Assembly (NCBI GenBank): GCA_035620735.1
Contig: DASPGH010000051.1
Span: 563 to 64,562 of the forward strand
Source: Acidimicrobiia bacterium
GTDB taxonomy: Bacteria; Actinomycetota; Acidimicrobiia; Spongiisociales; ZC4RG35
Direction of reading: 5' to 3'
DNA length: 64,000 bases
In this document: positions 1 through 64,000 of the stretch, piece by piece
Numbering within the stretch: position 1 is the first letter of the stretch
Layout of the letters: each line of letters begins with the position of its first letter
Program-made: the position numbers and the translations under genes
Notes under the pieces: model-generated
Seen by the model: the letters and a program-made list of their open reading frames with translations, nothing else
Told to the model about the DNA's origin: nothing
Databases searched by the model: none

Positions 1-31
1 CTCGCCCGCACCACCTTTGATCTCGATCTGG

Positions 32-478
32 TCAATCATCGCTCAGTTCCACCAACTCTATGAGAGTGCCGCCGAGGTCTGCCGGGTGGACGAAAGCGAT
101 CCGTGCCCCACGACCCCCGATACGGGGCTCGGTGTCAATGAGTCTTGCCCCGGTTTCTGCGAGATGTGCCAGCGCGTCCTCGATCGAGACCACGGCATAG
201 GCGACGTGATGAAGACCTTCACCCTCGTTCGACAAGAAACGGCCCACGGGGGTTTCAGGACCCAGTGGCTCGACAAGCTGAATGAACGAGCCGCCTACCG
301 GGATCATGGCCTCCTCCACGCCCTGGCTCTCGACCTTCTCCCTGTAGATGGGCTCGACGCGGTACCTCTCCCGGTACCCGGCTAGGGCGGCGTCGAGATC
401 GGCCACGGCAATCGCCACGTGGTCGAGGTTGAGGAGCTTCACGTCTCGGAGCGTATTGCGACAGGAAGAGACTGTCAT
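32..478 (-). CDS. mce: methylmalonyl-CoA epimerase (VOC/glyoxalase fold)
   Basis: 148-aa ORF with two VOC half-domains carrying LDHVAIAV and GLHHVAYAV ligand motifs. Size and sequence are typical of the epimerase. An alternative GTG start lies at 442. Divergent from the thiolase gene. Confidence 0.75.
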   Translation of the reverse strand: MTVSSCRNTLRDVKLLNLDHVAIAVADLDAALAGYRERYRVEPIYREKVESQGVEEAMIPVGGSFIQLVEPLGPETPVGRFLSNEGEGLHHVAYAVVSIEDALAHLAETGARLIDTEPRIGGRGARIAFVHPADLGGTLIELVELSDD

Positions 479-504
479 CTGCGCCCGGTACCATCTGAGG
501 CATC

Positions 505-1689
505 GTGACCAACTCAGTCATCACCGGCATTGCCCGGACTCCGATCGGCCGTTATGGGGGAGTCTTCAAACCCCTCGACGCCATCGATCTCGGAGGTGTC
601 GCCATCGCCTCCGCCGTGAACCGCTCTCAGATCGACCCGTCACTGTTCGACGAGGTCGTCTTCGGCCATGTTCTCCAGGCGGGTACGGGTCAGATCACAT
701 CGCGTCAGGCTGCCGTCAAAGGCGGGCTTCCCATGACCGTCCCCTCGCTGACCGTGAACAAGGTCTGTCTTTCCGGGATGTCCGCCATCGGGCTCGCTGA
801 TCGAGCCGTGATGCTCGGGGACTCCAAGTTCGTGCTCACCGGTGGCATGGAGTCGATGTCCAATGCGCCTCACGTCATCCGCGAACTGCGCTGGGGCGCC
901 CGAATCGGTGATGTCGAAGTGGTCGACGTCATGCAGCACGACGGTCTGTTCTGCGCCTTCGACCAATGCACCATGGGCGAGTCGTCCGATCTCAAGAACG
1001 CACGTCTCGGGATCGAGCGTGGCGAACAGGACGAGTGGGCCGCTCGCAGTCATCAACTCGCGGAGGAAGCCACCCACAACGGCCAGTTCTCCTCCGAGAT
1101 CGCCCCGGTCTCGGTCCCGCAGAGGAAGGGCGATCCGCTCATCGTCACTGAGGACGAGGGGATACGGGCAGGATCGACCGCCGAATCTCTCTCGAATCTT
1201 CCCCCGGCATTCAACGCGGACGGCACCATCACCGCGGGAAATGCCTCTCAGATCTCCGACGGTGCCGCTGCGGTGGTAGTTGCCGACCGCGAGGCCGCCG
1301 AGGCCGCGGGGTCGCCGGTCGTGGCCGAGATCCTCGCCTACGGACAGATCGGTGGTGTCGACGCCACTCTGCACGAGCGACCTGCCGAGGCTCTTCTCGT
1401 AGCTTTGAAGAAGGCGGGTCTCGAGCCCTCCGACCTCGACCTGGTGGAGATCAACGAAGCGTTCGCTGCGGTGTCGCTGTGGTCGGCGCGAATGCTTGAC
1501 ATCCCCGAGTCGAAGGTCAACGTCAACGGTGGCGCCGTTGCCCTCGGGCATCCCCTCGGTGCTACCGGCGCCCGGATCGTGGTCACCCTCGTCAACGCAC
1601 TCCGGCACCGTGGTGGCGGCATCGGAGCGGCCGCCTTGTGCGGCGGCGGCGGGCAAGGTGACGCCATCGTGGTCAAGGTCGAGGGCTGA
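505..1689 (+). CDS. acetyl-CoA acetyltransferase (thiolase)
   Basis: 394-aa ORF with thiolase hallmarks NKVCLSGM (nucleophilic Cys), NEAFAAV, GHPLGATGARI and CGGGGQG. GTG start. Confidence 0.9.
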   Translation: MTNSVITGIARTPIGRYGGVFKPLDAIDLGGVAIASAVNRSQIDPSLFDEVVFGHVLQAGTGQITSRQAAVKGGLPMTVPSLTVNKVCLSGMSAIGLADRAVMLGDSKFVLTGGMESMSNAPHVIRELRWGARIGDVEVVDVMQHDGLFCAFDQCTMGESSDLKNARLGIERGEQDEWAARSHQLAEEATHNGQFSSEIAPVSVPQRKGDPLIVTEDEGIRAGSTAESLSNLPPAFNADGTITAGNASQISDGAAAVVVADREAAEAAGSPVVAEILAYGQIGGVDATLHERPAEALLVALKKAGLEPSDLDLVEINEAFAAVSLWSARMLDIPESKVNVNGGAVALGHPLGATGARIVVTLVNALRHRGGGIGAAALCGGGGQGDAIVVKVEG

Positions 1690-2681
1690 TGGCCGAGCCC
1701 ATCGAACGCAATCTGGGCCTCGACCTGGTCCGGGTCACCGAGACCGCAGCGCTGGGTGCCGCCCGCTGGCTGGGCCGGGGTGACAAACACGAGGTCGACC
1801 AGGCGGCCGTCGACGGCATGCGTCTCCATCTCTCCACGATCGATATCGACGGCCAGGTAGTCATCGGCGAGGGCGAGAAGGACGAGGCGCCGATGCTCTT
1901 CAATGGAGAGCACGTCGGTAACGGGACGGGAATGATCGTCGACGTTGCAGTCGACCCCGTGGACGGCACCGAGCTGACTGCGTCGGGACTGCCCAACGCC
2001 ATCGCTGTGATCGCACTGTCGGAGGGTCGGGGTTCGATGTATGCGCCGGGATCTCTCGTCTACATGGACAAAATCGCGGTCGGCCCCGAGGCGGCAGACG
2101 TCATCGATCTGGAAGCGCCTGTCGCGCACAATCTGAACCAGGTGGCAAAGGCCAATGGCAAGGAGATGAACGACCTGCGCGTGCTCATTCTCGACCGGCC
2201 CCGCAACCGCCACTACATCGAAGAGGCACGAAAAGCAGGGGCCCGGATATCAGTGTTCCGCGACGGCGATGTCGCCGGCGCGATCGCCACTGCCCAGGAG
2301 AGTCACGAAGCCGACATCCTCCTCGGGATCGGAGGCTCCCCCGAAGCAGTGATCGCCGCGGCCGCTTTGCGCTGCGTCGGTGGCGAGATCCAATGTCGGC
2401 TCTGGCCCCGGGACCAGGACGAGGAAGCCTTTGCCCGGGAGGAAGGGCTCGACCTCGACCAGGTGCTGACGAGCGCCGACCTCGTCGACTCGAACAACAT
2501 CTTCTTCGCCGCTACCGGAGTCACCAACGGCGAGTTCCTCAAAGGGGTCAACTACCGGGGTGAGGAGCGAGCCGTCACCCATTCGGTGATCATGCGATCA
2601 AAGACCGGGTCGATCCGCTACATGACCGCGGTCCACAACCTGGAGCGGCTGCGGGCGATCTCGAGCGTCACGGTCGACTGA
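1689..2681 (+). CDS. glpX: fructose-1,6-bisphosphatase class II
   Basis: 330-aa ORF. The N-terminus LGLDLVRVTETAALGAARWLGRGDK and the length match GlpX-type FBPase. The ATG overlaps the thiolase stop (TGATG). Confidence 0.88.
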   Translation: MAEPIERNLGLDLVRVTETAALGAARWLGRGDKHEVDQAAVDGMRLHLSTIDIDGQVVIGEGEKDEAPMLFNGEHVGNGTGMIVDVAVDPVDGTELTASGLPNAIAVIALSEGRGSMYAPGSLVYMDKIAVGPEAADVIDLEAPVAHNLNQVAKANGKEMNDLRVLILDRPRNRHYIEEARKAGARISVFRDGDVAGAIATAQESHEADILLGIGGSPEAVIAAAALRCVGGEIQCRLWPRDQDEEAFAREEGLDLDQVLTSADLVDSNNIFFAATGVTNGEFLKGVNYRGEERAVTHSVIMRSKTGSIRYMTAVHNLERLRAISSVTVD

Positions 2682-2850
2682 GATAGCCCGCGAACCCTGG
2701 GTTGCAGACACCGCTCAGCCAAGCCTGGAACCCCGGGTACGCGATTACCAAGCGTTTGCACACACCCGGTCCGACCTGTCGGTAGGGTGCCCCCCACCCC
2801 TTCAGGAGGAAGCGACGACAAGCCAGACCGGGAGCAACGAGGTAGGGCCG

Positions 2851-3420
2851 GTGTTCAGCGCCCTGCTGGCCTATCAGAAGTGGGCTGACGCGTTCTCGGA
2901 GTGGACCGGGAGAATCGCCGCCTGGGTGGTCATCCCCACGGTTGCCATTGGTTTCTTGAACGTGCTCCTGCGCTACTCGGGCCAGTTGATGGGTCGCCGT
3001 CTGACCTCCAACGCCATCATCGAGCTCCAGCTCTACCTGTACGGGTCGATCTTCCTGCTCGGGTTCGCCTACGTGCTCAAACATCAGATCAACGTTCGGG
3101 TCGACTTCTGGTACGCCAACCAGCCTGTCTCCCGGAGAGCCTGGATCGACTTCTGGGGAAACTGGATCGCATTGGTCCCCTTCTGCATCATCGGGATGTG
3201 GGTCTCCTTCCCTCAGGCCTGGCAGTCGATCAGCGTCTGGGAGATGTCACCGGACGCCAACGGTCTTCCCAGGGGACCGATCAAGGCCCTCGTCGCCATG
3301 GCCTTCCTGTTGCTGTTCCTCCAGGCCATCTCCGAGCAGATAAAGCTCTATGCGGTGCTGACCTCTCGTGGTGACCTGGTCCACTACGAAGAGGCCCACG
3401 AGCATCTGAGGATCGAGTAG
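2851..3420 (+). CDS. dctQ: TRAP transporter small permease subunit
   Basis: 189-aa hydrophobic ORF with about 4 TM segments, ending 6 nt before the DctM-type gene. GTG start. Confidence 0.8.
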   Translation: MFSALLAYQKWADAFSEWTGRIAAWVVIPTVAIGFLNVLLRYSGQLMGRRLTSNAIIELQLYLYGSIFLLGFAYVLKHQINVRVDFWYANQPVSRRAWIDFWGNWIALVPFCIIGMWVSFPQAWQSISVWEMSPDANGLPRGPIKALVAMAFLLLFLQAISEQIKLYAVLTSRGDLVHYEEAHEHLRIE

Positions 3421-3426
3421 GGAACG

Positions 3427-4815
3427 ATGAGTCTCGAGCTCCTCGCCATCATCATGTTCGCCGTCTTCTTGGTGATCATCCTCAGCGGCTATCCGGTGGC
3501 GTTCTCCTTCGCAGGCACGGCGATAATCTTCTTCTTGCTCGGTGTCGTCTTCGGCGACCTGTCGTTTCGTTCCCTGAACATCCTGTTCAGCCAGTGGTTC
3601 GCCAATTCGGTCAACAACTTCACCTTCCTGGCCATCCCCTTCTTCGTGTTCATGGGAGCCGTTTTCGAAAAGGCCGGCCTGGCCGAGAAACTGCTTACGA
3701 CGATCGGGCTTCTCATGGGCCCGCTCCGGGGTGGCATGGCCGTGGCGGTTGTGTTCGTCGGAACCCTGCTGGCGGCAGCCACCGGTGTCGTCGCCGCCAC
3801 CGTCATAGTCATGGGTCTGCTCGCCCTGCCGGTGATGATGAAGTACAACTACGACCCCAAGCTGGCCTCCGGGGTCATCGTCGGCTCTGGCACGCTGGCC
3901 CAGCTGATCCCACCAAGCCTGGTCCTCATCGTTCTAGCCCAGTTCATCCCCGTTTCAGTCGGCGAGCTCTTTGCCGGTGCGCTGATCCCGGGGATCATGC
4001 TGGCGTTGATCTTCGCCATCTATGCGGTGGTGATTGCCTACGTGAAACCGGGAACGGCGCCGGCCATACCCAAAGAGGAACGCACCATGAGCGGGGGCGA
4101 GTTGGCGCTCGAGTCGCTGAAGGTCGTCGTCCCACCCCTCTTCATGATCTTTGCAGTGCTCGGATCGATCTTCGCCGGGATCGCCACTGCGTCCGAGGCT
4201 GGAGCCGTCGGCGCCGTCGGCGCAGTCCTGCTCTCGATCGTCTACCGCAACTACAGCTGGAAGATGATCCTCGACGCCGCTCGTTCCACTGCGAACATCA
4301 CGGGTCTTGTACTGCAGATCCTGTTCGCATCGACGTTCTTTGCCCTCGTCTTCAACCAGCTCAACGGTCAGGACCTGATCACCGACTGGCTGACCGCCAT
4401 CCCCGGCGGGCTTTGGGGATTCATCATCGTGGCCAACATCGTCGTTTTCTTGTTGGGCATCAACCTCGAGTTCCTCGAGATCTCCTTCATCGTCATGCCT
4501 CTGTTCGTGCCCGCTGCCACCGAACTGGGCATCACAGGTCCGCTGATGGTCTGGTTCGCAGTGATGATGGCCATCAATCTCAACATGGCCTTCATCTCGC
4601 CGCCGGTCGGATTCTCCCTGTTCTACCTGCAATCGGTGGCCCCGCCGGAGGTGAAGACCAGCGACATCCACCGAGGTGCCCTACCGTTCATGGGTCTGCA
4701 GACAGTGGGCTTGATCATCGTCATGATCTGGCCGGAGACGGTCACGTGGCTGGTCGACCAGTTCTTCGGGGACGAGGCACCGCTCGAGGCAGTCAGACTC
4801 GTATTCATGTCGTGA
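3427..4815 (+). CDS. dctM: TRAP transporter large permease subunit
   Basis: 462-aa polytopic membrane ORF with DctM-family layout, immediately after dctQ. The 408-aa ORF in another frame (3594..4820) is an Arg/Pro/Gly-rich shadow. Confidence 0.9.
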
Positions 4816-4820
4816 CGTGA

Positions 4821-4848
4821 GAGGGCCCCGCCACATGGCGGGGCCCTC
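4821..4848. terminator. bidirectional stem-loop between convergent dctM and dctP
   Basis: Perfect 12-bp GC-rich stem, GAGGGCCCCGCC acat GGCGGGGCCCTC, placed 6 nt after the dctM stop and 21 nt after the dctP stop. Confidence 0.65.
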
Positions 4849-4868
4849 CAATCTTTGGAACGGTCCCT

Positions 4869-6017
4869 TTACTCGCCGGAAGAGGCGATGAAGTCGAGAT
4901 ACGAAGTCTCGGCAATCGCGAACCAGGGGTGAACCTGACTGCGGAAGTTGTTCCAGTGCTCGTACACCGAGGCAAAGTCGGTGTTGGAGGCCGCGTTGTC
5001 CTCGTTGATCTGGTTGGCCGCATCTGCAGCCGCCTGCATCACGTCGTCCGGATATGGCAACACGGTCACGCTCGAGTTGGCCAGGATGTCCTGGTACGCC
5101 TCGGGGTTCTTGGCGTCATAGGCTGCCATCATGCTGGTGTTTGCCTCGAACGCCGCCGTCTTGATGATCTCCTGATACACCTCGGGGAGAGCGTTCCACT
5201 TCTCCAACGGGATCTGGACTTCGAGTGTCGGGCCCGGCTCCCACCACCCTGGGTGGTAGTAGAAGTCGGCGACGTCCTGGAATCCCAGAACACTGTCGTC
5301 GTATGGGCCGACCCACTCGGCGGCGTCGACCGCACCGGTCTGCAACGCCTGGAAGATCTCGCCGCCGGCGATGACCTGCACGGTGACACCGAGCTCGGTC
5401 ATCACGGCGCCACCCAGCCCCGGGATCCTCATCACGAGGCCCTGGAGGTCTGAAAGCGAGGTCAGCTCGACGTTGAACCAACCGCCCATCTGCACACCGG
5501 TGTTCCCTGCGGGGAACTGAATGGCGTTGAAGCGGTCGGCGTAGAACTCCTGCATCAACTCGAGGCCACCTGCCTCATAGAGCCACGCATTGTTCTGGCG
5601 AGCGGTGAGGCCAAAGGGCACGGCTGTGCCGAAGGCCGTGGTCGGATCCAATCCGACGTAGTAGTACGACGCGGTGTGGCCGGCATCGATCGAGTTGGTC
5701 TCGACGTTCTGCAGGATCTCCAAGGCCGGCACGACTTCGCCGCCAGGCTGGGCCGTCATCATGAAACGGCCACCGGTCATCGCCGACACGCGATCGGCAA
5801 AGGTCTCGGCGCCCCCGAAGATCGTGTCCAGTGACGTTGGCCAGCTGGTGGCGATCTCCCACTCCATCTCGGGGAGACTGGAGTCTCCGGCTGCTTCGTC
5901 GACCGCGGGGTCACCCGATGAGCACGCGGCGAGAGCCGCAGCCCCCAGCGCACCCATCGACGCCATCTTGAGAAACTGCCTTCGCTCCATCATCTTGGCG
6001 TACTGCTGTTTGTTCAT
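4869..6017 (-). CDS. dctP: TRAP transporter substrate-binding lipoprotein (DctP family)
   Basis: ORF 4869..6047. ATG 6017 is preceded by GGAAGGAGGAG. It has an RRQFLK twin-arginine motif followed by an LAACS lipobox, and the mature part looks like a family-7 solute-binding protein. Confidence 0.85.
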   Translation of the reverse strand: MNKQQYAKMMERRQFLKMASMGALGAAALAACSSGDPAVDEAAGDSSLPEMEWEIATSWPTSLDTIFGGAETFADRVSAMTGGRFMMTAQPGGEVVPALEILQNVETNSIDAGHTASYYYVGLDPTTAFGTAVPFGLTARQNNAWLYEAGGLELMQEFYADRFNAIQFPAGNTGVQMGGWFNVELTSLSDLQGLVMRIPGLGGAVMTELGVTVQVIAGGEIFQALQTGAVDAAEWVGPYDDSVLGFQDVADFYYHPGWWEPGPTLEVQIPLEKWNALPEVYQEIIKTAAFEANTSMMAAYDAKNPEAYQDILANSSVTVLPYPDDVMQAAADAANQINEDNAASNTDFASVYEHWNNFRSQVHPWFAIAETSYLDFIASSGE

Positions 6018-6156
6018 GCTCCTCCTTCCAGGGCAGGACCCACGCAACAGTACGCGCGAAGGTCCAGGCAGTGACGACTCAGCCAGGTAATTGTTCGCGA
6101 ACCCGTATTCCGGAACGGGTATTGCCCGGTCGACAACCCCGGGTTCGGGGTGGTCG

Positions 6157-6753
6157 TCACAGCTCGGAGCGTCCGAGCAGAGCCCGCCCCAGAGTCAGCT
6201 CATCGGCGTAGTCCAGGTCTCCACCCACGGGGAGACCCGAGGCGAGACGAGTGACACGCAGGCCCAGGGGTTTGAACTCCCGGGCGATGTACATGGCGGT
6301 GGCATCCCCTTCGACGGTCGGGTTCGTGGCCACGATGAGCTCTTTGATGCCCTCCGGCTCCAGTCGTCTCCCCAGCTCCTCGAAACGGAGTTGGCCGGGC
6401 CCGATGCCATTGATCGGAGACAACGAGCCACCCAAAACGTGGTATCGACCGCGGAACTCCTGGGTCCGCTCCACGACAACGATGTCTTGGGGCCGCTCCA
6501 CCACGCAGACGACGCTGTCGTCGCGTCTCACGTCGCGACAGATGGCACAGAGATCTCCCGCCGCCACGTTGAAGCAACGCTCGCACTGCGACACCTGATC
6601 CCGCATGTCCGATATGGCCGAGGCGAGACGTCGCGCGTCGGCTTCTTCCACCGTGAGCAGGTGAAAAGCCAAGCGCTGTGCTGACTTGCCACCGATCCCT
6701 GGAAGACGGCTCAGCTCGTCGATGAGACGCTGGACCGGACCTTCGAACGTCAA
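6157..6753 (-). CDS. recR: recombination protein RecR
   Basis: 198 aa with a Cys4 zinc finger ([16 protein letters not shown]) and a Toprim-like C-terminal half. 4-nt overlap with ybaB. Confidence 0.95.
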
Positions 6754-7067
6754 CCGAGAAGACCGCCGAGACCGCCGGTGATTCCCCCCAACTCCTCGTT
6801 GGTCGTCTTCACCGCTTCTTCCATGGCTTGACGCACAGCGGCGACGACGAGATCTTCGAGCATCTCCACGTCGTCGGGGTCGACCACATCTGGTGAGATC
6901 TTCACCTCGACCAGTTCGGGTCCTCCGGTCACGGTGGCAGTGACCATCCCCCCTCCGGCAGAGCCCTCGAAACGACGATCAGCCAACTCGGCCTGGGTCC
7001 GCGCAAGTTGCTCCTGCATCTGCTGGGCCTGTTTCATGATCTGGCGCATGTCCGGCTGACGATTCAT
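6750..7067 (-). CDS. ybaB: nucleoid-associated protein YbaB/EbfC
   Basis: 105 aa with the pattern [11 protein letters not shown]...[11 protein letters not shown]. It sits in the canonical position between dnaX and recR. Confidence 0.9.
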
Positions 7068-7111
7068 GGTCTCAACGTATCAGGTATGGGGCATCAGACA
7101 TCATGACCCGA

Positions 7112-8839
7112 TCAGTCGTCGACGACACGGGCGCCCAGCTCTGATTCGAGCAAGGAGGTCGGATCCTTGTCGGTTTGGGGTCGCTCTTCGAGATCTGTCA
7201 GGTCGAGCTCTTCATCGCCGGTGCCATCGCCGGCGTCGTTCCTCAGGCGAAACTTGACCTTCACCTGCCCACCGAGGAGATCACTCGCCTTGGCCGCCAC
7301 TATGGGTGCAACGGCATCGTCCTGCTCGAGTGAACTGAGATGGAAGTCGTGGGCGACCTCGAGGATGATGGTGTTGCCCTCGACATCGCCGGGAATGGCC
7401 TCCCGGAAGAACGCCCAGCGCCGGGCTCCGAGCAGGTCTCTCAGGCCCCCGAAGAGACCCGGCCATACCTTCTGCAGCTGCTCGAACGTGATGTCGATCT
7501 TCGGTGCCTGCGGAGTGGTCTCCTCCGGGCTGTCGGATACCAATGGCGCGGCAGCCTTGGCCAACTCGTCCTGGCTGTTCGCGGTGGCTGCCGCCGGTTC
7601 CGCCGACCCGGCATCCTGGTCTTCGATCGCGGTTTCGCGGATTGATGCCGTGATGCCGGGTTGGGCTGCGACCGGCTCACCTGGCTTTCCCATCCGCCGC
7701 TCCAGACGATCCATCCGAGAGATGAGGGCCTGGGGGTCGGTGGCGGTCTCGGGTCGGGTCAGCTTGATGATGGCGAGCTCGGTCATCAGCCGTTCTTCCC
7801 TCCCCTCACGCAACCTCACAAGGGCCTCCGACAGCAAGTCGACCCCGCGCAGGACGTCGTTCGCCGTGACCAACTCGGCCGCCTTGCGCCACGACTCGTA
7901 GACCTCGGGGGGTTCGTCGGCGATCTCGGCCAGGTTGGGGGCGTAGTGAGCGAGAAAGACGCCGCGGAAGAACCCGATCGCCTCGGAGACAAAACGACGC
8001 AGATCCACCCCCGTGGCGGCGAGCTCCGCCACCAGCTCGAGACCTGCCTTGGCATCCTGGGCGGCAAGAGCCTCGGCGAGTCGTGAGAACGCCTCGGAGT
8101 CGGCGAGCCCGAGGGCCCGCCGCACCCCGCCGACGTCGGCGGTGCCCGAGCCGAGGGCGGCAACCTGCTCGAGGAGGGACAGCGAGTCACGCACCGAGCC
8201 CCCGGCATGCCGGGAGATGGCTATGAGGGCAGTCGGGTCGGTCTTGTATCCCTCCCGGTCGGCAATGGTGCTCAGGTACCCGGCAAGCTCCTCGACCGGG
8301 ACCGGGTGGAAATCGAACCGCTGCGTCCTGCTCCTTATGGTGTCCAGCAGCTTGTAGGGCTCGGTGGTGGCCAGAACGAAATAGACGTGCTCGGGGGGCT
8401 CCTCGAGCGTCTTCAGCAGTGCGTTGCCCGCCGCCTTCGACAGCATGTGCGCCTCGTCGAGGACGAAGACTCGTTTCGAGGTCGCCGCCGACGCCACGGT
8501 GGTGACACTCAGCTTGATGTCCCTGATGTCGTCGACCGAGTTGTGCGAGGCGGCGTCGAGCTCCATGACATCGAGGCTGTTGCCTTCGGTGATGGAGACA
8601 CAACTCCCACAGACCCCACAAGGTGATCCGTCACTGTTTCGGTTCTCGCAGTTCAGCGCCTTGGCCAGGATGCGGGCGGTGGTGGTCTTTCCGGTGCCAC
8701 GCGGGCCCGTGAACAGGTAGGCATGAGCCACGCGCTCGTCGGCCACCTCGCGGGCCAGGGTGGTGGTCACGTGGGCTTGCCCGATGACGTCGTCGAAGTT
8801 CTGGGGACGGTATTTGCGGTAGAGAGCCTGATACTGCAC
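7112..8839 (-). CDS. dnaX: DNA polymerase III subunit gamma/tau
   Basis: ORF 7112..8962. GTG 8839, preceded by GGAGAG, gives the canonical N-terminus VQYQALYRKYRPQNFDDVIGQ. It carries Walker A GPRGTGKTT, a Cys zinc module CGVCGSC and VFVLDEAHML. Confidence 0.9.
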   Translation of the reverse strand: MQYQALYRKYRPQNFDDVIGQAHVTTTLAREVADERVAHAYLFTGPRGTGKTTTARILAKALNCENRNSDGSPCGVCGSCVSITEGNSLDVMELDAASHNSVDDIRDIKLSVTTVASAATSKRVFVLDEAHMLSKAAGNALLKTLEEPPEHVYFVLATTEPYKLLDTIRSRTQRFDFHPVPVEELAGYLSTIADREGYKTDPTALIAISRHAGGSVRDSLSLLEQVAALGSGTADVGGVRRALGLADSEAFSRLAEALAAQDAKAGLELVAELAATGVDLRRFVSEAIGFFRGVFLAHYAPNLAEIADEPPEVYESWRKAAELVTANDVLRGVDLLSEALVRLREGREERLMTELAIIKLTRPETATDPQALISRMDRLERRMGKPGEPVAAQPGITASIRETAIEDQDAGSAEPAAATANSQDELAKAAAPLVSDSPEETTPQAPKIDITFEQLQKVWPGLFGGLRDLLGARRWAFFREAIPGDVEGNTIILEVAHDFHLSSLEQDDAVAPIVAAKASDLLGGQVKVKFRLRNDAGDGTGDEELDLTDLEERPQTDKDPTSLLESELGARVVDD

Positions 8840-8964
8840 GTGGCTCTCCACGGTACAGGCTGGGAATGACTGATTCACCCCCGTCGCAAGATGAGCGGAT
8901 TCGGGTCGCATATGGCCTGAGGAACCCCGGGTTCGTGTATGGAGAGACGGCGTCTGCTTCATTT

Positions 8965-9807
8965 ATGCGGGTGACCCGTCGATACTTCAGCGCAGTGACT
9001 CAGTCCCTGACCGATAACCCTTCGCTCGACCACGCCCAAACCCGACCGGCCGTGTGGTCGCGCGGCTTGGTGCGCAAGTTTGGAAAGACCACCGCCGTGG
9101 ACGAGGTCGACCTGACCATCATGCCCGGAGAGTTCTATGGCCTCCTCGGCCAGAACGGGGCGGGGAAGACCACGACCATCAAATGCATCGTGGGTCTGCT
9201 TCGACCCAATGCCGGAGCCGTCGGCATCGGGGAGTTCGACACGTGGAAGTCTCCGACGGAGGTCAAGGCCCGCATAGGCGTTCTTCCCGAGGAGTTCAAC
9301 CTGTATGAGCGTCTCACCGGCGCCGAACTGCTCGACTTCACCGCGGCCATGCATGGTCTGGACCGCTCCGAGGCCCTGAAACGACGTGGCGAGCTGCTGG
9401 AGATGCTCGACCTGAGCGCAGCCGGGTCGAAGTTGATCGGTGACTACTCCCGGGGAATGCGCAAGAAGGTCGCACTTGGGGCGGCGATCATCCACAAGCC
9501 ACCGGTGCTCTTTCTCGACGAGCCGTTCGAGGGTGTTGACGCGGTCTCGGCCCGACTGATTCGGAATCTCCTGCAGCAGGCCGCGGCCGGTGGCACAACC
9601 ATCGTCTTCTCCTCCCACGAGATGCATCTCGTCGAGAAGCTCTGCACCCGGATCGGGATCATGGTCGATGGCCGTCTCACCATCGAGGAGACTCCTGAAG
9701 GTCTGTGCAGGATCACCGGCAAGGAGACCGTCGAGGATGCGTTCATCGCGGCCGTCGGCGGGGAAGGGGTCGACCAGCTGTCGTGGTACGAAACCTCGTC
9801 GGACTGA
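8965..9807 (+). CDS. ABC transporter ATP-binding protein (ABC-2 exporter type)
   Basis: Walker A GQNGAGKTT, signature YSRGMRKK and Walker B VLFLDEP. The ORF opens at 8866. Third-position GC favours ATG 8965, and GTG 9052 is also possible. Confidence 0.85.
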   Translation: MRVTRRYFSAVTQSLTDNPSLDHAQTRPAVWSRGLVRKFGKTTAVDEVDLTIMPGEFYGLLGQNGAGKTTTIKCIVGLLRPNAGAVGIGEFDTWKSPTEVKARIGVLPEEFNLYERLTGAELLDFTAAMHGLDRSEALKRRGELLEMLDLSAAGSKLIGDYSRGMRKKVALGAAIIHKPPVLFLDEPFEGVDAVSARLIRNLLQQAAAGGTTIVFSSHEMHLVEKLCTRIGIMVDGRLTIEETPEGLCRITGKETVEDAFIAAVGGEGVDQLSWYETSSD

Positions 9808-11378
9808 AGGCCCGCCTCACCTGGAACGGAGTCCGGCACGACACCCAGCGCCGGTTCGGGTTCCCCATCGCGACCCTTCTCCTCGGTTGGGCCGGGTGGT
9901 ATCTCGCCAGCGGGCTCGTGGAGACCGCGTCCACCCTCGAGGGTGAAGCTCTCCACAACTTCATGGGGTGGGCCGCACTGCTCTTCTTCGCCGCCTGGGT
10001 GACCCTGCCGGTCATCATCTTCCCCCTCGACGAGAACCTCGACCCACAACAATTGGCCGTACTGCCGGTGAGCCACCGGGAGATGGTCACGGGATTGGCC
10101 GCCGCCAGCCTCGTGGCACCGGCAACGGTCGTGCCCATCCTGGTGTTGGGAGCAAACGCCACGGTGCTCAGCACGGGTTGGTGGATCGTGGTCCCCGCCT
10201 GCCTGGTCTATGTCGGTTTGCTGGCGGTCGGATCACAACTCTTCTCCGCGTCGGTGTCAGCGATCCTGCGCACCCGCCGGGGACGGGATATCGCCACCTT
10301 CCTCATTCTCGGGCTCGCCGCTGGATCCTTCTTCGTCTACCGATCGATCTCCAGCACGATCTCGGCACAAGGTCTGGCATCTGCGGTGACGGAAAACGCC
10401 ATCCTCGACTGGTCGGTGATCGTCCCACCGGTTGCCGCGCAACGCTCGATCATCGAAGCCGCAGATGGAAATGTCGCCGGAGCGATCGGCTACCTCCTTG
10501 CCGCCGCCGCGGGTCTGGCCTTGCTGGCCTACACCTGGGAGCGTTTGCTCAGCTGGATGCTCACCACGCCCCAAGAGGGGAGCCGTCCGGCGGCCCGTGC
10601 CCGGCGCAGCGGCTTCACGTCCGGTTTGTGGGGGACGATCCCGACCCTGGCCCGGAAGGAGCTCCGCTTCTATGTGCGGGACCCGAGACAGCGTCTCGTC
10701 TGGACCGGCACCGTCATCTTCGTAGGTCTCGCTGTGGCAGGGACGATCATGGGCACGACCGGTTTCTTCGACCTTCGGGACAACGATTGGGCGCCATTGA
10801 TGGCCCCGGTTCTGGTCCTCTTCGTCGGGCTCCCCATCGCCTTGAATCTCTTCGGTTGGGAGCGCAACGCCGCCAGCTACCTGTTCGTACTCCCCGCCAG
10901 CCCCCGACAACTCCTGCTGGGAAAGAACCTCGCGGTGGCGACAGCGCTCGTCATCGAGACAACACTCCTCGCCATCCTCCTCTCATTGTTCACCGGATTC
11001 TGGACCTGGACATGGCTGGCATTCCCGCTGATGGTCTCGGCCATCGGAAGCCAACTGGCCGTGGGCAACTTCGTGTCGGTGCTCACGCCCCTCCGGCTGC
11101 CCAGAGAGGGAACCGACGTGTTCGCCCAGTCGACCGAGCAGGGCTGTCTGGCCATAGTCAGCCAGACGATCTCGTTCTTCACCATCGGTCTTCTGCTCGT
11201 TCTCCCCGCCTCGGTGGTGGCGCTCACGGTGTCCTTCGGCCAGAACGTGGCTCCTTGGTTCACCGCTTTGTCGACGATCCTCTGGGGTCTGATCGTCTAC
11301 TCGATCTCGCTGTGGCTCTCCTCGAAGCTGCTCCGCCGCCGTCTCCCCGAGGTGATGGCGTGGGTTCAGGTGGTCTGA
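9783..11378 (+). CDS. ABC-2 type transporter permease-like polytopic membrane protein
   Basis: About 530 aa with many TM segments. In-frame GTG 9783 overlaps the ATPase stop by 25 nt. The ORF upstream of that is Arg/Gly-rich noise. The permease call rests on partnership with the ATPase. Confidence 0.6.
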   Translation: MVRNLVGLKARLTWNGVRHDTQRRFGFPIATLLLGWAGWYLASGLVETASTLEGEALHNFMGWAALLFFAAWVTLPVIIFPLDENLDPQQLAVLPVSHREMVTGLAAASLVAPATVVPILVLGANATVLSTGWWIVVPACLVYVGLLAVGSQLFSASVSAILRTRRGRDIATFLILGLAAGSFFVYRSISSTISAQGLASAVTENAILDWSVIVPPVAAQRSIIEAADGNVAGAIGYLLAAAAGLALLAYTWERLLSWMLTTPQEGSRPAARARRSGFTSGLWGTIPTLARKELRFYVRDPRQRLVWTGTVIFVGLAVAGTIMGTTGFFDLRDNDWAPLMAPVLVLFVGLPIALNLFGWERNAASYLFVLPASPRQLLLGKNLAVATALVIETTLLAILLSLFTGFWTWTWLAFPLMVSAIGSQLAVGNFVSVLTPLRLPREGTDVFAQSTEQGCLAIVSQTISFFTIGLLLVLPASVVALTVSFGQNVAPWFTALSTILWGLIVYSISLWLSSKLLRRRLPEVMAWVQVV

Positions 11379-11398
11379 CGAGGTCTTAGACCGCCCTT

Positions 11399-12193
11399 AT
11401 GTCGAGGTCGATAACGTCCTCCGAATTCGTCGAGGAGGACGCATTGACCACGTTGGCACCGATGGCCGAGGAGCTCGGCACCCAGGACATGTGGGACTTC
11501 AGCGATCTGAAGGCCATGTTCATCAACACCACGCTCAAGAAGTCACCGGAGCTGTCGCACACCCAGGGTCTGATGGACATCTCCATCGAGATCATGAGAA
11601 GACAGGGTGTCTCGATCGACATCATGCGAGCGGCCGACCATGAGCTCCCACCCGGGGTTTGGCCCGACATGACCGAGCACGGTTGGGAGGTGGACGAGTG
11701 GCCCACCATCTTCGGGCGCGTGCTCGACGCCGACATCCTGGTCATCGGAACACCGATCTGGCTCGGTGAGAAGTCGTCGGTGTGCACCCGGGTGATCGAG
11801 CGTCTCTACGGGAATTCGGGTCAACTCAACGAGGAAGGCCAGTACGCCTATTACGGCCGGGTGGGCGGGTGCATCGTCACCGGCAACGAGGACGGGATAA
11901 AGCACTGCTCGATGAGCATCCTGTACGGGCTCCAACATCTCGGCTTCACCATCCCACCCCAGGCAGACGCCGGCTGGATCGGAGAGGCCGGTCCCGGGCC
12001 CTCCTACCGTGACGAGGGCTCCGGCGGCCCCGAGAACGACTTCACCAACCGCAACACCACCTTCATGACCTGGAACCTGCTGCATGCTGCGCGCATGCTC
12101 AGGGACGCCGGTGGGTTCCCAGCCCACGGCAACCAACGCTCCAAGTGGGAGGCAGGCTGCCGCTTCGACTTCCCCAACCCCGACTACAGGTAG
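11399..12193 (+). CDS. flavodoxin-like NAD(P)H-dependent FMN reductase family protein
   Basis: 264 aa. The pattern LKAMFINTTLKKSPELSHT ... ADILVIGTPIWLGEKSSVCTRVIERL is typical of this family. The start could be ATG 11462. Confidence 0.7.
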   Translation: MSRSITSSEFVEEDALTTLAPMAEELGTQDMWDFSDLKAMFINTTLKKSPELSHTQGLMDISIEIMRRQGVSIDIMRAADHELPPGVWPDMTEHGWEVDEWPTIFGRVLDADILVIGTPIWLGEKSSVCTRVIERLYGNSGQLNEEGQYAYYGRVGGCIVTGNEDGIKHCSMSILYGLQHLGFTIPPQADAGWIGEAGPGPSYRDEGSGGPENDFTNRNTTFMTWNLLHAARMLRDAGGFPAHGNQRSKWEAGCRFDFPNPDYR

Positions 12194-12200
12194 ACAGCCG

Positions 12201-12236
12201 GTTCACCGAGCGTAGGCCGGCGGCAGGCCCTACCCT
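12201..12236 (+). promoter_or_regulatory. candidate PHO-box-like unit (GTTCACC) plus TACCCT -10 hexamer, possibly for a leaderless transcript
   Basis: GTTCACCGAGC lies at 12201-12211. TACCCT (TAnnnT) lies at 12231-12236, 5 nt before ATG 12242. No Shine-Dalgarno is visible. Confidence 0.25.
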
Positions 12237-12241
12237 GCCCG

Positions 12242-13408
12242 ATGCCCATGGGAGATGCGGGACGCCAGACCCCCGATCGCGCGCCGTCTGATGCTGCCCG
12301 ACGGACCGAGATCGTAATCCGGCTCGGTCTTGCACTGTTGTTCCTCTACCTCTTCCTGGTCGGGGTCAAGTCGCTCGAAGAGGGGATCTCTTCTTTTGGC
12401 AGCGACTTCGTCGACAGCGTCTTCGCTTCGGTGGCCAACCCACTGGCCGGTCTGGCAGCGGGTGTCCTCGCCACGGTGCTGGTCCAGTCCTCGTCGGTGA
12501 CGACCGCGACCATCGTCGGCCTGGTCGGCTCCGGAGTCCTTCCGGTCGAGACCGCGGTGCCGATGGTCATGGGAGCAAACATCGGGACAACCGTCACCAA
12601 CACACTGGCCTCGCTGGGACATCTCCGCCAGGGCCCCTACTTCGAGCGTGCCTTCGCCGCGGCGACCATTCACGACTACTTCAATATCATCTCGGTGGCC
12701 ATCCTCCTCCCCCTCGAGGTGGCATTCGGGCTGGTCTCCCGAATCGCGACATGGACCGCAGACACCGTTGGAGATCTTCTTCCCCGTGGCGGCACCGGAT
12801 CGAGTCCGATCAAGGACGCCATCTCGGCACCGGTTTCCTGGTTGGAGGACCTCATCTCGAGCCAGGGTTGGGAGACGGCTGCAGGAGCGATATTCCTGGT
12901 TCTCGGTCTCGGGTTGATCTTTGTCGCCCTCTGGATGATCACCCGCCAGATGAAACAAGTCATGTCGGGACAGATCGAGAACGCGATCAACGGGATCATG
13001 AGCAAAGGCGCCGGGCTGGGAGCACTCGCCGCAGGGCTACTGATGACCGTCGCAGTGCAGAGCTCATCGATTACGACCTCGATCCTCGTCCCGCTGGTGG
13101 CGGCAGGTGTCCTCACCCTTCAGAACGCGTTCCCTGTCACCCTCGGCGCCAACATCGGCACGACGATCACTGCGGTCCTGGCCTCCCTGGCAACGGATTC
13201 TCCCGATGCGCTCGTCATTGCCCTGGCCCACGTGACATTCAACGTGCTGGGGATCTTGATCATCTACCCCTGGCCGCGAATCCGCGCCATCCCGCTGTGG
13301 CTCGCCGCGAAGACCGCCGAGGCCGCCACACGTCAGAAGTCGCTGGTTGCCGGCTATGTCATCGGTCTGTTCGTTTTGTCACCACTCGCAATACTGTTGA
13401 TCGCCTAG
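12242..13408 (+). CDS. Na+/phosphate cotransporter family protein (NptA type)
   Basis: 388-aa membrane ORF with duplicated Na_Pi_cotrans-type repeats (QSSSVTTATIVGLV ... GANIGTTVTN, then QSSSITTSILVPLV ... GANIGTTITA). Confidence 0.85.
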   Translation: MPMGDAGRQTPDRAPSDAARRTEIVIRLGLALLFLYLFLVGVKSLEEGISSFGSDFVDSVFASVANPLAGLAAGVLATVLVQSSSVTTATIVGLVGSGVLPVETAVPMVMGANIGTTVTNTLASLGHLRQGPYFERAFAAATIHDYFNIISVAILLPLEVAFGLVSRIATWTADTVGDLLPRGGTGSSPIKDAISAPVSWLEDLISSQGWETAAGAIFLVLGLGLIFVALWMITRQMKQVMSGQIENAINGIMSKGAGLGALAAGLLMTVAVQSSSITTSILVPLVAAGVLTLQNAFPVTLGANIGTTITAVLASLATDSPDALVIALAHVTFNVLGILIIYPWPRIRAIPLWLAAKTAEAATRQKSLVAGYVIGLFVLSPLAILLIA

Positions 13409-13433
13409 TGCGCCATCACTAGAGGAGGAAGCC

Positions 13434-14126
13434 ATGTTCTCCATTTTCAGAGATACCGACCAGCTGGCCACCGTGGAACAGCAAATCACCGAGATGCTGG
13501 CCAGTTGTCAGGACGCCTTCCGTCTAGCCGCCTCATCCCTGTTCGGGGAGGAGGACGTCACCGTGGCGGGCGATCAACTCGAGGAGACCGACAAAGACCT
13601 CAACCGCACCGAGCGCGCCATAAGACGTGAGCTCCTGGTCCACGGGACCGTACGCGGCGCAGAGGTCGACCAGGGGTTGATGCTGGCTTACATGTCGATC
13701 GCCAAGGACATCGAGCGTGTCGGCGACTACTGCAAGAACATCTGGAATCTGGCCCAGATGGGGGTGTCTTTCAAGGATGCCGATGACCTCGAGGAGCTGA
13801 CCAAACACCGGATGAGAGTCGCCTCGTTGCTGGAGAACGCCCTCAAGGCTTTTTCCGAGCAGGACGGCGACGCCGTCCACGAGATGATTCCTGCCATCCG
13901 TGACGATCTCCAGCACTACGACGCCCACATCATCCAGTTCGTCAGCTCGGAGCTACCCGGTCGTTACTCCGCGCCGCGGGCGTTGTTCTATCGCTACCTG
14001 AAGCGGATAAGCGCACATCTCTCCAACACCCTGAGCTCGGTGGTCATGCCGGTGGACCGGCTCGACTTCTACAAACCGTCGAAGGCCGTCGTCGAGCCCG
14101 ACGACGGTTACGAGACCGACGAGTAG
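13434..14126 (+). CDS. PhoU-domain protein
   Basis: 230-aa helical protein with a PhoU-like DIERVGDYCKNI motif and a strong RBS (GAGGAGGAAGCC ATG). It is paired with the Na/Pi cotransporter, as is common. Confidence 0.75.
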   Translation: MFSIFRDTDQLATVEQQITEMLASCQDAFRLAASSLFGEEDVTVAGDQLEETDKDLNRTERAIRRELLVHGTVRGAEVDQGLMLAYMSIAKDIERVGDYCKNIWNLAQMGVSFKDADDLEELTKHRMRVASLLENALKAFSEQDGDAVHEMIPAIRDDLQHYDAHIIQFVSSELPGRYSAPRALFYRYLKRISAHLSNTLSSVVMPVDRLDFYKPSKAVVEPDDGYETDE

Positions 14127-14166
14127 GACGAACAACAATCCGTCGGAAGGGCCGGTGCAGAGATAG

Positions 14167-15450
14167 TCAAGCCTCTGTGACGACTTCGGCCTCGAAATCG
14201 GACCGCTGACCCCGGGACGAACTGACCATCCTCCCCGCTTCGGATCGAGAGGTCGACCGCAACTCGCGGAACAACACAAAGGCGAGCAGACCGGAGATGA
14301 AGACCAACGCACCCGACAAGAGAAAGACGTTGCGTGTTCCGACCGCTGCTGCGGCAACGCCGGCGAGACCCATGGAGACGATGTTCGCCCCGGAGACCAA
14401 TGTGCTGAGTGCGCCGCCCACCCGTCCTCTCATCGAGTCTTCGATCAGAGTCTGGCTGAGAGTGTTGGCCCCTGCCTGCACCGGTCCCACCGAGAGCCCG
14501 ACGAAGAAGAGCATCACCATGATGTGCCAGACCGCGGTAGCGCCCGAGATGGCACCGACGAAGACACCCACACCAAGCAAACCAGCACTGACCAGGCTGG
14601 AGGGCCTCAGCCTCGTGGCGAGGAGGGCGACAATGGTTCCGGACACGACCAGACCGGCGACCTGGCTGGCCTCGACCGGACCCAGGAACATCTCTGAGAC
14701 GCTCAAGTCGTCGACGAGGAACGGGACAAACAGAACGTTTACCGCTCCGAGGCCGAGCATCGTGACCGACAGTGCGATCATCACCGCGCGAAGAGATTTG
14801 CTGCCGATCATGACAAGGAAGCCCGCCTTCATCTCGGCCCACACCCGGGATTCCTCTGCTTTCTCCGGGACTCCGGAGGTGTGAATCCGGCTGATCAGCA
14901 AGAACGAGGTGAAGAAGGTTGCGGAGTCGATGATGAACGCCGGGGCCAGAGTCGGGGCAACGGCCGCCAGTATTCCGGCTGCACCGGTACCGAGCAGGTT
15001 GAACACGATCCGCGAGGTGTGTGAGACCGAGTTGGCGGCGAGGAGCCTGTCTGTTCCCACGACCGCGGGTAGGAAAGCGGCCCGAGCCGGGTTGAACACG
15101 GTCCCGATCGACGCTTGGACGAACCCGATGACATAGATCAATGGGATCAGCTCCTCCGATCTCACGAAGAGGAACCCGAGGACAACGACGGCACGCAGTA
15201 GATCTGAGACCATCATCGCCTTCTTGCGGTCGACTCGATCGACATAGACGCCGGCGAGAGTGCCAAAGATCAGCGTTGGTAGGGCAATGGCCACCATCAG
15301 ACCTGCCAATGCCATCGCCGAACCGGTCAGCCGCTGGATCAGGATCAGCAGCGTGAAGAAGGTCAGGTTGTCGCCGAAGTCGGAGAGGATCTGGGCGAGC
15401 CAGAGATGGCGGTAGTCACGGATCTTCAGTAGCTCGCTCAGCTGACTCAT
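14167..15450 (-). CDS. MFS transporter
   Basis: 427 aa with about 12 TM segments and an MFS-like loop motif (GVYVDRVDRKK). 4-nt overlap with the upstream regulator gene. Confidence 0.85.
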   Translation of the reverse strand: MSQLSELLKIRDYRHLWLAQILSDFGDNLTFFTLLILIQRLTGSAMALAGLMVAIALPTLIFGTLAGVYVDRVDRKKAMMVSDLLRAVVVLGFLFVRSEELIPLIYVIGFVQASIGTVFNPARAAFLPAVVGTDRLLAANSVSHTSRIVFNLLGTGAAGILAAVAPTLAPAFIIDSATFFTSFLLISRIHTSGVPEKAEESRVWAEMKAGFLVMIGSKSLRAVMIALSVTMLGLGAVNVLFVPFLVDDLSVSEMFLGPVEASQVAGLVVSGTIVALLATRLRPSSLVSAGLLGVGVFVGAISGATAVWHIMVMLFFVGLSVGPVQAGANTLSQTLIEDSMRGRVGGALSTLVSGANIVSMGLAGVAAAAVGTRNVFLLSGALVFISGLLAFVLFRELRSTSRSEAGRMVSSSRGQRSDFEAEVVTEA

Positions 15451-16037
15451 CTAGCACTCTCCCCGGTACCGGCGAGCGGAAAGAAGGCAAACGTGAATCC
15501 GAAAGGGCTGCCCTTCTCCTGATCGTTGGCATCGAATTCGTCCTCGAGGAGCTTGTGCAGCTTCTCGCTGAAAGCCTCTGCTTGCTCCTCGGTCATGAAG
15601 GCGATCGACCTTCCGAACGACCCTGCCAGCTTGCTCTCGATGCCAGCCCGAATCCGTGTGAAGTGCTCGGTGAGACCCTCCTCGGAATCGACGCGTGCAC
15701 CGTCGAGGACCACGCCCGCTGTGATCTTGGCCAGCTCATGTGGCTCGTAGTCGCCACGCGCCATCTGCGGCGATGGACGGAAGCCCCGAGCCCGTGACCG
15801 GTAGATCTTCTGCAACATGGCTCCCGCCTTGCGGGTCTCGACGACCTCGATGATCCCGGCCTCTTCGAGCAGGTTGAAGTGGTAGTAGAGACGGGTCGGA
15901 GGAACGTCGAGGAGCTCGGCAACCTCTCTTATCGATCGTGGCTCTTCTAAGTATCTGATTATTCGAACGCGCGTGGTGTTGTTCAGCACTTCGAAGACTT
16001 CGATGTCCTCGATCTCCATGTATTCGAGCTGATCCAT
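15447..16037 (-). CDS. ArsR-family winged-helix transcriptional regulator with C-terminal extension
   Basis: 196 aa. The segment VLNNTTRVRIIRYLEEPRSIREVAELLDVPPTRLYYHFNLLEEAGII is a typical ArsR-type wHTH. Confidence 0.75.
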   Translation of the reverse strand: MDQLEYMEIEDIEVFEVLNNTTRVRIIRYLEEPRSIREVAELLDVPPTRLYYHFNLLEEAGIIEVVETRKAGAMLQKIYRSRARGFRPSPQMARGDYEPHELAKITAGVVLDGARVDSEEGLTEHFTRIRAGIESKLAGSFGRSIAFMTEEQAEAFSEKLHKLLEDEFDANDQEKGSPFGFTFAFFPLAGTGESAR

Positions 16038-16039
16038 GG

Positions 16040-16219
16040 TCAGACTCCGGCGATACGTGTCACCACCGGGGTGCCCTTCTGCAGTCTCTGTCCGACCCTG
16101 ACCAAAGCGCGCCCGAGAATTGCCGTGAGGGGTTGGAACTCACTTCGAGCCGGGGGGCGGGACCGGCGACGTAGCTCGCTCTGGATGTACTTTGCTGAAT
16201 GCACCGTCTCTCGATACAT
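16040..16219 (-). CDS. possible small upstream ORF (59 aa) coupled to the ArsR-type gene
   Basis: ATG 16219 is preceded by AGGAGA, and its stop is 2 nt from the regulator ATG (TGACCATG). Third-position GC is only about 64 percent and no homology was recognised, so this is weak. Confidence 0.25.
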   Translation of the reverse strand: MYRETVHSAKYIQSELRRRSRPPARSEFQPLTAILGRALVRVGQRLQKGTPVVTRIAGV

Positions 16220-16264
16220 GGGTTCTCTCCTCGGCCCTTCATCACCGGCTCGGTCCATCATATT

Positions 16265-16316
16265 TTCAACTGACTTGAATATTCAAGCGATTTGAAAGCA
16301 TGACGATTCAATTGAA
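16265..16316. promoter_or_regulatory. operator-like array of TTCAA/TTGAA inverted repeats in an AT-rich divergent promoter region
   Basis: TTCAA-N5-TTGAA occurs at 16265-16279 and again at 16282-16296. The perfect palindrome CTTGAATATTCAAG lies at 16274-16287 and TTCAATTGAA at 16307-16316. Confidence 0.45.
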
Positions 16317-16348
16317 AGTGGCGACATATGAAGGCTTAACCTCGATTC

Positions 16349-16933
16349 GTGCGGTTAGGGATCGATCTAGATGGCGTCGTGGCCAACTTCACCAAGGGTT
16401 GGATGAGCTTCTACAACGAGCAGTTCGGGACCGACCTCACCGTCGAAGACTCCCAACGCTGGCATGACCTCGTGGACTTGACTCACTTCGAGCACATCGG
16501 CGAGTTCTGGGAGTGGTCGTCCGACCTCGATGGCCGGTCCGTGTTCTGGCACCTGGAGCCATTCCCCGGCGCGGTCGAAGCATTGAGAGATCTCGTCGAT
16601 GCCGGCCACCACATCGTCGTCGTCACGACGAAGCCCGACTTCGCCGTCGGCGACACCTATGAATGGGTCGAGCGACACCGCATCCCAGCGGCCGAGATAC
16701 ACATCCTCGACCAGAAGTGGCTCGTCGAGTGCGACGTCTACCTCGACGACGGGCCCCACATCCTGCCCGGGCTGGTGAAGAACCGACCCGCCGCGACGGT
16801 GTGCCGATACGTCCGACCCTGGAACGATCCCGTCCCCGGCGCCGTCGACGTGAACGACTTCATCGAGTTTCGCCAGGTCGTGGACCGACTGGCCGAAGGA
16901 GAAACGCCACTAGGGTCGCCGGACGATCTCTGA
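16349..16933 (+). CDS. HAD-superfamily 5'(3')-deoxyribonucleotidase-like protein
   Basis: 194 aa with the N-terminal DxDxV motif (GIDLDGVVANF) and NT5C-like layout. GTG start. Confidence 0.7.
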   Translation: MRLGIDLDGVVANFTKGWMSFYNEQFGTDLTVEDSQRWHDLVDLTHFEHIGEFWEWSSDLDGRSVFWHLEPFPGAVEALRDLVDAGHHIVVVTTKPDFAVGDTYEWVERHRIPAAEIHILDQKWLVECDVYLDDGPHILPGLVKNRPAATVCRYVRPWNDPVPGAVDVNDFIEFRQVVDRLAEGETPLGSPDDL

Positions 16934-17011
16934 TCAACCGCCCGGGGAGCGGGCAATGAATCCCGGGGGTGGTAGGCGGATCACCCACAGATCCACACAA
17001 GGAGTAACAAC

Positions 17012-18118
17012 ATGAACCGAAAGGCCCTTTGGGCTCTGCTCGCGGTGCTTGCTCTCGTAGTAGCCGCGTGCGGCGGCGGCGAAGGTGGCGAGGAGACCAC
17101 TACGACCGAAGCGCCCGGCACCACCGCACCATCGGAAACCACCACCACCGAAGACATGACGACGACGACCGAGGCCATGTCCGAGCTCGGGACCGAGGAG
17201 AACCCCATTCAGGTGCTATTCGTGCCCTCGGTCTCCGCCGAGGAGATCATCGCCGGAGGCGACCTCCTCGCAGAGACGCTGAATGCCGCCACCGGGCTGG
17301 TCTTCGACGTGCAGGTGCCCGCGTCTTATGCGGCGACTGTCGAGGAGATGTGCGCCAACCCCGGAGCCAGCATGGGATTCATCCCGGCCCAGGCCTATGT
17401 GCTCGGCAACGAGCTATGCGGTCTGGAGGCGGCCCTGAAGGCAGAGCGCTTTGGCTATACCGAATACTGGGCGCAGTACCTGGTTGCCCGTGACTCCGAC
17501 TACGAGACTCTCGAAGACCTCGCTGGCGCCTCCTGGGCATACCCCGACCCCGGCTCGACATCGGGTTTCCTCTTCCCCTCCGGAGAGATGACCGCCGCCG
17601 GAGTGGAATGGGGCGAGGAGCTCGAGGCTGGAAGCCACGATGGTGCGGTGCGTGCCGTGTACAACGCCGAAGCCGATTTCGGCACGTCGTTCTACTCGCC
17701 GTACACCGATCTCGAGGGCAACTCGGGGTGGGACGGTGACCCGGCCAACGCTGATGTCCCCGACCCGGACGCCTGTGCGATCAACGCCGAAGGTGAGATC
17801 CAATGTGGCGATTTCATCGTTCGTGACGCTCGTCGCAACCTGCGTGAGGAGCTGCCCGACGTTGTCCAACAGGTCCGCATCCTGACGGTGTCGGCTCCGA
17901 TTCCGAATGACGGGCTCGTCTTCGGACCCGACTTCCCCGATGACATCCAGACTGAAGTCGTGGACACGCTCGTGGCCTTCGCCGCCGATGATCCGGACGG
18001 CTTCGCCGCGGCGTTCGAGGCCTACAGCTGGGACAACGTTGCCTCGACCTCCGACGCCGACTACGACGCAGTGAGGGAGATCGTCCAGGCACTGGGCATC
18101 ACGATCGACGATCTGTAA
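17012..18118 (+). CDS. phnD: phosphonate/phosphite ABC transporter substrate-binding lipoprotein
   Basis: 368 aa with a lipobox (LVVAACGGG), a Thr/Glu-rich tether and a PhnD-type body (FVPSVSAEE ... GFIPAQAYV ... DPGSTSGFLFP). RBS is AAGGAG. Confidence 0.85.
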   Translation: MNRKALWALLAVLALVVAACGGGEGGEETTTTEAPGTTAPSETTTTEDMTTTTEAMSELGTEENPIQVLFVPSVSAEEIIAGGDLLAETLNAATGLVFDVQVPASYAATVEEMCANPGASMGFIPAQAYVLGNELCGLEAALKAERFGYTEYWAQYLVARDSDYETLEDLAGASWAYPDPGSTSGFLFPSGEMTAAGVEWGEELEAGSHDGAVRAVYNAEADFGTSFYSPYTDLEGNSGWDGDPANADVPDPDACAINAEGEIQCGDFIVRDARRNLREELPDVVQQVRILTVSAPIPNDGLVFGPDFPDDIQTEVVDTLVAFAADDPDGFAAAFEAYSWDNVASTSDADYDAVREIVQALGITIDDL

Positions 18119-18215
18119 CCCACAGACCATCCCCTTAGACCGTGGGGAGATGGGCTCACATGGCTCGTCTCCCCACACCACCTCGGCCCAGTCCAGTTAC
18201 CCTCCATGCCACCGG

Positions 18216-18968
18216 ATGCTCCAGGTCGAACATCTCACCAAGGTCTACGAAAACGGGACCGTCGCCCTCGAGGACGTCAGCTTTTCGGTCCCCGATGGAC
18301 AGTTTCTCGCCGTTATCGGCCTCTCCGGGTCCGGGAAGTCGACACTGCTTCGCTGCGTCAACCGACTGATCGAACCCACCGATGGTCGCATTCTGTGGAA
18401 CGGAGAGGATGTCACCAAGGCCTCCCAGGAGGACCTCCGACGATTCCGTCGCCGGGTCGGCATGGTGTTCCAGCACTTCAACCTGGTTCATCGATCCAAG
18501 GTCATCACCAACGTCCTGGCCGGCCGGTTGGGATACACGAACCCTGCGATGGCCTTGGTGAACCGGTTCTCCAGGTCCGATGTCGACAACGCCCTCTCTC
18601 AGCTCGATCGGGTGGCGCTACGTGAAAAGGCTCTCTCCCGCGCCGATGAGCTCTCCGGGGGCCAACAACAGAGAGTCGGCATAGCGCGGGCTCTGATGCA
18701 GGAGCCGGAGATGATTCTGGCCGATGAGCCGGTCGCATCACTCGATCCGGTCCTGGCCCATTCGATCATGCGCTACCTCGAGCTGATCAACTCCGAGGAC
18801 GGGGTCACCGTGATGTGCTCGCTCCACTTCCTCGATCTCGTGCACAAGTACTCGGATCGGGCAATCGCCCTCAATGAGGGGAAGCTGGTGTTCGACGGCA
18901 TGCCGTCCGAGATCGACGACGATCGCTTCAAGGCCATATACGGCCAGGAGGCAGAACGGGTTGGCTGA
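18216..18968 (+). CDS. phnC: phosphonate ABC transporter ATP-binding protein
   Basis: ORF from 18150. ATG 18216 gives [11 protein letters not shown]. It carries Walker [10 protein letters not shown], signature LSGGQQQRV and Walker B ILADEP. Confidence 0.9.
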
Positions 18969-21264
18969 CACCAAGGAACGAACCGGGGTCGGGCCGCCGG
19001 ATCCGCTGACATCGGAGAACCCGGCCGGGGAAGGACCCCCTCCGCCACGCGATGCGGGCGAAGGGAGGGGGCGGTGGCGCCGACCGCTGATGATCATCCT
19101 CGGGCTTCTTGGGGGTGTCGTCATATATGCGCTGGCTTTCCAGCAGACCGAGGTCGACCTGACCCAGATCACGTCGGAAACCCGGCAACGGTCGCTCACC
19201 AACATCCTGCGCAACCTGGTCCAGCCCGAACTGATCACTTACGACACCGTCGAGGAGGCCGTGACGAGCGACCTGGCGATACCGTGCGGCCCCCCGGTGT
19301 CGACCGATCCCCGTCTGGTCGTCGAGCCATCCTGTGGGGACCCCGGGGAAGTGGTCACCGTCACGGGTTCTGGCTTCGAACCGCGCGAGTTCGTGGAGCT
19401 TCGCTTCATCCCCGACACCGAGTTCGACATCACCCTGAGACTGGCCACGACGAACGCAGATTCGGACGGGTCGTTCTCGGTCGACGTGACACTCCCGGAT
19501 CGCAGCTCGGACGAGTCTCAGAAGCTGCTCGCGGTCACCAAAGAGCCGATCGGGAGCTGGGGCAACCGCCTCGAGGTGTATACGGACGCCAACGAGAATG
19601 GCGTCGAGGACAACCCGATAGTGCCCGGGTCGGGGGATTTCTCCTTCTCACTCGGCGGGAGCCCGGACATCCCCGCGGTGGCGCTGGTCAACCCTGCCGG
19701 AGAGACACCCAACTTCGTCACCACCGGCGAGCCATTCGATGCAGTCAACGGTGTGGCTCGGGGCCAGACCGCAGTCCCATTGGGGGAGGACACATCGATC
19801 TCAGGGCCGATCATCGTCGCCATCGAGTCCGTGACGGGGGATGTGGAAGTCCAGCTCGAAGCACCTGCCGGATTCGATCTCACGAACTGGCGGGCGGCGG
19901 TATACGACGGCGCCACTGGGGAGAGCGGGACAACGAATTTCGTGGCCGACTCCATCCAGTTGTCGCCAAGGATCTCGGAAACGGCGTGGATAACCCTGGA
20001 CAAGATCCTCGAGACGGTCTTCCTCGCCCTCATCGCAACCACCGCCGGGCTGATGATCGCGGTCCCGCTCAGCTTCATCGCTGCGCGCAACATCATGAAG
20101 GACATCTCGATCACGGTCACCAACTTCGTCTTGATCCTGATTGCCGTGCCACTCGGAGCCGCCGCAGGCCTTCTCCTCGCCAATGCCACCCGCTCGCTGG
20201 TCGCTCCCCTCGAAGCCAACCCCCTCGGGCTCGTCCTCGGATTGGCGGCTCTTTCAGGGCTGATCTTCTTTCTGATCCGGTCTGCCATCCCCACCGAGGA
20301 CGCTGAAATCCCAAGCCGCACGGAGCGGCTCAGACGAGCCGGATTGATGGGTCTTGCCGGGCTCGCAGTGCTGGTCGGGCTTCTCCTCCTGGCGATGCTG
20401 CTCGAGGAGATCGGGGTGTTCGCCACGGTCAATTTCGGGTGGCTCGGGTTCCTCGGCGCCTTTTTCTCCGCCCTTGGTGAGATCGTAAACGTCGGATTCG
20501 GTTTCATCGCCGCCCTGGCCACAGCCGGTGTCATGGCAAACCTGGCGTCAAAACTCGGCTACAGCATCAGAAAGCACACTCCCAGGTCCGCGGTGAGAAC
20601 GCTCAACGTGGTGCTGGCGGCCTTAGCCGGCGCTCTCTGGGCGGTGATAGTCGGCCAAATCATCGATTGGTTCTACCAAATCGGAGATGTTCAGACCCTG
20701 GTGGTGATCCCCGCGGTGATCGGAGCCATCATCGGGATCGCGATCGCCTTGCGAGGCATGCACAAAGGCGAGATCCAAATCGGGCTGTCGATCTACTACA
20801 TGGCTCGAACGGTGTTCAACACCCTCCGCTCCATCGAGCCATTGGTCATGGCGATCGTGTTCGTGGTTTGGGTTGGGGCCGGTCCCTTCGCCGGAGCTCT
20901 CGCCCTGGCTCTACATACGGCGGCGGCCCTGGCGAAACTCTATTCGGAGCAAGTCGAGTCGATCGCAACCGGCCCCATCGAAGCCGTTCGCGCGACCGGG
21001 GCGAACCGGCTCCAGACCATCGTGTACGCGGTCGTCCCTCAGATCGTCCCGCCTTACATCTCGTTCACGATGTATCGGTGGGATATCAACGTCCGCATGT
21101 CGACCATCCTCGGGTTCGTGGGTGGCGGGGGCATCGGCTCGATACTCCAACAGAACATCAATCTCCTCCAATATCGTGCTGCGGCCGTGCAGATGCTCGC
21201 CATCGCGATCGTGGTCGCATCGATGGACTACGCCTCATCCCGCCTGCGGGAGCGCTACGTCTAA
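18961..21264 (+). CDS. phnE: phosphonate ABC transporter permease, greatly expanded (about 725-767 aa)
   Basis: The PhnE core is present once (ETVFLALIATTAGLMIAVPLSFIAARN ... RSIEPLVMAIVFVVWVGAGPFAGALALALHTAAALAKLYSE ... EAVRATGANRLQTIVYAVVPQIVPPY). It is interrupted by a roughly 270-aa extracytoplasmic insert and an extra block of TM helices. TTG 18961 overlaps the phnC stop, and ATG 19090 is the alternative start. Confidence 0.75.
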   Translation: MADTKERTGVGPPDPLTSENPAGEGPPPPRDAGEGRGRWRRPLMIILGLLGGVVIYALAFQQTEVDLTQITSETRQRSLTNILRNLVQPELITYDTVEEAVTSDLAIPCGPPVSTDPRLVVEPSCGDPGEVVTVTGSGFEPREFVELRFIPDTEFDITLRLATTNADSDGSFSVDVTLPDRSSDESQKLLAVTKEPIGSWGNRLEVYTDANENGVEDNPIVPGSGDFSFSLGGSPDIPAVALVNPAGETPNFVTTGEPFDAVNGVARGQTAVPLGEDTSISGPIIVAIESVTGDVEVQLEAPAGFDLTNWRAAVYDGATGESGTTNFVADSIQLSPRISETAWITLDKILETVFLALIATTAGLMIAVPLSFIAARNIMKDISITVTNFVLILIAVPLGAAAGLLLANATRSLVAPLEANPLGLVLGLAALSGLIFFLIRSAIPTEDAEIPSRTERLRRAGLMGLAGLAVLVGLLLLAMLLEEIGVFATVNFGWLGFLGAFFSALGEIVNVGFGFIAALATAGVMANLASKLGYSIRKHTPRSAVRTLNVVLAALAGALWAVIVGQIIDWFYQIGDVQTLVVIPAVIGAIIGIAIALRGMHKGEIQIGLSIYYMARTVFNTLRSIEPLVMAIVFVVWVGAGPFAGALALALHTAAALAKLYSEQVESIATGPIEAVRATGANRLQTIVYAVVPQIVPPYISFTMYRWDINVRMSTILGFVGGGGIGSILQQNINLLQYRAAAVQMLAIAIVVASMDYASSRLRERYV

Positions 21265-21339
21265 TGGACCTACGCCCCCTCCTCGAACCCAGGGGTGCTG
21301 AGCCCGGATACGGGTCAAATCCGCTCACCTTCACCACTC

Positions 21340-22341
21340 ATGGCTGAGTTCCTGCGTCGCACGCGTGTCGAGCGGGAGCAGCTCGAGCACCAGCTCCTGG
21401 CCTCCGCCGCCACCAAGGCAGACGAGAGCCAGGGCCGCGGCGAGCCCGAAGAGGACGACGAGTTCCGCACGGCATTCGAGAGAGATCGGGACCGGGTCGT
21501 CCACTCCAAGGCCTTCCGACGTCTCAAGCACAAGACCCAGGTGTTCCTCAATCCTGACGGTGACCACTATGTCACCCGGATGACACACACAATCCACGTC
21601 ACCCAGGTGGGGCGGGCCATGGCCAGCGCCCTCGGACTGAACGAGGACCTCACCGAGGCGATCTGTCTGGCCCACGATGTGGGTCACTCCCCATTCGGAC
21701 ACACCGGTGAGGATGCCTTGTCCCCCCTCATCGGCGAGGAGTGGCTTCACTCGACGCACGGTGTGCGCACTCTCGAACTTCTGGAGCCACAGAACCTGAC
21801 CCATGAGGTCCTCGACGGGGTCCGGGCCCACTCATGGAAGATCGATACGCCACCGGAGACCCCGGAAGGGTGGTTGTGCCGGTATGCCGATCGCATCGCG
21901 TACCTCACCCACGACGTCTCCGACGCCCTACGTGCGGGAGTTCTCGAGTACCACGACCTGCCCGTGCGGGCGTTGACCACGTTTGGCGCCACATCGAGAG
22001 AATGGATCGACTCGATGATCACGGCCGTGATCGAATCCTCTTATCGCTCAGGGGTGGTGACCATCGACGACGAGCACCTCGACGTGATGGAGGAGTTGCG
22101 CGATTTCATGTTCGAGCGGGTCTATCTCAGCCCGTCATCGGAAGCCCAGAAGGAGAAGGCGATCGTGGTGATCCAGGATCTCGTCGGCTACTACCACGCA
22201 CACCCGGCCGAGGTCCCCGACTCCTACACCGTCCCCGAAGCCGACTCGCTGACCCGTGCCGTCGACTACGTAGCCGGCATGACCGACCGCTCCGCCATTC
22301 GCACCCACGACCGGCTCTTCCGCCCCACATTGCTGGATTGA
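21340..22341 (+). CDS. dgt: dGTP triphosphohydrolase-like HD-domain protein
   Basis: ORF from 21295. It has the motifs FERDRDRVVHSKAFRRLKHKTQVF and HDVGHSPFGH, and the C-terminal DYVAGMTDR. ATG 21340 is chosen. Confidence 0.85.
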   Translation: MAEFLRRTRVEREQLEHQLLASAATKADESQGRGEPEEDDEFRTAFERDRDRVVHSKAFRRLKHKTQVFLNPDGDHYVTRMTHTIHVTQVGRAMASALGLNEDLTEAICLAHDVGHSPFGHTGEDALSPLIGEEWLHSTHGVRTLELLEPQNLTHEVLDGVRAHSWKIDTPPETPEGWLCRYADRIAYLTHDVSDALRAGVLEYHDLPVRALTTFGATSREWIDSMITAVIESSYRSGVVTIDDEHLDVMEELRDFMFERVYLSPSSEAQKEKAIVVIQDLVGYYHAHPAEVPDSYTVPEADSLTRAVDYVAGMTDRSAIRTHDRLFRPTLLD

Positions 22342-22350
22342 TCCACGCAA

Positions 22351-22393
22351 GCGTGTGCAGGAGCCGTGGCCTGGCCACGGTATCTGCACACGC
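22351..22393. repeat. REP-like imperfect palindrome, copy A (probable bidirectional terminator)
   Basis: GCGTGTGCAGgagCCGTGGCC t GGCCACGGtatCTGCACACGC fills the 52-nt gap between the convergent dgt and sipW-like stops. It shares a 16-nt arm (GCGTGTGCAGATACCG, on the opposite strand) with copy B at 48599. Confidence 0.65.
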
Positions 22394-22945
22394 TCAGCCA
22401 CGGCGACGGCCACGCAGGGCAGGGTCCCCGTCGGGCCAGAGCATCAGACCCACCGCGGCGCCGCCCATCGCGGCGATGAACCACCAGGAACGGACAAATC
22501 CGAGGACCTCGCCACCGAGCGGTACCTTCATCCGGGCGACACCGAGCACATCGAGGTTCGACGGAAACCATTCGTCGGGGAAGTCTGAATTGTCTCCCTT
22601 TGTGACCCACCCGTTGCCATCCCCCCCGACCACACGGTGGATAACCGTCTTGCCCTCACCCAGAGATCCCGCCGGGATCCTGTAGAGGATGATGTCACCG
22701 ATGTCGACCGGCTCCCGCCAGGCAACCACTGCGTCACCGAGTTGATAGGTGGGCTCCATCGAATTGCCCGCAACCATCACCAGACCCAGTCTTCCTCCCA
22801 GTGTCGATGGCCAGAGGACCAGGGCAAGGAGGATCACCAGCATCCACTGCACGAACCCGACTGGATTGAGGTGCCTCGTCAGCCAACCAATCGGCCGGCT
22901 CGTGTCTATGTGGCGTCCTGCGACCTTCTCGGGATAAGTCGTCAT
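22394..22945 (-). CDS. signal peptidase I, SipW-like (ER/archaeal type, S26B)
   Basis: 183 aa with a single N-terminal anchor, a serine box VAGNSMEPTYQLGD, a later histidine box KTVIHRVV and a GDNSD motif. 4-nt overlap with the upstream cargo gene. Confidence 0.8.
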   Translation of the reverse strand: MTTYPEKVAGRHIDTSRPIGWLTRHLNPVGFVQWMLVILLALVLWPSTLGGRLGLVMVAGNSMEPTYQLGDAVVAWREPVDIGDIILYRIPAGSLGEGKTVIHRVVGGDGNGWVTKGDNSDFPDEWFPSNLDVLGVARMKVPLGGEVLGFVRSWWFIAAMGGAAVGLMLWPDGDPALRGRRRG

Positions 22946-23688
22946 GGGAGGAGCTCGATGGTGAAGTTGTCGAACCGGCTCTGGTTGTCGTTGTCCGCGA
23001 CCAACCCGAACCAGGTGTTGCCGACGAGTTGTGGAGCCTCCGCCGTCAGATCGAAGGGGCCGATCGCAACAGAGCCGAACTCCACGAACATCTCGTTGCC
23101 GACGATCTCGATCGACATCGTTGCAGCCGCGACGTCACCCACCGCGGTGACGACCGCGAACGGTGCCTCCCCGGCGACACCGATGGTGAGCTGTTCGACA
23201 TCCCTCTCGTAGATGACATAGAAGAACTCGCCAGAACCGTCACCGAGCAGCGAGATGCCGGCGCCCGATCGATCGTTCTGATGGGAGATGTCCGAGATGT
23301 CGGCGCTGATTCGGATCCCGGACGATTGGGCGATCTCGACGCTGAGGTTGGCGAGCGGGGTCCGTTGCTGGGCTCGAACCACACCGCTACCCAGGCACTG
23401 CCAGTTGCCGCTGTGGCTGGCCCAGATCGCCCCGGACTCGTCGATCCAGCCGTCGATGAGGTTGGAACAGCCGGAGAAGTCGGTGGAGACGATTGGAGTG
23501 GGAGTGTCCGGGAGATCGATGTGGACGTCGGTGGACTGCATGAAGATCGAGCCAACGGAGATGCCCCCGAGGGAGGCAGCAGAGGCGGCCAATGCGAGCG
23601 CGACGACACCCACGACGACGATCGTCACCGTGGTGGCTCGGGCGAAGCGCCCGACGTGTCGCGACCGCTTTCTCATCTGGCCGGACAC
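22942..23688 (-). CDS. exported protein with SipW-class-like signal peptide and concanavalin/LamG-like C-terminal module
   Basis: 248 aa. A basic n-region and h-region are followed by AASAASLGGIS. The C-terminus TWFGLVADNDNQSRFDNFTIE resembles jelly-roll lectin-fold ends. Confidence 0.6.
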   Translation of the reverse strand: MSGQMRKRSRHVGRFARATTVTIVVVGVVALALAASAASLGGISVGSIFMQSTDVHIDLPDTPTPIVSTDFSGCSNLIDGWIDESGAIWASHSGNWQCLGSGVVRAQQRTPLANLSVEIAQSSGIRISADISDISHQNDRSGAGISLLGDGSGEFFYVIYERDVEQLTIGVAGEAPFAVVTAVGDVAAATMSIEIVGNEMFVEFGSVAIGPFDLTAEAPQLVGNTWFGLVADNDNQSRFDNFTIELLP

Positions 23689-23694
23689 GGGGTC

Positions 23695-23718
23695 AGGGCG
23701 GGTCAGTCGACCCGCCCT
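23695..23718 (-). other. intra-operon stem-loop between the two cargo genes
   Basis: Perfect 10-bp stem AGGGCGGGTC agtc GACCCGCCCT in the 55-nt gap. There is no U-tail on the transcribed strand. Confidence 0.45.
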
Positions 23719-23743
23719 TCACCCGTGTTTGGATCGTTGCCGA

Positions 23744-24133
23744 TCAGCCGCTTATGGCGACTGCGATGCGGGCGATTGCCTCCGCATCTGCTGGTGCTGC
23801 AAACGTGACGACCTCGCTGCTCGAGGCGATCGGATCGACACTGCCGCTTCCAACTGACGTGAGGGCGGCGTCGGTCACATCGACGGCGAGACGCTGGCCC
23901 AGGCAGTCAGCATGAATGCCACTGATCGTGACTGAAGCCACGACATAGCGCCCGGAAGCGTCAACCGTGGGATCTGCAAAGACAGCGTCCACGCCATCTG
24001 TGTCGCAACTGCCGACAAAAGTCGCGTCGGCACCCACGTCACTCGTGGTGATGCCGCCGAGGCTTGCCGCCGAAGCGGCGATCAGGCTGAACGCAAGGAC
24101 GGCCAGGACGACCGCCAGTACCTTCTTACGCAC
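23744..24133 (-). CDS. small exported protein (129 aa) with SipW-class-like signal peptide
   Basis: GTG start 9 nt after AAGGAG. The signal peptide MRKKVLAVVLAVLAFSLIAASAASLGGIT is followed by a V/T/S/A/D-rich mature part of about 100 aa with two Cys. Confidence 0.65.
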   Translation of the reverse strand: MRKKVLAVVLAVLAFSLIAASAASLGGITTSDVGADATFVGSCDTDGVDAVFADPTVDASGRYVVASVTISGIHADCLGQRLAVDVTDAALTSVGSGSVDPIASSSEVVTFAAPADAEAIARIAVAISG

Positions 24134-24272
24134 TGGGAAACTCCTTCTCTACGAACGTGCAGGCGTCATATCGGGCCGCACCGGAGGCGACTTGAAAGTG
24201 CCAGGGGGGGTCGATCGACCTAGTCCGCAACTGGTTCGCACCGGTCGCAGACGATCCCTAACGTGGCGTTTC

Positions 24273-25160
24273 GTGCTTCAGGTCAGGGACCTACACAAAT
24301 CATTCGGTGACATCCATGCCCTCGACGGGTGCAGCTTCGAAGTAGCTCCGGGAGGCATGCTCGGCTTCCTCGGTCCCAACGGGGCGGGTAAGACCACGGC
24401 GATGCGAACGATCTTCCGTCTCCTCCGCCCCGACTCCGGCTCGGTGACATGGAATGGCGATCCGATCGATCCCGACGATCTCCTCCGCTTCGGCTACATG
24501 CCCGAACAGCGGGGTCTCTACCCGAAGATGAGAGCCGGCGACCAACTCACATACCTCGGACGGCTCCATGGCATGTCGAAACGAGACGCACGTGAGTCTG
24601 CGGAGAAGTGGCTGAACCGGTTCGGGCTCGGCGGTCGTGTGGGAGATCCGGTCGAGTCGCTTTCCCACGGAAACCAACAACGCGTCCAATTGGCCGCCGC
24701 TCTCGTCCATGACCCCGAGCTCCTGGTCCTCGACGAACCTTTCAGCGGTCTCGACCCGATCGCAGTAGAGACGATGTCGGATGTGCTTCGCGAGCAGGCC
24801 GCTGCCGGAAAGGCAGTCGTGTTCAGCTCACATCAGCTCGACCTCGTCGAAGACCTGTGCGAGGAGGTCGCCATCATCAACGCCGGTCATGTCGTGGTAC
24901 GAGGCAACGTGGAGCGTCTGAAGGACTCAGCGCCCATACGACATCTCGAACTGGAGACCGAGGGGGATCCTTCGGAGCTCCTCGAGTTCCTCGACGGCGT
25001 GCAGTCGACGCACATGGATGGTGAGCGTCTCACCGCGATCATCAGCGCCGACACCGACGTCAGAGGGTTCATCGCCCACGCCCAGCGAGCGGGCAAAGTG
25101 AGGCATTTCGCCTACACGACCCCCTCCCTGTCCGACCTGTTCCTCGAGGCGGTGAGATGA
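24273..25160 (+). CDS. ABC transporter ATP-binding protein (NatA-like, ABC-2 exporter)
   Basis: The ORF opens at 23967, but that part is antisense to the cargo gene. GTG 24273 gives VLQVRDLHKSFG. It carries Walker A GPNGAGKTT, signature LSHGNQQRV and Walker B LVLDEP. Confidence 0.85.
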   Translation: MLQVRDLHKSFGDIHALDGCSFEVAPGGMLGFLGPNGAGKTTAMRTIFRLLRPDSGSVTWNGDPIDPDDLLRFGYMPEQRGLYPKMRAGDQLTYLGRLHGMSKRDARESAEKWLNRFGLGGRVGDPVESLSHGNQQRVQLAAALVHDPELLVLDEPFSGLDPIAVETMSDVLREQAAAGKAVVFSSHQLDLVEDLCEEVAIINAGHVVVRGNVERLKDSAPIRHLELETEGDPSELLEFLDGVQSTHMDGERLTAIISADTDVRGFIAHAQRAGKVRHFAYTTPSLSDLFLEAVR

Positions 25161-26371
25161 CCGGCCTTGCAGCCCTCGGGCAGGTCGCACTTCGTGAGAT
25201 CAGCGAGCGCGTCAGGTCGAAGGCGTACCTGATCACCACCGGTCTCACTGTGCTCATAGTGCTTGGGCTCATCGTCGCCCCGACGATCTTCGGGTCCGAT
25301 ACGACGGAGAGCACCGTCGGGACGGTCGGAGAGGGCAACGAGGTAATCATCTCCACGGCGGTGGACCTGGGCAACGCCAACGACGAGCCGGACCAACCTC
25401 CGAGCGTGGCCATCGAGACAGTCCAATTCGAGGATCGGGAGCAGGCGGAGACGGCACTGGAGAACGGCGAGGTCGATGCCGTCCTCGTCGACGGCAATGA
25501 AGTCATCGTCGAAAGTGTCGGCGGGTTCAACGGCAACTCGTTGGTGAGTGGCCTGCAACAGGCCGCCGGCACCGTGCAGATCCAGGAGATAGTCGAGGAA
25601 GAGGGCCAGCAGGCCACAGACATCATCGAGATCCTCACCTCCGACCCGCTCGAAACCACGACTCTCACAGCGGGCGATCCCGAAGAAGGCGACAGCCGCA
25701 CCCTCATCGCCTACTTCGGACTACTGCTTCTCTATCTGGCGGTGTTGCTCTACGGGACGTGGATACTCACCGGTGTCACCGAGGAGAAGTCGAACCGGGT
25801 CGTCGAGGTGTTGCTGTCGAGTGTCCGCCCTTGGCAGATCCTGGGGGGCAAGATCCTCGGGATCGGCTCTCTGGCGTTGTTCCAGCTCCTGGGCACCATC
25901 GCCATTGCCCTGGTCGCGTTGAGGGTCACCGGTGCTTTCGACTTGCCCCCGATAGAGATCGGAGCCGTGCTCAACCTGCTGCTGTGGTTCGTCGTCGGGT
26001 TTCTCATCTTCGCCGTTCTCTTCGGAGCCGCCGGATCGTTGGTGAGTCGCACCGAGGAGGCGAACACAATCGCAATGCCGATGTCGATGGCGGCCGTCGT
26101 CGGCTTCTTCGTCTCGATCAGCGCACTGAACGACCCCGACGGCGTGGTGGCCACGATCTTCACGTTTGTCCCGATCACCGCCCCGTTCGTGGTCCCGGTC
26201 CGGACTGCACTGCAGTCGATCCCCGCTTGGCAGTACATCCTGGCGCTGGTCATCTGTGTGGCATCGATCGGAGTCCTCACAGTGCTCGCCGGACGCATCT
26301 ACGCAGGTGGGCTGCTCCGCTACGGGGGCCGGGTGGGTGTGCGCGAAGCCTGGCAGTCGGCGGCTGAATAA
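25157..26371 (+). CDS. ABC-2 type transporter permease (NatB-like)
   Basis: 404 aa with an N-terminal anchor, a large extracytoplasmic loop and a C-terminal 5-6 TM bundle. 4-nt overlap with the ATPase gene. Confidence 0.8.
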   Translation: MTGLAALGQVALREISERVRSKAYLITTGLTVLIVLGLIVAPTIFGSDTTESTVGTVGEGNEVIISTAVDLGNANDEPDQPPSVAIETVQFEDREQAETALENGEVDAVLVDGNEVIVESVGGFNGNSLVSGLQQAAGTVQIQEIVEEEGQQATDIIEILTSDPLETTTLTAGDPEEGDSRTLIAYFGLLLLYLAVLLYGTWILTGVTEEKSNRVVEVLLSSVRPWQILGGKILGIGSLALFQLLGTIAIALVALRVTGAFDLPPIEIGAVLNLLLWFVVGFLIFAVLFGAAGSLVSRTEEANTIAMPMSMAAVVGFFVSISALNDPDGVVATIFTFVPITAPFVVPVRTALQSIPAWQYILALVICVASIGVLTVLAGRIYAGGLLRYGGRVGVREAWQSAAE

Positions 26372-26382
26372 CCTCCGCCGCC

Positions 26383-27192
26383 ATGACCTATGAGCATCTC
26401 GAAATCGAGAAGTCCGGCCACGTCGCCACACTGTGGCTCAACCGTCCGGAGAAGCTGAACGCCCTGTCTGAAGACATGTGGGCCGACATCCCTGCGGCGG
26501 TCACAGAACTCGACGAAGACGACAACGTCCGGGCACTCATCGTCGCGGGGAGGGGCAATGCCTTCACAGTGGGCATCGATGTGAACATGCTGGCCCGGAT
26601 CCAGCCCACCGGGGACTCCCCGGCAGCGGGCAATCTCGAGCTCTACCGGACGATCAAGCGTCTCCAGGAAACCGTCAACTGCTTCGCGGACACGGCCAAG
26701 CCCGTCATTGCCGCGGTTCACGGCTACTGCCTCGGCGCCGGGGCCAACGTCATCTCGGCTTGCGACATCCGGGTTGCATCGAACGACGCCGTTTTCTCGA
26801 TCAGAGAGACCAAGATGGGTTTGGTCGCCGACATCGGTGCGCTGCAGCGTCTTCCCGCAATCGTCGGCAACGGGGTCACGGCGGAGATGGCCATGACCGG
26901 CGGCGACTATCCCGCCGAATGGGCGTTGCAGAGAGGCCTGGTGTCGGAGGTGTACGACGACGTCGATTCACTTCTCACAGGAGCCCGAGACCTCGCCGGG
27001 GAGATTGCATCGAACTCTCCTCTCGTCACCCAAGGGATCAAACGCATCCTCCAGGCAAATGACGGCAGGACGATCGATCAAGCCCTTGACTACATGGCGC
27101 AGTGGAATTCGTCTTTCCTCGTCTCCAACGACCTCATGGAGGCGTTGAATGCCTTCATGGAAAAGCGCCACCCCGACTACACCGGCACCTAG
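26383..27192 (+). CDS. enoyl-CoA hydratase/isomerase (crotonase) family protein
   Basis: 269 aa with the crotonase pattern ATLWLNRPEKLNAL ... AAVHGYCLGAGANVISACDIRVAS ... ETKMGLVAD. Confidence 0.85.
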   Translation: MTYEHLEIEKSGHVATLWLNRPEKLNALSEDMWADIPAAVTELDEDDNVRALIVAGRGNAFTVGIDVNMLARIQPTGDSPAAGNLELYRTIKRLQETVNCFADTAKPVIAAVHGYCLGAGANVISACDIRVASNDAVFSIRETKMGLVADIGALQRLPAIVGNGVTAEMAMTGGDYPAEWALQRGLVSEVYDDVDSLLTGARDLAGEIASNSPLVTQGIKRILQANDGRTIDQALDYMAQWNSSFLVSNDLMEALNAFMEKRHPDYTGT

Positions 27193-27193
27193 A

Positions 27194-27213
27194 CGTAACG
27201 GACTCGTAACGGA
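27194..27213 (+). promoter_or_regulatory. tandem direct repeat CGTAACGGA x2 with 11-bp period
   Basis: The repeats lie at 27194-27202 and 27205-27213, immediately after the crotonase stop and about 165 bp upstream of the next gene. Confidence 0.25.
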
Positions 27214-27303
27214 ACGACAGCCGCAGTCTGGATCAAAGACCTCCAAGGCTGAGGTCCCACGGGGGCAGGGACTTCCGGCTCTCCGACCGGGACCTTCGCC
27301 CCT

Positions 27304-27319
27304 CGTGAAATTTTTCACA
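27304..27319 (+). promoter_or_regulatory. CRP/GlxR-type site candidate
   Basis: CGTGA-AATTTT-TCACA matches TGTGA-N6-TCACA with one mismatch. It is centred about 61 bp upstream of ATG 27373, in a local AT-rich patch. Confidence 0.35.
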
Positions 27320-27372
27320 ATGGGCGATATTGCGGGGGTAAGGCAGTTACCAGAGCAGTAAGGAGGCACGAA

Positions 27373-27909
27373 ATGACTGCCACTACCCCGGACACCCGCC
27401 TCCCTGAGGTAGATGTCCCCCACAAGAAGAGCTTTGTCTTGCTCGCAACGGCAATCCTGGCTCTGGTCGTCGGATTCGGAGCGATGGCTGGTGGCATTTT
27501 CGGCGCTTGGTACACATGGGACCAGGCCGCCGCACAGAATGTCGTCACCCCCGATGACGCGGCCATCCCGGAGACCCCCGTGCGTGGGCCGTTCACGATG
27601 TGGGCCCAGGCAGACATCATCACCCACCATCAGTTGGAGAACACCGACGGTCTCTACTACGCCGAAATGGACCGCACGGTCCCCCAGGTCGACGAGAACG
27701 GTGAGGTTGTCCTCGACGAGAACGGTGAAGCGGTGATGGTTCCAAATGAGGCACGTGCCTCATGGCTGAACGCAACCACACTGACCACGGCCCTGAGCCT
27801 CGGAATCGTGTCCTATGCGCTGGCGGCTTTCGCCTTCGTCACTGGACTGACTCTGGTAGCAGTGGGATTCGTGTTCCTTCAGATCCGCAAGAAGGCCGTG
27901 CTGCTCTAA
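27373..27909 (+). CDS. hypothetical membrane protein (N- and C-terminal TM helices, exported middle)
   Basis: 178 aa with a strong RBS (TAAGGAGG), good third-position GC and a terminator downstream. No family was recognised. Confidence 0.6.
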   Translation: MTATTPDTRLPEVDVPHKKSFVLLATAILALVVGFGAMAGGIFGAWYTWDQAAAQNVVTPDDAAIPETPVRGPFTMWAQADIITHHQLENTDGLYYAEMDRTVPQVDENGEVVLDENGEAVMVPNEARASWLNATTLTTALSLGIVSYALAAFAFVTGLTLVAVGFVFLQIRKKAVLL

Positions 27910-27917
27910 GCGCAGGT

Positions 27918-28571
27918 CTACGAGCGAGCAAGCGAACAGGCCCCCCGATCGGGGGGGCCTGTTCTCTTCTGTCTGAGACTCAGCGACGGTCGCGACGCAG
28001 AAGGGTCCTGACTGCGGAGTTCTTCCAGATATTGCGCCACTCCCTCCATTGGCGGCGCTTGTCGACCAGGGCTGATCGCTGCGGGACGGGGCCCTTTCGA
28101 CCCGTAGGTCGCGGCCAACTCGGTGAGCATATGGGTCCAGATCTTGTCCTCGAGCCTCGATGTGTAGATGTGGAACGACACTTCGTAGAGCGGGTCGTTC
28201 GCCCGGACCATGAGATCGATACGGGCCCTGGTCGCCCCCTCGGCTTCATGAGCGCTGAACGTGATGATGGCCGTCCAGGGGTGGCCTTCTGGTGTCATGT
28301 GGGTCCACGAACGCTCGTCGGCATAAATGACCCTGACACCGCTGATCACCTTGGTCGGGCCGCGACCGCCGGCGATGATGGCGACCTGGCCCGGCGCAAT
28401 GCCACCCACCGGCGCATAGAACTTGTTGTCCGGGTACCAAAGGTCACCGAATTTGGCCATCCAGGTCTCGGTGACCTCCTCGGGTGACGGGCCCGGGACC
28501 GGGATCCCGTACGACTTCTGCCAGAGCCGGCCGTCCGTGAAGTGGCCCGGTGGGCTTGCGACCTTCGACAT
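27918..28571 (-). CDS. conserved hypothetical protein (DUF1990-like pattern), probable frameshift near its 3' end
   Basis: ORF 27918..28643, with ATG 28571 chosen. The middle segment VRVIYADERSWTHMTPEGHPWTAIITFSA resembles DUF1990. After the GGGCCCC run (28088-28094) a different frame has better codon bias and stops at 27980, outside the terminator. Confidence 0.45.
   Translation of the reverse strand: MSKVASPPGHFTDGRLWQKSYGIPVPGPSPEEVTETWMAKFGDLWYPDNKFYAPVGGIAPGQVAIIAGGRGPTKVISGVRVIYADERSWTHMTPEGHPWTAIITFSAHEAEGATRARIDLMVRANDPLYEVSFHIYTSRLEDKIWTHMLTELAATYGSKGPRPAAISPGRQAPPMEGVAQYLEELRSQDPSASRPSLSLRQKRTGPPDRGACSLARS
27933..27970 (+). terminator. intrinsic terminator
   Basis: 13-bp stem GAACAGGCCCCCC gatcg GGGGGGCCTGTTC followed by a T-rich tail (TCTTCTGTCT). 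Confidence 0.7.
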
Positions 28572-28762
28572 TGCCCTTGCCGACACCCTCGATGGTCTCA
28601 TCGACGTGGAACACCTCGATCGGCTTGGCCCAGTTCGGTGCATTTCTCGGCTCGGTCAACACGAACTCCTTTCGATCACGATTTGTACTGCGGGACCGTT
28701 CCCGAACCGTTACGAGACCGGTGACATCGTCTGGTGACGAAGATGAGCCACAATCAGACCCA

Positions 28763-30151
28763 ATGACGGACTTCGATGCCACGGTCGTGGGCGCCGGGCC
28801 CAACGGCCTGGCTGCAGCGGTCGAACTGGCCCGCTCGGGCAGAAAAACGCTCCTCGTAGAAGCAGCCCGCGAGATCGGCGGGGGCACCCGCACCGCGGAG
28901 CTGACACTTCCAGGATTCCGTCATGACGTTTGCTCGGCGATCCATCCAGCCGGTGTCGCATCTCCCTACTTCAACGAAATCGACCTCGAGGTCGATTGGG
29001 TCCGATCTCCGATCCCCTTGAGCCATCCTCTCGATGGCGGACGGGTGGCTGTATTGCATCGGTCGGTCGATGAGACGGCGTCCGGACTTGGCGAGGACGA
29101 AGCCTCCTACCGTCGGCTGATGGAGCCGATCGTCGAACAGATCGATGAGTACCTCGACGTTGCACTCGGACCGGTGAAAGTGGTGCCAGACCATCCCGGC
29201 GCTTTCACCAGACTCGGACTCATAGGTGGGCTGCCCGTAGCCGCCCTCGCCAAGCGCTTCGACACCGAGGAGGGAAAAGGGCTCTTCTCAGGCATTGCCG
29301 CGCATGCCATCGCACCCTTTCACGGTCTGGCCACGTCTGCAGTGGGCCTCATGCTCGGGGCCATCGCCCACAGCCACGGGTGGCCGCTTGCCCGCGGTGG
29401 CTCCCGGTCGATCACAGAGGCGCTGGCTGCCCGCTTCGAAGAGCTCGGAGGCAAAATCGAACTGGACCGGGAGATCGACTCAGTCGATGACCTGCCCCCG
29501 GGTCCGATCTTCCTCGATGTCATGCCTCCGGCGGCTCACCGCATCGCCCGGACCCGCATAGCACCGGCGAAGGCTCGCCAGCTCTCCCGGTGGCGTCCGG
29601 GACCCGCCGTCTTCAAGGTGGACTGGGCCCTGGACGAGCCGATTCCCTGGGCCGATCCCTCGAGTCGACAGGCCGCCACCGTTCATCTTGGTGGACGGTA
29701 CGCCGAAGTCGCTGCCTCAGAGCGCGCCGTCGCCCGCGGGGACCACCCCAAACGACCATTCGTGCTCCTTGCCCAGCCGTCACTGTTCGATGATTCACGG
29801 GCTCCCGACGGCAAACACACTGCCTGGGCCTACTGCCACGTCCCCAACGGATCCGTTGTTGACATGACCGACGCCGTCGAGAATCAGGTCGAGCGGTTCG
29901 CACCCGGGTTCAAGGAGATCATCTTGGAACGCGCCACCCGTGATGCGATGGGATACCAGGCATACAACCCCAACTACATCGGCGGCGATATCGGAGGGGG
30001 TCAGTACGGATTGAGGAAGGTCCTTCAGATCGGGGCGGAGTCGCCTTACTCACTGGGCGGAGACGTCTATCTGTGCTCTGCAGCCACCCCACCGGGAGCC
30101 GGTGTTCACGGGATGTGTGGGTATCACGCCGTACGCGCGGCGTTGGATTGA
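28763..30151 (+). CDS. NAD(P)/FAD-dependent oxidoreductase, phytoene-desaturase (CrtI-like) family
   Basis: ATG 28763 gives MTDFDATVVGAGPNGLAAAVELARSGRKTLLVE (Rossmann GxGxxG). The C-terminal part is CrtI-like (YLCSAATPPGAGVHG). The ORF upstream of 28763 is noise. Confidence 0.8.
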   Translation: MTDFDATVVGAGPNGLAAAVELARSGRKTLLVEAAREIGGGTRTAELTLPGFRHDVCSAIHPAGVASPYFNEIDLEVDWVRSPIPLSHPLDGGRVAVLHRSVDETASGLGEDEASYRRLMEPIVEQIDEYLDVALGPVKVVPDHPGAFTRLGLIGGLPVAALAKRFDTEEGKGLFSGIAAHAIAPFHGLATSAVGLMLGAIAHSHGWPLARGGSRSITEALAARFEELGGKIELDREIDSVDDLPPGPIFLDVMPPAAHRIARTRIAPAKARQLSRWRPGPAVFKVDWALDEPIPWADPSSRQAATVHLGGRYAEVAASERAVARGDHPKRPFVLLAQPSLFDDSRAPDGKHTAWAYCHVPNGSVVDMTDAVENQVERFAPGFKEIILERATRDAMGYQAYNPNYIGGDIGGGQYGLRKVLQIGAESPYSLGGDVYLCSAATPPGAGVHGMCGYHAVRAALD

Positions 30152-30172
30152 CCGGTAGACGTCTCGACCCGC

Positions 30173-30208
30173 GTGCACACCGTTGCGCGCAACGCAACGT
30201 TGTGCACC
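30173..30208 (+). terminator. stem-loop downstream of the oxidoreductase gene
   Basis: GTGCACAcCGTTG ... CAACGtTGTGCAC forms a 13-bp stem with one mismatch. An inner perfect palindrome CGTTGCGCGCAACG is present. There is no clear U-tail. Confidence 0.4.
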
Positions 30209-30229
30209 GGCAAGATCTCATTTGCGAGC

Positions 30230-30536
30230 TCACCCGGCGACCGCCGAGACCTCGTCGTCATAGATGCCGATTGCCTCGTCGAGACGGGTGAGGTTGAAGA
30301 TCTGGCAATAGTTCTCGGTGAGACCGTATGCCCGAAGGGCATGTCCCGCTCGTTGCGCCCGTATCAGAGTCGTCACCAACAGTCCTATACCGCCACTGTT
30401 CATCTACTCGAGACCCTCTAAGTTGAGGATGACGGCTGTCGCCCCCGTCTCCTGGCGTCTCGTGTGCCTCGCTGGGAGCCTGAAGTGTGGCTCTTGCGGG
30501 AGTGGAAGCGCCGGAACTACCCCGTATCGGCCTTCA
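30230..30536 (-). pseudogene. STAS-domain anti-sigma-factor antagonist (SpoIIAA/RsbV-like) pseudogene
   Basis: My own translation gives ...TGATAVILNLEGLE-TAG-MNSGGIGLLVTTLIRAQRAGHALRAYGLTENYCQIFNLTRLDEAIGIYDDEVSAVAG. The in-frame TAG (30404-30406) sits where Y/F is normally found. The upstream part is degenerate, and the only ATG (30536) is in another frame. Confidence 0.6.
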
Positions 30537-30566
30537 TGAAAACCGCTTCGATCGTTTCTCGAGTTT

Positions 30567-31619
30567 TCAGCCCATCAACCCCCGCACCCTGTCCACTGGT
30601 AGTGCGTGGGCCGTGCGGCCCCTCTGGCCCGTCGTGGTCTCGGCTGCACATAGTGCGTTGAGAATGGACTCCTCGGTGGCATCGGCTACCGCATGGAAGA
30701 GTCCGTCCATATGGCTCATGGGCATCACCTCGACCTTCCATGGCACATCCCTCGACAGAAGACGGTTCCCACTGGCGAATGTGAGGAAGATGTCGCCACT
30801 GGAGTCGTGCCCGTATCCGCCGACTCTCCCCAGCCCGATGGCGATCCTCTTCGCCAGACGTTGGCATTGGATCGGGATGAGTGGAGCGTCGGTGCCCGCC
30901 ACGGCGATGATCGACCCGCCGCGAGGCGGCTCGTCCCAGGCAGATGGCACCTCGTCGGTTCCGATGAAACGGCCGATGGGCACACCGTCGATGCGGAGGT
31001 CCTCACGTCTGCCGTAGTTCGCCTGGACCAGGACTCCCAGTGTGTAGGTGCCGGACTTGGTCTCGACGATTCGCGATGAGGTGCCGATCCCTCCTTTGAA
31101 CTCGTGGCAGATCATCCCTGTGCCCCCACCGACCCCGCCCTCCGCCACCGGGCCTTCGGCCGCCGACTCAAGAGCCTGTCGGACGTGGCCCTCGGTCAGC
31201 GGGAAAGAGTCGGCGTCACTGAGCCATCCGTCCCAAGTCTCCGCCACCACCGGTAGGTGGAAGGCGTCGACGCCTCCCGACTCCACGGCCAGTCTGACCA
31301 AGGCATCACGGACCAATCCAACTTGATGGGTGCTGGTGATCCCGATGGGCGAGTCGATGAGCCCGGTCTCCTCGATCCAGGGGATGCCAGTCATCTCACC
31401 GTTCCCGCTGAAGTTGTGATAGCCGGCAAATGCGGTTTCGGTCCACCCGTCACCCGCCCGGGGGACAATCACTGTGACCCCCGTCCTGACCACACTGGGC
31501 TCGTCCCGGACCAGGCTCGAGTGCCCCACCTGCACACCGGGCACATCGGTGATGGCATTGTTGGGCCCGGTCGGAAGCGTCCCGATCTCCACTCCGAGGT
31601 CTCTGAGTCTTGGTCTCAT
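30567..31619 (-). CDS. P1/S58 family peptidase (DmpA-type L-aminopeptidase/D-esterase)
   Basis: 350 aa with the N-terminus IGTLPTGPNNAITDVPGVQVGH and GGTGMICHEFKGGIGTSS (self-processing Gly-Ser/Thr region). Confidence 0.85.
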   Translation of the reverse strand: MRPRLRDLGVEIGTLPTGPNNAITDVPGVQVGHSSLVRDEPSVVRTGVTVIVPRAGDGWTETAFAGYHNFSGNGEMTGIPWIEETGLIDSPIGITSTHQVGLVRDALVRLAVESGGVDAFHLPVVAETWDGWLSDADSFPLTEGHVRQALESAAEGPVAEGGVGGGTGMICHEFKGGIGTSSRIVETKSGTYTLGVLVQANYGRREDLRIDGVPIGRFIGTDEVPSAWDEPPRGGSIIAVAGTDAPLIPIQCQRLAKRIAIGLGRVGGYGHDSSGDIFLTFASGNRLLSRDVPWKVEVMPMSHMDGLFHAVADATEESILNALCAAETTTGQRGRTAHALPVDRVRGLMG

Positions 31620-31685
31620 CGGCAGCGGGGAACCTACTTCTCACGAGTACCGTGCCGCGTTCATGAGACCCGTTTGGTCCCTGAC

Positions 31686-32990
31686 ATGACTTCGTTGTTC
31701 GCTCGGGGGGTGGGGTTGCCCGGGGCGCAGCGAGCCGAGGGATGTTGGATAATCGACACCGCTGGTAATCGCTACCTCGACGGAGCCTCCGGGGCCCTCG
31801 TCGTCAACCTTGGGCACAACGACTCGAGAGTGAACTCGGCGATTCTCCGACAGCTCGACGCTGTCGCCTACGTGCACTCGACTGCGTTCAATTCCGATGT
31901 GCTGGAGGAATATGCTTCGTTGCTCGCCTCCAAGCTTCCCATGGACGACCCGACCATCTACCCGGTGTCGGGAGGTTCGGAAGCGGTGGAGACCGCTCTC
32001 AAAGTGGCGAGGGCGTTCCATCTGGCCAACGACGAGCCCGAGCGGACCGTGTTCATCGGGCGCGAGCTCTCCTATCACGGGAACACAGTGGGTGCCCTCG
32101 ACGTCTCGGGCCGCCAGTCGCTGCGCGATCCCTACCTGCCATGGCTGGGTCGGGCCGGTCGAGTCCCCGGCGTGCTCGAGTACCGATGCCCCAATCCAGG
32201 ACACCCACAGGACTGCGCCGAATGGCACGCACGCGCTCTGCAGGCCGAGATCGAGCGTGTGGGACCGGCGCAGGTCGCCGCCTTCATCGCCGAGCCCATC
32301 GGTGGCGCCGCCAGCGGTGCCGCGATGCCGCCTGCCGGCTACTGGGACGCCGTGGTAGAGACATGCCGACGGCACGGGATCCTGGTGATAGCGGATGAGG
32401 TCATGACCGGATTCGGTCGAACTGGCGAATGGTTCGCCTCCGAGCACTTCGGCCTGCAACCCGACATCATGACCATGGCCAAAGGCGCCTCCAGCGGATA
32501 TTGGCCCCTTGGCGTTTGTGCCATGTCCCGAAGGGTCTCCGACACCCTCGAAGACACCGATTTCATCCACGGCTTCACCTTCTCCCATCACATGGTGGGT
32601 GCTGTGACAGGGCGGGCCGTGATCAAGCGGCTGGATGAGCTTCGGCTCGTGGAGCGAGCCGAGGAGCGTGGCTTTCTCCTCGGAGACGCCCTCACCTCGC
32701 TGATCGGTGAGAGTCCCCTGGTGGGTGATGTGCGGGGCATCGGTCTGCTTTGGGCGGTCGAGATCGTGGAGGATCGAAGCCAGAGGACGCCATTCCCGGC
32801 TGCACAACGCATGGCTGCCCGACTCACCCGGGCCGCCCGAGCGAAGGGTCTTCTCGTCTACCCATCCACCGGATGCGCAGGGGGAGGCACGGGTGACCTG
32901 ATCATGATCGGCCCTCCTCTCGTCGTTTCCGAACCCGAGATCGAGACGCTGGCCGATCGGCTGGCTGCTGCACTGAAGGAGCTGGAATGA
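31686..32990 (+). CDS. class III (omega) aminotransferase
   Basis: ATG 31686 within ORF 31257..32990. It has the PLP motifs SGGSEAVETALK and DEVMTGFGRTGEWFA, and MAKG as the Lys site. Confidence 0.85.
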   Translation: MTSLFARGVGLPGAQRAEGCWIIDTAGNRYLDGASGALVVNLGHNDSRVNSAILRQLDAVAYVHSTAFNSDVLEEYASLLASKLPMDDPTIYPVSGGSEAVETALKVARAFHLANDEPERTVFIGRELSYHGNTVGALDVSGRQSLRDPYLPWLGRAGRVPGVLEYRCPNPGHPQDCAEWHARALQAEIERVGPAQVAAFIAEPIGGAASGAAMPPAGYWDAVVETCRRHGILVIADEVMTGFGRTGEWFASEHFGLQPDIMTMAKGASSGYWPLGVCAMSRRVSDTLEDTDFIHGFTFSHHMVGAVTGRAVIKRLDELRLVERAEERGFLLGDALTSLIGESPLVGDVRGIGLLWAVEIVEDRSQRTPFPAAQRMAARLTRAARAKGLLVYPSTGCAGGGTGDLIMIGPPLVVSEPEIETLADRLAAALKELE

Positions 32991-34048
32991 GTCTCATCGC
33001 CGTTTGGTCGAAAGAGGCCCTGGCCCACGATCCAGAGGGAGAGGTCTGGATCGGACTTCCCATCGAGGGAGACGAGACCCCCGAGCGGGGAAACGTCTTG
33101 AAGGATGCGATCGATCAGATGGGTCTCGAGGTGGTCGAGCCCCACGAGCACGGCGATGACCCCATCACCGCGGTCCACGACCCGGGCATGCTCACCTATC
33201 TGGAGACTGCCTACGCGGAGTGGGTCGCTGCGGGCTACACCGTGGACCCCGGACAGGACCGTGTCGTCGCCTATGCATTCAGGCATCCCGGGGCGTTCGG
33301 CCATGTTGCCAACCGTCTCCCCTCCAGTCGGTCAGCGATGGCGGGCGTCTACTGCATGGATACCTGCACGGTGCTGGGGCCCAATTCCTACCGCGGAATC
33401 CGCTACGCCGTCGACGCCTCGCTGACCGCCGCCGACCTCGTGCTCAGCACCGGTAGTCATGCCTACGCCGCCGTGCGTCCACCTGGCCATCATGCCGGGA
33501 CCGACTACTTCGGGGGATCCTGCTATCTGAACAATGCCGCCATCGCCGCCAACTACCTGGCGTCGTCGGGCGGCTCGCGTGTCGGCATCGTCGATGTCGA
33601 CGCCCATCACGGCAACGGCACTCAGCAGATCTTCTACGAGCGGGACGACGTCGTCTACACATCAGTTCACGTCGACCCGGGCGAGGGTTGGTTTCCCCAC
33701 TGGTGCGGGTTCGCCGACGAAACGGGAAGCGGCCGCGGCGAAGGACACAACCGAAACTTCCCATTGGCCCCGGGCTCCGGCGACGACGAAGTCGCCCGGG
33801 CCGTCGCACGAGCGGCCGAGATCGTCGTCGACTTCGGAGTCGAGTATCTCGTTGTATCACTCGGGGTCGACTCGGGAGCCAACGATGAGAACTCCCCGTT
33901 CGGTGTGACCACCGAAGGGTTCGGACACGTCGGCGACCTGCTCCTGAGTGTCGGACTCCCCACACTGCTGGTGCAGGAAGGTGGCTATTCGCTTCCCGAC
34001 CTGGCGGCTGACACCTCCGCTGTGCTCCGACGGTTCTCGGGAGTCTGA
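32987..34048 (+). CDS. histone-deacetylase-family amidohydrolase (acetylpolyamine/acetoin-utilisation type)
   Basis: 353 aa with RPPGHHA, VDVDAHHGNGTQQIFY and LVQEGGY motifs. 4-nt overlap with the aminotransferase gene. Confidence 0.85.
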   Translation: MSLIAVWSKEALAHDPEGEVWIGLPIEGDETPERGNVLKDAIDQMGLEVVEPHEHGDDPITAVHDPGMLTYLETAYAEWVAAGYTVDPGQDRVVAYAFRHPGAFGHVANRLPSSRSAMAGVYCMDTCTVLGPNSYRGIRYAVDASLTAADLVLSTGSHAYAAVRPPGHHAGTDYFGGSCYLNNAAIAANYLASSGGSRVGIVDVDAHHGNGTQQIFYERDDVVYTSVHVDPGEGWFPHWCGFADETGSGRGEGHNRNFPLAPGSGDDEVARAVARAAEIVVDFGVEYLVVSLGVDSGANDENSPFGVTTEGFGHVGDLLLSVGLPTLLVQEGGYSLPDLAADTSAVLRRFSGV

Positions 34049-34611
34049 TCGTCCCCGGGCACCCGAGACCTCACCATTCGAGTTCTCGTCTTCTCGCCTT
34101 CTGAGACGAGTCTTTGAGCGGCGAGGACAAAGACGACCACGGTCGTACCCGCATACATGCCGAGCATGAGAGGTGAGTCGGTGTCGGTCCCTGACTGGAT
34201 CCCGTGGAGCAGGGCAGAGAGAAAAACACCGAACGAGGCGAAGTGGATTAGACGCCACGCCCGTTGCCCGATAAAGCGGCGAATGTAGAAGCTCGAGACG
34301 ACGACAGCCAAACCGTAGAGAGCCACCACCCCGAGCCCCACCGCCATCGGTCTCCAGGAGGCGACACCCGGGATGAGGATCTCACTCCAGGAGAACGGAA
34401 GAAACTCATGCACCGAAAGGACCGAAATGTGTACGAGTGTCGCCACCAGTGCCCCCAGCCCCAAAGACTCGTGGAACCACGTCAATGGCCTGGCCTTGAC
34501 CCATCTTCCCATCAGCTTCGTGGACACGAGAAGACCCCAGATCACAGTGCCGCTGAGCAGCATGAACGCGGCGATTCCCGACCCACGAATCAAGAGCCAC
34601 TCGACGCTCAT
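33985..34611 (-). CDS. ferric-reductase-like (MsrQ/YedZ-type) transmembrane protein
   Basis: 208 aa with about 6 TM segments and paired conserved His (WFHESLG...LVHISVLSVHEF; LIHFASF...LLHG). The last 64 nt overlap the convergent deacetylase gene. Confidence 0.7.
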   Translation of the reverse strand: MSVEWLLIRGSGIAAFMLLSGTVIWGLLVSTKLMGRWVKARPLTWFHESLGLGALVATLVHISVLSVHEFLPFSWSEILIPGVASWRPMAVGLGVVALYGLAVVVSSFYIRRFIGQRAWRLIHFASFGVFLSALLHGIQSGTDTDSPLMLGMYAGTTVVVFVLAAQRLVSEGEKTRTRMVRSRVPGDDQTPENRRSTAEVSAARSGSE

Positions 34612-35447
34612 GCCACCAGCTCCACATCATGGGTCCCATAGACCGAACCGTCGTTCCAGATGACGACCGAACCGTGTACCCACGGACATTCGTCGGCCCA
34701 CACCAGTCCGTCGACACCCTGGAGCAGAATCGCCTTGGCGGCTGCCTCCGCCTCGACCGCCGAGCTCGCAACCGCAGTCGCGCTCAGAATCGGGGTCTCG
34801 ACGGGTTCCATGGTGGACGGGTCGATGATGTGACTCACCTCGCGTGAGCCCACTTCCCATCGCCTGCGGGCGATCGAGCTGGTAGCCAGTCCACGCCGGC
34901 CAATGTGGACCTTCGCCACGACATCGCCCCACGGGTCGATGATCGAGGCGACAGTCGCGGTGTCGTTGCTGCGCATGTCGCCGCCGGCGGAAACCACGAC
35001 TGCGAGACCCCGGGCAACAGCCTGGTCACATGCCCAACCTTTGGCGACGCCTCCCAGGTCAAGCGTGGTTCCCGAGCCCAACCTGACCGCTCCGTCGCCG
35101 AAGGTCCAGGAGACCTGGTGTCCCTCCGCCGGGGAGTCGGCAAGCGAGATGACCTCGGGGAACGTGCGGTCGTAGCCCCAGGAGGTGAGTACGCCCCCCA
35201 CGCCGATGTCCACCAGGCCACTCGTCAGCTCTCGCAAGTGCGAGGCGCAGTCGAGAACCTCCGCCATCATCGGGGACACCGATGTCGCACCAGGTGCGCG
35301 GGCGTTGATCGATGAGAGCTCCGAGGTCGGTCGGAATCGACTACAGACCTCTTCGACTTCCTCGAACCACTCCACTACTCCGGTACCATCGGCCTCGACC
35401 CACGCCTCGACGAGAGTTCCCATTGCATCGAACGTGATGTGTCTCAC
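34608..35447 (-). CDS. apbE: FAD:protein FMN transferase
   Basis: 279 aa that begins directly at the conserved FDAMGT core. It has the ApbE pattern DLGGVAKGWA. There is no signal peptide or lipobox. 4-nt overlaps on both sides. Confidence 0.85.
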   Translation of the reverse strand: MRHITFDAMGTLVEAWVEADGTGVVEWFEEVEEVCSRFRPTSELSSINARAPGATSVSPMMAEVLDCASHLRELTSGLVDIGVGGVLTSWGYDRTFPEVISLADSPAEGHQVSWTFGDGAVRLGSGTTLDLGGVAKGWACDQAVARGLAVVVSAGGDMRSNDTATVASIIDPWGDVVAKVHIGRRGLATSSIARRRWEVGSREVSHIIDPSTMEPVETPILSATAVASSAVEAEAAAKAILLQGVDGLVWADECPWVHGSVVIWNDGSVYGTHDVELVA

Positions 35448-35746
35448 GATCCGGCGCTTCGGGGTTGTGGCGGACTGACACCGGGAGGGTTCGCCACCGG
35501 CTCCACCACCACCGTCACCGGCTGATTCCTTTCCTCACGTGGAGGGCGGATGATGACCAAGCCGTTGGAAGGCATCTCCGGGATCGATACTTCGTTGATT
35601 GAGTCGACGACTGCTCTCTGCTGCGGGTCTGGCTCACCAGGATCTGCCACCTGCTGTGGTGGGGCGATCACGGTGGTTCCCCAGGTGACCGCGGCACCGG
35701 TCCAGACCGCGATGGCGGCCACACGGAACGGACTGAACCGACTCAT
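35444..35746 (-). CDS. hypothetical signal-anchored protein (100 aa, Pro-rich)
   Basis: N-terminal hydrophobic segment FRVAAIAVWTGAAVTWGTTVIA. Translationally coupled on both sides. No family was recognised. Confidence 0.5.
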   Translation of the reverse strand: MSRFSPFRVAAIAVWTGAAVTWGTTVIAPPQQVADPGEPDPQQRAVVDSINEVSIPEMPSNGLVIIRPPREERNQPVTVVVEPVANPPGVSPPQPRSAGS

Positions 35747-36039
35747 CCTGTTCCCGGTGTATCTGTTGGGAAGGCAGCACCGTGCGACACGAGGACCCGC
35801 ACGATCTCCGGGGCCAGGTCCCTCGAGGCACCAGCCGCGAGCAGATCAGAAGGGGCGGCAGCCAGGACCCGCTCCACCGAGTCGTCCAGCGTCGAAGCCA
35901 TCTCCGGTTGTGTCACGAACGATGGCTCAGAGGCGATCGGGGGCACGTCCCCGGAGTTCAGAGAGCCGTTGAGGGCGACGAGACCGGCGATGAGCACCGC
36001 GGCGCCGAACAGGGCCACGCTTCGATCGACATCCATCAA
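35743..36039 (-). CDS. hypothetical signal-anchored protein (98 aa)
   Basis: N-terminal TM segment VALFGAAVLIAGLVAL. It contains LLAAGASRD, the nearest thing in the operon to an ApbE target motif. Coupled on both sides. Confidence 0.5.
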   Translation of the reverse strand: MMDVDRSVALFGAAVLIAGLVALNGSLNSGDVPPIASEPSFVTQPEMASTLDDSVERVLAAAPSDLLAAGASRDLAPEIVRVLVSHGAAFPTDTPGTG

Positions 36040-36578
36040 TCGTCTTCCCGCTCGTCGTGGACGTCGTCGTGGTCGTCGTCGTCTTCGTCATGATCGTCGC
36101 CCTCGCGATCTTCACTGTCGTGGTCTTCGTCCCAGGCGTCGTCGTCCTCCCACTCCAAGTCTGTTTCCCCGGTTTGGCTCGCGACGGTCGGACCCGTCCC
36201 CTGCGCCGCCGTAACGACGACCTGGGCCGGTGCAGTCTCCTCTGCCGGCGGAAGCGGAATGCCCGCATCGGAACAAATCGGACGCAGCGCATCCAGGGCA
36301 GCCTGCTGGAATGCGTCGATGGTCCCGGCTATCTCGCGCTCAACGAGGGCCAGACCAGCGGGCCCGCAGGCGCTTTGCAGATCGGACGAACGGGCATGGG
36401 TTGTCGATGTCGACGATTCGACGAAGGACGCAGCCGGCTGGCTCGGGCCCGGACCGGGGCCGGTGTCAGCGCCGACATTGGGGATCAGAACCGCGGCAAC
36501 GGCGCTCAAGGGGACAAGAAGTGAGCCGATGGCGAAGGCGAGAGACGTCTTCGGCCCTCTCTGAGATCTGCCCGTCAT
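36036..36578 (-). CDS. hypothetical exported protein with extreme Asp/Glu/His C-terminal tail
   Basis: 180 aa with a signal-like N-terminus and two Cys. The last roughly 40 aa read DLEWEDDDAWDEDHDSEDREGDDHDEDDDDHDDVHDEREDD. Confidence 0.55.
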   Translation of the reverse strand: MTGRSQRGPKTSLAFAIGSLLVPLSAVAAVLIPNVGADTGPGPGPSQPAASFVESSTSTTHARSSDLQSACGPAGLALVEREIAGTIDAFQQAALDALRPICSDAGIPLPPAEETAPAQVVVTAAQGTGPTVASQTGETDLEWEDDDAWDEDHDSEDREGDDHDEDDDDHDDVHDEREDD

Positions 36579-36579
36579 C

Positions 36580-36855
36580 TCAGATACCCAGCAGAATGCA
36601 CTCGGCTGGGCATTCCTCAGCAGCCTCGATCACCAGATCGAGCAGTTCTTCGGGAACTCTTGCCGCGCCTGCCATCCCGTCGGGCCCGTGCCCTGCACCC
36701 TCGTCTCCGTCGAAGACCGTCGTCTCGCCGAAATACCGGTCGCTCTCCTTGACCGCCCACGTCCCATCAGACCGGGGGTGAAAGACTTCGGGTGCGATCT
36801 GTTCACATGTCCCAGCTCCCATGCAGCTGTCCCGGTCGATCCAAACTGTCCTCAC
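36580..36855 (-). CDS. small ferredoxin (single Fe-S cluster type)
   Basis: GTG 36855 follows AAGGAA. It has the motifs VWIDRDSCMGAGTCEQIAPEVF ... ECPAECI. The ORF extends to 36903, but that part lacks an RBS. Confidence 0.75.
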   Translation of the reverse strand: MRTVWIDRDSCMGAGTCEQIAPEVFHPRSDGTWAVKESDRYFGETTVFDGDEGAGHGPDGMAGAARVPEELLDLVIEAAEECPAECILLGI

Positions 36856-36915
36856 GAGGTTCCTTTCGCTTGTTCCGACTGACGATGGCCAGGAGGCCCT
36901 CAAGACCTCCTCAAG

Positions 36916-38832
36916 GTGGCGTCAACCAACCGTCAAACGTTCTCGACGATCTGTGAGACCCGTTTCCGATCACCAACGGCAAATCCTCGGCTATCTTGTC
37001 CCGGTTCTCCTCCGCGGGAGGCGCGGATCGTGAGCTCGAGTCGATGGTTGGGTCGGGATGAACATGGTGGCGTGCCGAGTCAGGTTCGGCCTGATTTCCT
37101 GTTGCCTCCCCACTGGCGTCTAGACGCCATCTACGCCACTACGAGACCTCACCACCCCGCTGTTTCGCCCGACGCCAGCGCCATCGCTTTCATACTCTCC
37201 GCCGACGCGACCAGCGACATCTACACGGTCCGGGTCGGCGGCGGACAGCCACGGCGGCTGACAACCAACCGCAGACTGGCCTCCTACTGGGAGGACACGG
37301 GGCCGAAATGGTCTCCCGACGGGTCAACCATCGCCTACACGTCTGGTGATGACAGTTTCGTTGTCGATTCCGAGGGAGGGCCGCCCCGTCGTCTACCCGA
37401 GGTTGCGTTGGGCAACTGGCTGACCGACACGCAACTCGTGGTGATCGTCGACCGCAAACGCACCAGCCGTCTTGCCCTCGTCGACGTCGACGACCCTTGG
37501 CCACAGCCCTTCGGTCCCAAAGGTGGCGACGTGGGTCAGGTGTCGATATCGGGGGATGGTCGGGTGGTCGCCACGTTTTGGCCGAGGGACGACTTCAGTC
37601 GCTCCGACATCGTCGTGGCAACGCCGGGTGGCGAATGGTCGACCCTCGTCGGCCACGAGGACCGACGGGCCCTCGACGCCGCGGTGAGCGGCACGAGGGT
37701 CGCCTATGCCCTCGAGGATGGGGACTGGCGCGCCGTGTACCTGACCGACCTGGATGGAACGAGCCACGATCTCCTGGCAAAGGACGACGCCGACTTCAGC
37801 GACCTGAACTGGTCTCCCGACGGGAGCACACTCCTCGCCATCCGCACCCACCGCGGACAGGCCGATCTGGTGACTATCGCCGAGGACGGCTCCGTCGAGG
37901 TGGTGGAGGAGGGCGGTTTCTGGCAGACACCGCAATGGGCAGGGGCGTCAATCGTTGCCGCCCACGAATCCCACCACCGAGCGCCGCGTCTCGTCTCGCT
38001 GGTCGGGACCACCTCCAGTACCCTCCTCGACGGAGCGCCGGCCGCAGTCGCCACGGCACCCCACCGCTCCTTCGACCGGGTCTCCTACATGACGAGCGAC
38101 GGACTCGAGATCGAAGGGTTCCTGTTCCGGCCCGAGGACACGTCGAAGCCGGTGCCGGCGGTCGTCTATCCCCACGGTGGTCCGACATCTGTCTACGGCG
38201 ACGAGTGGGACGGACACGCCCAGTACTTCATCGACAAGGGATACGCCTGGTTCGCCATCAACTTCAGAGGGTCGACTTCATACGGGCTCGGGCTCGAACG
38301 CGCCAACCACGATGACTGGGGCGTCGGCGATACCCGGGACTGCATCGAAGCGGGGCGCTACCTGCAGGGCCTCGACTGGGTGGATGGTCAGCGACTTGCC
38401 ATCTTCGGGGCCAGCTACGGCAGCTATATGGCTCTCACCAGCCTGGTCCACCCGGACAACCCTTTTGCCTGCGGTGTCGCCAAGTACGGCGACAGCGACA
38501 TCCTCACCTCCTGGGCGCAGGGGGACCGTCCCGGCGGCGACGATCTGGAGCGGATGATGGGCCATCCCTCAGAGAACCGGGACGCATATCGCGCCGGCTC
38601 GCCGATCCACCAGATCGGGAGCATCGACAAGCCAATTCTCGTCGCCCACGGCGAGAAGGACGCCCGCGTGCATGTCAAACAGGCCGAAGAGCTCGTCGAA
38701 GAGCTGAAGCGTCTCGGCAAGAGGTTCGAGTACGTGACGTACCCGGACGAAGGGCACGGCTTCCTGCGCCGTGACTCCCAGATCGACTTCTACAAACGAC
38801 TCGAGAAGTTCCTCGATTGGCACTTGATGTGA
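36916..38832 (+). CDS. S9 family serine peptidase (beta-propeller plus prolyl-oligopeptidase-type catalytic domain)
   Basis: 638 aa with TolB-like propeller repeats (SPDGSTIAY, SGDGRVVA, SPDGSTLLA). The catalytic domain has GASYGSYMA (GxSxG), a later D and an H (GHGF). The start is uncertain. Confidence 0.85.
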   Translation: MASTNRQTFSTICETRFRSPTANPRLSCPGSPPREARIVSSSRWLGRDEHGGVPSQVRPDFLLPPHWRLDAIYATTRPHHPAVSPDASAIAFILSADATSDIYTVRVGGGQPRRLTTNRRLASYWEDTGPKWSPDGSTIAYTSGDDSFVVDSEGGPPRRLPEVALGNWLTDTQLVVIVDRKRTSRLALVDVDDPWPQPFGPKGGDVGQVSISGDGRVVATFWPRDDFSRSDIVVATPGGEWSTLVGHEDRRALDAAVSGTRVAYALEDGDWRAVYLTDLDGTSHDLLAKDDADFSDLNWSPDGSTLLAIRTHRGQADLVTIAEDGSVEVVEEGGFWQTPQWAGASIVAAHESHHRAPRLVSLVGTTSSTLLDGAPAAVATAPHRSFDRVSYMTSDGLEIEGFLFRPEDTSKPVPAVVYPHGGPTSVYGDEWDGHAQYFIDKGYAWFAINFRGSTSYGLGLERANHDDWGVGDTRDCIEAGRYLQGLDWVDGQRLAIFGASYGSYMALTSLVHPDNPFACGVAKYGDSDILTSWAQGDRPGGDDLERMMGHPSENRDAYRAGSPIHQIGSIDKPILVAHGEKDARVHVKQAEELVEELKRLGKRFEYVTYPDEGHGFLRRDSQIDFYKRLEKFLDWHLM

Positions 38833-38888
38833 CTTTGAGGACGGGCTGTCGGCCCGGTCCGCCGGGGGCGACGGAAAGGTAAAGAAAA

Positions 38889-40610
38889 ATGAACAGAAGG
38901 GCGTTCGCCCTCATCATCGCTGCGGTGATGGCATTCACGGCGTGTGCCGGTGATCCAGACACCGAGGCGACATCCACAACCAGCTCAGAGACCGACGGGA
39001 CGACCGGGACTACCGGGCCCACTGGCACGACTGCTGCCACCGGCGACGCCGGCGGCACGGTTCGGGTCGGGTGGGGCGGGTCACCGGACAGCCTCAACCC
39101 GGGCAACGGGGTCCTGGCCGAGGCGTACACCGTCTACGAGCTCATGTATGACACACCGATCGGGCTCGACCTGGACGGTAACTACATTCCGGAGCTGGCC
39201 TCCGAATGGTCAGTGTCGGCCGATGGTCTCACCTGGACGATGACCCTCGTCGACAACGCGGTGTTTCACGACGGGACACCGCTCACCTCCGAGGACGTCA
39301 AGTACTCACTCGAGCTTTGGCGTGACACCGAGGACTTCCCGTTCCTCCCGTCATACCCGGACGTGTTCACCGTGGAGGCACCGGACCCGACCACGGTCGT
39401 GCTCACAGTCGAAGAGCCAATCGGCAACTTCGAATCGCGCATGGTCTTCATGTACATCGTCCCCAAGCACATCTGGGAGGCGGAGTCCGATCCAGTCGCG
39501 TTCGATAACGCGGCGATGATCGGGACCGGCTCGTTCAAACTCGCCGAGTACAGCCAGGGCGAATTCGTCCGGCTCGAGGCCAACACCGACTATTGGGCTG
39601 GTCGGCCCAACGTCGACGAGGTGATCTTCCAGACCATCGAGAACCCAGACGCCCGTGTCACCGCACTTCGCAATGGGGATGTCGACATGATCACCGAGCT
39701 CCCCAACACCGCGATCCCGACCCTGGAAGGAGACGCCAACGTCGAGTTGGTGACGGGCGATCCGCTCGCCCCGAGCCTCACCGACGTGTTCTTCAATATC
39801 GTCCCCGCAGACCTGTGCCCTCCCGAGGACGGAGTCTGCAGCGGGCATCCGGCACTGCAAGACATCCAGGTGCGGACCGCCCTGGCGCACGCCATCGACA
39901 AGCAGCAGCTGATCGATGTCGCCCTCCTCGGTCTGGGAACGCCCGGAATCAGTCTGACACCGACGGGTCTTGGTGACTTCTTCAACTCCTCGCTGGAGGA
40001 CTACAGCTTCGATCTCGAGATGGCGGCCGGCATCCTCGAAGACGCCGGCTACGTCGACAGTGACGGAGACGGAGTCAGGGAGTGTCTCGCCGATCAGGAC
40101 TGTGAGAATCTGACATTCCGGTTCAACTACCCGAACGACAGTGACACGGCCCCTCGCGAGACCGAGTTGATCTCGGGATGGTGGAGCGAGATTGGTGTTG
40201 CCACGACTGTCCAGCCGTTGGACCCGGACACCCTGACTTCGGTGTGCTGTCCCACGTTCGACTACGACGTCATCCGCTGGGGATGGGGATCGGACCCCGA
40301 CCCGGGATTCCTCCTCGGGGCCGCGTTGTGCTCGGAGATCGACTCCGGTTTCTCGGAGACCGGCTATTGCAACGAGGACTTCGACGCCCTGTACGACGCC
40401 CAGGCCGTTGAGACAGACCCGGACGCGAGGAAGGACATCATCTGGGAGATGCAGGAGATCCTCTTACGAGATCTGCCCTACGTCATCCCCTACTACGACC
40501 AGGCGGTGCAGGCCTATCGGGTCGACACATTCACCGGGTGGCAGACCGACTCGGCCAAGCTGGCACTCGAAGATCCCAGCTCGCTCAACGTGATCAGCTC
40601 GACGGGCTGA
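38889..40610 (+). CDS. ABC transporter substrate-binding lipoprotein, family 5 (peptide/nickel type)
   Basis: 573 aa with a lipobox FTACAG, a Thr-rich tether and an SBP_bac_5-like body. Confidence 0.88.
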   Translation: MNRRAFALIIAAVMAFTACAGDPDTEATSTTSSETDGTTGTTGPTGTTAATGDAGGTVRVGWGGSPDSLNPGNGVLAEAYTVYELMYDTPIGLDLDGNYIPELASEWSVSADGLTWTMTLVDNAVFHDGTPLTSEDVKYSLELWRDTEDFPFLPSYPDVFTVEAPDPTTVVLTVEEPIGNFESRMVFMYIVPKHIWEAESDPVAFDNAAMIGTGSFKLAEYSQGEFVRLEANTDYWAGRPNVDEVIFQTIENPDARVTALRNGDVDMITELPNTAIPTLEGDANVELVTGDPLAPSLTDVFFNIVPADLCPPEDGVCSGHPALQDIQVRTALAHAIDKQQLIDVALLGLGTPGISLTPTGLGDFFNSSLEDYSFDLEMAAGILEDAGYVDSDGDGVRECLADQDCENLTFRFNYPNDSDTAPRETELISGWWSEIGVATTVQPLDPDTLTSVCCPTFDYDVIRWGWGSDPDPGFLLGAALCSEIDSGFSETGYCNEDFDALYDAQAVETDPDARKDIIWEMQEILLRDLPYVIPYYDQAVQAYRVDTFTGWQTDSAKLALEDPSSLNVISSTG

Positions 40611-40665
40611 CTTCGATGACCAATGGGGACGGGACCTCGGTCCCGTCCCCATTTGGAGGCTCCAC

Positions 40666-41676
40666 TTGGCTGCAAGCCGACGTCGTTTCGTCACCCAGAA
40701 GATCGTCTTCGCCGTTCTGACGGTCTTCGCCGTGATCACCTTCAACTTCTTCCTCTTCCGCGTACTCCCCGGCGACCCGGCGGTCGGTGGAATGCGGGAT
40801 CCCAGGCTCTCACCTGAACGCGTGGAGGCGCTGCGCCAGAGATTCGGTGTCGACGACCCGGTCTTTCTCAACTTCGAGGGCGGCAATGTGTTCGAGTCTC
40901 AGTACTTCGCCTATCTGGGCGCCCTCTCCAACGGAGATCTCGGCACCTCCTATGCCTTCCGCGACCAACAGGTGACAACTCTGTTGACCCACGCCCTGGT
41001 CAACACACTTTGGCTCGTGGTCCCGGCTCAGATCATCTCGATCGTCCTGGGCGTGGGTCTCGGTCTGATTGCCGCTTATCGCCGTGGCACACGGGTCGAC
41101 GTGTCCGCCTTGACCTTCTCGCTCATCATGTGGTCGCTCCCCACCTTCTTCCTCGGGATCATCCTGCTCTTCCTGGGTACCACCTGGTTCGACCTCCCCG
41201 CAGCTGGACGAGTGACGATCGGTGCCCAATACACCGACGTCTGGGACCAAATCGGCGACATCGTCTCTCACATGATCCTCCCCACCGCCACCCTCTCGCT
41301 GGTGCTTCTAGGCGAGTACATGCTGATCATGCGGAGCTCGGTGGTAGAGGTGCTCGGCGAGGACTACATCCTCACCGCGCGCGCCGTGGGCATCCGCCGC
41401 CCCAGCATCCTCCGTCGTCATGCGTTCCGCAACGCCATGCTCCCCATAGTCACCCTGATCGCCCTCAACCTCGGCTTCACGGTTTCGGGCGCCATTCAGG
41501 TCGAGACGGTGTTCTCCTGGCCCGGTCTCGGCCACCTCACCGTCGATGCGGTCAATCAGCGTGACTTCCCGGTGCTACAGGGTGCCTTCCTCCTGCTCGC
41601 ATTATCCGTCGTCATCGCCAACCTGATCGTCGAGCTCATCTACGGCTATCTCGATCCGCGGGTCAAAGAGGCATGA
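40666..41676 (+). CDS. ABC transporter permease (DppB/OppB type)
   Basis: 336 aa with a typical N-terminus (VLTVFAVITFNFFLFRVLPGDP) and an EAA-loop region. Confidence 0.9.
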   Translation: MAASRRRFVTQKIVFAVLTVFAVITFNFFLFRVLPGDPAVGGMRDPRLSPERVEALRQRFGVDDPVFLNFEGGNVFESQYFAYLGALSNGDLGTSYAFRDQQVTTLLTHALVNTLWLVVPAQIISIVLGVGLGLIAAYRRGTRVDVSALTFSLIMWSLPTFFLGIILLFLGTTWFDLPAAGRVTIGAQYTDVWDQIGDIVSHMILPTATLSLVLLGEYMLIMRSSVVEVLGEDYILTARAVGIRRPSILRRHAFRNAMLPIVTLIALNLGFTVSGAIQVETVFSWPGLGHLTVDAVNQRDFPVLQGAFLLLALSVVIANLIVELIYGYLDPRVKEA

Positions 41677-43547
41677 GACAGTTCTTCCGTCACCGGCTCG
41701 GCGTGATCGGCATCGCCATGTTGCTGCTTGCCATCGTGGTGGCGATCTTTGCGCCCTGGATCGCCCCCTACGACCCATACGCCAACGTCACCATCACCAT
41801 CGACGACATCTATCAGCCCCCATCGGCTGCTCATTGGCTCGGCACAGACGACGGCGCCAAAGACGTGTTCTCGGCACTGCTGTATGGCGCCAGGGTCTCG
41901 TTGGTCGTTGGCTTCGCCGGCGCCCTGATCTCGGTGTTGGTGGGCGGGACGATCGGGATCATCGCCGGCTACCGAGGCGGATGGGTCGGGCACGGTCTGA
42001 TGCGGTTCACCGACTTCTTCCTGGTGCTGCCCGACCTCGCCCTGCTCATTGTCCTCGTAGCGATCGTCGGACAGAGCCTGCGCAACATCATCCTCGTCAT
42101 CGGTCTGCTCGGTTGGACAACCACCGCCCGTCTGATCCGTTCTCAGACCCTCTCGGTGCGAGAGAGGAAGTACGTGATTCGGGCCAAGGCAGCCGGTGCT
42201 GGCGACTGGTACACGCTTCGAAGACACGTGATCCCGCAGGTGCTGCCGCTGGCCCTCGCCAACACCGTGCTTGTGGTCTCTCTGGCCATCATCGCCGAGT
42301 CGACACTCGCCTTCCTCGGTCTCGGCGACCCGCTTCTCATTTCGTGGGGCCAGATGCTCAACCTCGGTTTCACCCGTGGAGCGGTCGGAGCTGGAGCGTG
42401 GTGGGCCATGTTCCCTCCGGGCCTGGCAATCGTGTGGGTGGTCTTGTCGGTGACCCTGATCGGCAATGCGCTCGAGGACATCCTCAATCCGAAGCTGGGG
42501 CGGCACCACCTCGAGCCGGAGGTGCCGGTCGAGACTCCTCCACCCGACGTACCCGTGTCGGCCGACGTCCTTTTCCAGGTGCGCGACCTCAGCGTCGGCT
42601 TCGAGGTGTCATCTGGAGTCGTGACCGCGGTCGAAGACGTGAGCTTCGAGGTGCCGCGAGGAAAGGTCCTCGGGCTCGTCGGCGAGTCGGGAGGCGGCAA
42701 GACGACGACCGCGCTCGGAGCGTTGCGTCTGTTGCCTCCGAACGGCCGGGTCCTCGGGGGCGAGGTGCTACTCGACGGAACCGACCTAACCCGACTGGAG
42801 GAGGGGGCCCTCAGGGAGCTGCGATGGAACCGGGTATCGATCATCTTCCAGGGCGCCATGAACGCGCTCAACCCGGTGAGAACCGTGGGCTCGCAGATCG
42901 TCGAGGCGATTCGCACCCACGACGAGTCGATCGGTCAGAAGACCGCCCTCGATCGCGCCGGCGAACTGCTCGAACTGGTGGGGATGCCAAAACGACGCAT
43001 CGAGTCGTATCCGCACGAGCTCTCGGGTGGCATGCGTCAACGCAGCATGATCGCCCTTGCTCTCGCATGCGGACCCGACCTGGTCATCGCCGATGAGCCG
43101 ACCACCGCCCTGGATGTGATGACACAGGCACAAATACTCGATCTGCTCGAGCGTCTTCAGGAAGAGCTCTCCCTGGCGATGGTGATCGTGACCCACGACC
43201 TGGGGATCGTCAACGAGGCGTGTCACGACGTCGCCGTGATGTACGGCGGCAAGATCGTCGAGAAGGGCCCCGTGGCCCGGGTGTTCACCGACCCCCAACA
43301 CCCCTACACCCGTCTTCTACTCGAGGCCTTCCCATCGCTCGACCACCCGGGCCGACGTCTCGCTTCCATCCCCGGCGCCCCGCCTTTGCTGACGGCGATG
43401 CCCACCGGCTGCCGATTCGCTCCCAGGTGCCCTTCGGCCTTCGAACGATGCCGTGAGGAGGAGCCTCATCTCTATGCGACGTCCTCGGGAGTGGCAGCGT
43501 GTTTCCTCGCCGATCCGATCGTTGTGGCAGGCGCCCGAAATGACTGA
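41673..43547 (+). CDS. fused ABC permease (DppC type) and ATP-binding (DppD type) protein
   Basis: 624 aa. Residues 1 to about 285 form the permease (ends LEDILNPKLG). A Pro-rich linker follows, then the ATPase with Walker A GESGGGKTT, signature LSGGMRQR, Walker B VIADEPTTALD and the oligopeptide C-terminal motif. Confidence 0.85.
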   Translation: MRQFFRHRLGVIGIAMLLLAIVVAIFAPWIAPYDPYANVTITIDDIYQPPSAAHWLGTDDGAKDVFSALLYGARVSLVVGFAGALISVLVGGTIGIIAGYRGGWVGHGLMRFTDFFLVLPDLALLIVLVAIVGQSLRNIILVIGLLGWTTTARLIRSQTLSVRERKYVIRAKAAGAGDWYTLRRHVIPQVLPLALANTVLVVSLAIIAESTLAFLGLGDPLLISWGQMLNLGFTRGAVGAGAWWAMFPPGLAIVWVVLSVTLIGNALEDILNPKLGRHHLEPEVPVETPPPDVPVSADVLFQVRDLSVGFEVSSGVVTAVEDVSFEVPRGKVLGLVGESGGGKTTTALGALRLLPPNGRVLGGEVLLDGTDLTRLEEGALRELRWNRVSIIFQGAMNALNPVRTVGSQIVEAIRTHDESIGQKTALDRAGELLELVGMPKRRIESYPHELSGGMRQRSMIALALACGPDLVIADEPTTALDVMTQAQILDLLERLQEELSLAMVIVTHDLGIVNEACHDVAVMYGGKIVEKGPVARVFTDPQHPYTRLLLEAFPSLDHPGRRLASIPGAPPLLTAMPTGCRFAPRCPSAFERCREEEPHLYATSSGVAACFLADPIVVAGARND

Positions 43548-44511
43548 GCCCATCCTCACCATCCGGGACCTGCACATCGAGTTTCGGGGCAAGCAGCGAC
43601 ACGACGTCGTCCGGGCGGTGGACGGGATCTCTCTCCACCTCGATCGCGGCGAGGTTCTCTCTCTGGTTGGTGAGTCCGGATGCGGCAAGACGACCACGGC
43701 CAATGCTGTGCTTGGTCTGACAACGCCCACCGAAGGGCACATCTCGGTGGCAGGCATCGACATCGCCACTGCGGATCGCAAACAGATGAAGGCGGCACGC
43801 GCCTACATGCAAATGATCGCCCAGGACCCATACGAGTCGCTCAACCCCCGCATGACCATCGAGGACATCGTCACCGAGCCGCTGGTAGTCCATGGTCAAC
43901 AGGACGATCTGCGTGAGCGGGCTCTTCGAGCCCTGGCCAGTGCCGGGCTCACCCCTCCAGAGGAGTTCATAGACCGGCGACCTCACGAATTGAGCGGCGG
44001 GCAACGCCAGCGGGTGGTCATCGCCGCCGCCCTGTCGATCGAGCCTGGTCTGTTGATTGCGGACGAGCCGGTGTCGATGCTCGACGTGTCGGTTCGAGCG
44101 GGGATCCTCAACCTGTTGAAACAGCTCGCCGACGACAAGGGCATCGGAGTCCTCATGATCACTCATGATCTGGCCACGGTGGCCGCCTACTCGGATCGGA
44201 TCGCCGTCATGTACCTGGGAAGAATCGTCGAATCCGGCCCGACGCTCGACGTGATCGCCAGTCCCGAGCATCCCTATACGAGGGCGCTTCTGTCTGTGGT
44301 ACCCAACCACGACCCCACCGTGAAGACCCAACCCACGTTGCTCGTCGGCGAGACGCCCGATGCTTCAAACATCCCCTCGGGGTGCCGGTTCCACCCCCGG
44401 TGCCCTGCTGCGTTCGAGCCGTGCAGCCAGATCGATCCCGTGCTCCTGGCGACATCGGACGATCGGACGTGCGCCTGCCTTCTCTACGCCGAGGTCTCGT
44501 CTCCCGCTTGA
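43540..44511 (+). CDS. ABC transporter ATP-binding protein (DppF/OppF type)
   Basis: ATG 43540 overlaps the upstream stop (ATGACTGA). It carries Walker [10 protein letters not shown], signature LSGGQRQR and Walker [12 protein letters not shown]. Confidence 0.9.
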
Positions 44512-44580
44512 CCGGACCCGAGACAAAATGGGTCTGCCGACCCGTCGAGCAGCTCTCCGCGCCGGTCGATACCAACAGGG

Positions 44581-44850
44581 ATGACTGCTTCGACACAATC
44601 GCTCCAGGATTGGACGACCACCGCGTACGGCAAAGTCGCCAGGGGTGCCATCGCCGTCACCGGCATGACATTCGCCGTGCTCGTTCTCATGAACGCCGCC
44701 CTGGTCGATTCCGGGTCGTGGGCGCTGGTGATCCTCGGGGTTGCCCTGGCGGCGACCTCGGTACGCACGGCGCAGAGCCCGAACCTGTCGCGCATCATCG
44801 CCCTCGGCGCGACAACCGTCGCTATCCCCCTCTCTCTCCAGATCTTCTGA
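44581..44850 (+). CDS. hypothetical small membrane protein (89 aa, about 3 TM)
   Basis: Hydrophobic ORF after the dpp operon. No family was recognised. Confidence 0.4.
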   Translation: MTASTQSLQDWTTTAYGKVARGAIAVTGMTFAVLVLMNAALVDSGSWALVILGVALAATSVRTAQSPNLSRIIALGATTVAIPLSLQIF

Positions 44851-45162
44851 TCACTGCGGACCCGCTAAGGGAAACCGCCAGGCGGCCACCGGCTCACGGT
44901 GGCCGCGCCACGAGTGCCTCTAGAGATCGAAGACCGCGGTGTCGGCGGTGGGGATCCGAGTCGGGCGGACGCTCCAGCCAGTGCTACTCGCTCGCAGCCA
45001 TGTCGATCGCATCCTTCAGGTGAACCACACCGGCGTGATTGAGGTCGCGATGGTGCATGTTCGCCCACGGATAACGCGGCACCGGCTCTCCGATGGGAAC
45101 ACGTGCTTGACGCCGGAATACGCTGACAGGCTGGACCCATCGGGATCAGCCTGTCGACCGGA

Positions 45163-45375
45163 TCAGCCATTCCTGCTCAGCCGCATCTCCTCATCCAATC
45201 GGGTCAGTTTGTGTGGGTTCGCCACGGCATAGATGCGGGTGACCCGTCCGTCTTCGACCGCGACGCTCACCGCACCGCGGATCACGCCATTGTCGTCGAC
45301 CCGAACGGCCGGTGTTCCGTTGAGCCAAACGATCGTGAGTCGTGCCCCCGGCACGGCCCCGCACGCGAAGCCGCC
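45163..45375 (-). pseudogene. C-terminal fragment of a SigJ-like ECF sigma factor (SnoaL-like tail)
   Basis: LTIVWLNGTPAVRVDDNGVIRGAVSVAVEDGRVTRIYAVANPHKLTRL matches the characteristic C-terminus of SigJ-type sigma factors. No sigma regions 2 or 4 lie upstream, only low-complexity sequence. Confidence 0.5.
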
Positions 45376-45570
45376 CGATCTCGCTGGGCTCACACGCTCG
45401 GGTGTGGAACTACGTGAGGAGCGGGGGCCGACTCCCCGGATCCGACCGCCCGATGGCCCAAAATGGGGGAAATCCCCTATATACACACACCACTCCCTAG
45501 GACATGATGCGTCACATAGGGGGACTTCAGGGCAACCGATCCGTCCCTCGAAGCGACAATGGGGACCTCA

Positions 45571-45600
45571 CCTGAAGGGCTGCAACAGCAGCCCTTCAGG
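45571..45600. other. perfect 12-bp stem-loop in decayed intergenic region
   Basis: CCTGAAGGGCTG caacag CAGCCCTTCAGG. There is no U-tail on either strand. Confidence 0.5.
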
Positions 45601-45647
45601 CCCGTTCTGGAGTACTTCGCATAGAACGTTCAGCTACGTTCCTCGCC

Positions 45648-46766
45648 ATGCTGCGAGGCAGTTTCACCCACAGGGGTAGCCCCGAGCTGGAGACGACCCT
45701 GCGTCGTATGGTCGTCGTATTCCGGCTGCTCGGCTGGATCTGGATGGCCCTTCTCGTAATTGTCACGGTCCTCTCCGACCCGCCGCCACGTCTCTGGATC
45801 GTCTACGCAGCGTTGGGATTGGCCACGATCTGGACCCTTCTCACCTGGTACATGGCCAGAAGCCACCCGAAGCAGCTGGCGGGCGGAGGATGGTTTGCGG
45901 TGGACACGATCGTCATGCTCGCCATCGGTGCCGCCTCGGTGGCCTCAGGAGCCAACGAGCTTTTTCATGGCGGCCTGCCTCTGTCATATGTGTTCGTCGG
46001 GTCTTTGTGGGGCGGTCTCCCCGGCTCATTGGTGGCCGCCATCCTCCTCGCCGCCGAGCAATTCGCCGTCCATGTCATCGCCGAGCTGGGAGCGGTTCGA
46101 GCGGCAGGCAGCATCATCTTCTTCATCGTCGCCGCCATCGTCGGCTGGACCTTTGACCGTCTCCGCGACTACGACATCGCCCGGCAACGTGCCGAAGGGG
46201 CGCTAGCCGCGGAGCGTGAAGCCGTCGCAGCCCATGAGGCTCGTGTCACACTGGTCAACAAGCTCCACGACTCGGTGCTCCAGACTTTCCATGCCATACG
46301 CATGGGAGCAGACGACCCTGCCCAGTCGCGCTATCTCGCCCGTCGCCAGGAGCGCGAACTCCGACGCAACATCGAAGAGTGGCGCTCTCAGTACCCACAC
46401 TCGTTCCGGGCGGCGATCCTCGCGGTTCGCGACGACGTAGAGGACATCCACCGGGTCGAGATCGAGGCCGTGGTGAGGGATGACGCCGCGCTGACACCGG
46501 AGCTCGAAGCCGGCATAGAGACCGCCCGCGAGGCTTTGACCAATGCTGTCAAGCACTCCGGCGCACAACGCATCTCGATCTTCTCGGAGGTAGTCGACGG
46601 AACTGCTTCCATCCACATCCGGGACGATGGTCAGGGGATCAACGGAACCGACGTGAGCCGTCTCTCGAAACGTCTGAATCAGCGGGTGGAATCGGTGGGT
46701 GGCCTCGTAACCGTCGACAGTGGCGGCTCCGACGGCACCGAAGTGAAGATCACGGTGGGAGCCTGA
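45648..46766 (+). CDS. sensor histidine kinase (HisKA_3/NarL-partner type)
   Basis: 372 aa with an N-terminal multi-TM region, an H-box LVNKLHDSVLQTF and ATPase motifs EALTNAVKHSGA and DDGQG. The alternative start is ATG 45708. Confidence 0.8.
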   Translation: MLRGSFTHRGSPELETTLRRMVVVFRLLGWIWMALLVIVTVLSDPPPRLWIVYAALGLATIWTLLTWYMARSHPKQLAGGGWFAVDTIVMLAIGAASVASGANELFHGGLPLSYVFVGSLWGGLPGSLVAAILLAAEQFAVHVIAELGAVRAAGSIIFFIVAAIVGWTFDRLRDYDIARQRAEGALAAEREAVAAHEARVTLVNKLHDSVLQTFHAIRMGADDPAQSRYLARRQERELRRNIEEWRSQYPHSFRAAILAVRDDVEDIHRVEIEAVVRDDAALTPELEAGIETAREALTNAVKHSGAQRISIFSEVVDGTASIHIRDDGQGINGTDVSRLSKRLNQRVESVGGLVTVDSGGSDGTEVKITVGA

Positions 46767-47407
46767 TGACACGTCGCATCTTCCTCGTCGACGATCACGA
46801 CGTGGTGCGAGCAGGCATGAAGTCGGTCCTGGACGAGTCCTTCGACATCGTCGGGGAGGCCGCTGACGTCGATGATGCAGTCGACGGGATCCTTCGGACC
46901 GAGCCCGAGATGGTCGTGCTCGATGTGAAGCTCCCCGGGGGCAGCGGCGCAGACGTCATAGAGCGAGTCCGGCAGACCAAGCCGGAGGTCAAGTTCATGG
47001 CGCTGACGGTGTCGTCTTCTCGCGATGACGTGGTCCGGCTCATGCAGGCAGGCGTGGACGGTTACATAACCAAGACCACCGCGAGCAACGAGCTTCCCGA
47101 CCTGATCGACCAGACCCTCGAGGGGCAGCGGCCGGTCTCGGCCGACGTTGCGGCGTTCATGCTCGACATCGACGAGGACATCGAGGTGGGGTCGACCATC
47201 CGACGTCTCACGCCGCGCGAGCGCGAAGTCGTCAACCTGATCGCCCGTGGTTACTCGTATCGTGAGACTGCGGCGCGACTCAGCATCTCGGTGAAGACTT
47301 TGGAGAGCCACATGGGCCACATCTTCGAGAAGCTCTCGGTGGCCAGTCGTCACGAGCTGGCGGCCCTGGCCTACGAGGAGGGGTACGTGGACCCTCCAGG
47401 TCTCTGA
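46766..47407 (+). CDS. response regulator, NarL/LuxR family
   Basis: 213 aa with a receiver domain (LVDDHDVV ... VVLDVKLPGGSG) and a LuxR HTH (LTPREREVVNLIARGYSYRETAARLSISVKTLESH). The start overlaps the kinase stop. Confidence 0.9.
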   Translation: MTRRIFLVDDHDVVRAGMKSVLDESFDIVGEAADVDDAVDGILRTEPEMVVLDVKLPGGSGADVIERVRQTKPEVKFMALTVSSSRDDVVRLMQAGVDGYITKTTASNELPDLIDQTLEGQRPVSADVAAFMLDIDEDIEVGSTIRRLTPREREVVNLIARGYSYRETAARLSISVKTLESHMGHIFEKLSVASRHELAALAYEEGYVDPPGL

Positions 47408-47435
47408 CCACCGCCGAAACAGCCAAACTGTCTAC

Positions 47436-48584
47436 GTGGTCTTCGTCACAGTGGCTGCCGCCGGTGTTCTCGTCGTCGCGCTGTTTCACGTTGTCGCCGG
47501 TTGGCTCTTCTCCAACAGCCTGCGGAGGCAGACCCTCCTGGTTGGGCCCAGGCCGCAGGACCTGGGTGTCTGGGTCCGGGCCGTCTCCGATGGCCGGATC
47601 GAGCTCGAATCGAAGCAGCCCCGTCAGGACATAGGCCATCCTGGGATCCTCGGGATTCGCTGGCCTGACGGGTACGCCCAGGTTGGAGATGTGGTCGCTG
47701 CCTCCGATGGAAGGATCATCCGCGCCTTCACACCTGGGGCCGATGGCGGGCCGCCCGTTTGCATGGGCGACCTGGCGAATTGTGAGCCGGTCCAACTCGA
47801 CAGCTACGCCTACCCGAGCGATCCGGGTGACGTCGACCTCGACTTCTCCGAAGTCGAGTACCTCTCCCCGCTGGGCCCGATTGGAGCTTGGCTCGTGCCC
47901 TCGACCGATTCGAGTGCATGGGCGGTTCATTGTCATGGTTGGACCGCAGAGCGACGGGAGCTCATCAGGATGCTGCCCACCTTCTACCGGCACGGTCGCA
48001 CCTCGCTCGTCATCGACTACCGGGGCGATCCGGAGGCACCCATCGACCCGACCGGGCACTACCGGTTCGGGCTCAGTGAGTGGGAGGACCTCGAGTCCGC
48101 GGTTCGGTTCGCCCTGGACCTGGGTGGGACAGACGTCGTCCTCACCGGATGCAGCACCGGGTCCGCACTCGTGATGGCGTTCCTGGAGCGATCCGAACTG
48201 GCCACTGAGGTCAGCGGTGTCGTCCTGGACGCTCCGAACATCGTCCTCGTCGACACATTTCGTCACGCCATGCGCGACTTGAAGTCCTCCCAGCTCATCA
48301 AGGAAATGGGCATGTGGATCGCCGATCTGCGATGGAGGATCGACTGGGAGGCAACGAACTACGTGCAGCGGGCCGATCGGTTTCTTCATGTGCCGACGCT
48401 CGTCTTCCACGGCAGCTCGGACCTCACCGTGCCCATCTCTTCCAGCAGACAGCTCGAGACTGCCGTGCCCGACCTCGTCGAGTTGGTCGAGACACCTGCC
48501 GCAGGGCACGTGCTCAGTTGGAACGCCAACCCGGAGAGATACGAGACCTACCTCGGCCGCTTTCTGGCCTCGATCCGCACCTGA
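47436..48584 (+). CDS. membrane-anchored alpha/beta hydrolase
   Basis: 382 aa with an N-terminal TM segment, a nucleophile elbow GCSTGSA, and a late FHGSSDLTVP plus an AAGH histidine region. Confidence 0.75.
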   Translation: MVFVTVAAAGVLVVALFHVVAGWLFSNSLRRQTLLVGPRPQDLGVWVRAVSDGRIELESKQPRQDIGHPGILGIRWPDGYAQVGDVVAASDGRIIRAFTPGADGGPPVCMGDLANCEPVQLDSYAYPSDPGDVDLDFSEVEYLSPLGPIGAWLVPSTDSSAWAVHCHGWTAERRELIRMLPTFYRHGRTSLVIDYRGDPEAPIDPTGHYRFGLSEWEDLESAVRFALDLGGTDVVLTGCSTGSALVMAFLERSELATEVSGVVLDAPNIVLVDTFRHAMRDLKSSQLIKEMGMWIADLRWRIDWEATNYVQRADRFLHVPTLVFHGSSDLTVPISSSRQLETAVPDLVELVETPAAGHVLSWNANPERYETYLGRFLASIRT

Positions 48585-48598
48585 GCCGTTGTGATTGT

Positions 48599-48641
48599 GC
48601 GTGTGCAGATACCGGCGTCAGAGCACGGCATCTGCACACAC
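48599..48641. repeat. REP-like imperfect palindrome, copy B
   Basis: GCGTGTGCAGATACCG gcgtcagagca CGGCATCTGCACACAC lies 15 nt after the hydrolase stop. It belongs to the same family as 22351-22393. Confidence 0.65.
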
Positions 48642-48644
48642 TCA

Positions 48645-48778
48645 AGGGTGCAGGCAGGGGACCGGATCGGTCTGGTGGGACGCAACAGGGCGGGCAAGAC
48701 CACCTCGATGCAGACCGGTCGCGGTCTTTGTGCAGTCGAACCTCCACCCCGACGAAGGGTCCGACCGATCGGTATCGT
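48645..48778 (+). pseudogene. remnant of an ABC-F type ATPase gene (Walker A region only)
   Basis: One frame reads AGDRIGLVGRNRAGKTTSM and the next frame reads LHPDEGS, the usual continuation. There is no start, and the remnant is cut off by the fabH 3' end. Confidence 0.5.
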
Positions 48779-49756
48779 CTAAAACTGAACCGCGGCGGCA
48801 GCCCAGTGGAAACCGGCCCCAAATGCGGTCAGGACCACCAGATCGCCCTGCTCGATGCGACCCTGGTTGACCGCCTGCCACATGGCGAACGGGACGGTCG
48901 CCGACCCGGTGTTCCCGTATTTGTCGACGTTGACGAACACAGCCTTCTCGTCGAGACCCATCCTCTTGCGGACGGCGTCGATGATCCTGATGTTGGCTTG
49001 ATGCGGAATCACCAGCTTGACCTCCGTCAGGGAACGACCCACCTTGTCGAGCACGTCAGAGGCCGCGTCGGACATCCGCTTCACGGCCTCGGTGAACACA
49101 CGCCGGCCATCCATGACCAGACGGTTGTAGTCACCGTTGGCCAGGGACTCGGCGTTGAAAGGGTTGCGGGTGCCGCCGGCCGCCAGGGTCAGGATCTCAG
49201 CAGCGCTCCCGTCGGTCCCGGTCACCACGTCGAGAATCTCGGCTCTTCCGCCGTCAGGGCCCAAAACCACCGCTCCCGCCCCGTCACCAAAGAGGACTGC
49301 TGTGGCCCGATCCTTCAGCGAGATCATCCTCGAGATGAGCTCAACCCCGATCACGAGGACTCGCTTCGGCTCCATCAGGATCCTGGATCGGGCGACGTCG
49401 AGTGCCTGGACGAATCCGGCGCAACCACTGCCACCGAGGTCATAGGTGGGGATGTTCCGACAGCCGAGGCGGTTCTGGACGAGTGCAGCGGTGTCCGGGG
49501 TCATCATCTCGGGGGTGTCGGTGGCAAGGACGATCTCGTCTATGTCATCAGGGGTCAGGTCGGCGTCTTTGAGGGCCGAAGCCGCGGCCTGGGTGGCGAG
49601 AGTCATGGTCGACTCGTCGTCCGCTGCGAAACGTCGCTCCTTGATCCCGGTCCGCTGGGTTATCCACTCGTCGGATGTGTCGACTCGTCCCGCCCACTCC
49701 TCGTTGGTGACGACGCGGGCTGGGGCGTACCCACCAAATCCGAGGATGTGTGTCAT
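48779..49756 (-). CDS. fabH: 3-oxoacyl-ACP synthase III
   Basis: 325 aa with the motifs GGSGCAGFVQAL (active Cys), PHQANIRI and GNTGSATVP. Confidence 0.9.
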   Translation of the reverse strand: MTHILGFGGYAPARVVTNEEWAGRVDTSDEWITQRTGIKERRFAADDESTMTLATQAAASALKDADLTPDDIDEIVLATDTPEMMTPDTAALVQNRLGCRNIPTYDLGGSGCAGFVQALDVARSRILMEPKRVLVIGVELISRMISLKDRATAVLFGDGAGAVVLGPDGGRAEILDVVTGTDGSAAEILTLAAGGTRNPFNAESLANGDYNRLVMDGRRVFTEAVKRMSDAASDVLDKVGRSLTEVKLVIPHQANIRIIDAVRKRMGLDEKAVFVNVDKYGNTGSATVPFAMWQAVNQGRIEQGDLVVLTAFGAGFHWAAAAVQF

Positions 49757-49862
49757 GCGGTCAGATTACGAGGACGGTCCCGACTAGGACGTCTCGAACG
49801 CCTCGAGTCGTCTCTCGAACAAGATGCGATGAGGAGCCGGCAAACAGGGCAGTTGCATCGTC

Positions 49863-52745
49863 TCATGAGCGGGGTACCAGACGGACCTCGATCCGCTGGT
49901 CGAGATCGAACGCGATCGACGCCATGGCCTGCACCTCCTCGGGGGTGAGAACGTCGATCATCTGATATCTGTCCGCCACCTCGGCCACGGGCTGATCCGG
50001 GTAGAGATGAGAGGTGACAAGGGCGTTGGCGAGGGTTCGATTGTCCACGAGCTCGAGCTCGTCGCGGAGTTGTTCCACCGCCGTGGCGAACTCTTCCTCA
50101 GTCGGACCGTCTGCTTGCAGAGATTCGAGATCGGCGACGATCTCGTCCGCGATCTGATCGAGACCAGTCGGATCGCCTGTCGACATGATGAAGGCCTCGG
50201 CGAACGGGTCGGGGTCTCGCTGGATGTCGATTCCCGCCTCGATCGAATAGGTCGCCGACAACTCCTCACGGATTCGCTCGCGGAGACGGGCGGTCAGGAT
50301 CAACTCCACGAGACGTGCGTGGAGCCGGTCGGTGAGGTCTCCCTCGAACTCATTGGTGAAGAACATGCCGATCCGGCCCTGGTCGCCGACACCGGCTTCA
50401 ACCATCCTCACCTGCACCTCCCGTGGCGGCAGCGGCTGATGGTCGACGTAGTCGGATGCCTCTCCCGGCCCGGGGAGGGAGCCTATGTAGCTGGCTGCTA
50501 GCTCGGTCATCGCCGCGGTGTCGAAGTCACCGACGAAGACGAAGGCGAAGTCGGCGGCGTCGCCGAAGCTCTCATCGAACAAACGCTGAGCTGTGTCCAC
50601 ATCGAATTCGGCCAGGTCATCAGACGAAGGGATCACGAAATAGCGGGGGTCCTCCCCGTAGTACAGATCGTTGAGCGCCTCCTCGAACAACAGATCGGGA
50701 ACGTCGCCTCTCGATGCGTTCAACGTCTCCATCTCGCTGAGGACAGCATCGACCGCGGTGTCGTCGAAACGGGGCTCGGTCATGGTGAGATGTATCAGCT
50801 GGAACGCCGTCTCGACGTCCTGTATCGATGTGTTGACCTCGAGACCCTGGCGGGTCTCGGTGATCCACGGGAAGACACCCACGATCGCGTCGGCGAGTAC
50901 GCGACGGAGAGCGGGGACGTCGAATTCCCCTACTCCGCTCCGCCCCACGATGTCCGACATCAAGAAGGCCTCGGGAAGGTCGGCCACCTCGACCCGGGAA
51001 GTGCCGCCAAACCCCTCGATCAACCCGAAGACGGCTTCGCGGGCGATGTCACTCTCCCAGAGGTAGACGGTGGCGCCGTTCTCGAACTGCAGTGTCGTGA
51101 ACTCGAACCGGGGGTCGATCGTCGAAGTGATGATCCGGGCCGGTTCGGGGCGCTCCATCAGCTCGTCCCCACCCGGCTCAACATCGTGGCGCTCGTCCAG
51201 CTCGGCTGTGGGCATGGCCGCCACCACCTCGAGGATGCGTGACTCGCCCGGGATCTCGAGCCCTTCGTCATCAGGACCGACCACCAACACCATTGGAGGA
51301 CGGTCCAGGATGGCTGTCAGCGCTGCATTCACATGCTCCGCGGTGATCCGGGACAGGATGCCGGTTTCGATGTCGAACCTCTGACCCGGGCTCATGAGAT
51401 GGGCACCGGAGAGGTGATGGGCGACGATCTGGGTGGTGAATTGGGAGTCCTGGGCACTCTCCCTCTGCTCGTAGATCTGTCGAGAGAAGCTCTCGTAGCT
51501 GCTGAGCTGGCGCTCGAACTCTCCCTCGGTGATGCCTTCCCTCCGGATCCGCTCCACCTCGTCGAGGACCTCGACGAGCCCGCGATCAACCTCGCCTGCC
51601 CGCACCTCGGCGTCGACGCCATCGATCGAGAAAGCCCTGGTCCAGCCGAGATCGACAATCGCCGCGCCCAGCAGGGCGCCGTCACCCGCCGCTGCGTCGT
51701 CGCTCAGCCGATTGGCGAGGATCTCCATCCCTAAGCTCGTGACGATCGATCGTTGATAGTCGCCCACGGTGTCCATCGGTGGGTTCGCCGTCGGCCAGAT
51801 CACGGTCACACCGGCGATCGTCGCCTCCTCATCGACGAAGGAGACGGCCCGCGCCTCGGCCAGCGCCTCGAACTCCGGCTTTTCCCATGCCCGCGGATCA
51901 TCGACCGGCGGGAGGTCGCCAAAAGACTCCGCTATCAGGTCCTCGACGGCCCCGGCGTCGAAGTCGCCGACGGCTACGATCGCCATCCGTTCCGGGTGGT
52001 ACCAGTCGTCGTAAAACCTTCGAAGCTCGCCCGGGGAGGTGGTCTGGATCGAGTCGGCGGTACCGATCGGCTGGTGTCCCTCGTAGACGGTCCCGGGAAG
52101 GACGAGCCTCTCGATCTGCTCGTTGACCCTGGCAGCGAAACCCTGAGCCCGGGTCCGCCACTCGTCGAGGATGACCCCCCGCTCTTCCACGACATCGGTC
52201 TCGGTCAGAGTCGCTCGCGACGCCCACTCGCGGAGCACATCGACACCGAGGACGAGGAGTTCGGGTTTGTCCGTCGTCAGGCCCAGCTCGTAGACGGTCT
52301 CGTCGTATGAGGTGAAGGCGTTGATGTCGGGGCCAAATCGCGGCCCAAACCCTTCCAGGACGTCGATCAGCTCGTTTCGCGGGTAGTTCTCGGTGCCGTT
52401 GAACATCATGTGCTCGAGGAAATGGGCCATTCCCGCCTGGTCGCCGTCTTCTTGCACGGATCCGGCATCGACCAGGAGCCTCAGCTCGGCCCGGCCGCCG
52501 GGCGAGTCGTTCTCCCGGATGTAGTACGTCATGCCATTGTCGAGCTCACCCCGGACCACATCGGGGTCGATGGGTAGAGCCAGCCGAAGAATCGGGTCCT
52601 CGGTGGTGGTTGTGATCGCAGACGCCGACGTGGTCGATTCCGACGGGCTGGTCGTGGTGGTGGGTACGGCCGAGCTGGTGCAGGCTGCAACGACTATGGC
52701 CACGACGGTGCCAGCGGCACACCGTCGGATGCGGTCCCTCAACAT
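49863..52745 (-). CDS. M16 family zinc peptidase lipoprotein (duplicated insulinase-type, PqqL-like)
   Basis: ORF to 52916. ATG 52745 gives the lipoprotein signal MLRDRIRRCAAGTVVAIVVAACTSS. It has the HFLEHMMFNG (HxxEH) motif and two tandem M16 units. Confidence 0.85.
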   Translation of the reverse strand: MLRDRIRRCAAGTVVAIVVAACTSSAVPTTTTSPSESTTSASAITTTTEDPILRLALPIDPDVVRGELDNGMTYYIRENDSPGGRAELRLLVDAGSVQEDGDQAGMAHFLEHMMFNGTENYPRNELIDVLEGFGPRFGPDINAFTSYDETVYELGLTTDKPELLVLGVDVLREWASRATLTETDVVEERGVILDEWRTRAQGFAARVNEQIERLVLPGTVYEGHQPIGTADSIQTTSPGELRRFYDDWYHPERMAIVAVGDFDAGAVEDLIAESFGDLPPVDDPRAWEKPEFEALAEARAVSFVDEEATIAGVTVIWPTANPPMDTVGDYQRSIVTSLGMEILANRLSDDAAAGDGALLGAAIVDLGWTRAFSIDGVDAEVRAGEVDRGLVEVLDEVERIRREGITEGEFERQLSSYESFSRQIYEQRESAQDSQFTTQIVAHHLSGAHLMSPGQRFDIETGILSRITAEHVNAALTAILDRPPMVLVVGPDDEGLEIPGESRILEVVAAMPTAELDERHDVEPGGDELMERPEPARIITSTIDPRFEFTTLQFENGATVYLWESDIAREAVFGLIEGFGGTSRVEVADLPEAFLMSDIVGRSGVGEFDVPALRRVLADAIVGVFPWITETRQGLEVNTSIQDVETAFQLIHLTMTEPRFDDTAVDAVLSEMETLNASRGDVPDLLFEEALNDLYYGEDPRYFVIPSSDDLAEFDVDTAQRLFDESFGDAADFAFVFVGDFDTAAMTELAASYIGSLPGPGEASDYVDHQPLPPREVQVRMVEAGVGDQGRIGMFFTNEFEGDLTDRLHARLVELILTARLRERIREELSATYSIEAGIDIQRDPDPFAEAFIMSTGDPTGLDQIADEIVADLESLQADGPTEEEFATAVEQLRDELELVDNRTLANALVTSHLYPDQPVAEVADRYQMIDVLTPEEVQAMASIAFDLDQRIEVRLVPRS

Positions 52746-52863
52746 CTCCTCACGTGTGTCGAACCATAAGACAGTCCACCGGGTACTTGCCCCACCGTTC
52801 TGTGCCGGTTCGTGCGCACTGAGTCCGCGCAAACCCGCACGGAGCGGTCTTATCCTCGGGTAT

Positions 52864-54507
52864 GTGAGCGACACCCACGAGGTCTTCAACCAGGTGCCTC
52901 CTCTCGAGGGGTACAACCTCTACACGTCCGACCCGGTCCTCGACGAGGCAATAGGTCGTGAGGGTGGCAAAGACTCACGTGACCGGCTCGTCGAGTTCGG
53001 AGAGCTCAGCGGCTCGGCCGAGTATTACAGGTGGGGTTTCGACGCCAATCGCAACGACCCCGAGCTCATCACCCACGACCGCACCGGTAACCGCGTCGAC
53101 CGCGTCGAGTTCCACCCTGCCTGGCACTCGCTCATGGAGACCGCCGTCGCCAACGGCAACCACAGCCTCCCCTGGGAGTCGGACGCGCCTGAAGGTGGTC
53201 ATGTGATACGCGCCGCCCTCACCTACATGTCGGGTCAGGTCGAATCGGGCCACAACTGCCCGATCTCGATGACCTACTCGGTCGTTCCGGCTCTGCAAAC
53301 CACCCCCGAGGTCGCACAGCAGTGGATCCCCGGGATTCTCAGTCGCCACTACGACCCCACCTTCCGTCCAGCGGCTGAGAAAAAGGGACTCCTCATGGGC
53401 ATGGGGATGACCGAGAAGCAAGGCGGGTCCGACGTCCGCGCCAACACGACAACTGCGGTTCCCCTCAACGGTGGAGGGCCCGCGGCGGAGTACGCGATCA
53501 CCGGGCACAAGTGGTTCACTTCGGCTCCGATGTCTGACGCCTTCCTGGTCCTGGCCCAGGCGCCCGGTGGACTCTCCTGTTTCCTGATGCCGCGTTGGAG
53601 CCCGGAAGGTCGGGTCAACGCATTCCACATTCAGCGTCTGAAAGACAAGCTCGGCAACCGCTCCAACGCTTCGTCCGAAGTGGAGTTCGACGGCGCATGG
53701 GCGCTCATGGTCGGGGAGGAAGGACGGGGCGTCCCCACGATCATCGAAATGGTGAACGGGACAAGGCTCGACTGTGTCATCGGCTCGGCGGCTCTCATGC
53801 GCCAGGCGCTGTCGCAGGCGGCGTGGCATGTTTCACACCGGGCCGCGTTCGGATCGAAGCTGATCGACAAACCTCTGATGAGGAATGTGATCGCCGACCT
53901 CGAGATCGAGGCCGAGGCGGCCACGATGATGATGGTACGTCTCGCCGGCGCCTTCGACCGCGCCGGAGCCGACCCGGCCGAGGCCGCCATGAAGAGGATC
54001 GCACTCCCTGTCGCCAAGTACTGGGTCACGAAGCGCACGAGCGAGGTGGTGCGCGAGGCTCTCGAGTGTCTCGGAGGAAACGGATTCGTGGAGGAGTCGA
54101 TCATGCCCCGGCTCTACCGCGAGTCACCCCTCAACGCCATATGGGAGGGCTCGGGCAACGTCATCGCCCTCGATGTCCTCCGCGCCGCCGCCCGCTCCCC
54201 GGACAGTCTCGAGATGTTTCTGGCCGAGATAGATCTCGCCTCGGGCCTCGACGAGCAGCTCGACATGACGATCGACATCGCAAGAAGGGCCCTGAGTGAA
54301 GCGACCGATCTCGAGTTCGAGGCACGGCGGGTGGTGGAGGCGATGGCCGTTGCGTGGGCCGGCTCCCTCCTCGCTCGCCACGAAGAGCCGGCCGTATTCG
54401 AGGCTTTCGCCTCATCCCGTCTCGGGGAGAAGCATGGAAGCCTTTACGGGACGCTGCAGCCGGGAATCGAAGTCGACTCATTGCTGGAGCGAGCCGTTCC
54501 ACGCTGA
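52864..54507 (+). CDS. acyl-CoA dehydrogenase, AidB-like
   Basis: GTG 52864 within ORF 52531..54507 gives VSDTHEVFNQVPPLEGYNLY, an AidB-type N-terminus. It has ACAD motifs MGMTEKQGGSDV and GNGFVEE. Confidence 0.85.
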   Translation: MSDTHEVFNQVPPLEGYNLYTSDPVLDEAIGREGGKDSRDRLVEFGELSGSAEYYRWGFDANRNDPELITHDRTGNRVDRVEFHPAWHSLMETAVANGNHSLPWESDAPEGGHVIRAALTYMSGQVESGHNCPISMTYSVVPALQTTPEVAQQWIPGILSRHYDPTFRPAAEKKGLLMGMGMTEKQGGSDVRANTTTAVPLNGGGPAAEYAITGHKWFTSAPMSDAFLVLAQAPGGLSCFLMPRWSPEGRVNAFHIQRLKDKLGNRSNASSEVEFDGAWALMVGEEGRGVPTIIEMVNGTRLDCVIGSAALMRQALSQAAWHVSHRAAFGSKLIDKPLMRNVIADLEIEAEAATMMMVRLAGAFDRAGADPAEAAMKRIALPVAKYWVTKRTSEVVREALECLGGNGFVEESIMPRLYRESPLNAIWEGSGNVIALDVLRAAARSPDSLEMFLAEIDLASGLDEQLDMTIDIARRALSEATDLEFEARRVVEAMAVAWAGSLLARHEEPAVFEAFASSRLGEKHGSLYGTLQPGIEVDSLLERAVPR

Positions 54508-54552
54508 TCGCCCATTCAGCATTCGTTAAGACCTCCCCGTAGCTTCAGCGCC

Positions 54553-54747
54553 ATGACCACGGTCATCCTGCGTATTTACGAGGACCGCTCCGGAGGGTTA
54601 CGGGGGACCATCGAGGTGCCCGGTGGCACCTCGAGGACTTTCTGCTCGGACGAGGACCTCCTTGATGCCATCTACGAGTGGTCGGAGCTGTGTCAGCCCG
54701 GGAAGGGCTCCGGCTCCACATCGATTTCGGCCATACGGGTGACGTAG
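54553..54747 (+). CDS. possible small protein (64 aa)
   Basis: MTTVILRIYEDRSGGLRGTIEVPGGTSRTFCSDEDLLDAIYEW has coding-like composition. The last 55 nt are antisense to the regulator's C-terminus. There is no clear RBS and no family was recognised. Confidence 0.3.
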   Translation: MTTVILRIYEDRSGGLRGTIEVPGGTSRTFCSDEDLLDAIYEWSELCQPGKGSGSTSISAIRVT

Positions 54748-57700
54748 GTTCCGTAGAGCCGCCGCGCAGCGCCATGCCGCCCCGACCGCCGCATGGCGAG
54801 CACCAGACCGAGGTGGGCCTTCTCGCTGAATGGATCTCTCTCGATCATCCGCAGGTACCGACGTGCCGCAGCGTCATGGTCCCCCTCCTCAGAGGACGCC
54901 TCGGCGAGGAGACGAGCGATCTGCAGATACTCGGTCCGCGCCTCCTCCCGCAATGAGATTGCCCAGTCGGCATAGGGCTCCTCCTCGAGGAACTCGCCCG
55001 AGTAACGCTCTTCGGCAACCAAGAGCAGATTCCGCCCACGGTCTCGGTCGCCTCCGAGCATGAGCCTGCGCCCGCGACGGGCGTCTTCAAGAAAGGCCTC
55101 TACGTCGATCTCAGCTCGATCGACATCGAACCTGACACTCTCTCGATCGGCGTCGAGATAGTCCACACCAGAGTCGCCGTTTGGATCGAGGACCTTGCGA
55201 ATTGTGCTCAGGGCTACCGAGAGCCGGTTGGATGCCCGAGAAGGCTCGTCATCAGGCCAGAGACGTTCCAGGATCACCTCGCGGTTGAGCGGGCGGCCCC
55301 TGACTGCGAGCAACATCCACAGGATCTCCCTGGCGACACGAGACTGCCAGGCCGCCCGGGGAACAGACTCACCTCGCACAACGACATCGAAACCGCCAAG
55401 CGTCTTGATCAACAGCTGGGGCCGATGGCGGCGAGTCAGGGTCGCCTCCACGGACCGCGCCTCCCGGCTGAGCCCGGCCGCACCGTGTCGTTTCAAGACC
55501 TCCGCAGCCTGAGCCGCCCTCATCGCTCCGGCTCGCCCCCCGGTGAGCCTGGCTCTGGCCACTTCCACCCGCGCCGCGGCGATGGGCACGTCGAGTCTGC
55601 GCCAGAGCGCCGACGCCTCCTCGAGGTGTAACTCAGCATTCTCTGGGTCGACCACGGACAACAGCTCCAGGGCCTCACCGAGACCAGGCAGATCTCTTCG
55701 GGTTCGAGCGACATGCGCCGCCTTATCTGCGAGCTCGCGGGCTGCCTCATGGTCGCCGCTGTAACGATGGGCCCAACCGGAAGCGACGAGGGCGAGAGCG
55801 TGCCCGATCCCGGCATCTGTGCTGATCGCCCTATCGGCCAACTCGACCGCGGTCTGCGGGTCGCGAGGCGCCAGAAGTCGGGAGAGACCGGTGAGCGCCG
55901 GCACCAGAACCTGCAGATCCTCTTGATCGCCCGCAACGTTCAGAGCCTGTTCGTACGCAGCGCGAGCACGCACCCGATCTCCTCGCAGCCGGTAGACCTC
56001 GCCGAGATGTGTCACCGGATAGGACTCGAGCAGCGAGCCGATCCTCCGGAATGCAGTGCGCGACTCCGTGAGGTCGGCCACAGCCTCCTCGAGACGGCCC
56101 CGATATGCGTAAACCTGAGCACGGTTGGACAATGACATGCCCCGCCACAGCTCGAAACCGGTCATGTCGGCGAGCCTGAGGGCAATCTCCAACTCGGCGA
56201 GAGCAGCGTCGAACTCTCCCTCTTCGAGAAAAGCGGAAGCTCGGTTGGAGCGAATGCGAATGGTCTGAACGACGTCTCGGCCCCGCTCGGCGTGCTCGAG
56301 CGCCTTGAGATAGTGGACGTCGTTGGCCGCCCGATCGCCGTCGAGGGCCGCTACCAGAGCGAGAACGGTGTGCGCCGTTGCCAGGGCCCTGGGGTCGTCT
56401 GACTCCCGGGCCAGTTCCAGGGCTCCGTCGGCAAGTGTCTTGGCTCGATCCCTCTCGCCCCTGAGCCAGTGAGCGCTGGCGTGCCAGCCGAGAAGTGCGG
56501 CCTCGTCCCGGTTGGCACCCGTTCCCTTCTCACCCCGGCCGTAGGTTTCCAGAGCCTCTGCGACCTTTCCCTGCATGTGCTTGAGAAAGCCCAGCCGCCA
56601 GGCCAGACCGGGTGGGATAGGACCCTCGTCGGGCACCAACACTCGATACCGCTCCTCGGCCGCCTCCCAATCGCCGAGGAGCTGGCGAGCTTCGGCGTCG
56701 ATGAGCGCGACCGTCGGAGTCACCTCGTCGGACGGCAGTCGGCCGATCTGGTCTATCAGCTGACGTGTATGCCCGGCGGCGATCATGGTGTCGCCCTCAC
56801 GAGTGATGAACTCGGCGACAGCTCGGGGCTCGTCGCAGCGAGAGGTGCAGGTCAGGGCCTCGATCAGATTGCCCTTCGAGCGATACCACTTCGCAGCCAC
56901 GGCAAGCAGCTCTCGATCGCGCTCGGCACTCGGTGGTTCTCTGTCCAAGAGGAATTCCCGGACGAGTGGGGCGACGACCTGAGCACCCGGGACGTCTGGG
57001 GCGGCACTCAAATACACCGAATAGGACCCCGGGCTCGGTGCCCCCTCTTCCAGACCGAGCGCGTTGAGAAGACCGTGCTCGAACCAGGGGAGAAGGGACA
57101 GTTGTCTGAGCCAGGTGACCGTCGTCGTGGCTTCGGCGGCGAGCAGCTCCTCGGCCAGGTAGTCAAACAGAGCTTCCCGCTCGACCAAGTGTCTATCCAC
57201 CGCGCCAACTCCCTGAGCTGCTGCTTCGACAGCGAGAACAACGGCGACCGGCCAGCCGGCGGTGAGAGATGCGACTTCTTTGGCCAGCTCCTGATCCTCA
57301 CGACCGAGCCGTGCGACAACTAGCTCCTCGATCTCAGTGATCGTGAATGCGAGATCCGAGGCATCCAGCTCATTGAGTTCGCCAGCAACCCGCATACGGG
57401 CAACGGGAAAAGGGAGACGCTGGCGTGAAGCGGTGACCATGCGCAGCCGAGCCGGAACGTGCCGGCACAAGGCCGCCAGGAAGTTGGCTCCATCGGCTCG
57501 CGTTCCCAACTCGTGGACATCGTCGAGGACCAGGACGACGTCCCGGCTCAGCACGAGATCGAGGTCGTGGGCGAGAGCAGCGGCGATGGCGACAGGACGC
57601 CCGGAATCGACCGACACATCGGGCCCGCGTGTTCCCTCGACCGCGGTGACCAGCTCCGCCGAGAGCTGAGGGACGACGAGTCTCAGCTTTCTCACGATGT

Positions 57701-57905
57701 TCCTAGCCAGAACCGAGAGTGATTGATCCGCTGGGCTCAGGGTGTGCCAGACAGCCGTACGATCGGCGAACGCCTGAGTCAGCAAGGTCGTCTTACCAGA
57801 GCCCGGTCCAGCGGTGACGGAGGTGAGACGGGGTCGGTTGGCAACGACGAGCTGCTCCACGAGCCGCGATCGCCGCACCAGTCCACCATCATCTGGTCGT
57901 CTCAT
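54693..57905 (-). CDS. large STAND-ATPase / TPR / SARP (wHTH plus BTAD) transcriptional regulator
   Basis: 1070 aa. It has an N-terminal P-loop GPGSGKTT with Walker B VLVLDDVH and a long TPR-like middle. The C-terminal OmpR-type wHTH (LLIKTLGGFDVVVRGESV ... ILERLWPDDE) is followed by a BTAD (YSGEFLEEEPYADWA ... EKAHLGLVLAMRRSGRHGAA). Confidence 0.8.
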   Translation of the reverse strand: MRRPDDGGLVRRSRLVEQLVVANRPRLTSVTAGPGSGKTTLLTQAFADRTAVWHTLSPADQSLSVLARNIVRKLRLVVPQLSAELVTAVEGTRGPDVSVDSGRPVAIAAALAHDLDLVLSRDVVLVLDDVHELGTRADGANFLAALCRHVPARLRMVTASRQRLPFPVARMRVAGELNELDASDLAFTITEIEELVVARLGREDQELAKEVASLTAGWPVAVVLAVEAAAQGVGAVDRHLVEREALFDYLAEELLAAEATTTVTWLRQLSLLPWFEHGLLNALGLEEGAPSPGSYSVYLSAAPDVPGAQVVAPLVREFLLDREPPSAERDRELLAVAAKWYRSKGNLIEALTCTSRCDEPRAVAEFITREGDTMIAAGHTRQLIDQIGRLPSDEVTPTVALIDAEARQLLGDWEAAEERYRVLVPDEGPIPPGLAWRLGFLKHMQGKVAEALETYGRGEKGTGANRDEAALLGWHASAHWLRGERDRAKTLADGALELARESDDPRALATAHTVLALVAALDGDRAANDVHYLKALEHAERGRDVVQTIRIRSNRASAFLEEGEFDAALAELEIALRLADMTGFELWRGMSLSNRAQVYAYRGRLEEAVADLTESRTAFRRIGSLLESYPVTHLGEVYRLRGDRVRARAAYEQALNVAGDQEDLQVLVPALTGLSRLLAPRDPQTAVELADRAISTDAGIGHALALVASGWAHRYSGDHEAARELADKAAHVARTRRDLPGLGEALELLSVVDPENAELHLEEASALWRRLDVPIAAARVEVARARLTGGRAGAMRAAQAAEVLKRHGAAGLSREARSVEATLTRRHRPQLLIKTLGGFDVVVRGESVPRAAWQSRVAREILWMLLAVRGRPLNREVILERLWPDDEPSRASNRLSVALSTIRKVLDPNGDSGVDYLDADRESVRFDVDRAEIDVEAFLEDARRGRRLMLGGDRDRGRNLLLVAEERYSGEFLEEEPYADWAISLREEARTEYLQIARLLAEASSEEGDHDAAARRYLRMIERDPFSEKAHLGLVLAMRRSGRHGAARRLYGTYVTRMAEIDVEPEPFPG

Positions 57906-58206
57906 CGCTGTCCTTTGGCCGGCGGGCCCCCGATCTCGGCCAGGAGCTCGAGCCGTGATCTCCCAACCTTAAGACAGCCTGAACGGCGTTGGATAATGTT
58001 CACGCCGAGGACGCCGTATGGAGGTCCGGGGTGCGGGTGGCGAGAGGCGCCGGGGGGCGCTGGGTCAATGGTCACCGGCATCGCGAGTCCAACCCGTTGG
58101 GTGGTCGGGACTGGGCATCGGACCTCTGTGGCCCGGGGACCCTTGTATGGGGCGGCCAGCGGTGGACGCGACCCGCGACGGGGCGCCTCCGCCGCTGGCT
58201 AGGGGG

Positions 58207-58707
58207 CTACACCCCTACCGACTGACTCCTGCGCTCGAGAAGCAGCACGTCGCGCCAGTTCCCGTTGCTGGCACCGATGCGCTCCCTGGTCCCGACGATG
58301 CGAAACCCGTGTCGCTGATGAAGACGCACACTCGCTTCGTTCTCCGGGAATATCCCGGCCTGAAGCGTCCAGAAGCCCTGTTGCTCACTGCATGAGACGA
58401 GTTCCCCCAGCAATGCAGATCCGGCTCCCTTTCCACGAGCTGCGGCGCCGACGTAGATACTCGCCTCCGCTACACCCCGGTAGACCTCACGTCTCGACGT
58501 CGAGCTCAGGGCGGCCCAGGCGACGACCTCACCGTCGATGTCGATGACGAGCCGGCAGGACTCCACGTGGCCCGCATCCCAGCCCTCCCAATCGGGAACT
58601 GAGGTCTCGAACGTGGCGATCCCGGTGGCGATCCCATCGGCGTAGACCCGAGAGACGTCGGGCCAATCCGAGGGCAGCATCGACCTGATCGTGAAAGATC
58701 CGGGCAC
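58207..58707 (-). CDS. GNAT N-acetyltransferase, phosphinothricin-acetyltransferase-like
   Basis: 166 aa with the PAT/Bar-type pattern IATFETSVPDWEGW ... RGKGAGSALL ... HGFRIVGTRERIG ... WRDVLLLER. Confidence 0.8.
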   Translation of the reverse strand: MPGSFTIRSMLPSDWPDVSRVYADGIATGIATFETSVPDWEGWDAGHVESCRLVIDIDGEVVAWAALSSTSRREVYRGVAEASIYVGAAARGKGAGSALLGELVSCSEQQGFWTLQAGIFPENEASVRLHQRHGFRIVGTRERIGASNGNWRDVLLLERRSQSVGV

Positions 58708-58742
58708 CTCGCTGACTCTACGGCTGTCGAGCCAATCCTCTC

Positions 58743-59159
58743 TCAGGTCCAGACGGTGACGATCAGACCCACGATGGCATAGGCGATGATTGCGTTGACC
58801 CCGTTGATCAGGAAGTAGCTGTTGCCCTTACCTTCGTAGACCTGGTTGACGAGCGCACTGACCATCCCGAAACCGACACCCAGGACCACACCGAGCACGA
58901 TCCCGTCGGCGGCGGTCTCGGCGCCGATTCCCCGGGCGAGGAGGGCAATGACGATCGTGGTGATGAAGTAGCCGATGAGCGTGGGGATGAACAGAAGGGC
59001 CAGCGGAGGTCCGTCTCCGCTGGGGTCGACCCTGGCGGCACTGGCCCACGCCTTGCTGAGAGGCGGGACCGAGTACCAGATGGCTGAGAACGCGAACCAG
59101 GCGATGGTGGCGACGACGATCGCCAGCCAATTCAACTCTCCGAACAGATCGAGAATCAT
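58743..59159 (-). CDS. DUF1761-family membrane protein
   Basis: 138 aa with 4 TM segments. The N-terminus LNWLAIVVATIAWFAFSAIWYS is typical of DUF1761. Confidence 0.65.
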   Translation of the reverse strand: MILDLFGELNWLAIVVATIAWFAFSAIWYSVPPLSKAWASAARVDPSGDGPPLALLFIPTLIGYFITTIVIALLARGIGAETAADGIVLGVVLGVGFGMVSALVNQVYEGKGNSYFLINGVNAIIAYAIVGLIVTVWT

Positions 59160-59284
59160 TCTGTGGAGCCTCCTCTCGTTGCGGCAACGCTAGTGCTCCA
59201 TCGACTGGCTAAGCAGCCAAGAGCCCTGGTGTATCGGCGTGTCGAGATCCCCGACCGTCCGTTCGCTCATGTCCTGGATGAGGT

Positions 59285-60050
59285 CTACCCGGTCCCACGC
59301 GCTCGAAGCTCTCCGACGACGCCATTGAGCACGTCTGCCACGGGGTCGGGCTGGTCGAGATGCACATCGTGGCCGCTGTCGTCGATCTCGACCACTTGTA
59401 AGCCAGGTCGTGCTGAGATCATCTCCTCGATCTCATCGTCAGCGATTACGCCATCAGCTGCCCTGATCAAAGGTGAGCGCTGAGAGCTGACTCCACTCGT
59501 GAGCTCGACTAGTTCCCGCTAGGGCACGCATGGTGGCAAGCATGGCCGGAGGATCGAAGCGGGACACGAATCCGTTCGGCGTCGTGGCCCGCCCTTCGAC
59601 CCAAGCCGGTGTGGAAAGCCGTCCTTTCCAAAGAAACGCGCTGCTTCTTGTGTCGGCGAAACTGCCCGGCCATCTATCGAACCATGAGCGGAGAATCCTT
59701 TGCGCAGTTTTCTGATACCCAGCGGCTACGCATGGGCCTCCTCCAGCTACACACGGAACGACTACCTCGACCACTGGGCCGATGGCGGAGAGACCACCGT
59801 CAAAGAGGCGTCCTGCTCTGCCGGTCCTGCCACAGTGAGAGCATGTCAAACAGCGGGAACAGAGACGCACCCGAACCCGAACCTAGGGGTGGCAGTTTCC
59901 CCACCACCCCGGAAGAAACCGAGCAGCAAGCGGAATCCGATTGGTCGTTGACTGGTCGCACTCGTCCCGAGGGCTTCGAAGAGGCGGGCCCGGGCATGCC
60001 GTGAAGGCCTGGGTCGAAGCCGTTGGCGCGCTCAGGGACTTGGAGCCTCA
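59285..60050 (-). pseudogene. alpha/beta hydrolase pseudogene (multiple frameshifts)
   Basis: The C-terminal piece LIRAADGVIADDEIEEMISARPGLQVVEIDDSGHDVHLDQPDPV (59285-59470) is a typical hydrolase end. The preceding piece FDPPAMLATMRAL...SQLSALT is in another frame. The nucleophile-elbow region is degenerate (VVPCVAGGGP). Confidence 0.45.
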
Positions 60051-60217
60051 AATAGACACATCGAGTCCGCCTCGATGGCCGGCACTCCTTGGCACCGGGT
60101 GGAGGTTCTATAGAGGGTCTCGATCAAAGCAGGTGTCTGATGACTGTGGACCTGATCGGCGCTGCTGGCATGTCCATTACAGGACCGTAAACGCCTTTGG
60201 CCGCGCTTTACCTTCGG

Positions 60218-61333
60218 CTATGGGACGAACGGCGCGGCGGTTTCAGCCTTCGAGCGTCGCTGATGGTCTGTGGTGATCGCATCGACAAAGTTGGCCAGGC
60301 TCTGGTTCGCCATCTTCTTGATGAATACCATTCCAATCCGGAAAAGAGCCTCCGACCAGCGGGGTCCCCTGAATCCTCCCCATTGCCGGATCAGGTGAGT
60401 GCCGGTCGGAGTCTCCTCGAGGTAGGTGACGACCAGCCCGCTTCCCTTCAGCGGCTTGGGCAACATGTCTTCGGTCACCACCTTCGTGAACGGCTCCCAC
60501 TCGAGAATCGTCTGAGGCGTCACCCTGTTGCCGTGATAACACCGATAGACGCTGCCGACACCGACTCGCCCTCCGACGCGATCGGCGATCTCCACCCTCT
60601 CGACTCCCAACAGGATGTTACGAAACACTGGTGAGGACAGGTAGTCCCACAAGACGGCAGGGCTCATAGCGACATCGGCTTCCTGAGTGAGCAGCCGTTG
60701 GGAGTCGTCGAGAGTGATCCCCGGCTTGTCCGTTTGGTGATACACCTCGCCCAAGTCCTGCACGTAGGTCTTAACCAAGCCAAAGTCGGCAACATCCTCT
60801 TCATGTGGCACCAAGACCGTCACCTCTCGTAGACCAAGGCGATCCCAGGCGGAGTGTGTGTAGACGCAATAGGCATTCAGCCCGAGCCGATCGGTCACCG
60901 TGTTCTTCAGCAACCGGTGCACCAGGTTGACGTCGGGTCCCAACAGCTCGTCGTAGCTTCCGATGCGCTGAACCAGGAACGAGCCGAAATGGATCACGAA
61001 TTTGAGATCAAGCGACGACACATTGGCACATGCATTGCATTGACAGGTGTTGTTGAGGACCATCAAGTCGATAGCTCGACGGAACGCCACGTAGGTGCCC
61101 TCGACGAGGTCGAGAAACGTTCGACCGTCGCTGAAGGCATGCTCGAAGGCGTACGAGAACACGGCGTCCCCCTCGAGTTTCGAGATCCTCATCGGGGGGC
61201 CGGCATGGTCGACGAGGAGTTGGAGCAGGTCGGTGAGAGTCCCTCGTGCATGTTCGAGTTCGGAATCGTTGAGATATCCGGTGTAGCCAGAGATGTCCGC
61301 GACACAGAGGAACGCCTGTTGCTCTTCGGGCAT
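60218..61333 (-). CDS. DUF2652-domain protein with SRPBCC-like C-terminal half
   Basis: 371 aa. The segment FLCVADISGYTGYLNDSELEHARGTLTDLL ... KLEGDAVFSYA ... NTCQCNACANVSSLDLKFVIHFG ... DVNLVHRLLKN matches DUF2652 as I remember it. Confidence 0.65.
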   Translation of the reverse strand: MPEEQQAFLCVADISGYTGYLNDSELEHARGTLTDLLQLLVDHAGPPMRISKLEGDAVFSYAFEHAFSDGRTFLDLVEGTYVAFRRAIDLMVLNNTCQCNACANVSSLDLKFVIHFGSFLVQRIGSYDELLGPDVNLVHRLLKNTVTDRLGLNAYCVYTHSAWDRLGLREVTVLVPHEEDVADFGLVKTYVQDLGEVYHQTDKPGITLDDSQRLLTQEADVAMSPAVLWDYLSSPVFRNILLGVERVEIADRVGGRVGVGSVYRCYHGNRVTPQTILEWEPFTKVVTEDMLPKPLKGSGLVVTYLEETPTGTHLIRQWGGFRGPRWSEALFRIGMVFIKKMANQSLANFVDAITTDHQRRSKAETAAPFVP

Positions 61334-61618
61334 ACCAGCCTGAGCCTAGGTGCCAATATCGAGGCCCGGTCTCAGAGGTCAGGTCGGTATTGAAGTCGAG
61401 GGCTCGAACGATCCCGATCTCACATCCGGGCCAATTGGGTCGAAACGTCCGGCTGCGTCAACGATCCCCCGCACGACGAGGCACTTCCCGTGGGGTTAGG
61501 TGCCAATGCAACTCGCCCGTCAATGGCCGATCAGCCGAATGGGTTACCAAAGGTCGTCATGCTCGAACCCCACGACGAGCACGGGACACTGAAATTCACT
61601 GCTTCACGGATTTCGCAG

Positions 61619-61648
61619 CGCGCTCGGAAGGACTCGAACCCTCAACCT
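61619..61648 (-). pseudogene. tRNA 3'-end fragment (variable loop, T-arm, acceptor 3' strand)
   Basis: The minus-strand RNA reads AGGTT-GAGGG-TTCGAGT-CCTTC-CGAGCGC-G, a canonical T-arm with G53 and C61. No matching 5' acceptor strand, D-arm or anticodon arm could be folded upstream. Confidence 0.45.
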
Positions 61649-62092
61649 CCTGATCCGTAGATCTCCAAGCGGCGTCCAGAGGCGTCCAAGCGGAGTCCAT
61701 CCCTGCAGGAAATGCGGGCTCTCGAGTCCACCAGGGGTCGATGGCAGTCCGTGAGCATACGCAGAGAATGGCTCTCCACTTTGCTCACAGACCCGCCACG
61801 GCCAACCCACCGCGACCAGGCGGGATTGGAGTTAGGGCCCAAAGACCCTATCCCGACCGAGCATCGCGACCCTAGTTTCGCTGGAAAGGCGCGGGGATGA
61901 GCTGATGACCCATGCAGAGTTCAAACCGGTGATCGCCTCGGGGGAGAGACCCGTTCGCCCAGCATGCTCGATTCGACGCGAGGGTCCCGCCTCACGTTCC
62001 CAATTCGTCGGTCAGCCAGCCAGGACGACCATCAGCGACCTCCAAGGCTCCTTCATCGGAAGTTCGTACCACCGACTATGGAAGGTGAATCC

Positions 62093-63043
62093 ATGAGACC
62101 AATGAGACGGCTGATCGTCCTCGTGGTGGTGAGCATGCTCGCCGCAGCGTGTGGCAACGGCGGGGGGGAGGAGGAGTCGACTTCGACCACGATCGGACCC
62201 GCCGCGACGACGACGGAGGCGACAGTCACCACGGAAGGGGGCGCGACGACCACAGAGGGCGAGCACGAAGAGGGGGAGGAAGAAGACCACGAGCACATGG
62301 AGCGCACGATCGAGGCCCCATCAGCGTCGATCACTGTCGACGGCGACGCCTCCGAATGGGACGCGCTACCCGGTCTGGACGTCACACTCGAGTCGATCCA
62401 GGGCGTCGACGTTGAATCGAGGATGGCGACGGTCAAGGTGGCTCATGACGGCGAATATGCGTATGTCCTGCTGAACGTCGAGGACGATTACAACTGGAGC
62501 GCCGAGGACGCCCATTTGTCCGCATCTCTCGCCGTGATGTGGTCCGTCGACACCGGGGCCGGTCCTCACATGGGGACAGAGGACGACGCGGGGGAGGGCC
62601 CCAGCCTCGGAATGGTCGACATATGGCACTGGGAGCTGGAGTGTGGTCTGGGTGAGGAGCAGGGGGGCAGGGTCTCCGGTCCCGGCGAGGGATTCCCCGG
62701 TAACGACGAAGCCTGCAACTTCGACGACGAATTCGCCACCGACCCCGAGACCCGTTTCGACGACGGCGACACCGAGGGCCCGGCAGGGAGCGGAGCCGAG
62801 AACAGTCTGCTTGGCGTGTTCAGCCACACAGATCCCACCGAAGATGCTCCGGGCACCTGGACTTTCGAGATGAGCAGGCCGTTGCAGACGGGGGACTCAC
62901 AGGACGGGCAACTCACCATCGGCGAGACAGCACTGATGGCCCTGGCCTACTGGGATCCCGACAACAGCGTCGAGGGCTGGGACGACGATCAACACGTCCA
63001 GAGCGCCAATCAGGGCTGGATCGAGGTTTTGATAGGTTCGTGA
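62093..63043 (+). CDS. lipoprotein with EB_dh/DOMON-like (haem-binding type) domain
   Basis: ATG 62093 follows GGAAGGTG within ORF 61964..63043. It has a lipobox MLAAACGNG and a Thr/Glu/His-rich tether. The body has ITVDGDASEWDALPG ... VKVAHDGEYAYVLL ... DIWHWE, which resembles the ethylbenzene-dehydrogenase gamma/DOMON family. Confidence 0.55.
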   Translation: MRPMRRLIVLVVVSMLAAACGNGGGEEESTSTTIGPAATTTEATVTTEGGATTTEGEHEEGEEEDHEHMERTIEAPSASITVDGDASEWDALPGLDVTLESIQGVDVESRMATVKVAHDGEYAYVLLNVEDDYNWSAEDAHLSASLAVMWSVDTGAGPHMGTEDDAGEGPSLGMVDIWHWELECGLGEEQGGRVSGPGEGFPGNDEACNFDDEFATDPETRFDDGDTEGPAGSGAENSLLGVFSHTDPTEDAPGTWTFEMSRPLQTGDSQDGQLTIGETALMALAYWDPDNSVEGWDDDQHVQSANQGWIEVLIGS

Positions 63044-63300
63044 CCATGGAGGACCCGCGGCGGTCATCGACCGACCCGAGGAGGGACATGAGCTGGGTCG
63101 GGGCCGGGATCCGTGCCCTGCTCATCCTCTTCTATTTCGCGACGGCGACCGTTTGGCTTCCATCCGCCCTGTTGCGGACCGAGCCGGTCGCAACGGCGTC
63201 GAGATTCTGGGCCGACCTCATAGCCCTGCTCGCCTGGGGCATTCCCTTCGTCTTCGGGCTCTGGGGCCTCCGTACCTTGCAGCGGAGGGGCTGGATCTGA
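63040..63300 (+). CDS. hypothetical small membrane protein (86 aa, 2 TM)
   Basis: ATGA overlap with the upstream stop, and its own stop overlaps the next ATG (TGATG). Confidence 0.5.
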   Translation: MTMEDPRRSSTDPRRDMSWVGAGIRALLILFYFATATVWLPSALLRTEPVATASRFWADLIALLAWGIPFVFGLWGLRTLQRRGWI

Positions 63301-64000
63301 TGGCTCTCGCCTACTTCGATGCGAATATTCCCTGCCTGGCGGCCTGCCCCGTGCACACCAACGCCGGGCTCTATGTCTCCGCGATAGCCGATGGAGATGA
63401 TCGGACTGCCTATCTCGCCGCGCGGCTTCCCAATCCGTTCCCGTCGGTGTGCGGTCGCGTCTGCGCCGCCCCATGCGAGGAGGCGTGCCGCAGGGGCCTG
63501 ATCGACCAGCCGATCGCCATCAGGGCGCTGAAGCGCTTCGTCACCGAGCAGCACGGAGTTGAAGCCGGACCCGACAACCTGTGGCACGACCTTCTGACGC
63601 CGGGCTGGACCGAGCGCAGGGAGAAGGTCGCTGTGATCGGGGGAGGCCCCACCGGGTTGTCTGCCGCTCACGATCTGAGACAGCTGGGCTACCAGGTGAC
63701 CATATACGAGGCCACCTCTCAGCTGGGGGGGATGATGGTGCTGGGCATACCCGAATATCGACTCGACCGCAGGCTGCTCGCCGCTGAGATCGATTCGATC
63801 GTCCAGATGGGGGTAGACGTGATCCACGGGATGCGTCTCGGGTCGGATCTGAGCCTCGACGAGCTCAGGACGAGCTACGACGCCGTATGTCTCGCGTTCG
63901 GAGCCACGCTGGGACGGGGTCTCGACATCGAGGGTCACGACGCCGACGGCGTCTTCAGGGCCATCGAGTTTCTCATCAACGTCAACCAGGGGTTCCGTGT
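63300..64000 (+). CDS. GltD-like NAD(P)H-dependent Fe-S flavoprotein oxidoreductase (5' partial, runs off window)
   Basis: My own translation gives MALAYFDANIPCLAACPVHTN ... NPFPSVCGRVCAAPCEEACRRG ... VAVIGGGPTGLSAAHDL ... IYEATSQLGGMM. This is the glutamate-synthase small-subunit family N-terminus. It is absent from the ORF track because it has no stop in the window. Confidence 0.8.
   Translation, partial: MALAYFDANIPCLAACPVHTNAGLYVSAIADGDDRTAYLAARLPNPFPSVCGRVCAAPCEEACRRGLIDQPIAIRALKRFVTEQHGVEAGPDNLWHDLLTPGWTERREKVAVIGGGPTGLSAAHDLRQLGYQVTIYEATSQLGGMMVLGIPEYRLDRRLLAAEIDSIVQMGVDVIHGMRLGSDLSLDELRTSYDAVCLAFGATLGRGLDIEGHDADGVFRAIEFLINVNQGFR

Follow-up and report, generated by a model that had tools for sequence, protein, structure and literature searches.

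A three-gene actinobacterial operon proposed to pair an archaeal/ER-type signal peptidase with two secreted proteins carrying a common N-terminal tag

We describe a three-gene locus in a 64-kb stretch of Acidimicrobiia DNA (hereafter the window) that is best read as a self-contained operon, and we propose that it encodes a dedicated secretion-maturation system made up of a signal peptidase and two putative cargo proteins. The three open reading frames, taken from the ORF list, are co-directional on the minus strand and lie at exactly the coordinates given in the first-pass annotation. The small cargo gene (23744..24133; 129 aa) starts with GTG, and a Shine-Dalgarno sequence AGGAG (24141..24145, minus strand) can be read directly in the sequence 7 nucleotides upstream of this codon. 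The large cargo gene (22942..23688) encodes 248 aa when translated from its GTG or 244 aa when translated from the ATG at 23676; an NCBI copy that is 100% identical (P0049, 'Acidimicrobiia bacterium') begins at this ATG and has 244 aa. The signal peptidase gene (22394..22945; 183 aa) comes last. Its ATG shares an ATGA at 22942-22945 with the TGA of the large gene, which is the 4-nt overlap reported earlier, and, judged from the sequence, the peptidase gene is translationally coupled to the large cargo gene. A scan of positions 22200-24400 for consensus promoters and terminators found none, and no Rfam family reached its gathering score in the window. The cassette contains no anchor protein, sortase signal or cell-wall-binding domain.

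The peptidase matches TIGR02228 with 65.2 bits (cut-off 51.85) over residues 31-150, and its relatives in two other loci (L024 and L037) pass the same cut-off. The NSMEP and VIHRVV boxes named in the first-pass annotation are both present. They supply the predicted catalytic residues Ser62 (GNSMEP; codon TCG, 22762-22760) and His103 (codon CAC, 22639-22637), while Asp118 lies in a KGDN box (22594-22592), all on the minus strand. These three residues are invariant in 4 peptidase orthologues. Human SEC11A/C are the sole solved structures matched by sequence, and their SMEP, HRV and KGDN boxes align with those of the peptidase; a histidine occupies the general-base position, as opposed to the Ser-Lys dyad of LepB. 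By these comparisons the enzyme is an archaeal/ER-type signal peptidase I (MEROPS S26B), as had been claimed, and its predicted activity is proteolysis of signal peptides. A LepB-type (S26A) identity was rejected, with TIGR02227 reaching 25.4 bits against a cut-off of 47 and no LepB structure matching at E<=10. The label SipW-like holds in class only, as the score of 16.4 bits against the SipW model NF046067 (cut-off 190) is not that of an orthologue. Besides an N-terminal anchor at approximately residues 31-50, the peptidase possesses a conserved, moderately hydrophobic C-terminal segment, WWFIAAMGGAAVGLMLWP (residues 154-171), followed by a basic tail. This combination suggests a two-transmembrane layout, probably with one N-terminal and one C-terminal membrane segment, and the single-anchor layout assumed earlier is probably wrong.

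The two cargo proteins share the decapeptide AASAASLGGI, identified by a six-frame regular-expression scan and by reading of the sequence. It occupies residues 19-28 of the small cargo (24050..24079, minus strand) and residues 34-43 of the large cargo (23560..23589, minus strand). Across all six frames of the window, the pattern A.A..LGG[IV] occurs only in these two proteins, confirming that the shared segment is exclusive to them there. The codons differ between the two copies, indicating that identity is held at the protein level and does not reflect a recent DNA duplication. The proteins had been described as otherwise unrelated, and hhalign comparison of the two families bears this out by aligning only 48 N-terminal columns (93% probability). 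Both cargos have a basic n-region and a hydrophobic core, and their leaders are classical n-h-c signal peptides. There is no twin-arginine motif in their n-regions (MRKK... and MRKRSRHVGRF...) and no conserved RR among homologues, and Tat export of the kind used by the haloarchaeal tafi system was rejected on these grounds.

Comparison among homologues points to cleavage within the tag. FSLIAASAA-x-L is invariant in 48 aligned homologues of the small cargo, ASAASLGGI is 82-100% conserved in 44 homologues of the large cargo, and the family-wide motif A-x-A/A-[ST]-L-G-G-[ILV] (slash, predicted cut) is almost invariant. When 303 members were numbered relative to the Leu of LGG, position -5 was Ala (86%) or Gly (12%), -3 was Ala (100%), -2 was Ala (96%) and -1 was Ser or Thr (97%), with position -4 variable and tolerant of bulky residues (S, M, A, F, L). 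From the Leu onward the motif reads L (98%), G (95%), G (87%) and I/L/V (94%), and positions +8 to +11 are [LV] (87%), G (88%), A (85%) and D (70%). As far as alignments can tell, the profile is what the classical -3/-1 rule predicts for cleavage following A-x-A, and it fits the earlier claim that such a cut would yield ASLGGI. In the small cargo, the cut is predicted at A-S-A/A-S-L-G-G-I, between residues 22 and 23, so that the mature protein would begin at A23; the expected first residue of the mature large cargo is A38. The tag block is the most conserved part of both cargo families, the mean column identity of the globular domains being 44-55%.

The AASAASLGG region might instead be an uncleaved N-terminal membrane anchor or helix-packing motif that tethers both cargos, perhaps docked on the peptidase-like protein. 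Small-xxx-small patterns mediate the packing of transmembrane helices, and an h-region as invariant as that in the 48 small-cargo sequences (FSLIAASAA) is unusual for a cleaved signal peptide. In the wider family, however, the h-region is not conserved while A-x-A-A-S-L-G-G is kept. The motif also conforms to the -3/-1 rule, the residue at -2 relative to the cut being variable and often bulky, and the peptidase has an invariant catalytic set of Ser, His and Asp. We consider an uncleaved anchor improbable and retain cleavage after A-x-A as the preferred reading.

Related genomes were searched for the tag next to a peptidase gene, an association anticipated in the first-pass annotation. Besides the window, 25 fetched loci carry the small-large-peptidase trio (among the fetched loci, L002 duplicates L001), and its synteny holds in relatives with identities as low as about 34-40%. 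Where a locus seeded by the small protein extends more than about 1.2 kb downstream, the peptidase is encoded in all of the independent cases (16/16). The predicted link between the peptidase and its cargos is thereby well supported, and linkage by itself would suggest that the peptidase is dedicated to them. Trio synteny, together with a tag that is the best-conserved stretch of both proteins, makes it likely that the two upstream genes encode peptidase substrates, as first supposed. A simpler account would have ordinary Sec signals cut by the housekeeping LepB, with a functionally unrelated S26B gene and a decapeptide shared through ancestry or composition. Ala/Ser-rich c-regions are common, and LepB could cut A-x-A sites. 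Nevertheless, near-invariance of the tag in two unrelated families (>300 sequences), co-occurrence of the peptidase at every testable locus and the ATGA overlap between the large and peptidase genes all argue against housekeeping cleavage, which we regard as very improbable.

The composition of the operon varies among relatives. A pair of small paralogues occurs in one locus (L037), together with a small-RTX fusion and a protein of 220 aa that contains ...AASLGT...; two others (L038 and L040) contain two small genes and a CBM96 protein, and L039 combines a small gene with a ConA-like protein. In L018, the locus of Pengzhenrongella phosphoraccumulans M0-14, a Laminin_G_3 protein adjoins the peptidase and two small genes; this protein alone hits the TafC model NF052521, and weakly (27 bits, cut-off 410), whereas neither window cargo matches that model. 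The neighbour of the cassette in the window is a divergently transcribed ABC ATPase and permease, DrrA-like with an ABC-2 permease. In L003 a two-component system takes the place of this neighbour, indicating that the ABC-2 transporter is not part of the unit. Its presence beside the cassette and the GG of the motif could be taken to mean that the tag is a double-glycine leader (LGG/I), cut and exported by this transporter. A DrrA-like/ABC-2 transporter without a C39 peptidase domain, its replacement in L003 and cargo leaders of the classical n-h-c type leave this reading scarcely credible.

The small cargo consists of a Sec-type signal peptide, a conserved N-terminal extension and a beta-sandwich domain of about 95 aa. 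Its AF2 model (pLDDT 82.9) has 7 strands over residues 36-128, with the domain reaching above 90 and residues 24-35 at low confidence. There are exactly two Cys (C43 and C77), both invariant across homologues, consistent with the beta-rich two-Cys protein of about 100 aa described before. No match was found for it in Pfam or NCBIfam, and Foldseek against the PDB returned generic beta-sandwich matches only (best E 0.03), with no TasA, AbpA, Taf or thread subunit among the best 50. The family comprises 1,829 cluster representatives at 50% identity, all unnamed, from Acidimicrobiia and other Actinomycetota. Cluster members that were looked up are also unnamed and all metagenomic, and a metagenome locus scan with profile A3 gave 14 loci. 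We infer that the small cargo is a candidate major fibre subunit.

The large cargo comprises a signal peptide, the tag segment, a linker of about 25 aa and a jelly-roll at approximately residues 65-248. In its AF2 model (pLDDT 83.8), the domain reaches above 90 and residues of about 40-60 are of low to moderate confidence. Its exactly two Cys (C74 and C98) are invariant across homologues, of which 46 were found, and the lectin domain also has an invariant D234/N235 and R162/D163 cluster. Foldseek gave 362 PDB matches at E<=1e-3, including CBM66, VIP36/ERGIC-53, galectins, GH16 and PL7 (E 1e-5 to 1e-6, probability 1.0), and superposition with CBM66 gave a TM score of 0.76 (target-normalised) with an rmsd of 2.8 A. 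As no Pfam or NCBIfam model was matched, the Pfam Laminin_G models and NF052521 included, membership in the ConA-like group applies at the fold level only. At that level the modelled domain is a ConA-like lectin/glucanase jelly-roll, in agreement with the lectin/LamG-like signature claimed for it, and the protein is a candidate tip, nucleator or adhesin.

A GC-rich stem-loop lies between the small and large genes (23685..23728, minus strand), with the core GGGCGGGTC-N4-GACCCGCCC. It was detected by eye and by folding and has no U-tail. A 75-nt hairpin fold has a free energy of -45.6 kcal/mol (z = -5.9). A hairpin is found at the equivalent place in 8 related loci, in one of them with a different sequence. 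In covariation analysis, 92.6% of cells were paired, compensatory changes occurred at 4 of 12 pairs, and none of 500 shuffles reached the score. A dispersed-repeat check found the hairpin only once in the window. We consider it a candidate partial terminator or mRNA stabiliser that may raise the small:large expression ratio.

Cumulatively, these results can be assembled into the following model: 1) both cargos would be exported by Sec; 2) the co-encoded S26B peptidase would cleave both within the motif, with the cleaving enzyme as well as the position being predictions; 3) the N-terminal segment would serve as a donor strand, by analogy with TasA/TapA and tafi; 4) the small beta-sandwich subunits would polymerise head-to-tail, each N-terminal strand being inserted into the next subunit; 5) the large cargo would bear a glycan-binding module at the fibre end; and 6) the hairpin downstream of the small gene would ensure that its product is made in stoichiometric excess. 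With one cut site in both cargos, the two mature proteins would have in common an initial segment of about 13 residues, ASLGGI-x3-[DS]-[LVI]-x-A. In the AF2 monomer model this segment does not pack onto the folded domain, and the low-confidence stretch at residues 24-35 of the small cargo is compatible with the donor-strand class and proves nothing by itself. Because the lectin-fold cargo carries the strand yet lacks a small-subunit domain, its role could only be that of a cap or nucleator at one end. Taken as a whole, a dedicated peptidase, a common N-terminus acting as donor strand, a small-subunit fibre and a lectin tip or nucleator form a model that we find plausible, if slightly short of probable.

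The peptidase may alternatively mature secreted or cell-surface cargos that do not polymerise. On this account a small Ig-like protein and a lectin that binds glycans would work as monomers or in a simple complex, and the tag, P' side included, would be nothing more than the determinant for recognition and cleavage by the enzyme. Linkage and motif conservation are just as compatible with this account. The small domain is modelled with confidence as a seven-strand sandwich that does not involve the N-terminal segment, and it resembles no known fibre subunit. Neither an anchor nor an assembly factor is encoded in the cassette, and P'-side recognition by the enzyme could by itself explain why residues following the cut are conserved. 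However, this conservation runs about 12 residues past the predicted cut, beyond what a signal peptidase usually reads. Moreover, several small paralogues and interchangeable lectin/CBM/RTX partners with one N-terminus follow the grammar of pilus loci (bioRxiv 10.64898/2026.01.04.697558). We judge non-polymerising cargos to be rather unlikely. Returning to the fibre model, its broader form is that the 'ASLGG' proteins of about 130 aa are subunits of an unrecognised class of Sec-dependent surface fibres. Such fibres would need neither sortase nor chaperone-usher, span at least two Actinomycetota classes (Acidimicrobiia and Actinomycetes) and have a fold unrelated to the TasA superfamily, with the tag as both S26B sorting signal and donor strand and with interchangeable lectin, CBM or RTX tips. 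We advance this generalisation tentatively, as a possibility.

Archaeal-type dedicated signal peptidases beside fibre subunits are an emerging theme of biofilm matrices in Bacillota and Archaea. This locus brings to light two unannotated protein families, which travel with an S26B peptidase together with a new signal/N-terminal tag of very sharp conservation. Even without polymerisation, this tag gives a working rule by which to look for substrates of such peptidases. If the fibre model is true, abundant uncultured Acidimicrobiia of soil and other environmental metagenomes would possess a glycan-binding adhesive appendage, and the peptidase-plus-donor-strand solution would have been reinvented on a different fold. 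A cultured Pengzhenrongella relative offers an experimental entry point.

The first-pass annotation knew of no characterised equivalent in high-GC Gram-positives, and we found none in the literature for Actinomycetota. It had also pointed to SipW-associated signal models and the TasA/camelysin family. Neither cargo matched TIGR04088 (cut-off 19 bits), TIGR04089, TIGR04090 or the TasA (NF046066)/camelysin models at E<=1, and relatives gave no hits either, 7 of them being negative for TIGR04088 at E<=10. TasA, the positive control, matched all of these models, TIGR04088 at 38 bits. TasA/camelysin membership of the cargos was rejected on these results and on the hhalign probability of 0.7% between the small family and TasA. 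With a working control, the negative searches indicate that the signal and the cargos belong to a different, uncatalogued class. Actinobacterial 'alternate-type signal peptide' proteins (TIGR04089) sit next to SipW-like peptidases. The TIGR04089 description covers proteins of high-GC Gram-positives for which dependence on a SipW-like peptidase has been proposed; unlike in these proteins, the signature here is A-x-A/A-S-L-G-G-I and not the TasA-like G-G-T-x-A-x-W/F-x-D.

The closest precedents extend beyond TapA-SipW-TasA to the haloarchaeal tafi. In Bacillus subtilis, tapA-sipW-tasA likewise places a TIGR02228-class peptidase in one operon with its two substrates. As in our cargos, these substrates share sequence across the cleavage site and mature N-terminus: the N-terminus of TapA is similar to the donor strand of TasA and, in a model, complements TasA as a proposed nucleating strand (PMC9674648). 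They also divide into a major and an accessory subunit, paralleling the roles suggested here for the small and large cargos. By contrast, where TasA is a jelly-roll of about 230 aa, our small subunit has about 105 aa and an Ig-like sandwich fold; the accessory cargo carries a lectin domain, unlike TapA; and the gene order is subunit-accessory-peptidase. The tafi locus (pilins TafA/TafE, tip TafC, peptidase TafD) also combines a lectin-domain protein with a dedicated signal peptidase, a resemblance that is functional only. TafD is needed to process the pilins, its deletion leaving apparently unprocessed TafA, and TafC has a laminin-G/ConA-like domain at the predicted tip (PMC11821415). The fibres assemble through donated strands and use neither chaperone-usher nor sortase (PMC11821415, PMC12337348). 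Unlike our cargos, TafA/TafE use Tat signals; TafC has a pilin-like N-terminal domain, whereas the large cargo has only the N-terminal strand and a linker; and TafD has 4 transmembrane segments and a DUF5305 partner, TafG, whereas the peptidase here has 183 aa, about 2 such segments and no partner. Finally, loci of the TasA superfamily encode a fibre subunit, minor subunits, a variable tip and a TIGR02228 signal peptidase I (bioRxiv 10.64898/2026.01.04.697558). This grammar, found with AbpA, AbpX, 0406-threads and CanA, matches the operon variants described above, although the small cargo is much smaller, comes from a different phylum and has no detectable sequence or structural kinship to them. 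By analogy, the cassette appears to be an actinobacterial counterpart, so far undescribed, of the TasA and tafi fibre systems, in which the cargos would likewise form fibres.

The cassette consists of three minus-strand genes, and ORF calls on the window reproduced exactly the positions claimed for them in the first-pass annotation: a small cargo gene (129 aa, 24133-23744) with a GTG start and AGGAG 7 nt upstream, a large cargo gene (248 aa, 23688-22942), and a signal peptidase gene (183 aa, 22945-22394) whose reported overlap with the large gene is read in the sequence as ATGA. The large gene starts with GTG or, alternatively, with an ATG at 23676, the start used in an NCBI copy (P0049, a 100% identical large cargo from an 'Acidimicrobiia bacterium' MAG). 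The flanking genes, a convergent one for an HD/HD_assoc phosphohydrolase and divergent ones for a DrrA-type ABC ATPase and an ABC-2 permease, delimit the cassette to these three genes. The ABC-2 neighbour is optional, since a two-component system replaces it in a related locus (L003).

The small and large genes are separated by a GC-rich stem-loop (23685-23728, minus strand) that occurs once in the window. It folds with -45.6 kcal/mol (75 nt, z = -5.9), and eight related loci have a hairpin at the equivalent place, its sequence being unrelated in one of them. In an alignment of only nine sequences, 92.6% of cells pair, four of 12 pairs carry compensatory changes, and no shuffle reached the covariation score. 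The stem-loop has no U-tail. We infer that it may act as a partial terminator/attenuator or as an mRNA stabiliser favouring small-subunit expression. Elsewhere in the window, perfect inverted repeats with 2-nt loops at 40622-40653 (15 bp) and 4821-4848 (13 bp) are probably terminators. A plus-strand 796-aa ORF of the phosphonate ABC cluster (18874-21264) has a BPD_transp_1 match confined to its C-terminal ~170 residues and no Pfam match in its long N-terminal part; it could represent a gene fusion or an ORF called too long, because the equivalent region of L001 is called as two permease genes (421 and 320 aa). ARAGORN called a minus-strand tRNA-Pro (tgg) at 61618-61715, unusually long at 98 nt; of all 2-kb blocks in the window, the one that holds it (60001-62000) has the lowest GC, 0.596. 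The call could be an insertion-bearing tRNA or a false one.

The two cargos had been described as sharing an identical segment, AASAASLGGI. A six-frame scan of the window found it in the two cargos only, encoded by differing codons. Neither cargo has a part more conserved than the block A-S-A-A-[ST]-L-G-G-I, which is 82-100% conserved among 48 small-family and 47 large-family sequences with identities down to 34-39%. Numbered from the Leu of LGG in 303 members of the wider small family, position -5 holds A or G in 98%, -3 A in 100%, -2 A in 96% and -1 S or T in 97%, followed by L (98%), G (95%), G (87%) and I/L/V (94%); position -4 varies and accepts M, F and L. Conservation extends past the predicted cut to [LV]-G-A-D at +8 to +11. 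The -3/-1 rule is the textbook pattern for a cut after A-x-A. The family pattern fits it, as had been proposed for a common mature ASLGGI, and predicts mature N-termini A-[ST]-L-G-G-[ILV]. That the segment instead serves as an uncleaved membrane anchor is a minor alternative. A double-glycine leader exported by an ABC transporter was also considered and rejected, because the flanking ABC transporter lacks a C39 domain.

Next, we examined the peptidase. It passed the NCBIfam model for archaeal-type signal peptidase I (TIGR02228, 65.2 bits against a cut-off of 51.85) and failed the bacterial TIGR02227 (25.4 against 47), and its only matches among all PDB sequences were human SEC11A/C, whose catalytic boxes aligned with GNSMEP, VIHRV and KGDN. 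Ser62, His103 and Asp118 are invariant across orthologues. The proposed ER/archaeal rather than LepB class thus stands; the label 'SipW-like' holds for the archaeal class but not for SipW itself, since the enzyme also failed the Bacillus SipW equivalog model (16.4 bits, cut-off 190). The 'single-anchor' layout is probably wrong, because a second TM is suggested by a conserved, moderately hydrophobic segment near the C-terminus, WWFIAAMGGAAVGLMLWP, with a basic tail after it. Peptidase relatives in L021, L023, L024 (a Bifidobacterium breve MAG), L025 and L039 look much longer, with called lengths or longest ORFs of 239-354 aa (the L021 extent is approximate) versus 183 aa. Long C-terminal extensions account for this; that of L024, the sole one scanned, had no Pfam match.

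The peptidase was present in 16 of 16 independent loci fetched with the small protein that had more than ~1.2 kb downstream; the five loci without it were all truncated contigs. A coincidental neighbour is accordingly a minor reading of the peptidase. In GTDB species genomes, peptidase relatives with an adjoining small-family gene occur in Acidimicrobiia including Ilumatobacteraceae, in Actinomycetes and Microbacteriaceae MAGs, in the cultured Pengzhenrongella phosphoraccumulans (L018) and on a truncated Nocardioides contig (L026). A contig binned as 'uncultured Boseongicola sp.' (Alphaproteobacteria; L013, 5405-6549) carries an Acidimicrobiia-like peptidase (62% identity) with a C-terminal remnant of the large-cargo gene and no small gene; misbinning, decay of the cassette or both are the probable reasons.

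Variant operons follow a modular grammar. L004 (2522-3368) has two tandem small genes; L037 (6001-8941) has two small genes, a fusion of the small domain to RTX calcium-binding repeats, a 220-aa protein with ...HAASLGT... and a peptidase. These tandem paralogues and the fusion point to modular minor subunits or tips. In L038 and L040, two small genes are accompanied by a CBM96 protein and an uncalled peptidase ORF; L039 combines one small gene with a ConA-like protein and a peptidase of 303 aa; and L018 carries a Laminin_G_3 protein and a peptidase together with two small genes. In L016, from an Actinomycetes MAG, a small gene paired with a peptidase gene has a 440-aa protein (3069-4391) encoded upstream of it; this protein matched nothing in NCBIfam or Pfam. 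Its signal end, ...GHATSETSAAWQD, resembles the TasA-type A-x-W/F-x-D motif, which hints at one peptidase locus serving two signal classes.

Among 1.84 billion cluster representatives, a profile search retrieved 1,829 small-protein relatives, 752 at E<=1e-10; nearly all of the best 150 were full-length matches of 110-180 aa. A second search gave at least 658 clusters at 90% identity, and none of the 120 listed had a Pfam domain or any name other than 'hypothetical protein'. Named taxa among the matches listed were Acidimicrobiia or Actinobacteria MAGs and one Gemmatimonadaceae bin. At E<=1 neither cargo had a match in Pfam or NCBIfam, TIGR04088, TIGR04089 and the TasA/camelysin models included. 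This null result is meaningful because a TasA positive control matched NF046066, TIGR04088, TIGR04090 and TIGR04089 in the same library. In AF2 models built with family alignments, residues 2-23 of the small protein, annotated as beta-rich, form a signal helix and residues 36-128 a confident seven-strand beta-sandwich, with low confidence for residues 24-35 between them. The large protein showed ~60 disordered N-terminal residues and then a confident jelly-roll, for which Foldseek returned hundreds of ConA-like lectin/CBM/glucanase matches (including CBM66, VIP36, galectins, GH16 and PL7), in agreement with its lectin/LamG-like signature. Profile-profile comparison related the two families over the N-terminal region only (48 columns, 93% probability), so the cargos are otherwise unrelated, as annotated. 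Two homologues, P0164 (304 aa; small-family domain at 178-304, attached to the C-terminal half of an S26B peptidase) and P0131 (315 aa; small-family domain followed by ~185 extra residues, 6 Cys in total), could have arisen by gene fusion or by the merging of gene calls.

Since they are co-inherited with an S26B peptidase and have a common, sharply conserved signal/cleavage motif, both cargos are probably its substrates, a well-supported reading. Cleavage of both would yield a common mature N-terminus that could serve as donor strand, with small subunits building a fibre that the lectin protein caps or nucleates. Several points count against this fibre: the seven-strand sandwich of the small domain is modelled confidently although the N-terminal segment takes no part in it; the domain does not resemble known fibre subunits (no significant Foldseek match, best E 0.03, with no TasA, AbpA or Taf chains in the top 50; TasA profile comparison, 0.7% probability); and no anchor is encoded in the cassette. 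The main rival reading, in which a private peptidase serves secreted proteins that do not polymerise, we consider less likely than not.

The donor-strand fibre is suggested by analogy with three precedents. The TapA N-terminus is similar to the TasA donor strand and was modelled to complement TasA, and SipW processes both proteins (PMC9674648), much as one co-encoded S26B peptidase probably processes both cargos here. In haloarchaeal Tat-fimbriae (tafi), the dedicated peptidase TafD is required for processing of the pilin TafA, and the predicted tip protein TafC bears a laminin-G/ConA-like domain (PMC11821415; PMC12337348), comparable to the ConA-like fold of the large cargo. In TasA-superfamily loci, minor subunits and tip proteins of variable kind typically accompany a peptidase of the TIGR02228 class (bioRxiv 10.64898/2026.01.04.697558), to which the cassette enzyme also belongs. 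As the principle of a dedicated peptidase with fibre subunits is already known, the system is not categorically new; its cargo families, signal tag and phylum are undescribed in the family libraries and literature searched, which, as first suggested, held no characterised equivalent in high-GC Gram-positives.

Follow-up and report, generated by a model that had tools for sequence, protein, structure and literature searches.

A conserved Acidimicrobiia operon of ferredoxin, three orphan tethered proteins, ApbE and a ferric-reductase-like protein: a candidate electron export module with a non-canonical flavinylation partner

What does an ApbE flavin transferase modify when no recognisable target is encoded beside it? 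The question is raised by an operon of six genes at 33985-36855, on the minus strand, of the window, the 64,000-nucleotide stretch of Acidimicrobiia contig DASPGH010000051.1 analysed here. The genes encode, in order, a ferredoxin (Fd), the proteins p180, p98 and p100, ApbE and a Ferric_reduct/MsrQ-type membrane protein (FRD), and all six open reading frames are present (Table 1). A preliminary description of this DNA had reported six minus-strand genes joined by junctions of 1-4 nt, and this is the arrangement that we find: a 1-nt spacer, read from the sequence, between Fd and p180; TGATG between p180 and p98 (-1 nt, or -4 nt with a TTG start for p98); and -4 nt overlaps at p98/p100 (ATGA), p100/ApbE (GTGA) and ApbE/FRD (ATGA). 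Independent gene calls agree, and codon-position GC is consistent with coding sequence for all six genes.

Table 1. Coordinates of the operon genes and associated features in the window
Feature	Position	Strand	Description
Four direct repeats TTTGACGGTTG GTTGACGCCAC CTTGAGGAGGT CTTGAGGGCCT	36894..36937	-	exact 11-bp period
-10-like hexamer CATCGT	36882..36887	-	roughly 7 nt after the last repeat
Shine-Dalgarno GAAAGGA	36861-36867	-	read from the sequence
Fd	36580-36855	-	91 aa, GTG start, single cluster; Fer4_15 6.8e-14, Fer4_13 1.1e-10
p180	36036-36578	-	N-in signal anchor, variable linker, helical hairpin, C-terminal Asp/Glu/His tail
p180 three-helix hairpin	36258-36392	-	two invariant Cys, C71 and C102 (alignments)
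p180 Asp/Glu/His tail	about 36039-36173	-	tail statistics
p98	35743-36036 (36039 with TTG start)	-	N-terminal anchor, variable linker, conserved C-terminal helical motif
p100	35444-35746	-	conserved basic motif at the N-terminus (R3, R8); single helix at residues 6-26; Pro-rich, disordered ectodomain
p100 C-terminal heptad QPRSAGS	35447-35467	-	family consensus [S/T]-x-G-S-COOH; Ser100 at 35447-35449
ApbE	34608-35447	-	279 aa; PF02424 3e-40, domain from residue 9; no signal peptide or lipobox
FRD	33985-34611	-	208 aa, Ferric_reduct/MsrQ-type, 5 predicted TM helices; PF01794, 316 homologues

The genes belong together. Synteny is strong, with the five-gene core p180-p98-p100-ApbE-FRD kept in 45 of 61 Acidimicrobiia species loci and Fd present in 31 of these 45 complete operons. 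The -4 nt junctions recur as well (ApbE to FRD in 59/61 loci, p100 to ApbE in 52/61, p98 to p100 in 46/61), and the genes flanking the operon show no conservation among loci. One subclade has the operon without Fd, and at two loci (L083 and L085) the Fd gene lies nearby in divergent orientation. Reduced versions of the operon occur in Chloroflexota, four loci of which keep genes for a p100-like protein and FRD and lack an adjacent ApbE.

The repeats upstream of Fd overlap the -35 region and may be the box of an OmpR/PhoB-type response regulator. Of 32 orthologous upstream regions, 29 have repeats with 11-bp spacing, compared with 46 of 1620 random segments, and such repeats also occur at loci with an adjacent RR/HK pair; in the orthologues they are followed by a conserved GGCAnCnT, and the CATCGT region of the window probably functions as a promoter. 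Since the 11-bp box is conserved and relatives carry OmpR-type two-component genes, these data indicate that the operon is under dedicated regulation. An iron-regulator box was looked for and not found, and no iron transporter is linked to the operon.

The two ends of the operon encode redox proteins. The Fer4_15 match confirms the small ferredoxin with a CMGAGTC motif noticed earlier; the motif reads C-M-G-A-G-T-C ... E-C-P-A-E-C, and the orthologue alignment shows a conserved insert with GHGPDG. We rejected a longer reading of 107 aa from a TTG codon, which overlaps the promoter; both the orthologues and an independent gene call favour 91 aa. Fd is presumed to be a cytoplasmic electron donor. 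PF01794 is matched by all 20 FRD family members tested (best 3.2e-8) and by the FRD of the window at 4.2e-5, under the gathering score. Thus the earlier label of a 6-TM MsrQ/YedZ-like protein with paired His holds for the family and the His pairs and fails for the helix number: five are predicted, and the first helix of E. coli MsrQ has no counterpart. His47, His61, His68, His123 and His136 are invariant in the alignment, with spacings of 14 and 13 residues. With a topology predicted from the positive-inside rule and from helix correspondence to E. coli MsrQ, His47/His123 would ligate an inner haem and His61/His136 an outer one. A G141-T142-D143 loop, invariant in 20/20 sequences and retained by Chloroflexota relatives that share about 35% identity, is predicted to lie on the outer face.

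Between these ends, nothing resembles a canonical flavin acceptor. Pfam gave no significant family for p180, p98 or p100, in agreement with their initial reading as proteins without a recognised domain. Domain searches of all six products and their orthologue sets found no FMN_bind, DUF2271 or DUF3570; by motif search, none of the six has a conserved [ST][GS]A[ST], and no window ORF of at least 100 aa contains D..[ST]GA[ST]. The supposed absence of an FMN_bind domain and of a clean flavinylation motif from the operon is therefore borne out. The AGAS of LLAAGASRD in p98, once put forward as the closest acceptor candidate, lies in a stretch that is not conserved in the alignment, and we discard it.

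ApbE itself looks catalytically competent from its sequence. In a review of the family the conserved catalytic centre is Ser241, His257 and Asp285 (PMC12052999); the ApbE of the operon aligns to PDB 6nxi and 1vrm, and in 57 orthologues Ser190 and His206 are retained, with Glu234 in place of the catalytic Asp. The Mg-site Thr is replaced by Lys238 throughout the clade, which could mean altered chemistry. Conservation of the catalytic Ser and His makes a lost flavinylated partner unlikely; of the two options first offered, novel or lost, a non-canonical partner is favoured. The lack of a signal peptide and lipobox stands: upstream in the ApbE frame a stop is reached after 90 nt, before any start codon, so a signal peptide cannot be added. 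Cytosolic ApbEs are known (PMC12052999), and genomes with orphan apbE genes imply that there are substrates still to be identified (PMC8238504).

The three small proteins, with their basic N-termini, Pro/Thr-rich linkers and, in p180, two Cys, are predicted to lie outside the cell with N-in/C-out topology. An AF2 model of p180 has pLDDT above 90 at residues 63-107 and disorder elsewhere; exactly two Cys occur in 34 of 39 sequences, and Pfam, PDB and fold searches gave no match. Its tail is the His/Asp/Glu tail on an exported protein that had been noticed before, now seen in alignments and tail statistics. The small C-terminal motif of p98, V..RVL...G.A....LPP.V..VL...G..L.V, likewise found no match in Pfam or PDB searches, and p98 is syntenic in 49 loci.

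The end of p100 is the best candidate for a non-canonical ApbE acceptor, better than the p98 AGAS. Members of the p100 family (181 clusters in the 90% database, 129 in the 50% representative library) are stand-alone proteins of about 100-150 aa without Pfam domains and with the ectodomain motif MP.PP..GLVI.R; AF2 models p100 as one helix and a disordered tether, tail included. The last residue is Ser in 119 of 120 members, SSGS ends 95 of 120, and an [ST]xGS terminus is found in about 115 of 125 representatives; over the whole family it is kept in about 95%. The preliminary description had passed over this conserved C-terminus. The Ser codons of the tail alternate between AGY and TCN, and therefore selection acts on the protein; nucleotide-level constraint is possible at the one position of the invariant Gly codon (GGN), which falls 4-6 nt before the ApbE start. 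The tail lies directly upstream of ApbE, in a fixed position. A rearranged locus, L071, has two genes for an anchor, a linker and an SxGS end with otherwise unrelated linkers, one 2 nt upstream of ApbE and the other with no overlapping downstream gene and the motif kept. Chloroflexota relatives encode an anchored protein ending in SSR immediately before a signal-less ApbE, their SSR/SSK tails being unlike the p100 motif. The topology of p100 is insecure, given the only moderate hydrophobicity of its helix. The tail, S-[S/A/G]-G-S, also differs from [S/T]-G-A-[S/T] and lacks the leading Asp, and we know of no demonstrated flavinylation of a motif of this type. In the canonical motif, flavinylation suffers little when Asp is replaced by Ala and stays at about 50% after Gly/Ala substitutions, and a 7-residue flavin-tag performs best at a protein terminus (PMC12052999); FMN_red proteins have predicted flavinylation sites on unstructured C-terminal extensions (PMC11334425).

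The small proteins thus contain no FMN_bind domain, ApbE has no upstream start and the genes are co-conserved; we therefore favour a transmembrane module for electron transfer whose flavinylation partner is non-canonical. Of the transmembrane electron-transfer or metal-reduction module suggested at the outset, electron transfer is the favoured part; metal reduction may be its outcome. Our specific proposal, tentative and somewhat short of probable, is electron export from Fd through a di-haem FRD to a flavin that ApbE attaches to the p100 tail. The operon would be a self-contained, separately regulated device carrying electrons from the cytoplasm to the membrane's outer face. The iron-sulfur Fd would dock on basic cytoplasmic loops of FRD, a 5-TM cytochrome b, whose two stacked haems would take the electrons across the membrane. 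Outside, p180, p98 and p100 would be tethered: p180 with a disulfide-stapled helical hairpin and long acidic, His-rich tail, p98 with its small helical motif and p100 as an intrinsically disordered leash with a Ser-x-Gly-Ser-COOH end. ApbE would put FMN from cytosolic FAD on this terminal Ser motif before the tail is translocated; the tethered flavin would then take electrons from the outer haem and hand them on to an acceptor outside the cell, for which Fe(III) or another metal held by the p180 tail is plausible. Gene order, conservation, domain identities, conserved residues, the tail motif and the cis-element are observed; haem binding, topology, the substrate, the compartment of flavinylation and the final acceptor are the conjectural parts of this scheme. 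As ApbE is cytoplasmic by sequence and the p100 tail is predicted outside, the scheme needs flavinylation before export, for which we know of no precedent.

An unlikely reading, if one of some weight, is that ApbE serves a canonical FMN_bind protein encoded outside the operon, or sits at the cytoplasmic face of FRD, where, as a structural subunit or as one that binds or hydrolyses FAD (Ftp-like), it would deliver or keep flavin close to the inner haem. The missing signal peptide and canonical motif would fit, as would the clade-wide metal-site changes (Asp to Glu, Thr to Lys), the place of ApbE as sole cytoplasmic product in the Fd-less subclade and the flavin that NOX/STEAP relatives are generally known to hold on the cytoplasmic side. 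Some ApbE/Ftp proteins are FAD pyrophosphatases and not transferases (PMC4767422). However, ApbE keeps its catalytic Ser and His, ApbE-bound FAD has no known redox role, and the Ser-ending tail and strict p100-ApbE adjacency, even at L071, would go unexplained; the four Chloroflexota loci with p100-like and FRD genes argue that ApbE is not an obligatory structural subunit.

We consider it improbable that ApbE flavinylates FRD itself, at Thr142 or at a cytoplasmic-loop Ser/Thr such as Thr44 by His47, which would make FRD a haem-flavin conduit like NqrB/RnfD with the small proteins as accessories. Thr142 does lie six residues past the outer ligand His136 in the invariant loop kept in Chloroflexota, [A/S]-G-T is similar to the p100 S-G-S, apbE and FRD are translationally coupled by their near-constant overlap, and ApbE is known to modify NqrB and RnfD, which are membrane subunits (PMC11334425). 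Yet co-translational insertion would put the predicted extracytoplasmic loop beyond easy reach of a cytoplasmic ApbE, Thr44 is not conserved in distant homologues that retain a signal-less ApbE, [ST]GA[ST] is absent from FRD, and the conserved C-terminus of p100 and its fixed place before apbE would go unexplained.

It is very improbable that p100 and ApbE are halves of one anchored, exported ApbE made by programmed frameshift or read-through and acting outside the cell as canonical enzymes do: p100 offers the anchor and linker that ApbE lacks, the stop/start overlap is conserved and the ApbE frame is open for at least 300 nt upstream in 26 of 55 loci, but openness is not conserved (an in-frame stop just 9 nt upstream in five loci; median 279 nt, wide scatter), the last codons hold no conserved slippery sequence, stop and start are 2 nt apart at L071, and no fused homologue occurs among the 129 representatives and 181 clusters. 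Equally hard to credit is a lost partner with apbE or the three small ORFs as decaying remnants or high-GC annotation artefacts, which the low complexity, disorder and lack of database families of the small ORFs might suggest, but which is opposed by order, frames, overlaps and invariant motifs conserved in at least 45 species-level genomes at 30-45% protein identity, by the coding pattern of codon-position GC, by the conserved ApbE catalytic residues and by versions in a second phylum.

The proposed module shares parts with several known systems. Listeria monocytogenes PplA/FmnB has in common a monoderm host, a surface-tethered flavinylated protein (as proposed here) and an ApbE-like transferase, but the FMN_bind domains of PplA are folded, a flavin exporter feeds the secreted FmnB, and the membrane step uses quinones with Ndh2/EetAB and not a di-haem FRD. 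Eukaryotic NOX/STEAP/FRE proteins have the same di-haem core between a cytoplasmic donor and external metal or O2; in them an FAD/NAD(P)H dehydrogenase, fused or bound, sits at the cytoplasmic face, whereas the likely donor in the operon is ferredoxin as a separate protein, and any flavin is proposed to lie outside. FMN_red extensions and the 7-residue flavin-tag (PMC11334425, PMC12052999) likewise place the acceptor Ser/Thr on a short unstructured terminal peptide; they have D-x-x-[S/T]-G-A-[S/T], and FMN_red a folded flavin pocket too, where p100 has S-x-G-S-COOH without any folded domain. The cytoplasmic ApbE of Klebsiella pneumoniae (PMC12052999) also lacks a signal peptide and uses cytosolic FAD, but its target is a soluble fumarate reductase with canonical FMN_bind and motif, whereas the candidates here are only membrane-tethered proteins or FRD, with a non-canonical motif. 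E. coli MsrPQ (YedYZ) shares the Ferric_reduct fold and a 13-residue His pair on the helix equivalent to MsrQ TM5; the operon differs in having no MsrP/molybdoenzyme gene, five FRD helices instead of six, a complete four-His set, the clade-specific GTD loop and the association with apbE. The operon also resembles the MsrQ-like flavinylation clusters of Actinobacteria (Meheust et al. 2021, eLife, PMC8238504), which combine the same PF01794 two-haem protein with apbE, have the same mainly actinobacterial range and carry the same proposal of electron export, possibly iron reduction. Those clusters were selected for an ApbE, or an ApbE substrate, that has a signal peptide or lipidation site; the operon here has no FMN_bind, NAD domain or ApbE signal peptide, its electrons probably come from ferredoxin, and in place of the flavin-binding domain it has three orphan tethered proteins. 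We regard the operon as a new form of the MsrQ-like flavinylation systems, with p100 as its putative substrate.

Six minus-strand genes at window 33985-36855 encode a ferredoxin (Fd), three orphan membrane-anchored proteins (p180, p98 and p100), a putative flavin transferase of the ApbE family (ApbE) and a Ferric_reduct/MsrQ-type membrane protein (FRD), and we are confident that they form a real, conserved electron-transfer operon. The tight junctions reported in the preliminary description are read directly from the sequence: a 1-nt spacer separates Fd from p180 and all other junctions are overlaps (TGATG between p180 and p98, ATGA between p98 and p100, GTGA between p100 and ApbE, ATGA between ApbE and FRD). 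Coding-type codon-position GC is found in 6 of 6 genes, and six matching gene calls exist on an identical 3.9-kb contig from a public run. For Fd, orthologues and gene callers support a start at GTG 36855 (91 aa); the ORF list gives TTG 36903 (107 aa), within the repeat and promoter region (window 36856-36903), and the divergent S9-peptidase ORF, listed from 36916, probably also begins later. The 3′ end of FRD overlaps by 64 nt (window 33985-34048) the 3′ end of a convergent histone-deacetylase-family gene (32987-34048), and the C-terminal tail of FRD is conserved among its closest relatives only.

Features of the operon and its control region (window coordinates), and regulator/kinase regions adjoining orthologous loci in other genomes (locus coordinates)
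Feature	Position	Strand	Remarks
Ferredoxin (Fd)	36580-36855	minus	91 aa from GTG
p180	36036-36578	minus	180 aa
p98	35743-36036/36039	minus	97-98 aa
p100	35444-35746	minus	100 aa
ApbE	34608-35447	minus	279 aa
FRD	33985-34611	minus	208 aa
Four direct repeats, exact 11-bp period	36937-36894	minus	TTTGACGGTTG GTTGACGCCAC CTTGAGGAGGT CTTGAGGGCCT; upstream of Fd gene
-10-like hexamer CATCGT	36882-36887	minus	downstream of repeats; followed by Shine-Dalgarno GAAAGGA
Regulator/kinase region, L083	5650-7562		OmpR-family + HAMP/HisKA
Regulator/kinase region, L084	5334-7246		OmpR-family + HAMP/HisKA
Regulator/kinase region, L085	1710-3700		OmpR-family + HAMP/HisKA
Regulator/kinase region, L068	7548-9573		OmpR-family + HAMP/HisKA
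Regulator/kinase region, L070	1676-2353		OmpR-family + HAMP/HisKA

Conservation of the operon was assessed by scanning one genome per species, which yielded 80 loci, with synteny followed by BLAST and by a chain-walk along stop and start codons. The genes are co-conserved, as the preliminary reading demanded: the core p180-p98-p100-ApbE-FRD recurs in the same order in 45 of 61 Acidimicrobiia loci, the loci without a full core being mostly truncated at contig ends, and Fd precedes the core in 31 of the 45. The junctions are likewise kept across the 61 loci, at -4 for ApbE>FRD in 59, for p100>ApbE in 52 and for p98>p100 in 46, and at -4 or -1 for p180>p98 in 40. Independent ENA and NCBI gene calls give the same operon structure at four orthologous loci (L082-L085), with the three small genes again outside any Pfam family, and the 316 homologues of FRD are all named merely as Acidimicrobiia MAG proteins. 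Since flanking genes are not conserved between loci, the operon is a self-contained unit. Its surroundings in this window (28550-43547) are peptide and amino-acid catabolism genes, namely those for an FAD amine-oxidase-like protein, S58 and S9 peptidases, a class-III aminotransferase and a deacetylase, together with a family-5 solute-binding protein accompanied by permease and ATPase genes of the Opp/Dpp type; other genomes keep none of these neighbors beside the operon. The operon of one marine Acidimicrobiia lineage (L083, 226-2315) adjoins DsrE/DsrC-like sulfur-relay genes and a TatA gene. Elsewhere in the window, ARAGORN places a 98-nt tRNA-Pro(TGG) at 61618-61715; Rfam returns no tRNA or other family over the whole window at the gathering threshold or over 61400-61900 at E up to 1, and ARAGORN has probably made a false call here, unless the gene is atypical. 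The G+C content falls to 0.596 over 60001-62000.

The proposed membrane conduit of the operon is FRD. The PF01794 profile scores the window protein at 24.0 bits (E=4.2e-5), under the gathering score of 28, and matches 20 of 20 aligned family members (best E=3.2e-8), spanning model positions 2-120 of 121. Two His pairs, His47/His61 on one helix and His123/His136 on another, are invariant in all 20 sequences and spaced by 14 and 13 residues, as in di-haem FRD proteins; from this pattern we infer that they ligate two b haems. The six transmembrane helices originally proposed reduce to five hydrophobic segments, which we take to be equivalent to TM2-TM6 of E. coli MsrQ, with FRD beginning at the TM2 equivalent; FRD homologues from Chloroflexota have an extra N-terminal helix. 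Loops 1 and 3 carry four basic residues each and are therefore placed in the cytoplasm by the positive-inside rule, and loops 2 and 4 are acidic. This predicted orientation puts His47 and His123 on the cytoplasm side and His61 and His136 on the outer side, with an invariant G141-T142-D143 following the outer His on a predicted external loop.

Fd is of the single-cluster Fer4_15/Fer4_13 type (PF13459, Fer4_15, 6.8e-14), and its Cys pattern C-x5-C ... C-P-x-x-C is kept in 23 orthologues. The motif C-M-G-A-G-T-C ... E-C-P-A-E-C has Ala where the second ligand would stand and a further Cys behind the CP, and an insert of about 25 residues carries a conserved GHGPDG. A 3Fe-4S or an atypical 4Fe-4S center is the candidate cluster, and we infer that the ferredoxin docks on FRD.

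The three proteins between Fd and ApbE had been described as having no recognizable domain, and Pfam indeed gives nothing credible for any of them. An NCBIfam scan of the operon products adds nothing to the Pfam results, and remote-homology searches with p100, p180 and p98 (Pfam, NCBIfam and PDB profiles) return nothing significant. p180 consists of a basic N-terminus, an anchor, a variable Pro/Thr-rich linker and a conserved block of about 45 residues (DL..ACG..G..LV..E..G.I...QQAALDALR.IC...G.PLPG), with exactly two Cys in 34 of 39 sequences. Its AF2 model has a three-helix hairpin at residues 63-107 (pLDDT above 90) and is otherwise disordered; neither a Foldseek search of this model against the PDB nor PDB profile searches give a match. 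The last 40 residues of p180 are strongly acidic (Asp+Glu median 57 %, His 10 %) and end in Asp in 37 of 39 sequences. ExxE-, DxxD- and HxxE-type spacings are frequent in such Asp/Glu/His tails. One of 21 p180 orthologues matches ZrgA at 8.4e-5, a weak match that reflects the His/Asp tail alone. In p98 a linker joins an anchor to a small helical motif.

The identity of ApbE is clear: PF02424 matches at E=3e-40 (138.9 bits, cut-off 25.6) over residues 9-250 and model positions 1-254 of 266, and phmmer matches it to the solved structures 6nxi, 1vrm and 3pnd. That this ApbE has neither a signal peptide nor a lipobox, as first noted, holds, with PF02424 model position 1 falling at residue 9. The absence is real and not a start-site artefact, since a stop lies 90 nt upstream with no start codon between, and it is shared by 57 orthologues and by the Chloroflexota relatives. 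Kyte-Doolittle hydropathy does not discriminate a signal peptide on ApbE, so the case for its absence relies on the boundaries of the Pfam domain and on the missing upstream start. Alignment to V. cholerae ApbE (6nxi) identifies Ser190 (in ATSS) and His206 (in SHIIDP), both kept in 57 orthologues, and places Glu234 at the catalytic Asp position throughout the clade. The conserved catalytic center is Ser241-His257-Asp285 in V. cholerae numbering (PMC12052999). The A-D-x-x-x-T motif reads A-E-A-x-A-K-A in the window and the main clade, with Lys238 replacing the Mg2+-site Thr, which is retained in the Chloroflexota relatives and in the ApbE of the orthologous locus L068. With Ser190 and His206 kept and the Asp and Thr positions replaced by Glu234 and Lys238, the enzyme looks catalytically active with an altered metal site.

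The canonical ApbE motif is D-x-x-[S/T]-G-A-[S/T], with FMN joined to its last residue. The preliminary description found no FMN_bind domain in the operon, and profile searches agree: PF04205, DUF2271 and DUF3570 are absent at E up to 1 from the six window proteins and from 21 orthologues each of p100, p180 and p98. D-x-x-[S/T]-G-A-[S/T] is absent from the window products and from every window ORF of 100 aa or more, and no canonical motif ([ST][GS]A[ST] or D..[ST]GA[ST]) is conserved in the operon orthologues. The AGAS of p98 ('LLAAGASRD'), formerly put forward as the closest acceptor motif, lies in an alignment column that is not conserved in 45 orthologues. An 'SGAT' in six FRD orthologues and a 'WTGA[A/S/T]' in the p100 helix were rejected as sporadic and within membrane segments. 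The latter, W-T-G-A-A in this window (residues 16-19, 35681-35692), is mostly T-G-A-A and becomes T-G-A-S/T in eight orthologues; it is not taken as a flavinylation site because it lies inside a predicted helix and its acceptor position is usually Ala. Apart from the C-terminus of p100, the operon and the window hold no other conserved candidate acceptor motif.

p100 begins with a conserved basic segment (R-F...R-W.R-I) followed by one helix (residues 6-26) of moderate hydrophobicity only, and its ectodomain is Pro-rich and without regular structure, with the motif MP.PP..GLVI.RY.P and a V.TV.V strand. The C-terminus is invariant: its last residue is Ser in 119 of 120 database relatives; 95 of the 120 end in SSGS and the rest in S[A/G/N/R/E/K]GS, and an [S/T]xGS end is found in about 115 of 125 representatives at 50 % identity. 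Both upstream Ser codons alternate between AGY and TCN, so it is the protein that is constrained. As for the last Ser codon, it is always TCN, though the overlapping ATGA or GTGA fixes its third base only; for the Gly codon a nucleotide-level constraint is possible. A rearranged locus, L071 (3738-6000), carries two p100-like genes that are built alike (basic N-terminus, anchor, Ser/Thr/Pro linker, SxGS-COOH) but have linkers unrelated in sequence: the plus-strand gene directly follows FRD and ends in SSQGS, its stop not overlapped by any gene, and the minus-strand gene has an SSSGS end lying 2 nt ahead of a signal-less ApbE. Searching 1.84 billion representatives with a p100 profile brought up no fusions of p100 and no Pfam family for it. 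A frameshift fusion of p100 to ApbE was dismissed, as the open frame upstream of ApbE is not conserved (9 to 633 nt, with stops 9 nt upstream in five loci) and fused homologues are absent from the p100 family (181 clusters at 90 % identity, 129 at 50 %), whose members are all stand-alone proteins of about 100-150 aa.

We thus regard the p100 tail as the best candidate for the flavin acceptor, an assignment we make tentatively and would put somewhat below even chances. Compared with the canonical motif, the heptad x-x-x-S-[S/A/G]-G-S matches at two hydroxyl positions only, with small residues between them. Published work bears on this comparison: Asp to Ala affects flavinylation little, about half of it is retained with Gly to Ala or Ala to Val, Ser is tolerated instead of Thr, and a 7-residue tag performs best at a protein terminus (PMC12052999). 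FMN_red proteins have predicted flavinylation sites on an unstructured C-terminal extension (PMC11334425), cytosolic ApbEs exist (PMC12052999), and further ApbE substrates are expected, with orphan apbE genes lacking a known substrate (PMC8238504).

The chief difficulty is a mismatch of compartments. By sequence ApbE is cytoplasmic, and p100, p98 and p180 look N-in/C-out on account of their basic N-termini, their Pro/Thr linkers and the Cys pair of p180. Pro/Thr linkers are typical of actinobacterial exoproteins. Because of this mismatch, we propose that the p100 tail is modified before translocation. Cytoplasmic ApbE would put FMN on the final residue or residues of a disordered anchored leash, the S-x-G-S-COOH end of p100, without a folded flavin domain; the tail would be modified while still cytoplasmic, being the last part of p100 off the ribosome with apbE translationally coupled. 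The FMN-tipped tail would then be translocated and serve as a tethered flavin shuttle outside the cell, moving electrons from the outer haem of the ferredoxin-fed FRD to a metal on the Asp/Glu/His tail of its partner. As a whole this scheme is improbable on our own estimate, and the modification-before-export step, which is without precedent, is its weakest part. The modest hydrophobicity of the p100 helix, the possible nucleotide constraint on its Gly codon and the different tail motif in Chloroflexota also speak against the model.

Regarding the terminal step, the FRD family includes ferric and cupric reductases. Together with the residue spacings of the tails, the weak ZrgA match and the link of MsrQ-like and PepSY-like flavinylation clusters to iron assimilation (Meheust et al. 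2021, PMC8238504), this makes metal reduction plausible. It is not backed by a linked transporter or by an IdeR/DtxR iron box, the best box matches upstream of the operon being no better than background. O2 or a cell-wall redox substrate is a possible terminal acceptor instead.

Upstream of Fd, the window carries repeats of the unit (T/G/C)TTGA that resemble a response-regulator box of the OmpR/PhoB type overlapping the -35 region, and the repeats may be similar to the mycobacterial MprA box. Of 32 orthologous upstream regions, 29 have TT(GA/AG/AA/AT/AC) repeats at 11-bp spacing, versus 46 of 1620 random segments, and 16 of the 29 have at least three units. In five divergent operons (L083, L084, L085, L068 and L070) an OmpR-type response regulator and a HAMP/HisKA histidine kinase are directly adjacent, and the repeats also precede the p180 genes of operons with such neighbors. 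Taken together, the repeats and the adjacent two-component genes indicate control of the operon by a dedicated two-component system. Homologues of the L068, L083 and L085 two-component genes are absent from the 64-kb window at 1e-5, and no riboswitch (an FMN riboswitch, for example) or other Rfam family matches anywhere in the window.

A reduced version of the module occurs in a second phylum, in Chloroflexota of the Promineifilaceae, Ardenticatenaceae and 'Leptovillus' (L065-L081). It comprises a 6-TM FRD, a signal-less ApbE and two anchored proteins: a coiled-coil one whose His/Glu/Asp tail ends in DD, and one ending in R-x-R-S-S-R, KSSK or RSSQ, a motif that differs from that of p100. Four of these loci (L066, L067, L073 and L075) have no ApbE in the cluster.

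Flavinylation by ApbE is one of the major means by which bacteria move electrons beyond the cytoplasm. The operon described here is conserved across abundant, largely uncultured Acidimicrobiia, and Chloroflexota have it in reduced form. Were the p100 tail the acceptor, the ApbE substrate rule would widen from [S/T]GA[S/T] in a folded domain so as to include a C-terminal peptide on its own. The tail would also offer a natural 'flavin-tag' of minimal size, and it would raise in directly testable form how a covalent flavin gets outside the cell. If the full scheme were true, it would define a new class of ApbE substrate and a new way of placing covalent flavin outside the cytoplasm in which neither FAD nor the transferase has to be exported. 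Should another protein be the acceptor, the operon is still of use as a new ferredoxin-linked FRD export module with three new families and its own two-component-type operator. Surveys of flavinylation dropped clusters whose ApbE lacks a signal peptide, and the present operon is among the kind left out in this way (PMC8238504).

Among known systems, the operon resembles in function the MsrQ-like flavinylation systems of Meheust et al. 2021, with which it has in common PF01794 beside ApbE; it falls outside their operational definition because its ApbE has no signal peptide and FMN_bind, DUF2271 and DUF3570 are all absent. MsrPQ differs in having a gene for the molybdopterin subunit MsrP, absent here from operon and flanks, so the operon is not MsrPQ; nor is it a NOX-type fusion, since it lacks the NAD/FAD domain. 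We would class the operon as an electron-export module built on a ferredoxin-linked di-haem FRD, with an ApbE of the cytoplasmic type and three new families of tethered proteins, and it also offers a candidate new type of ApbE acceptor.
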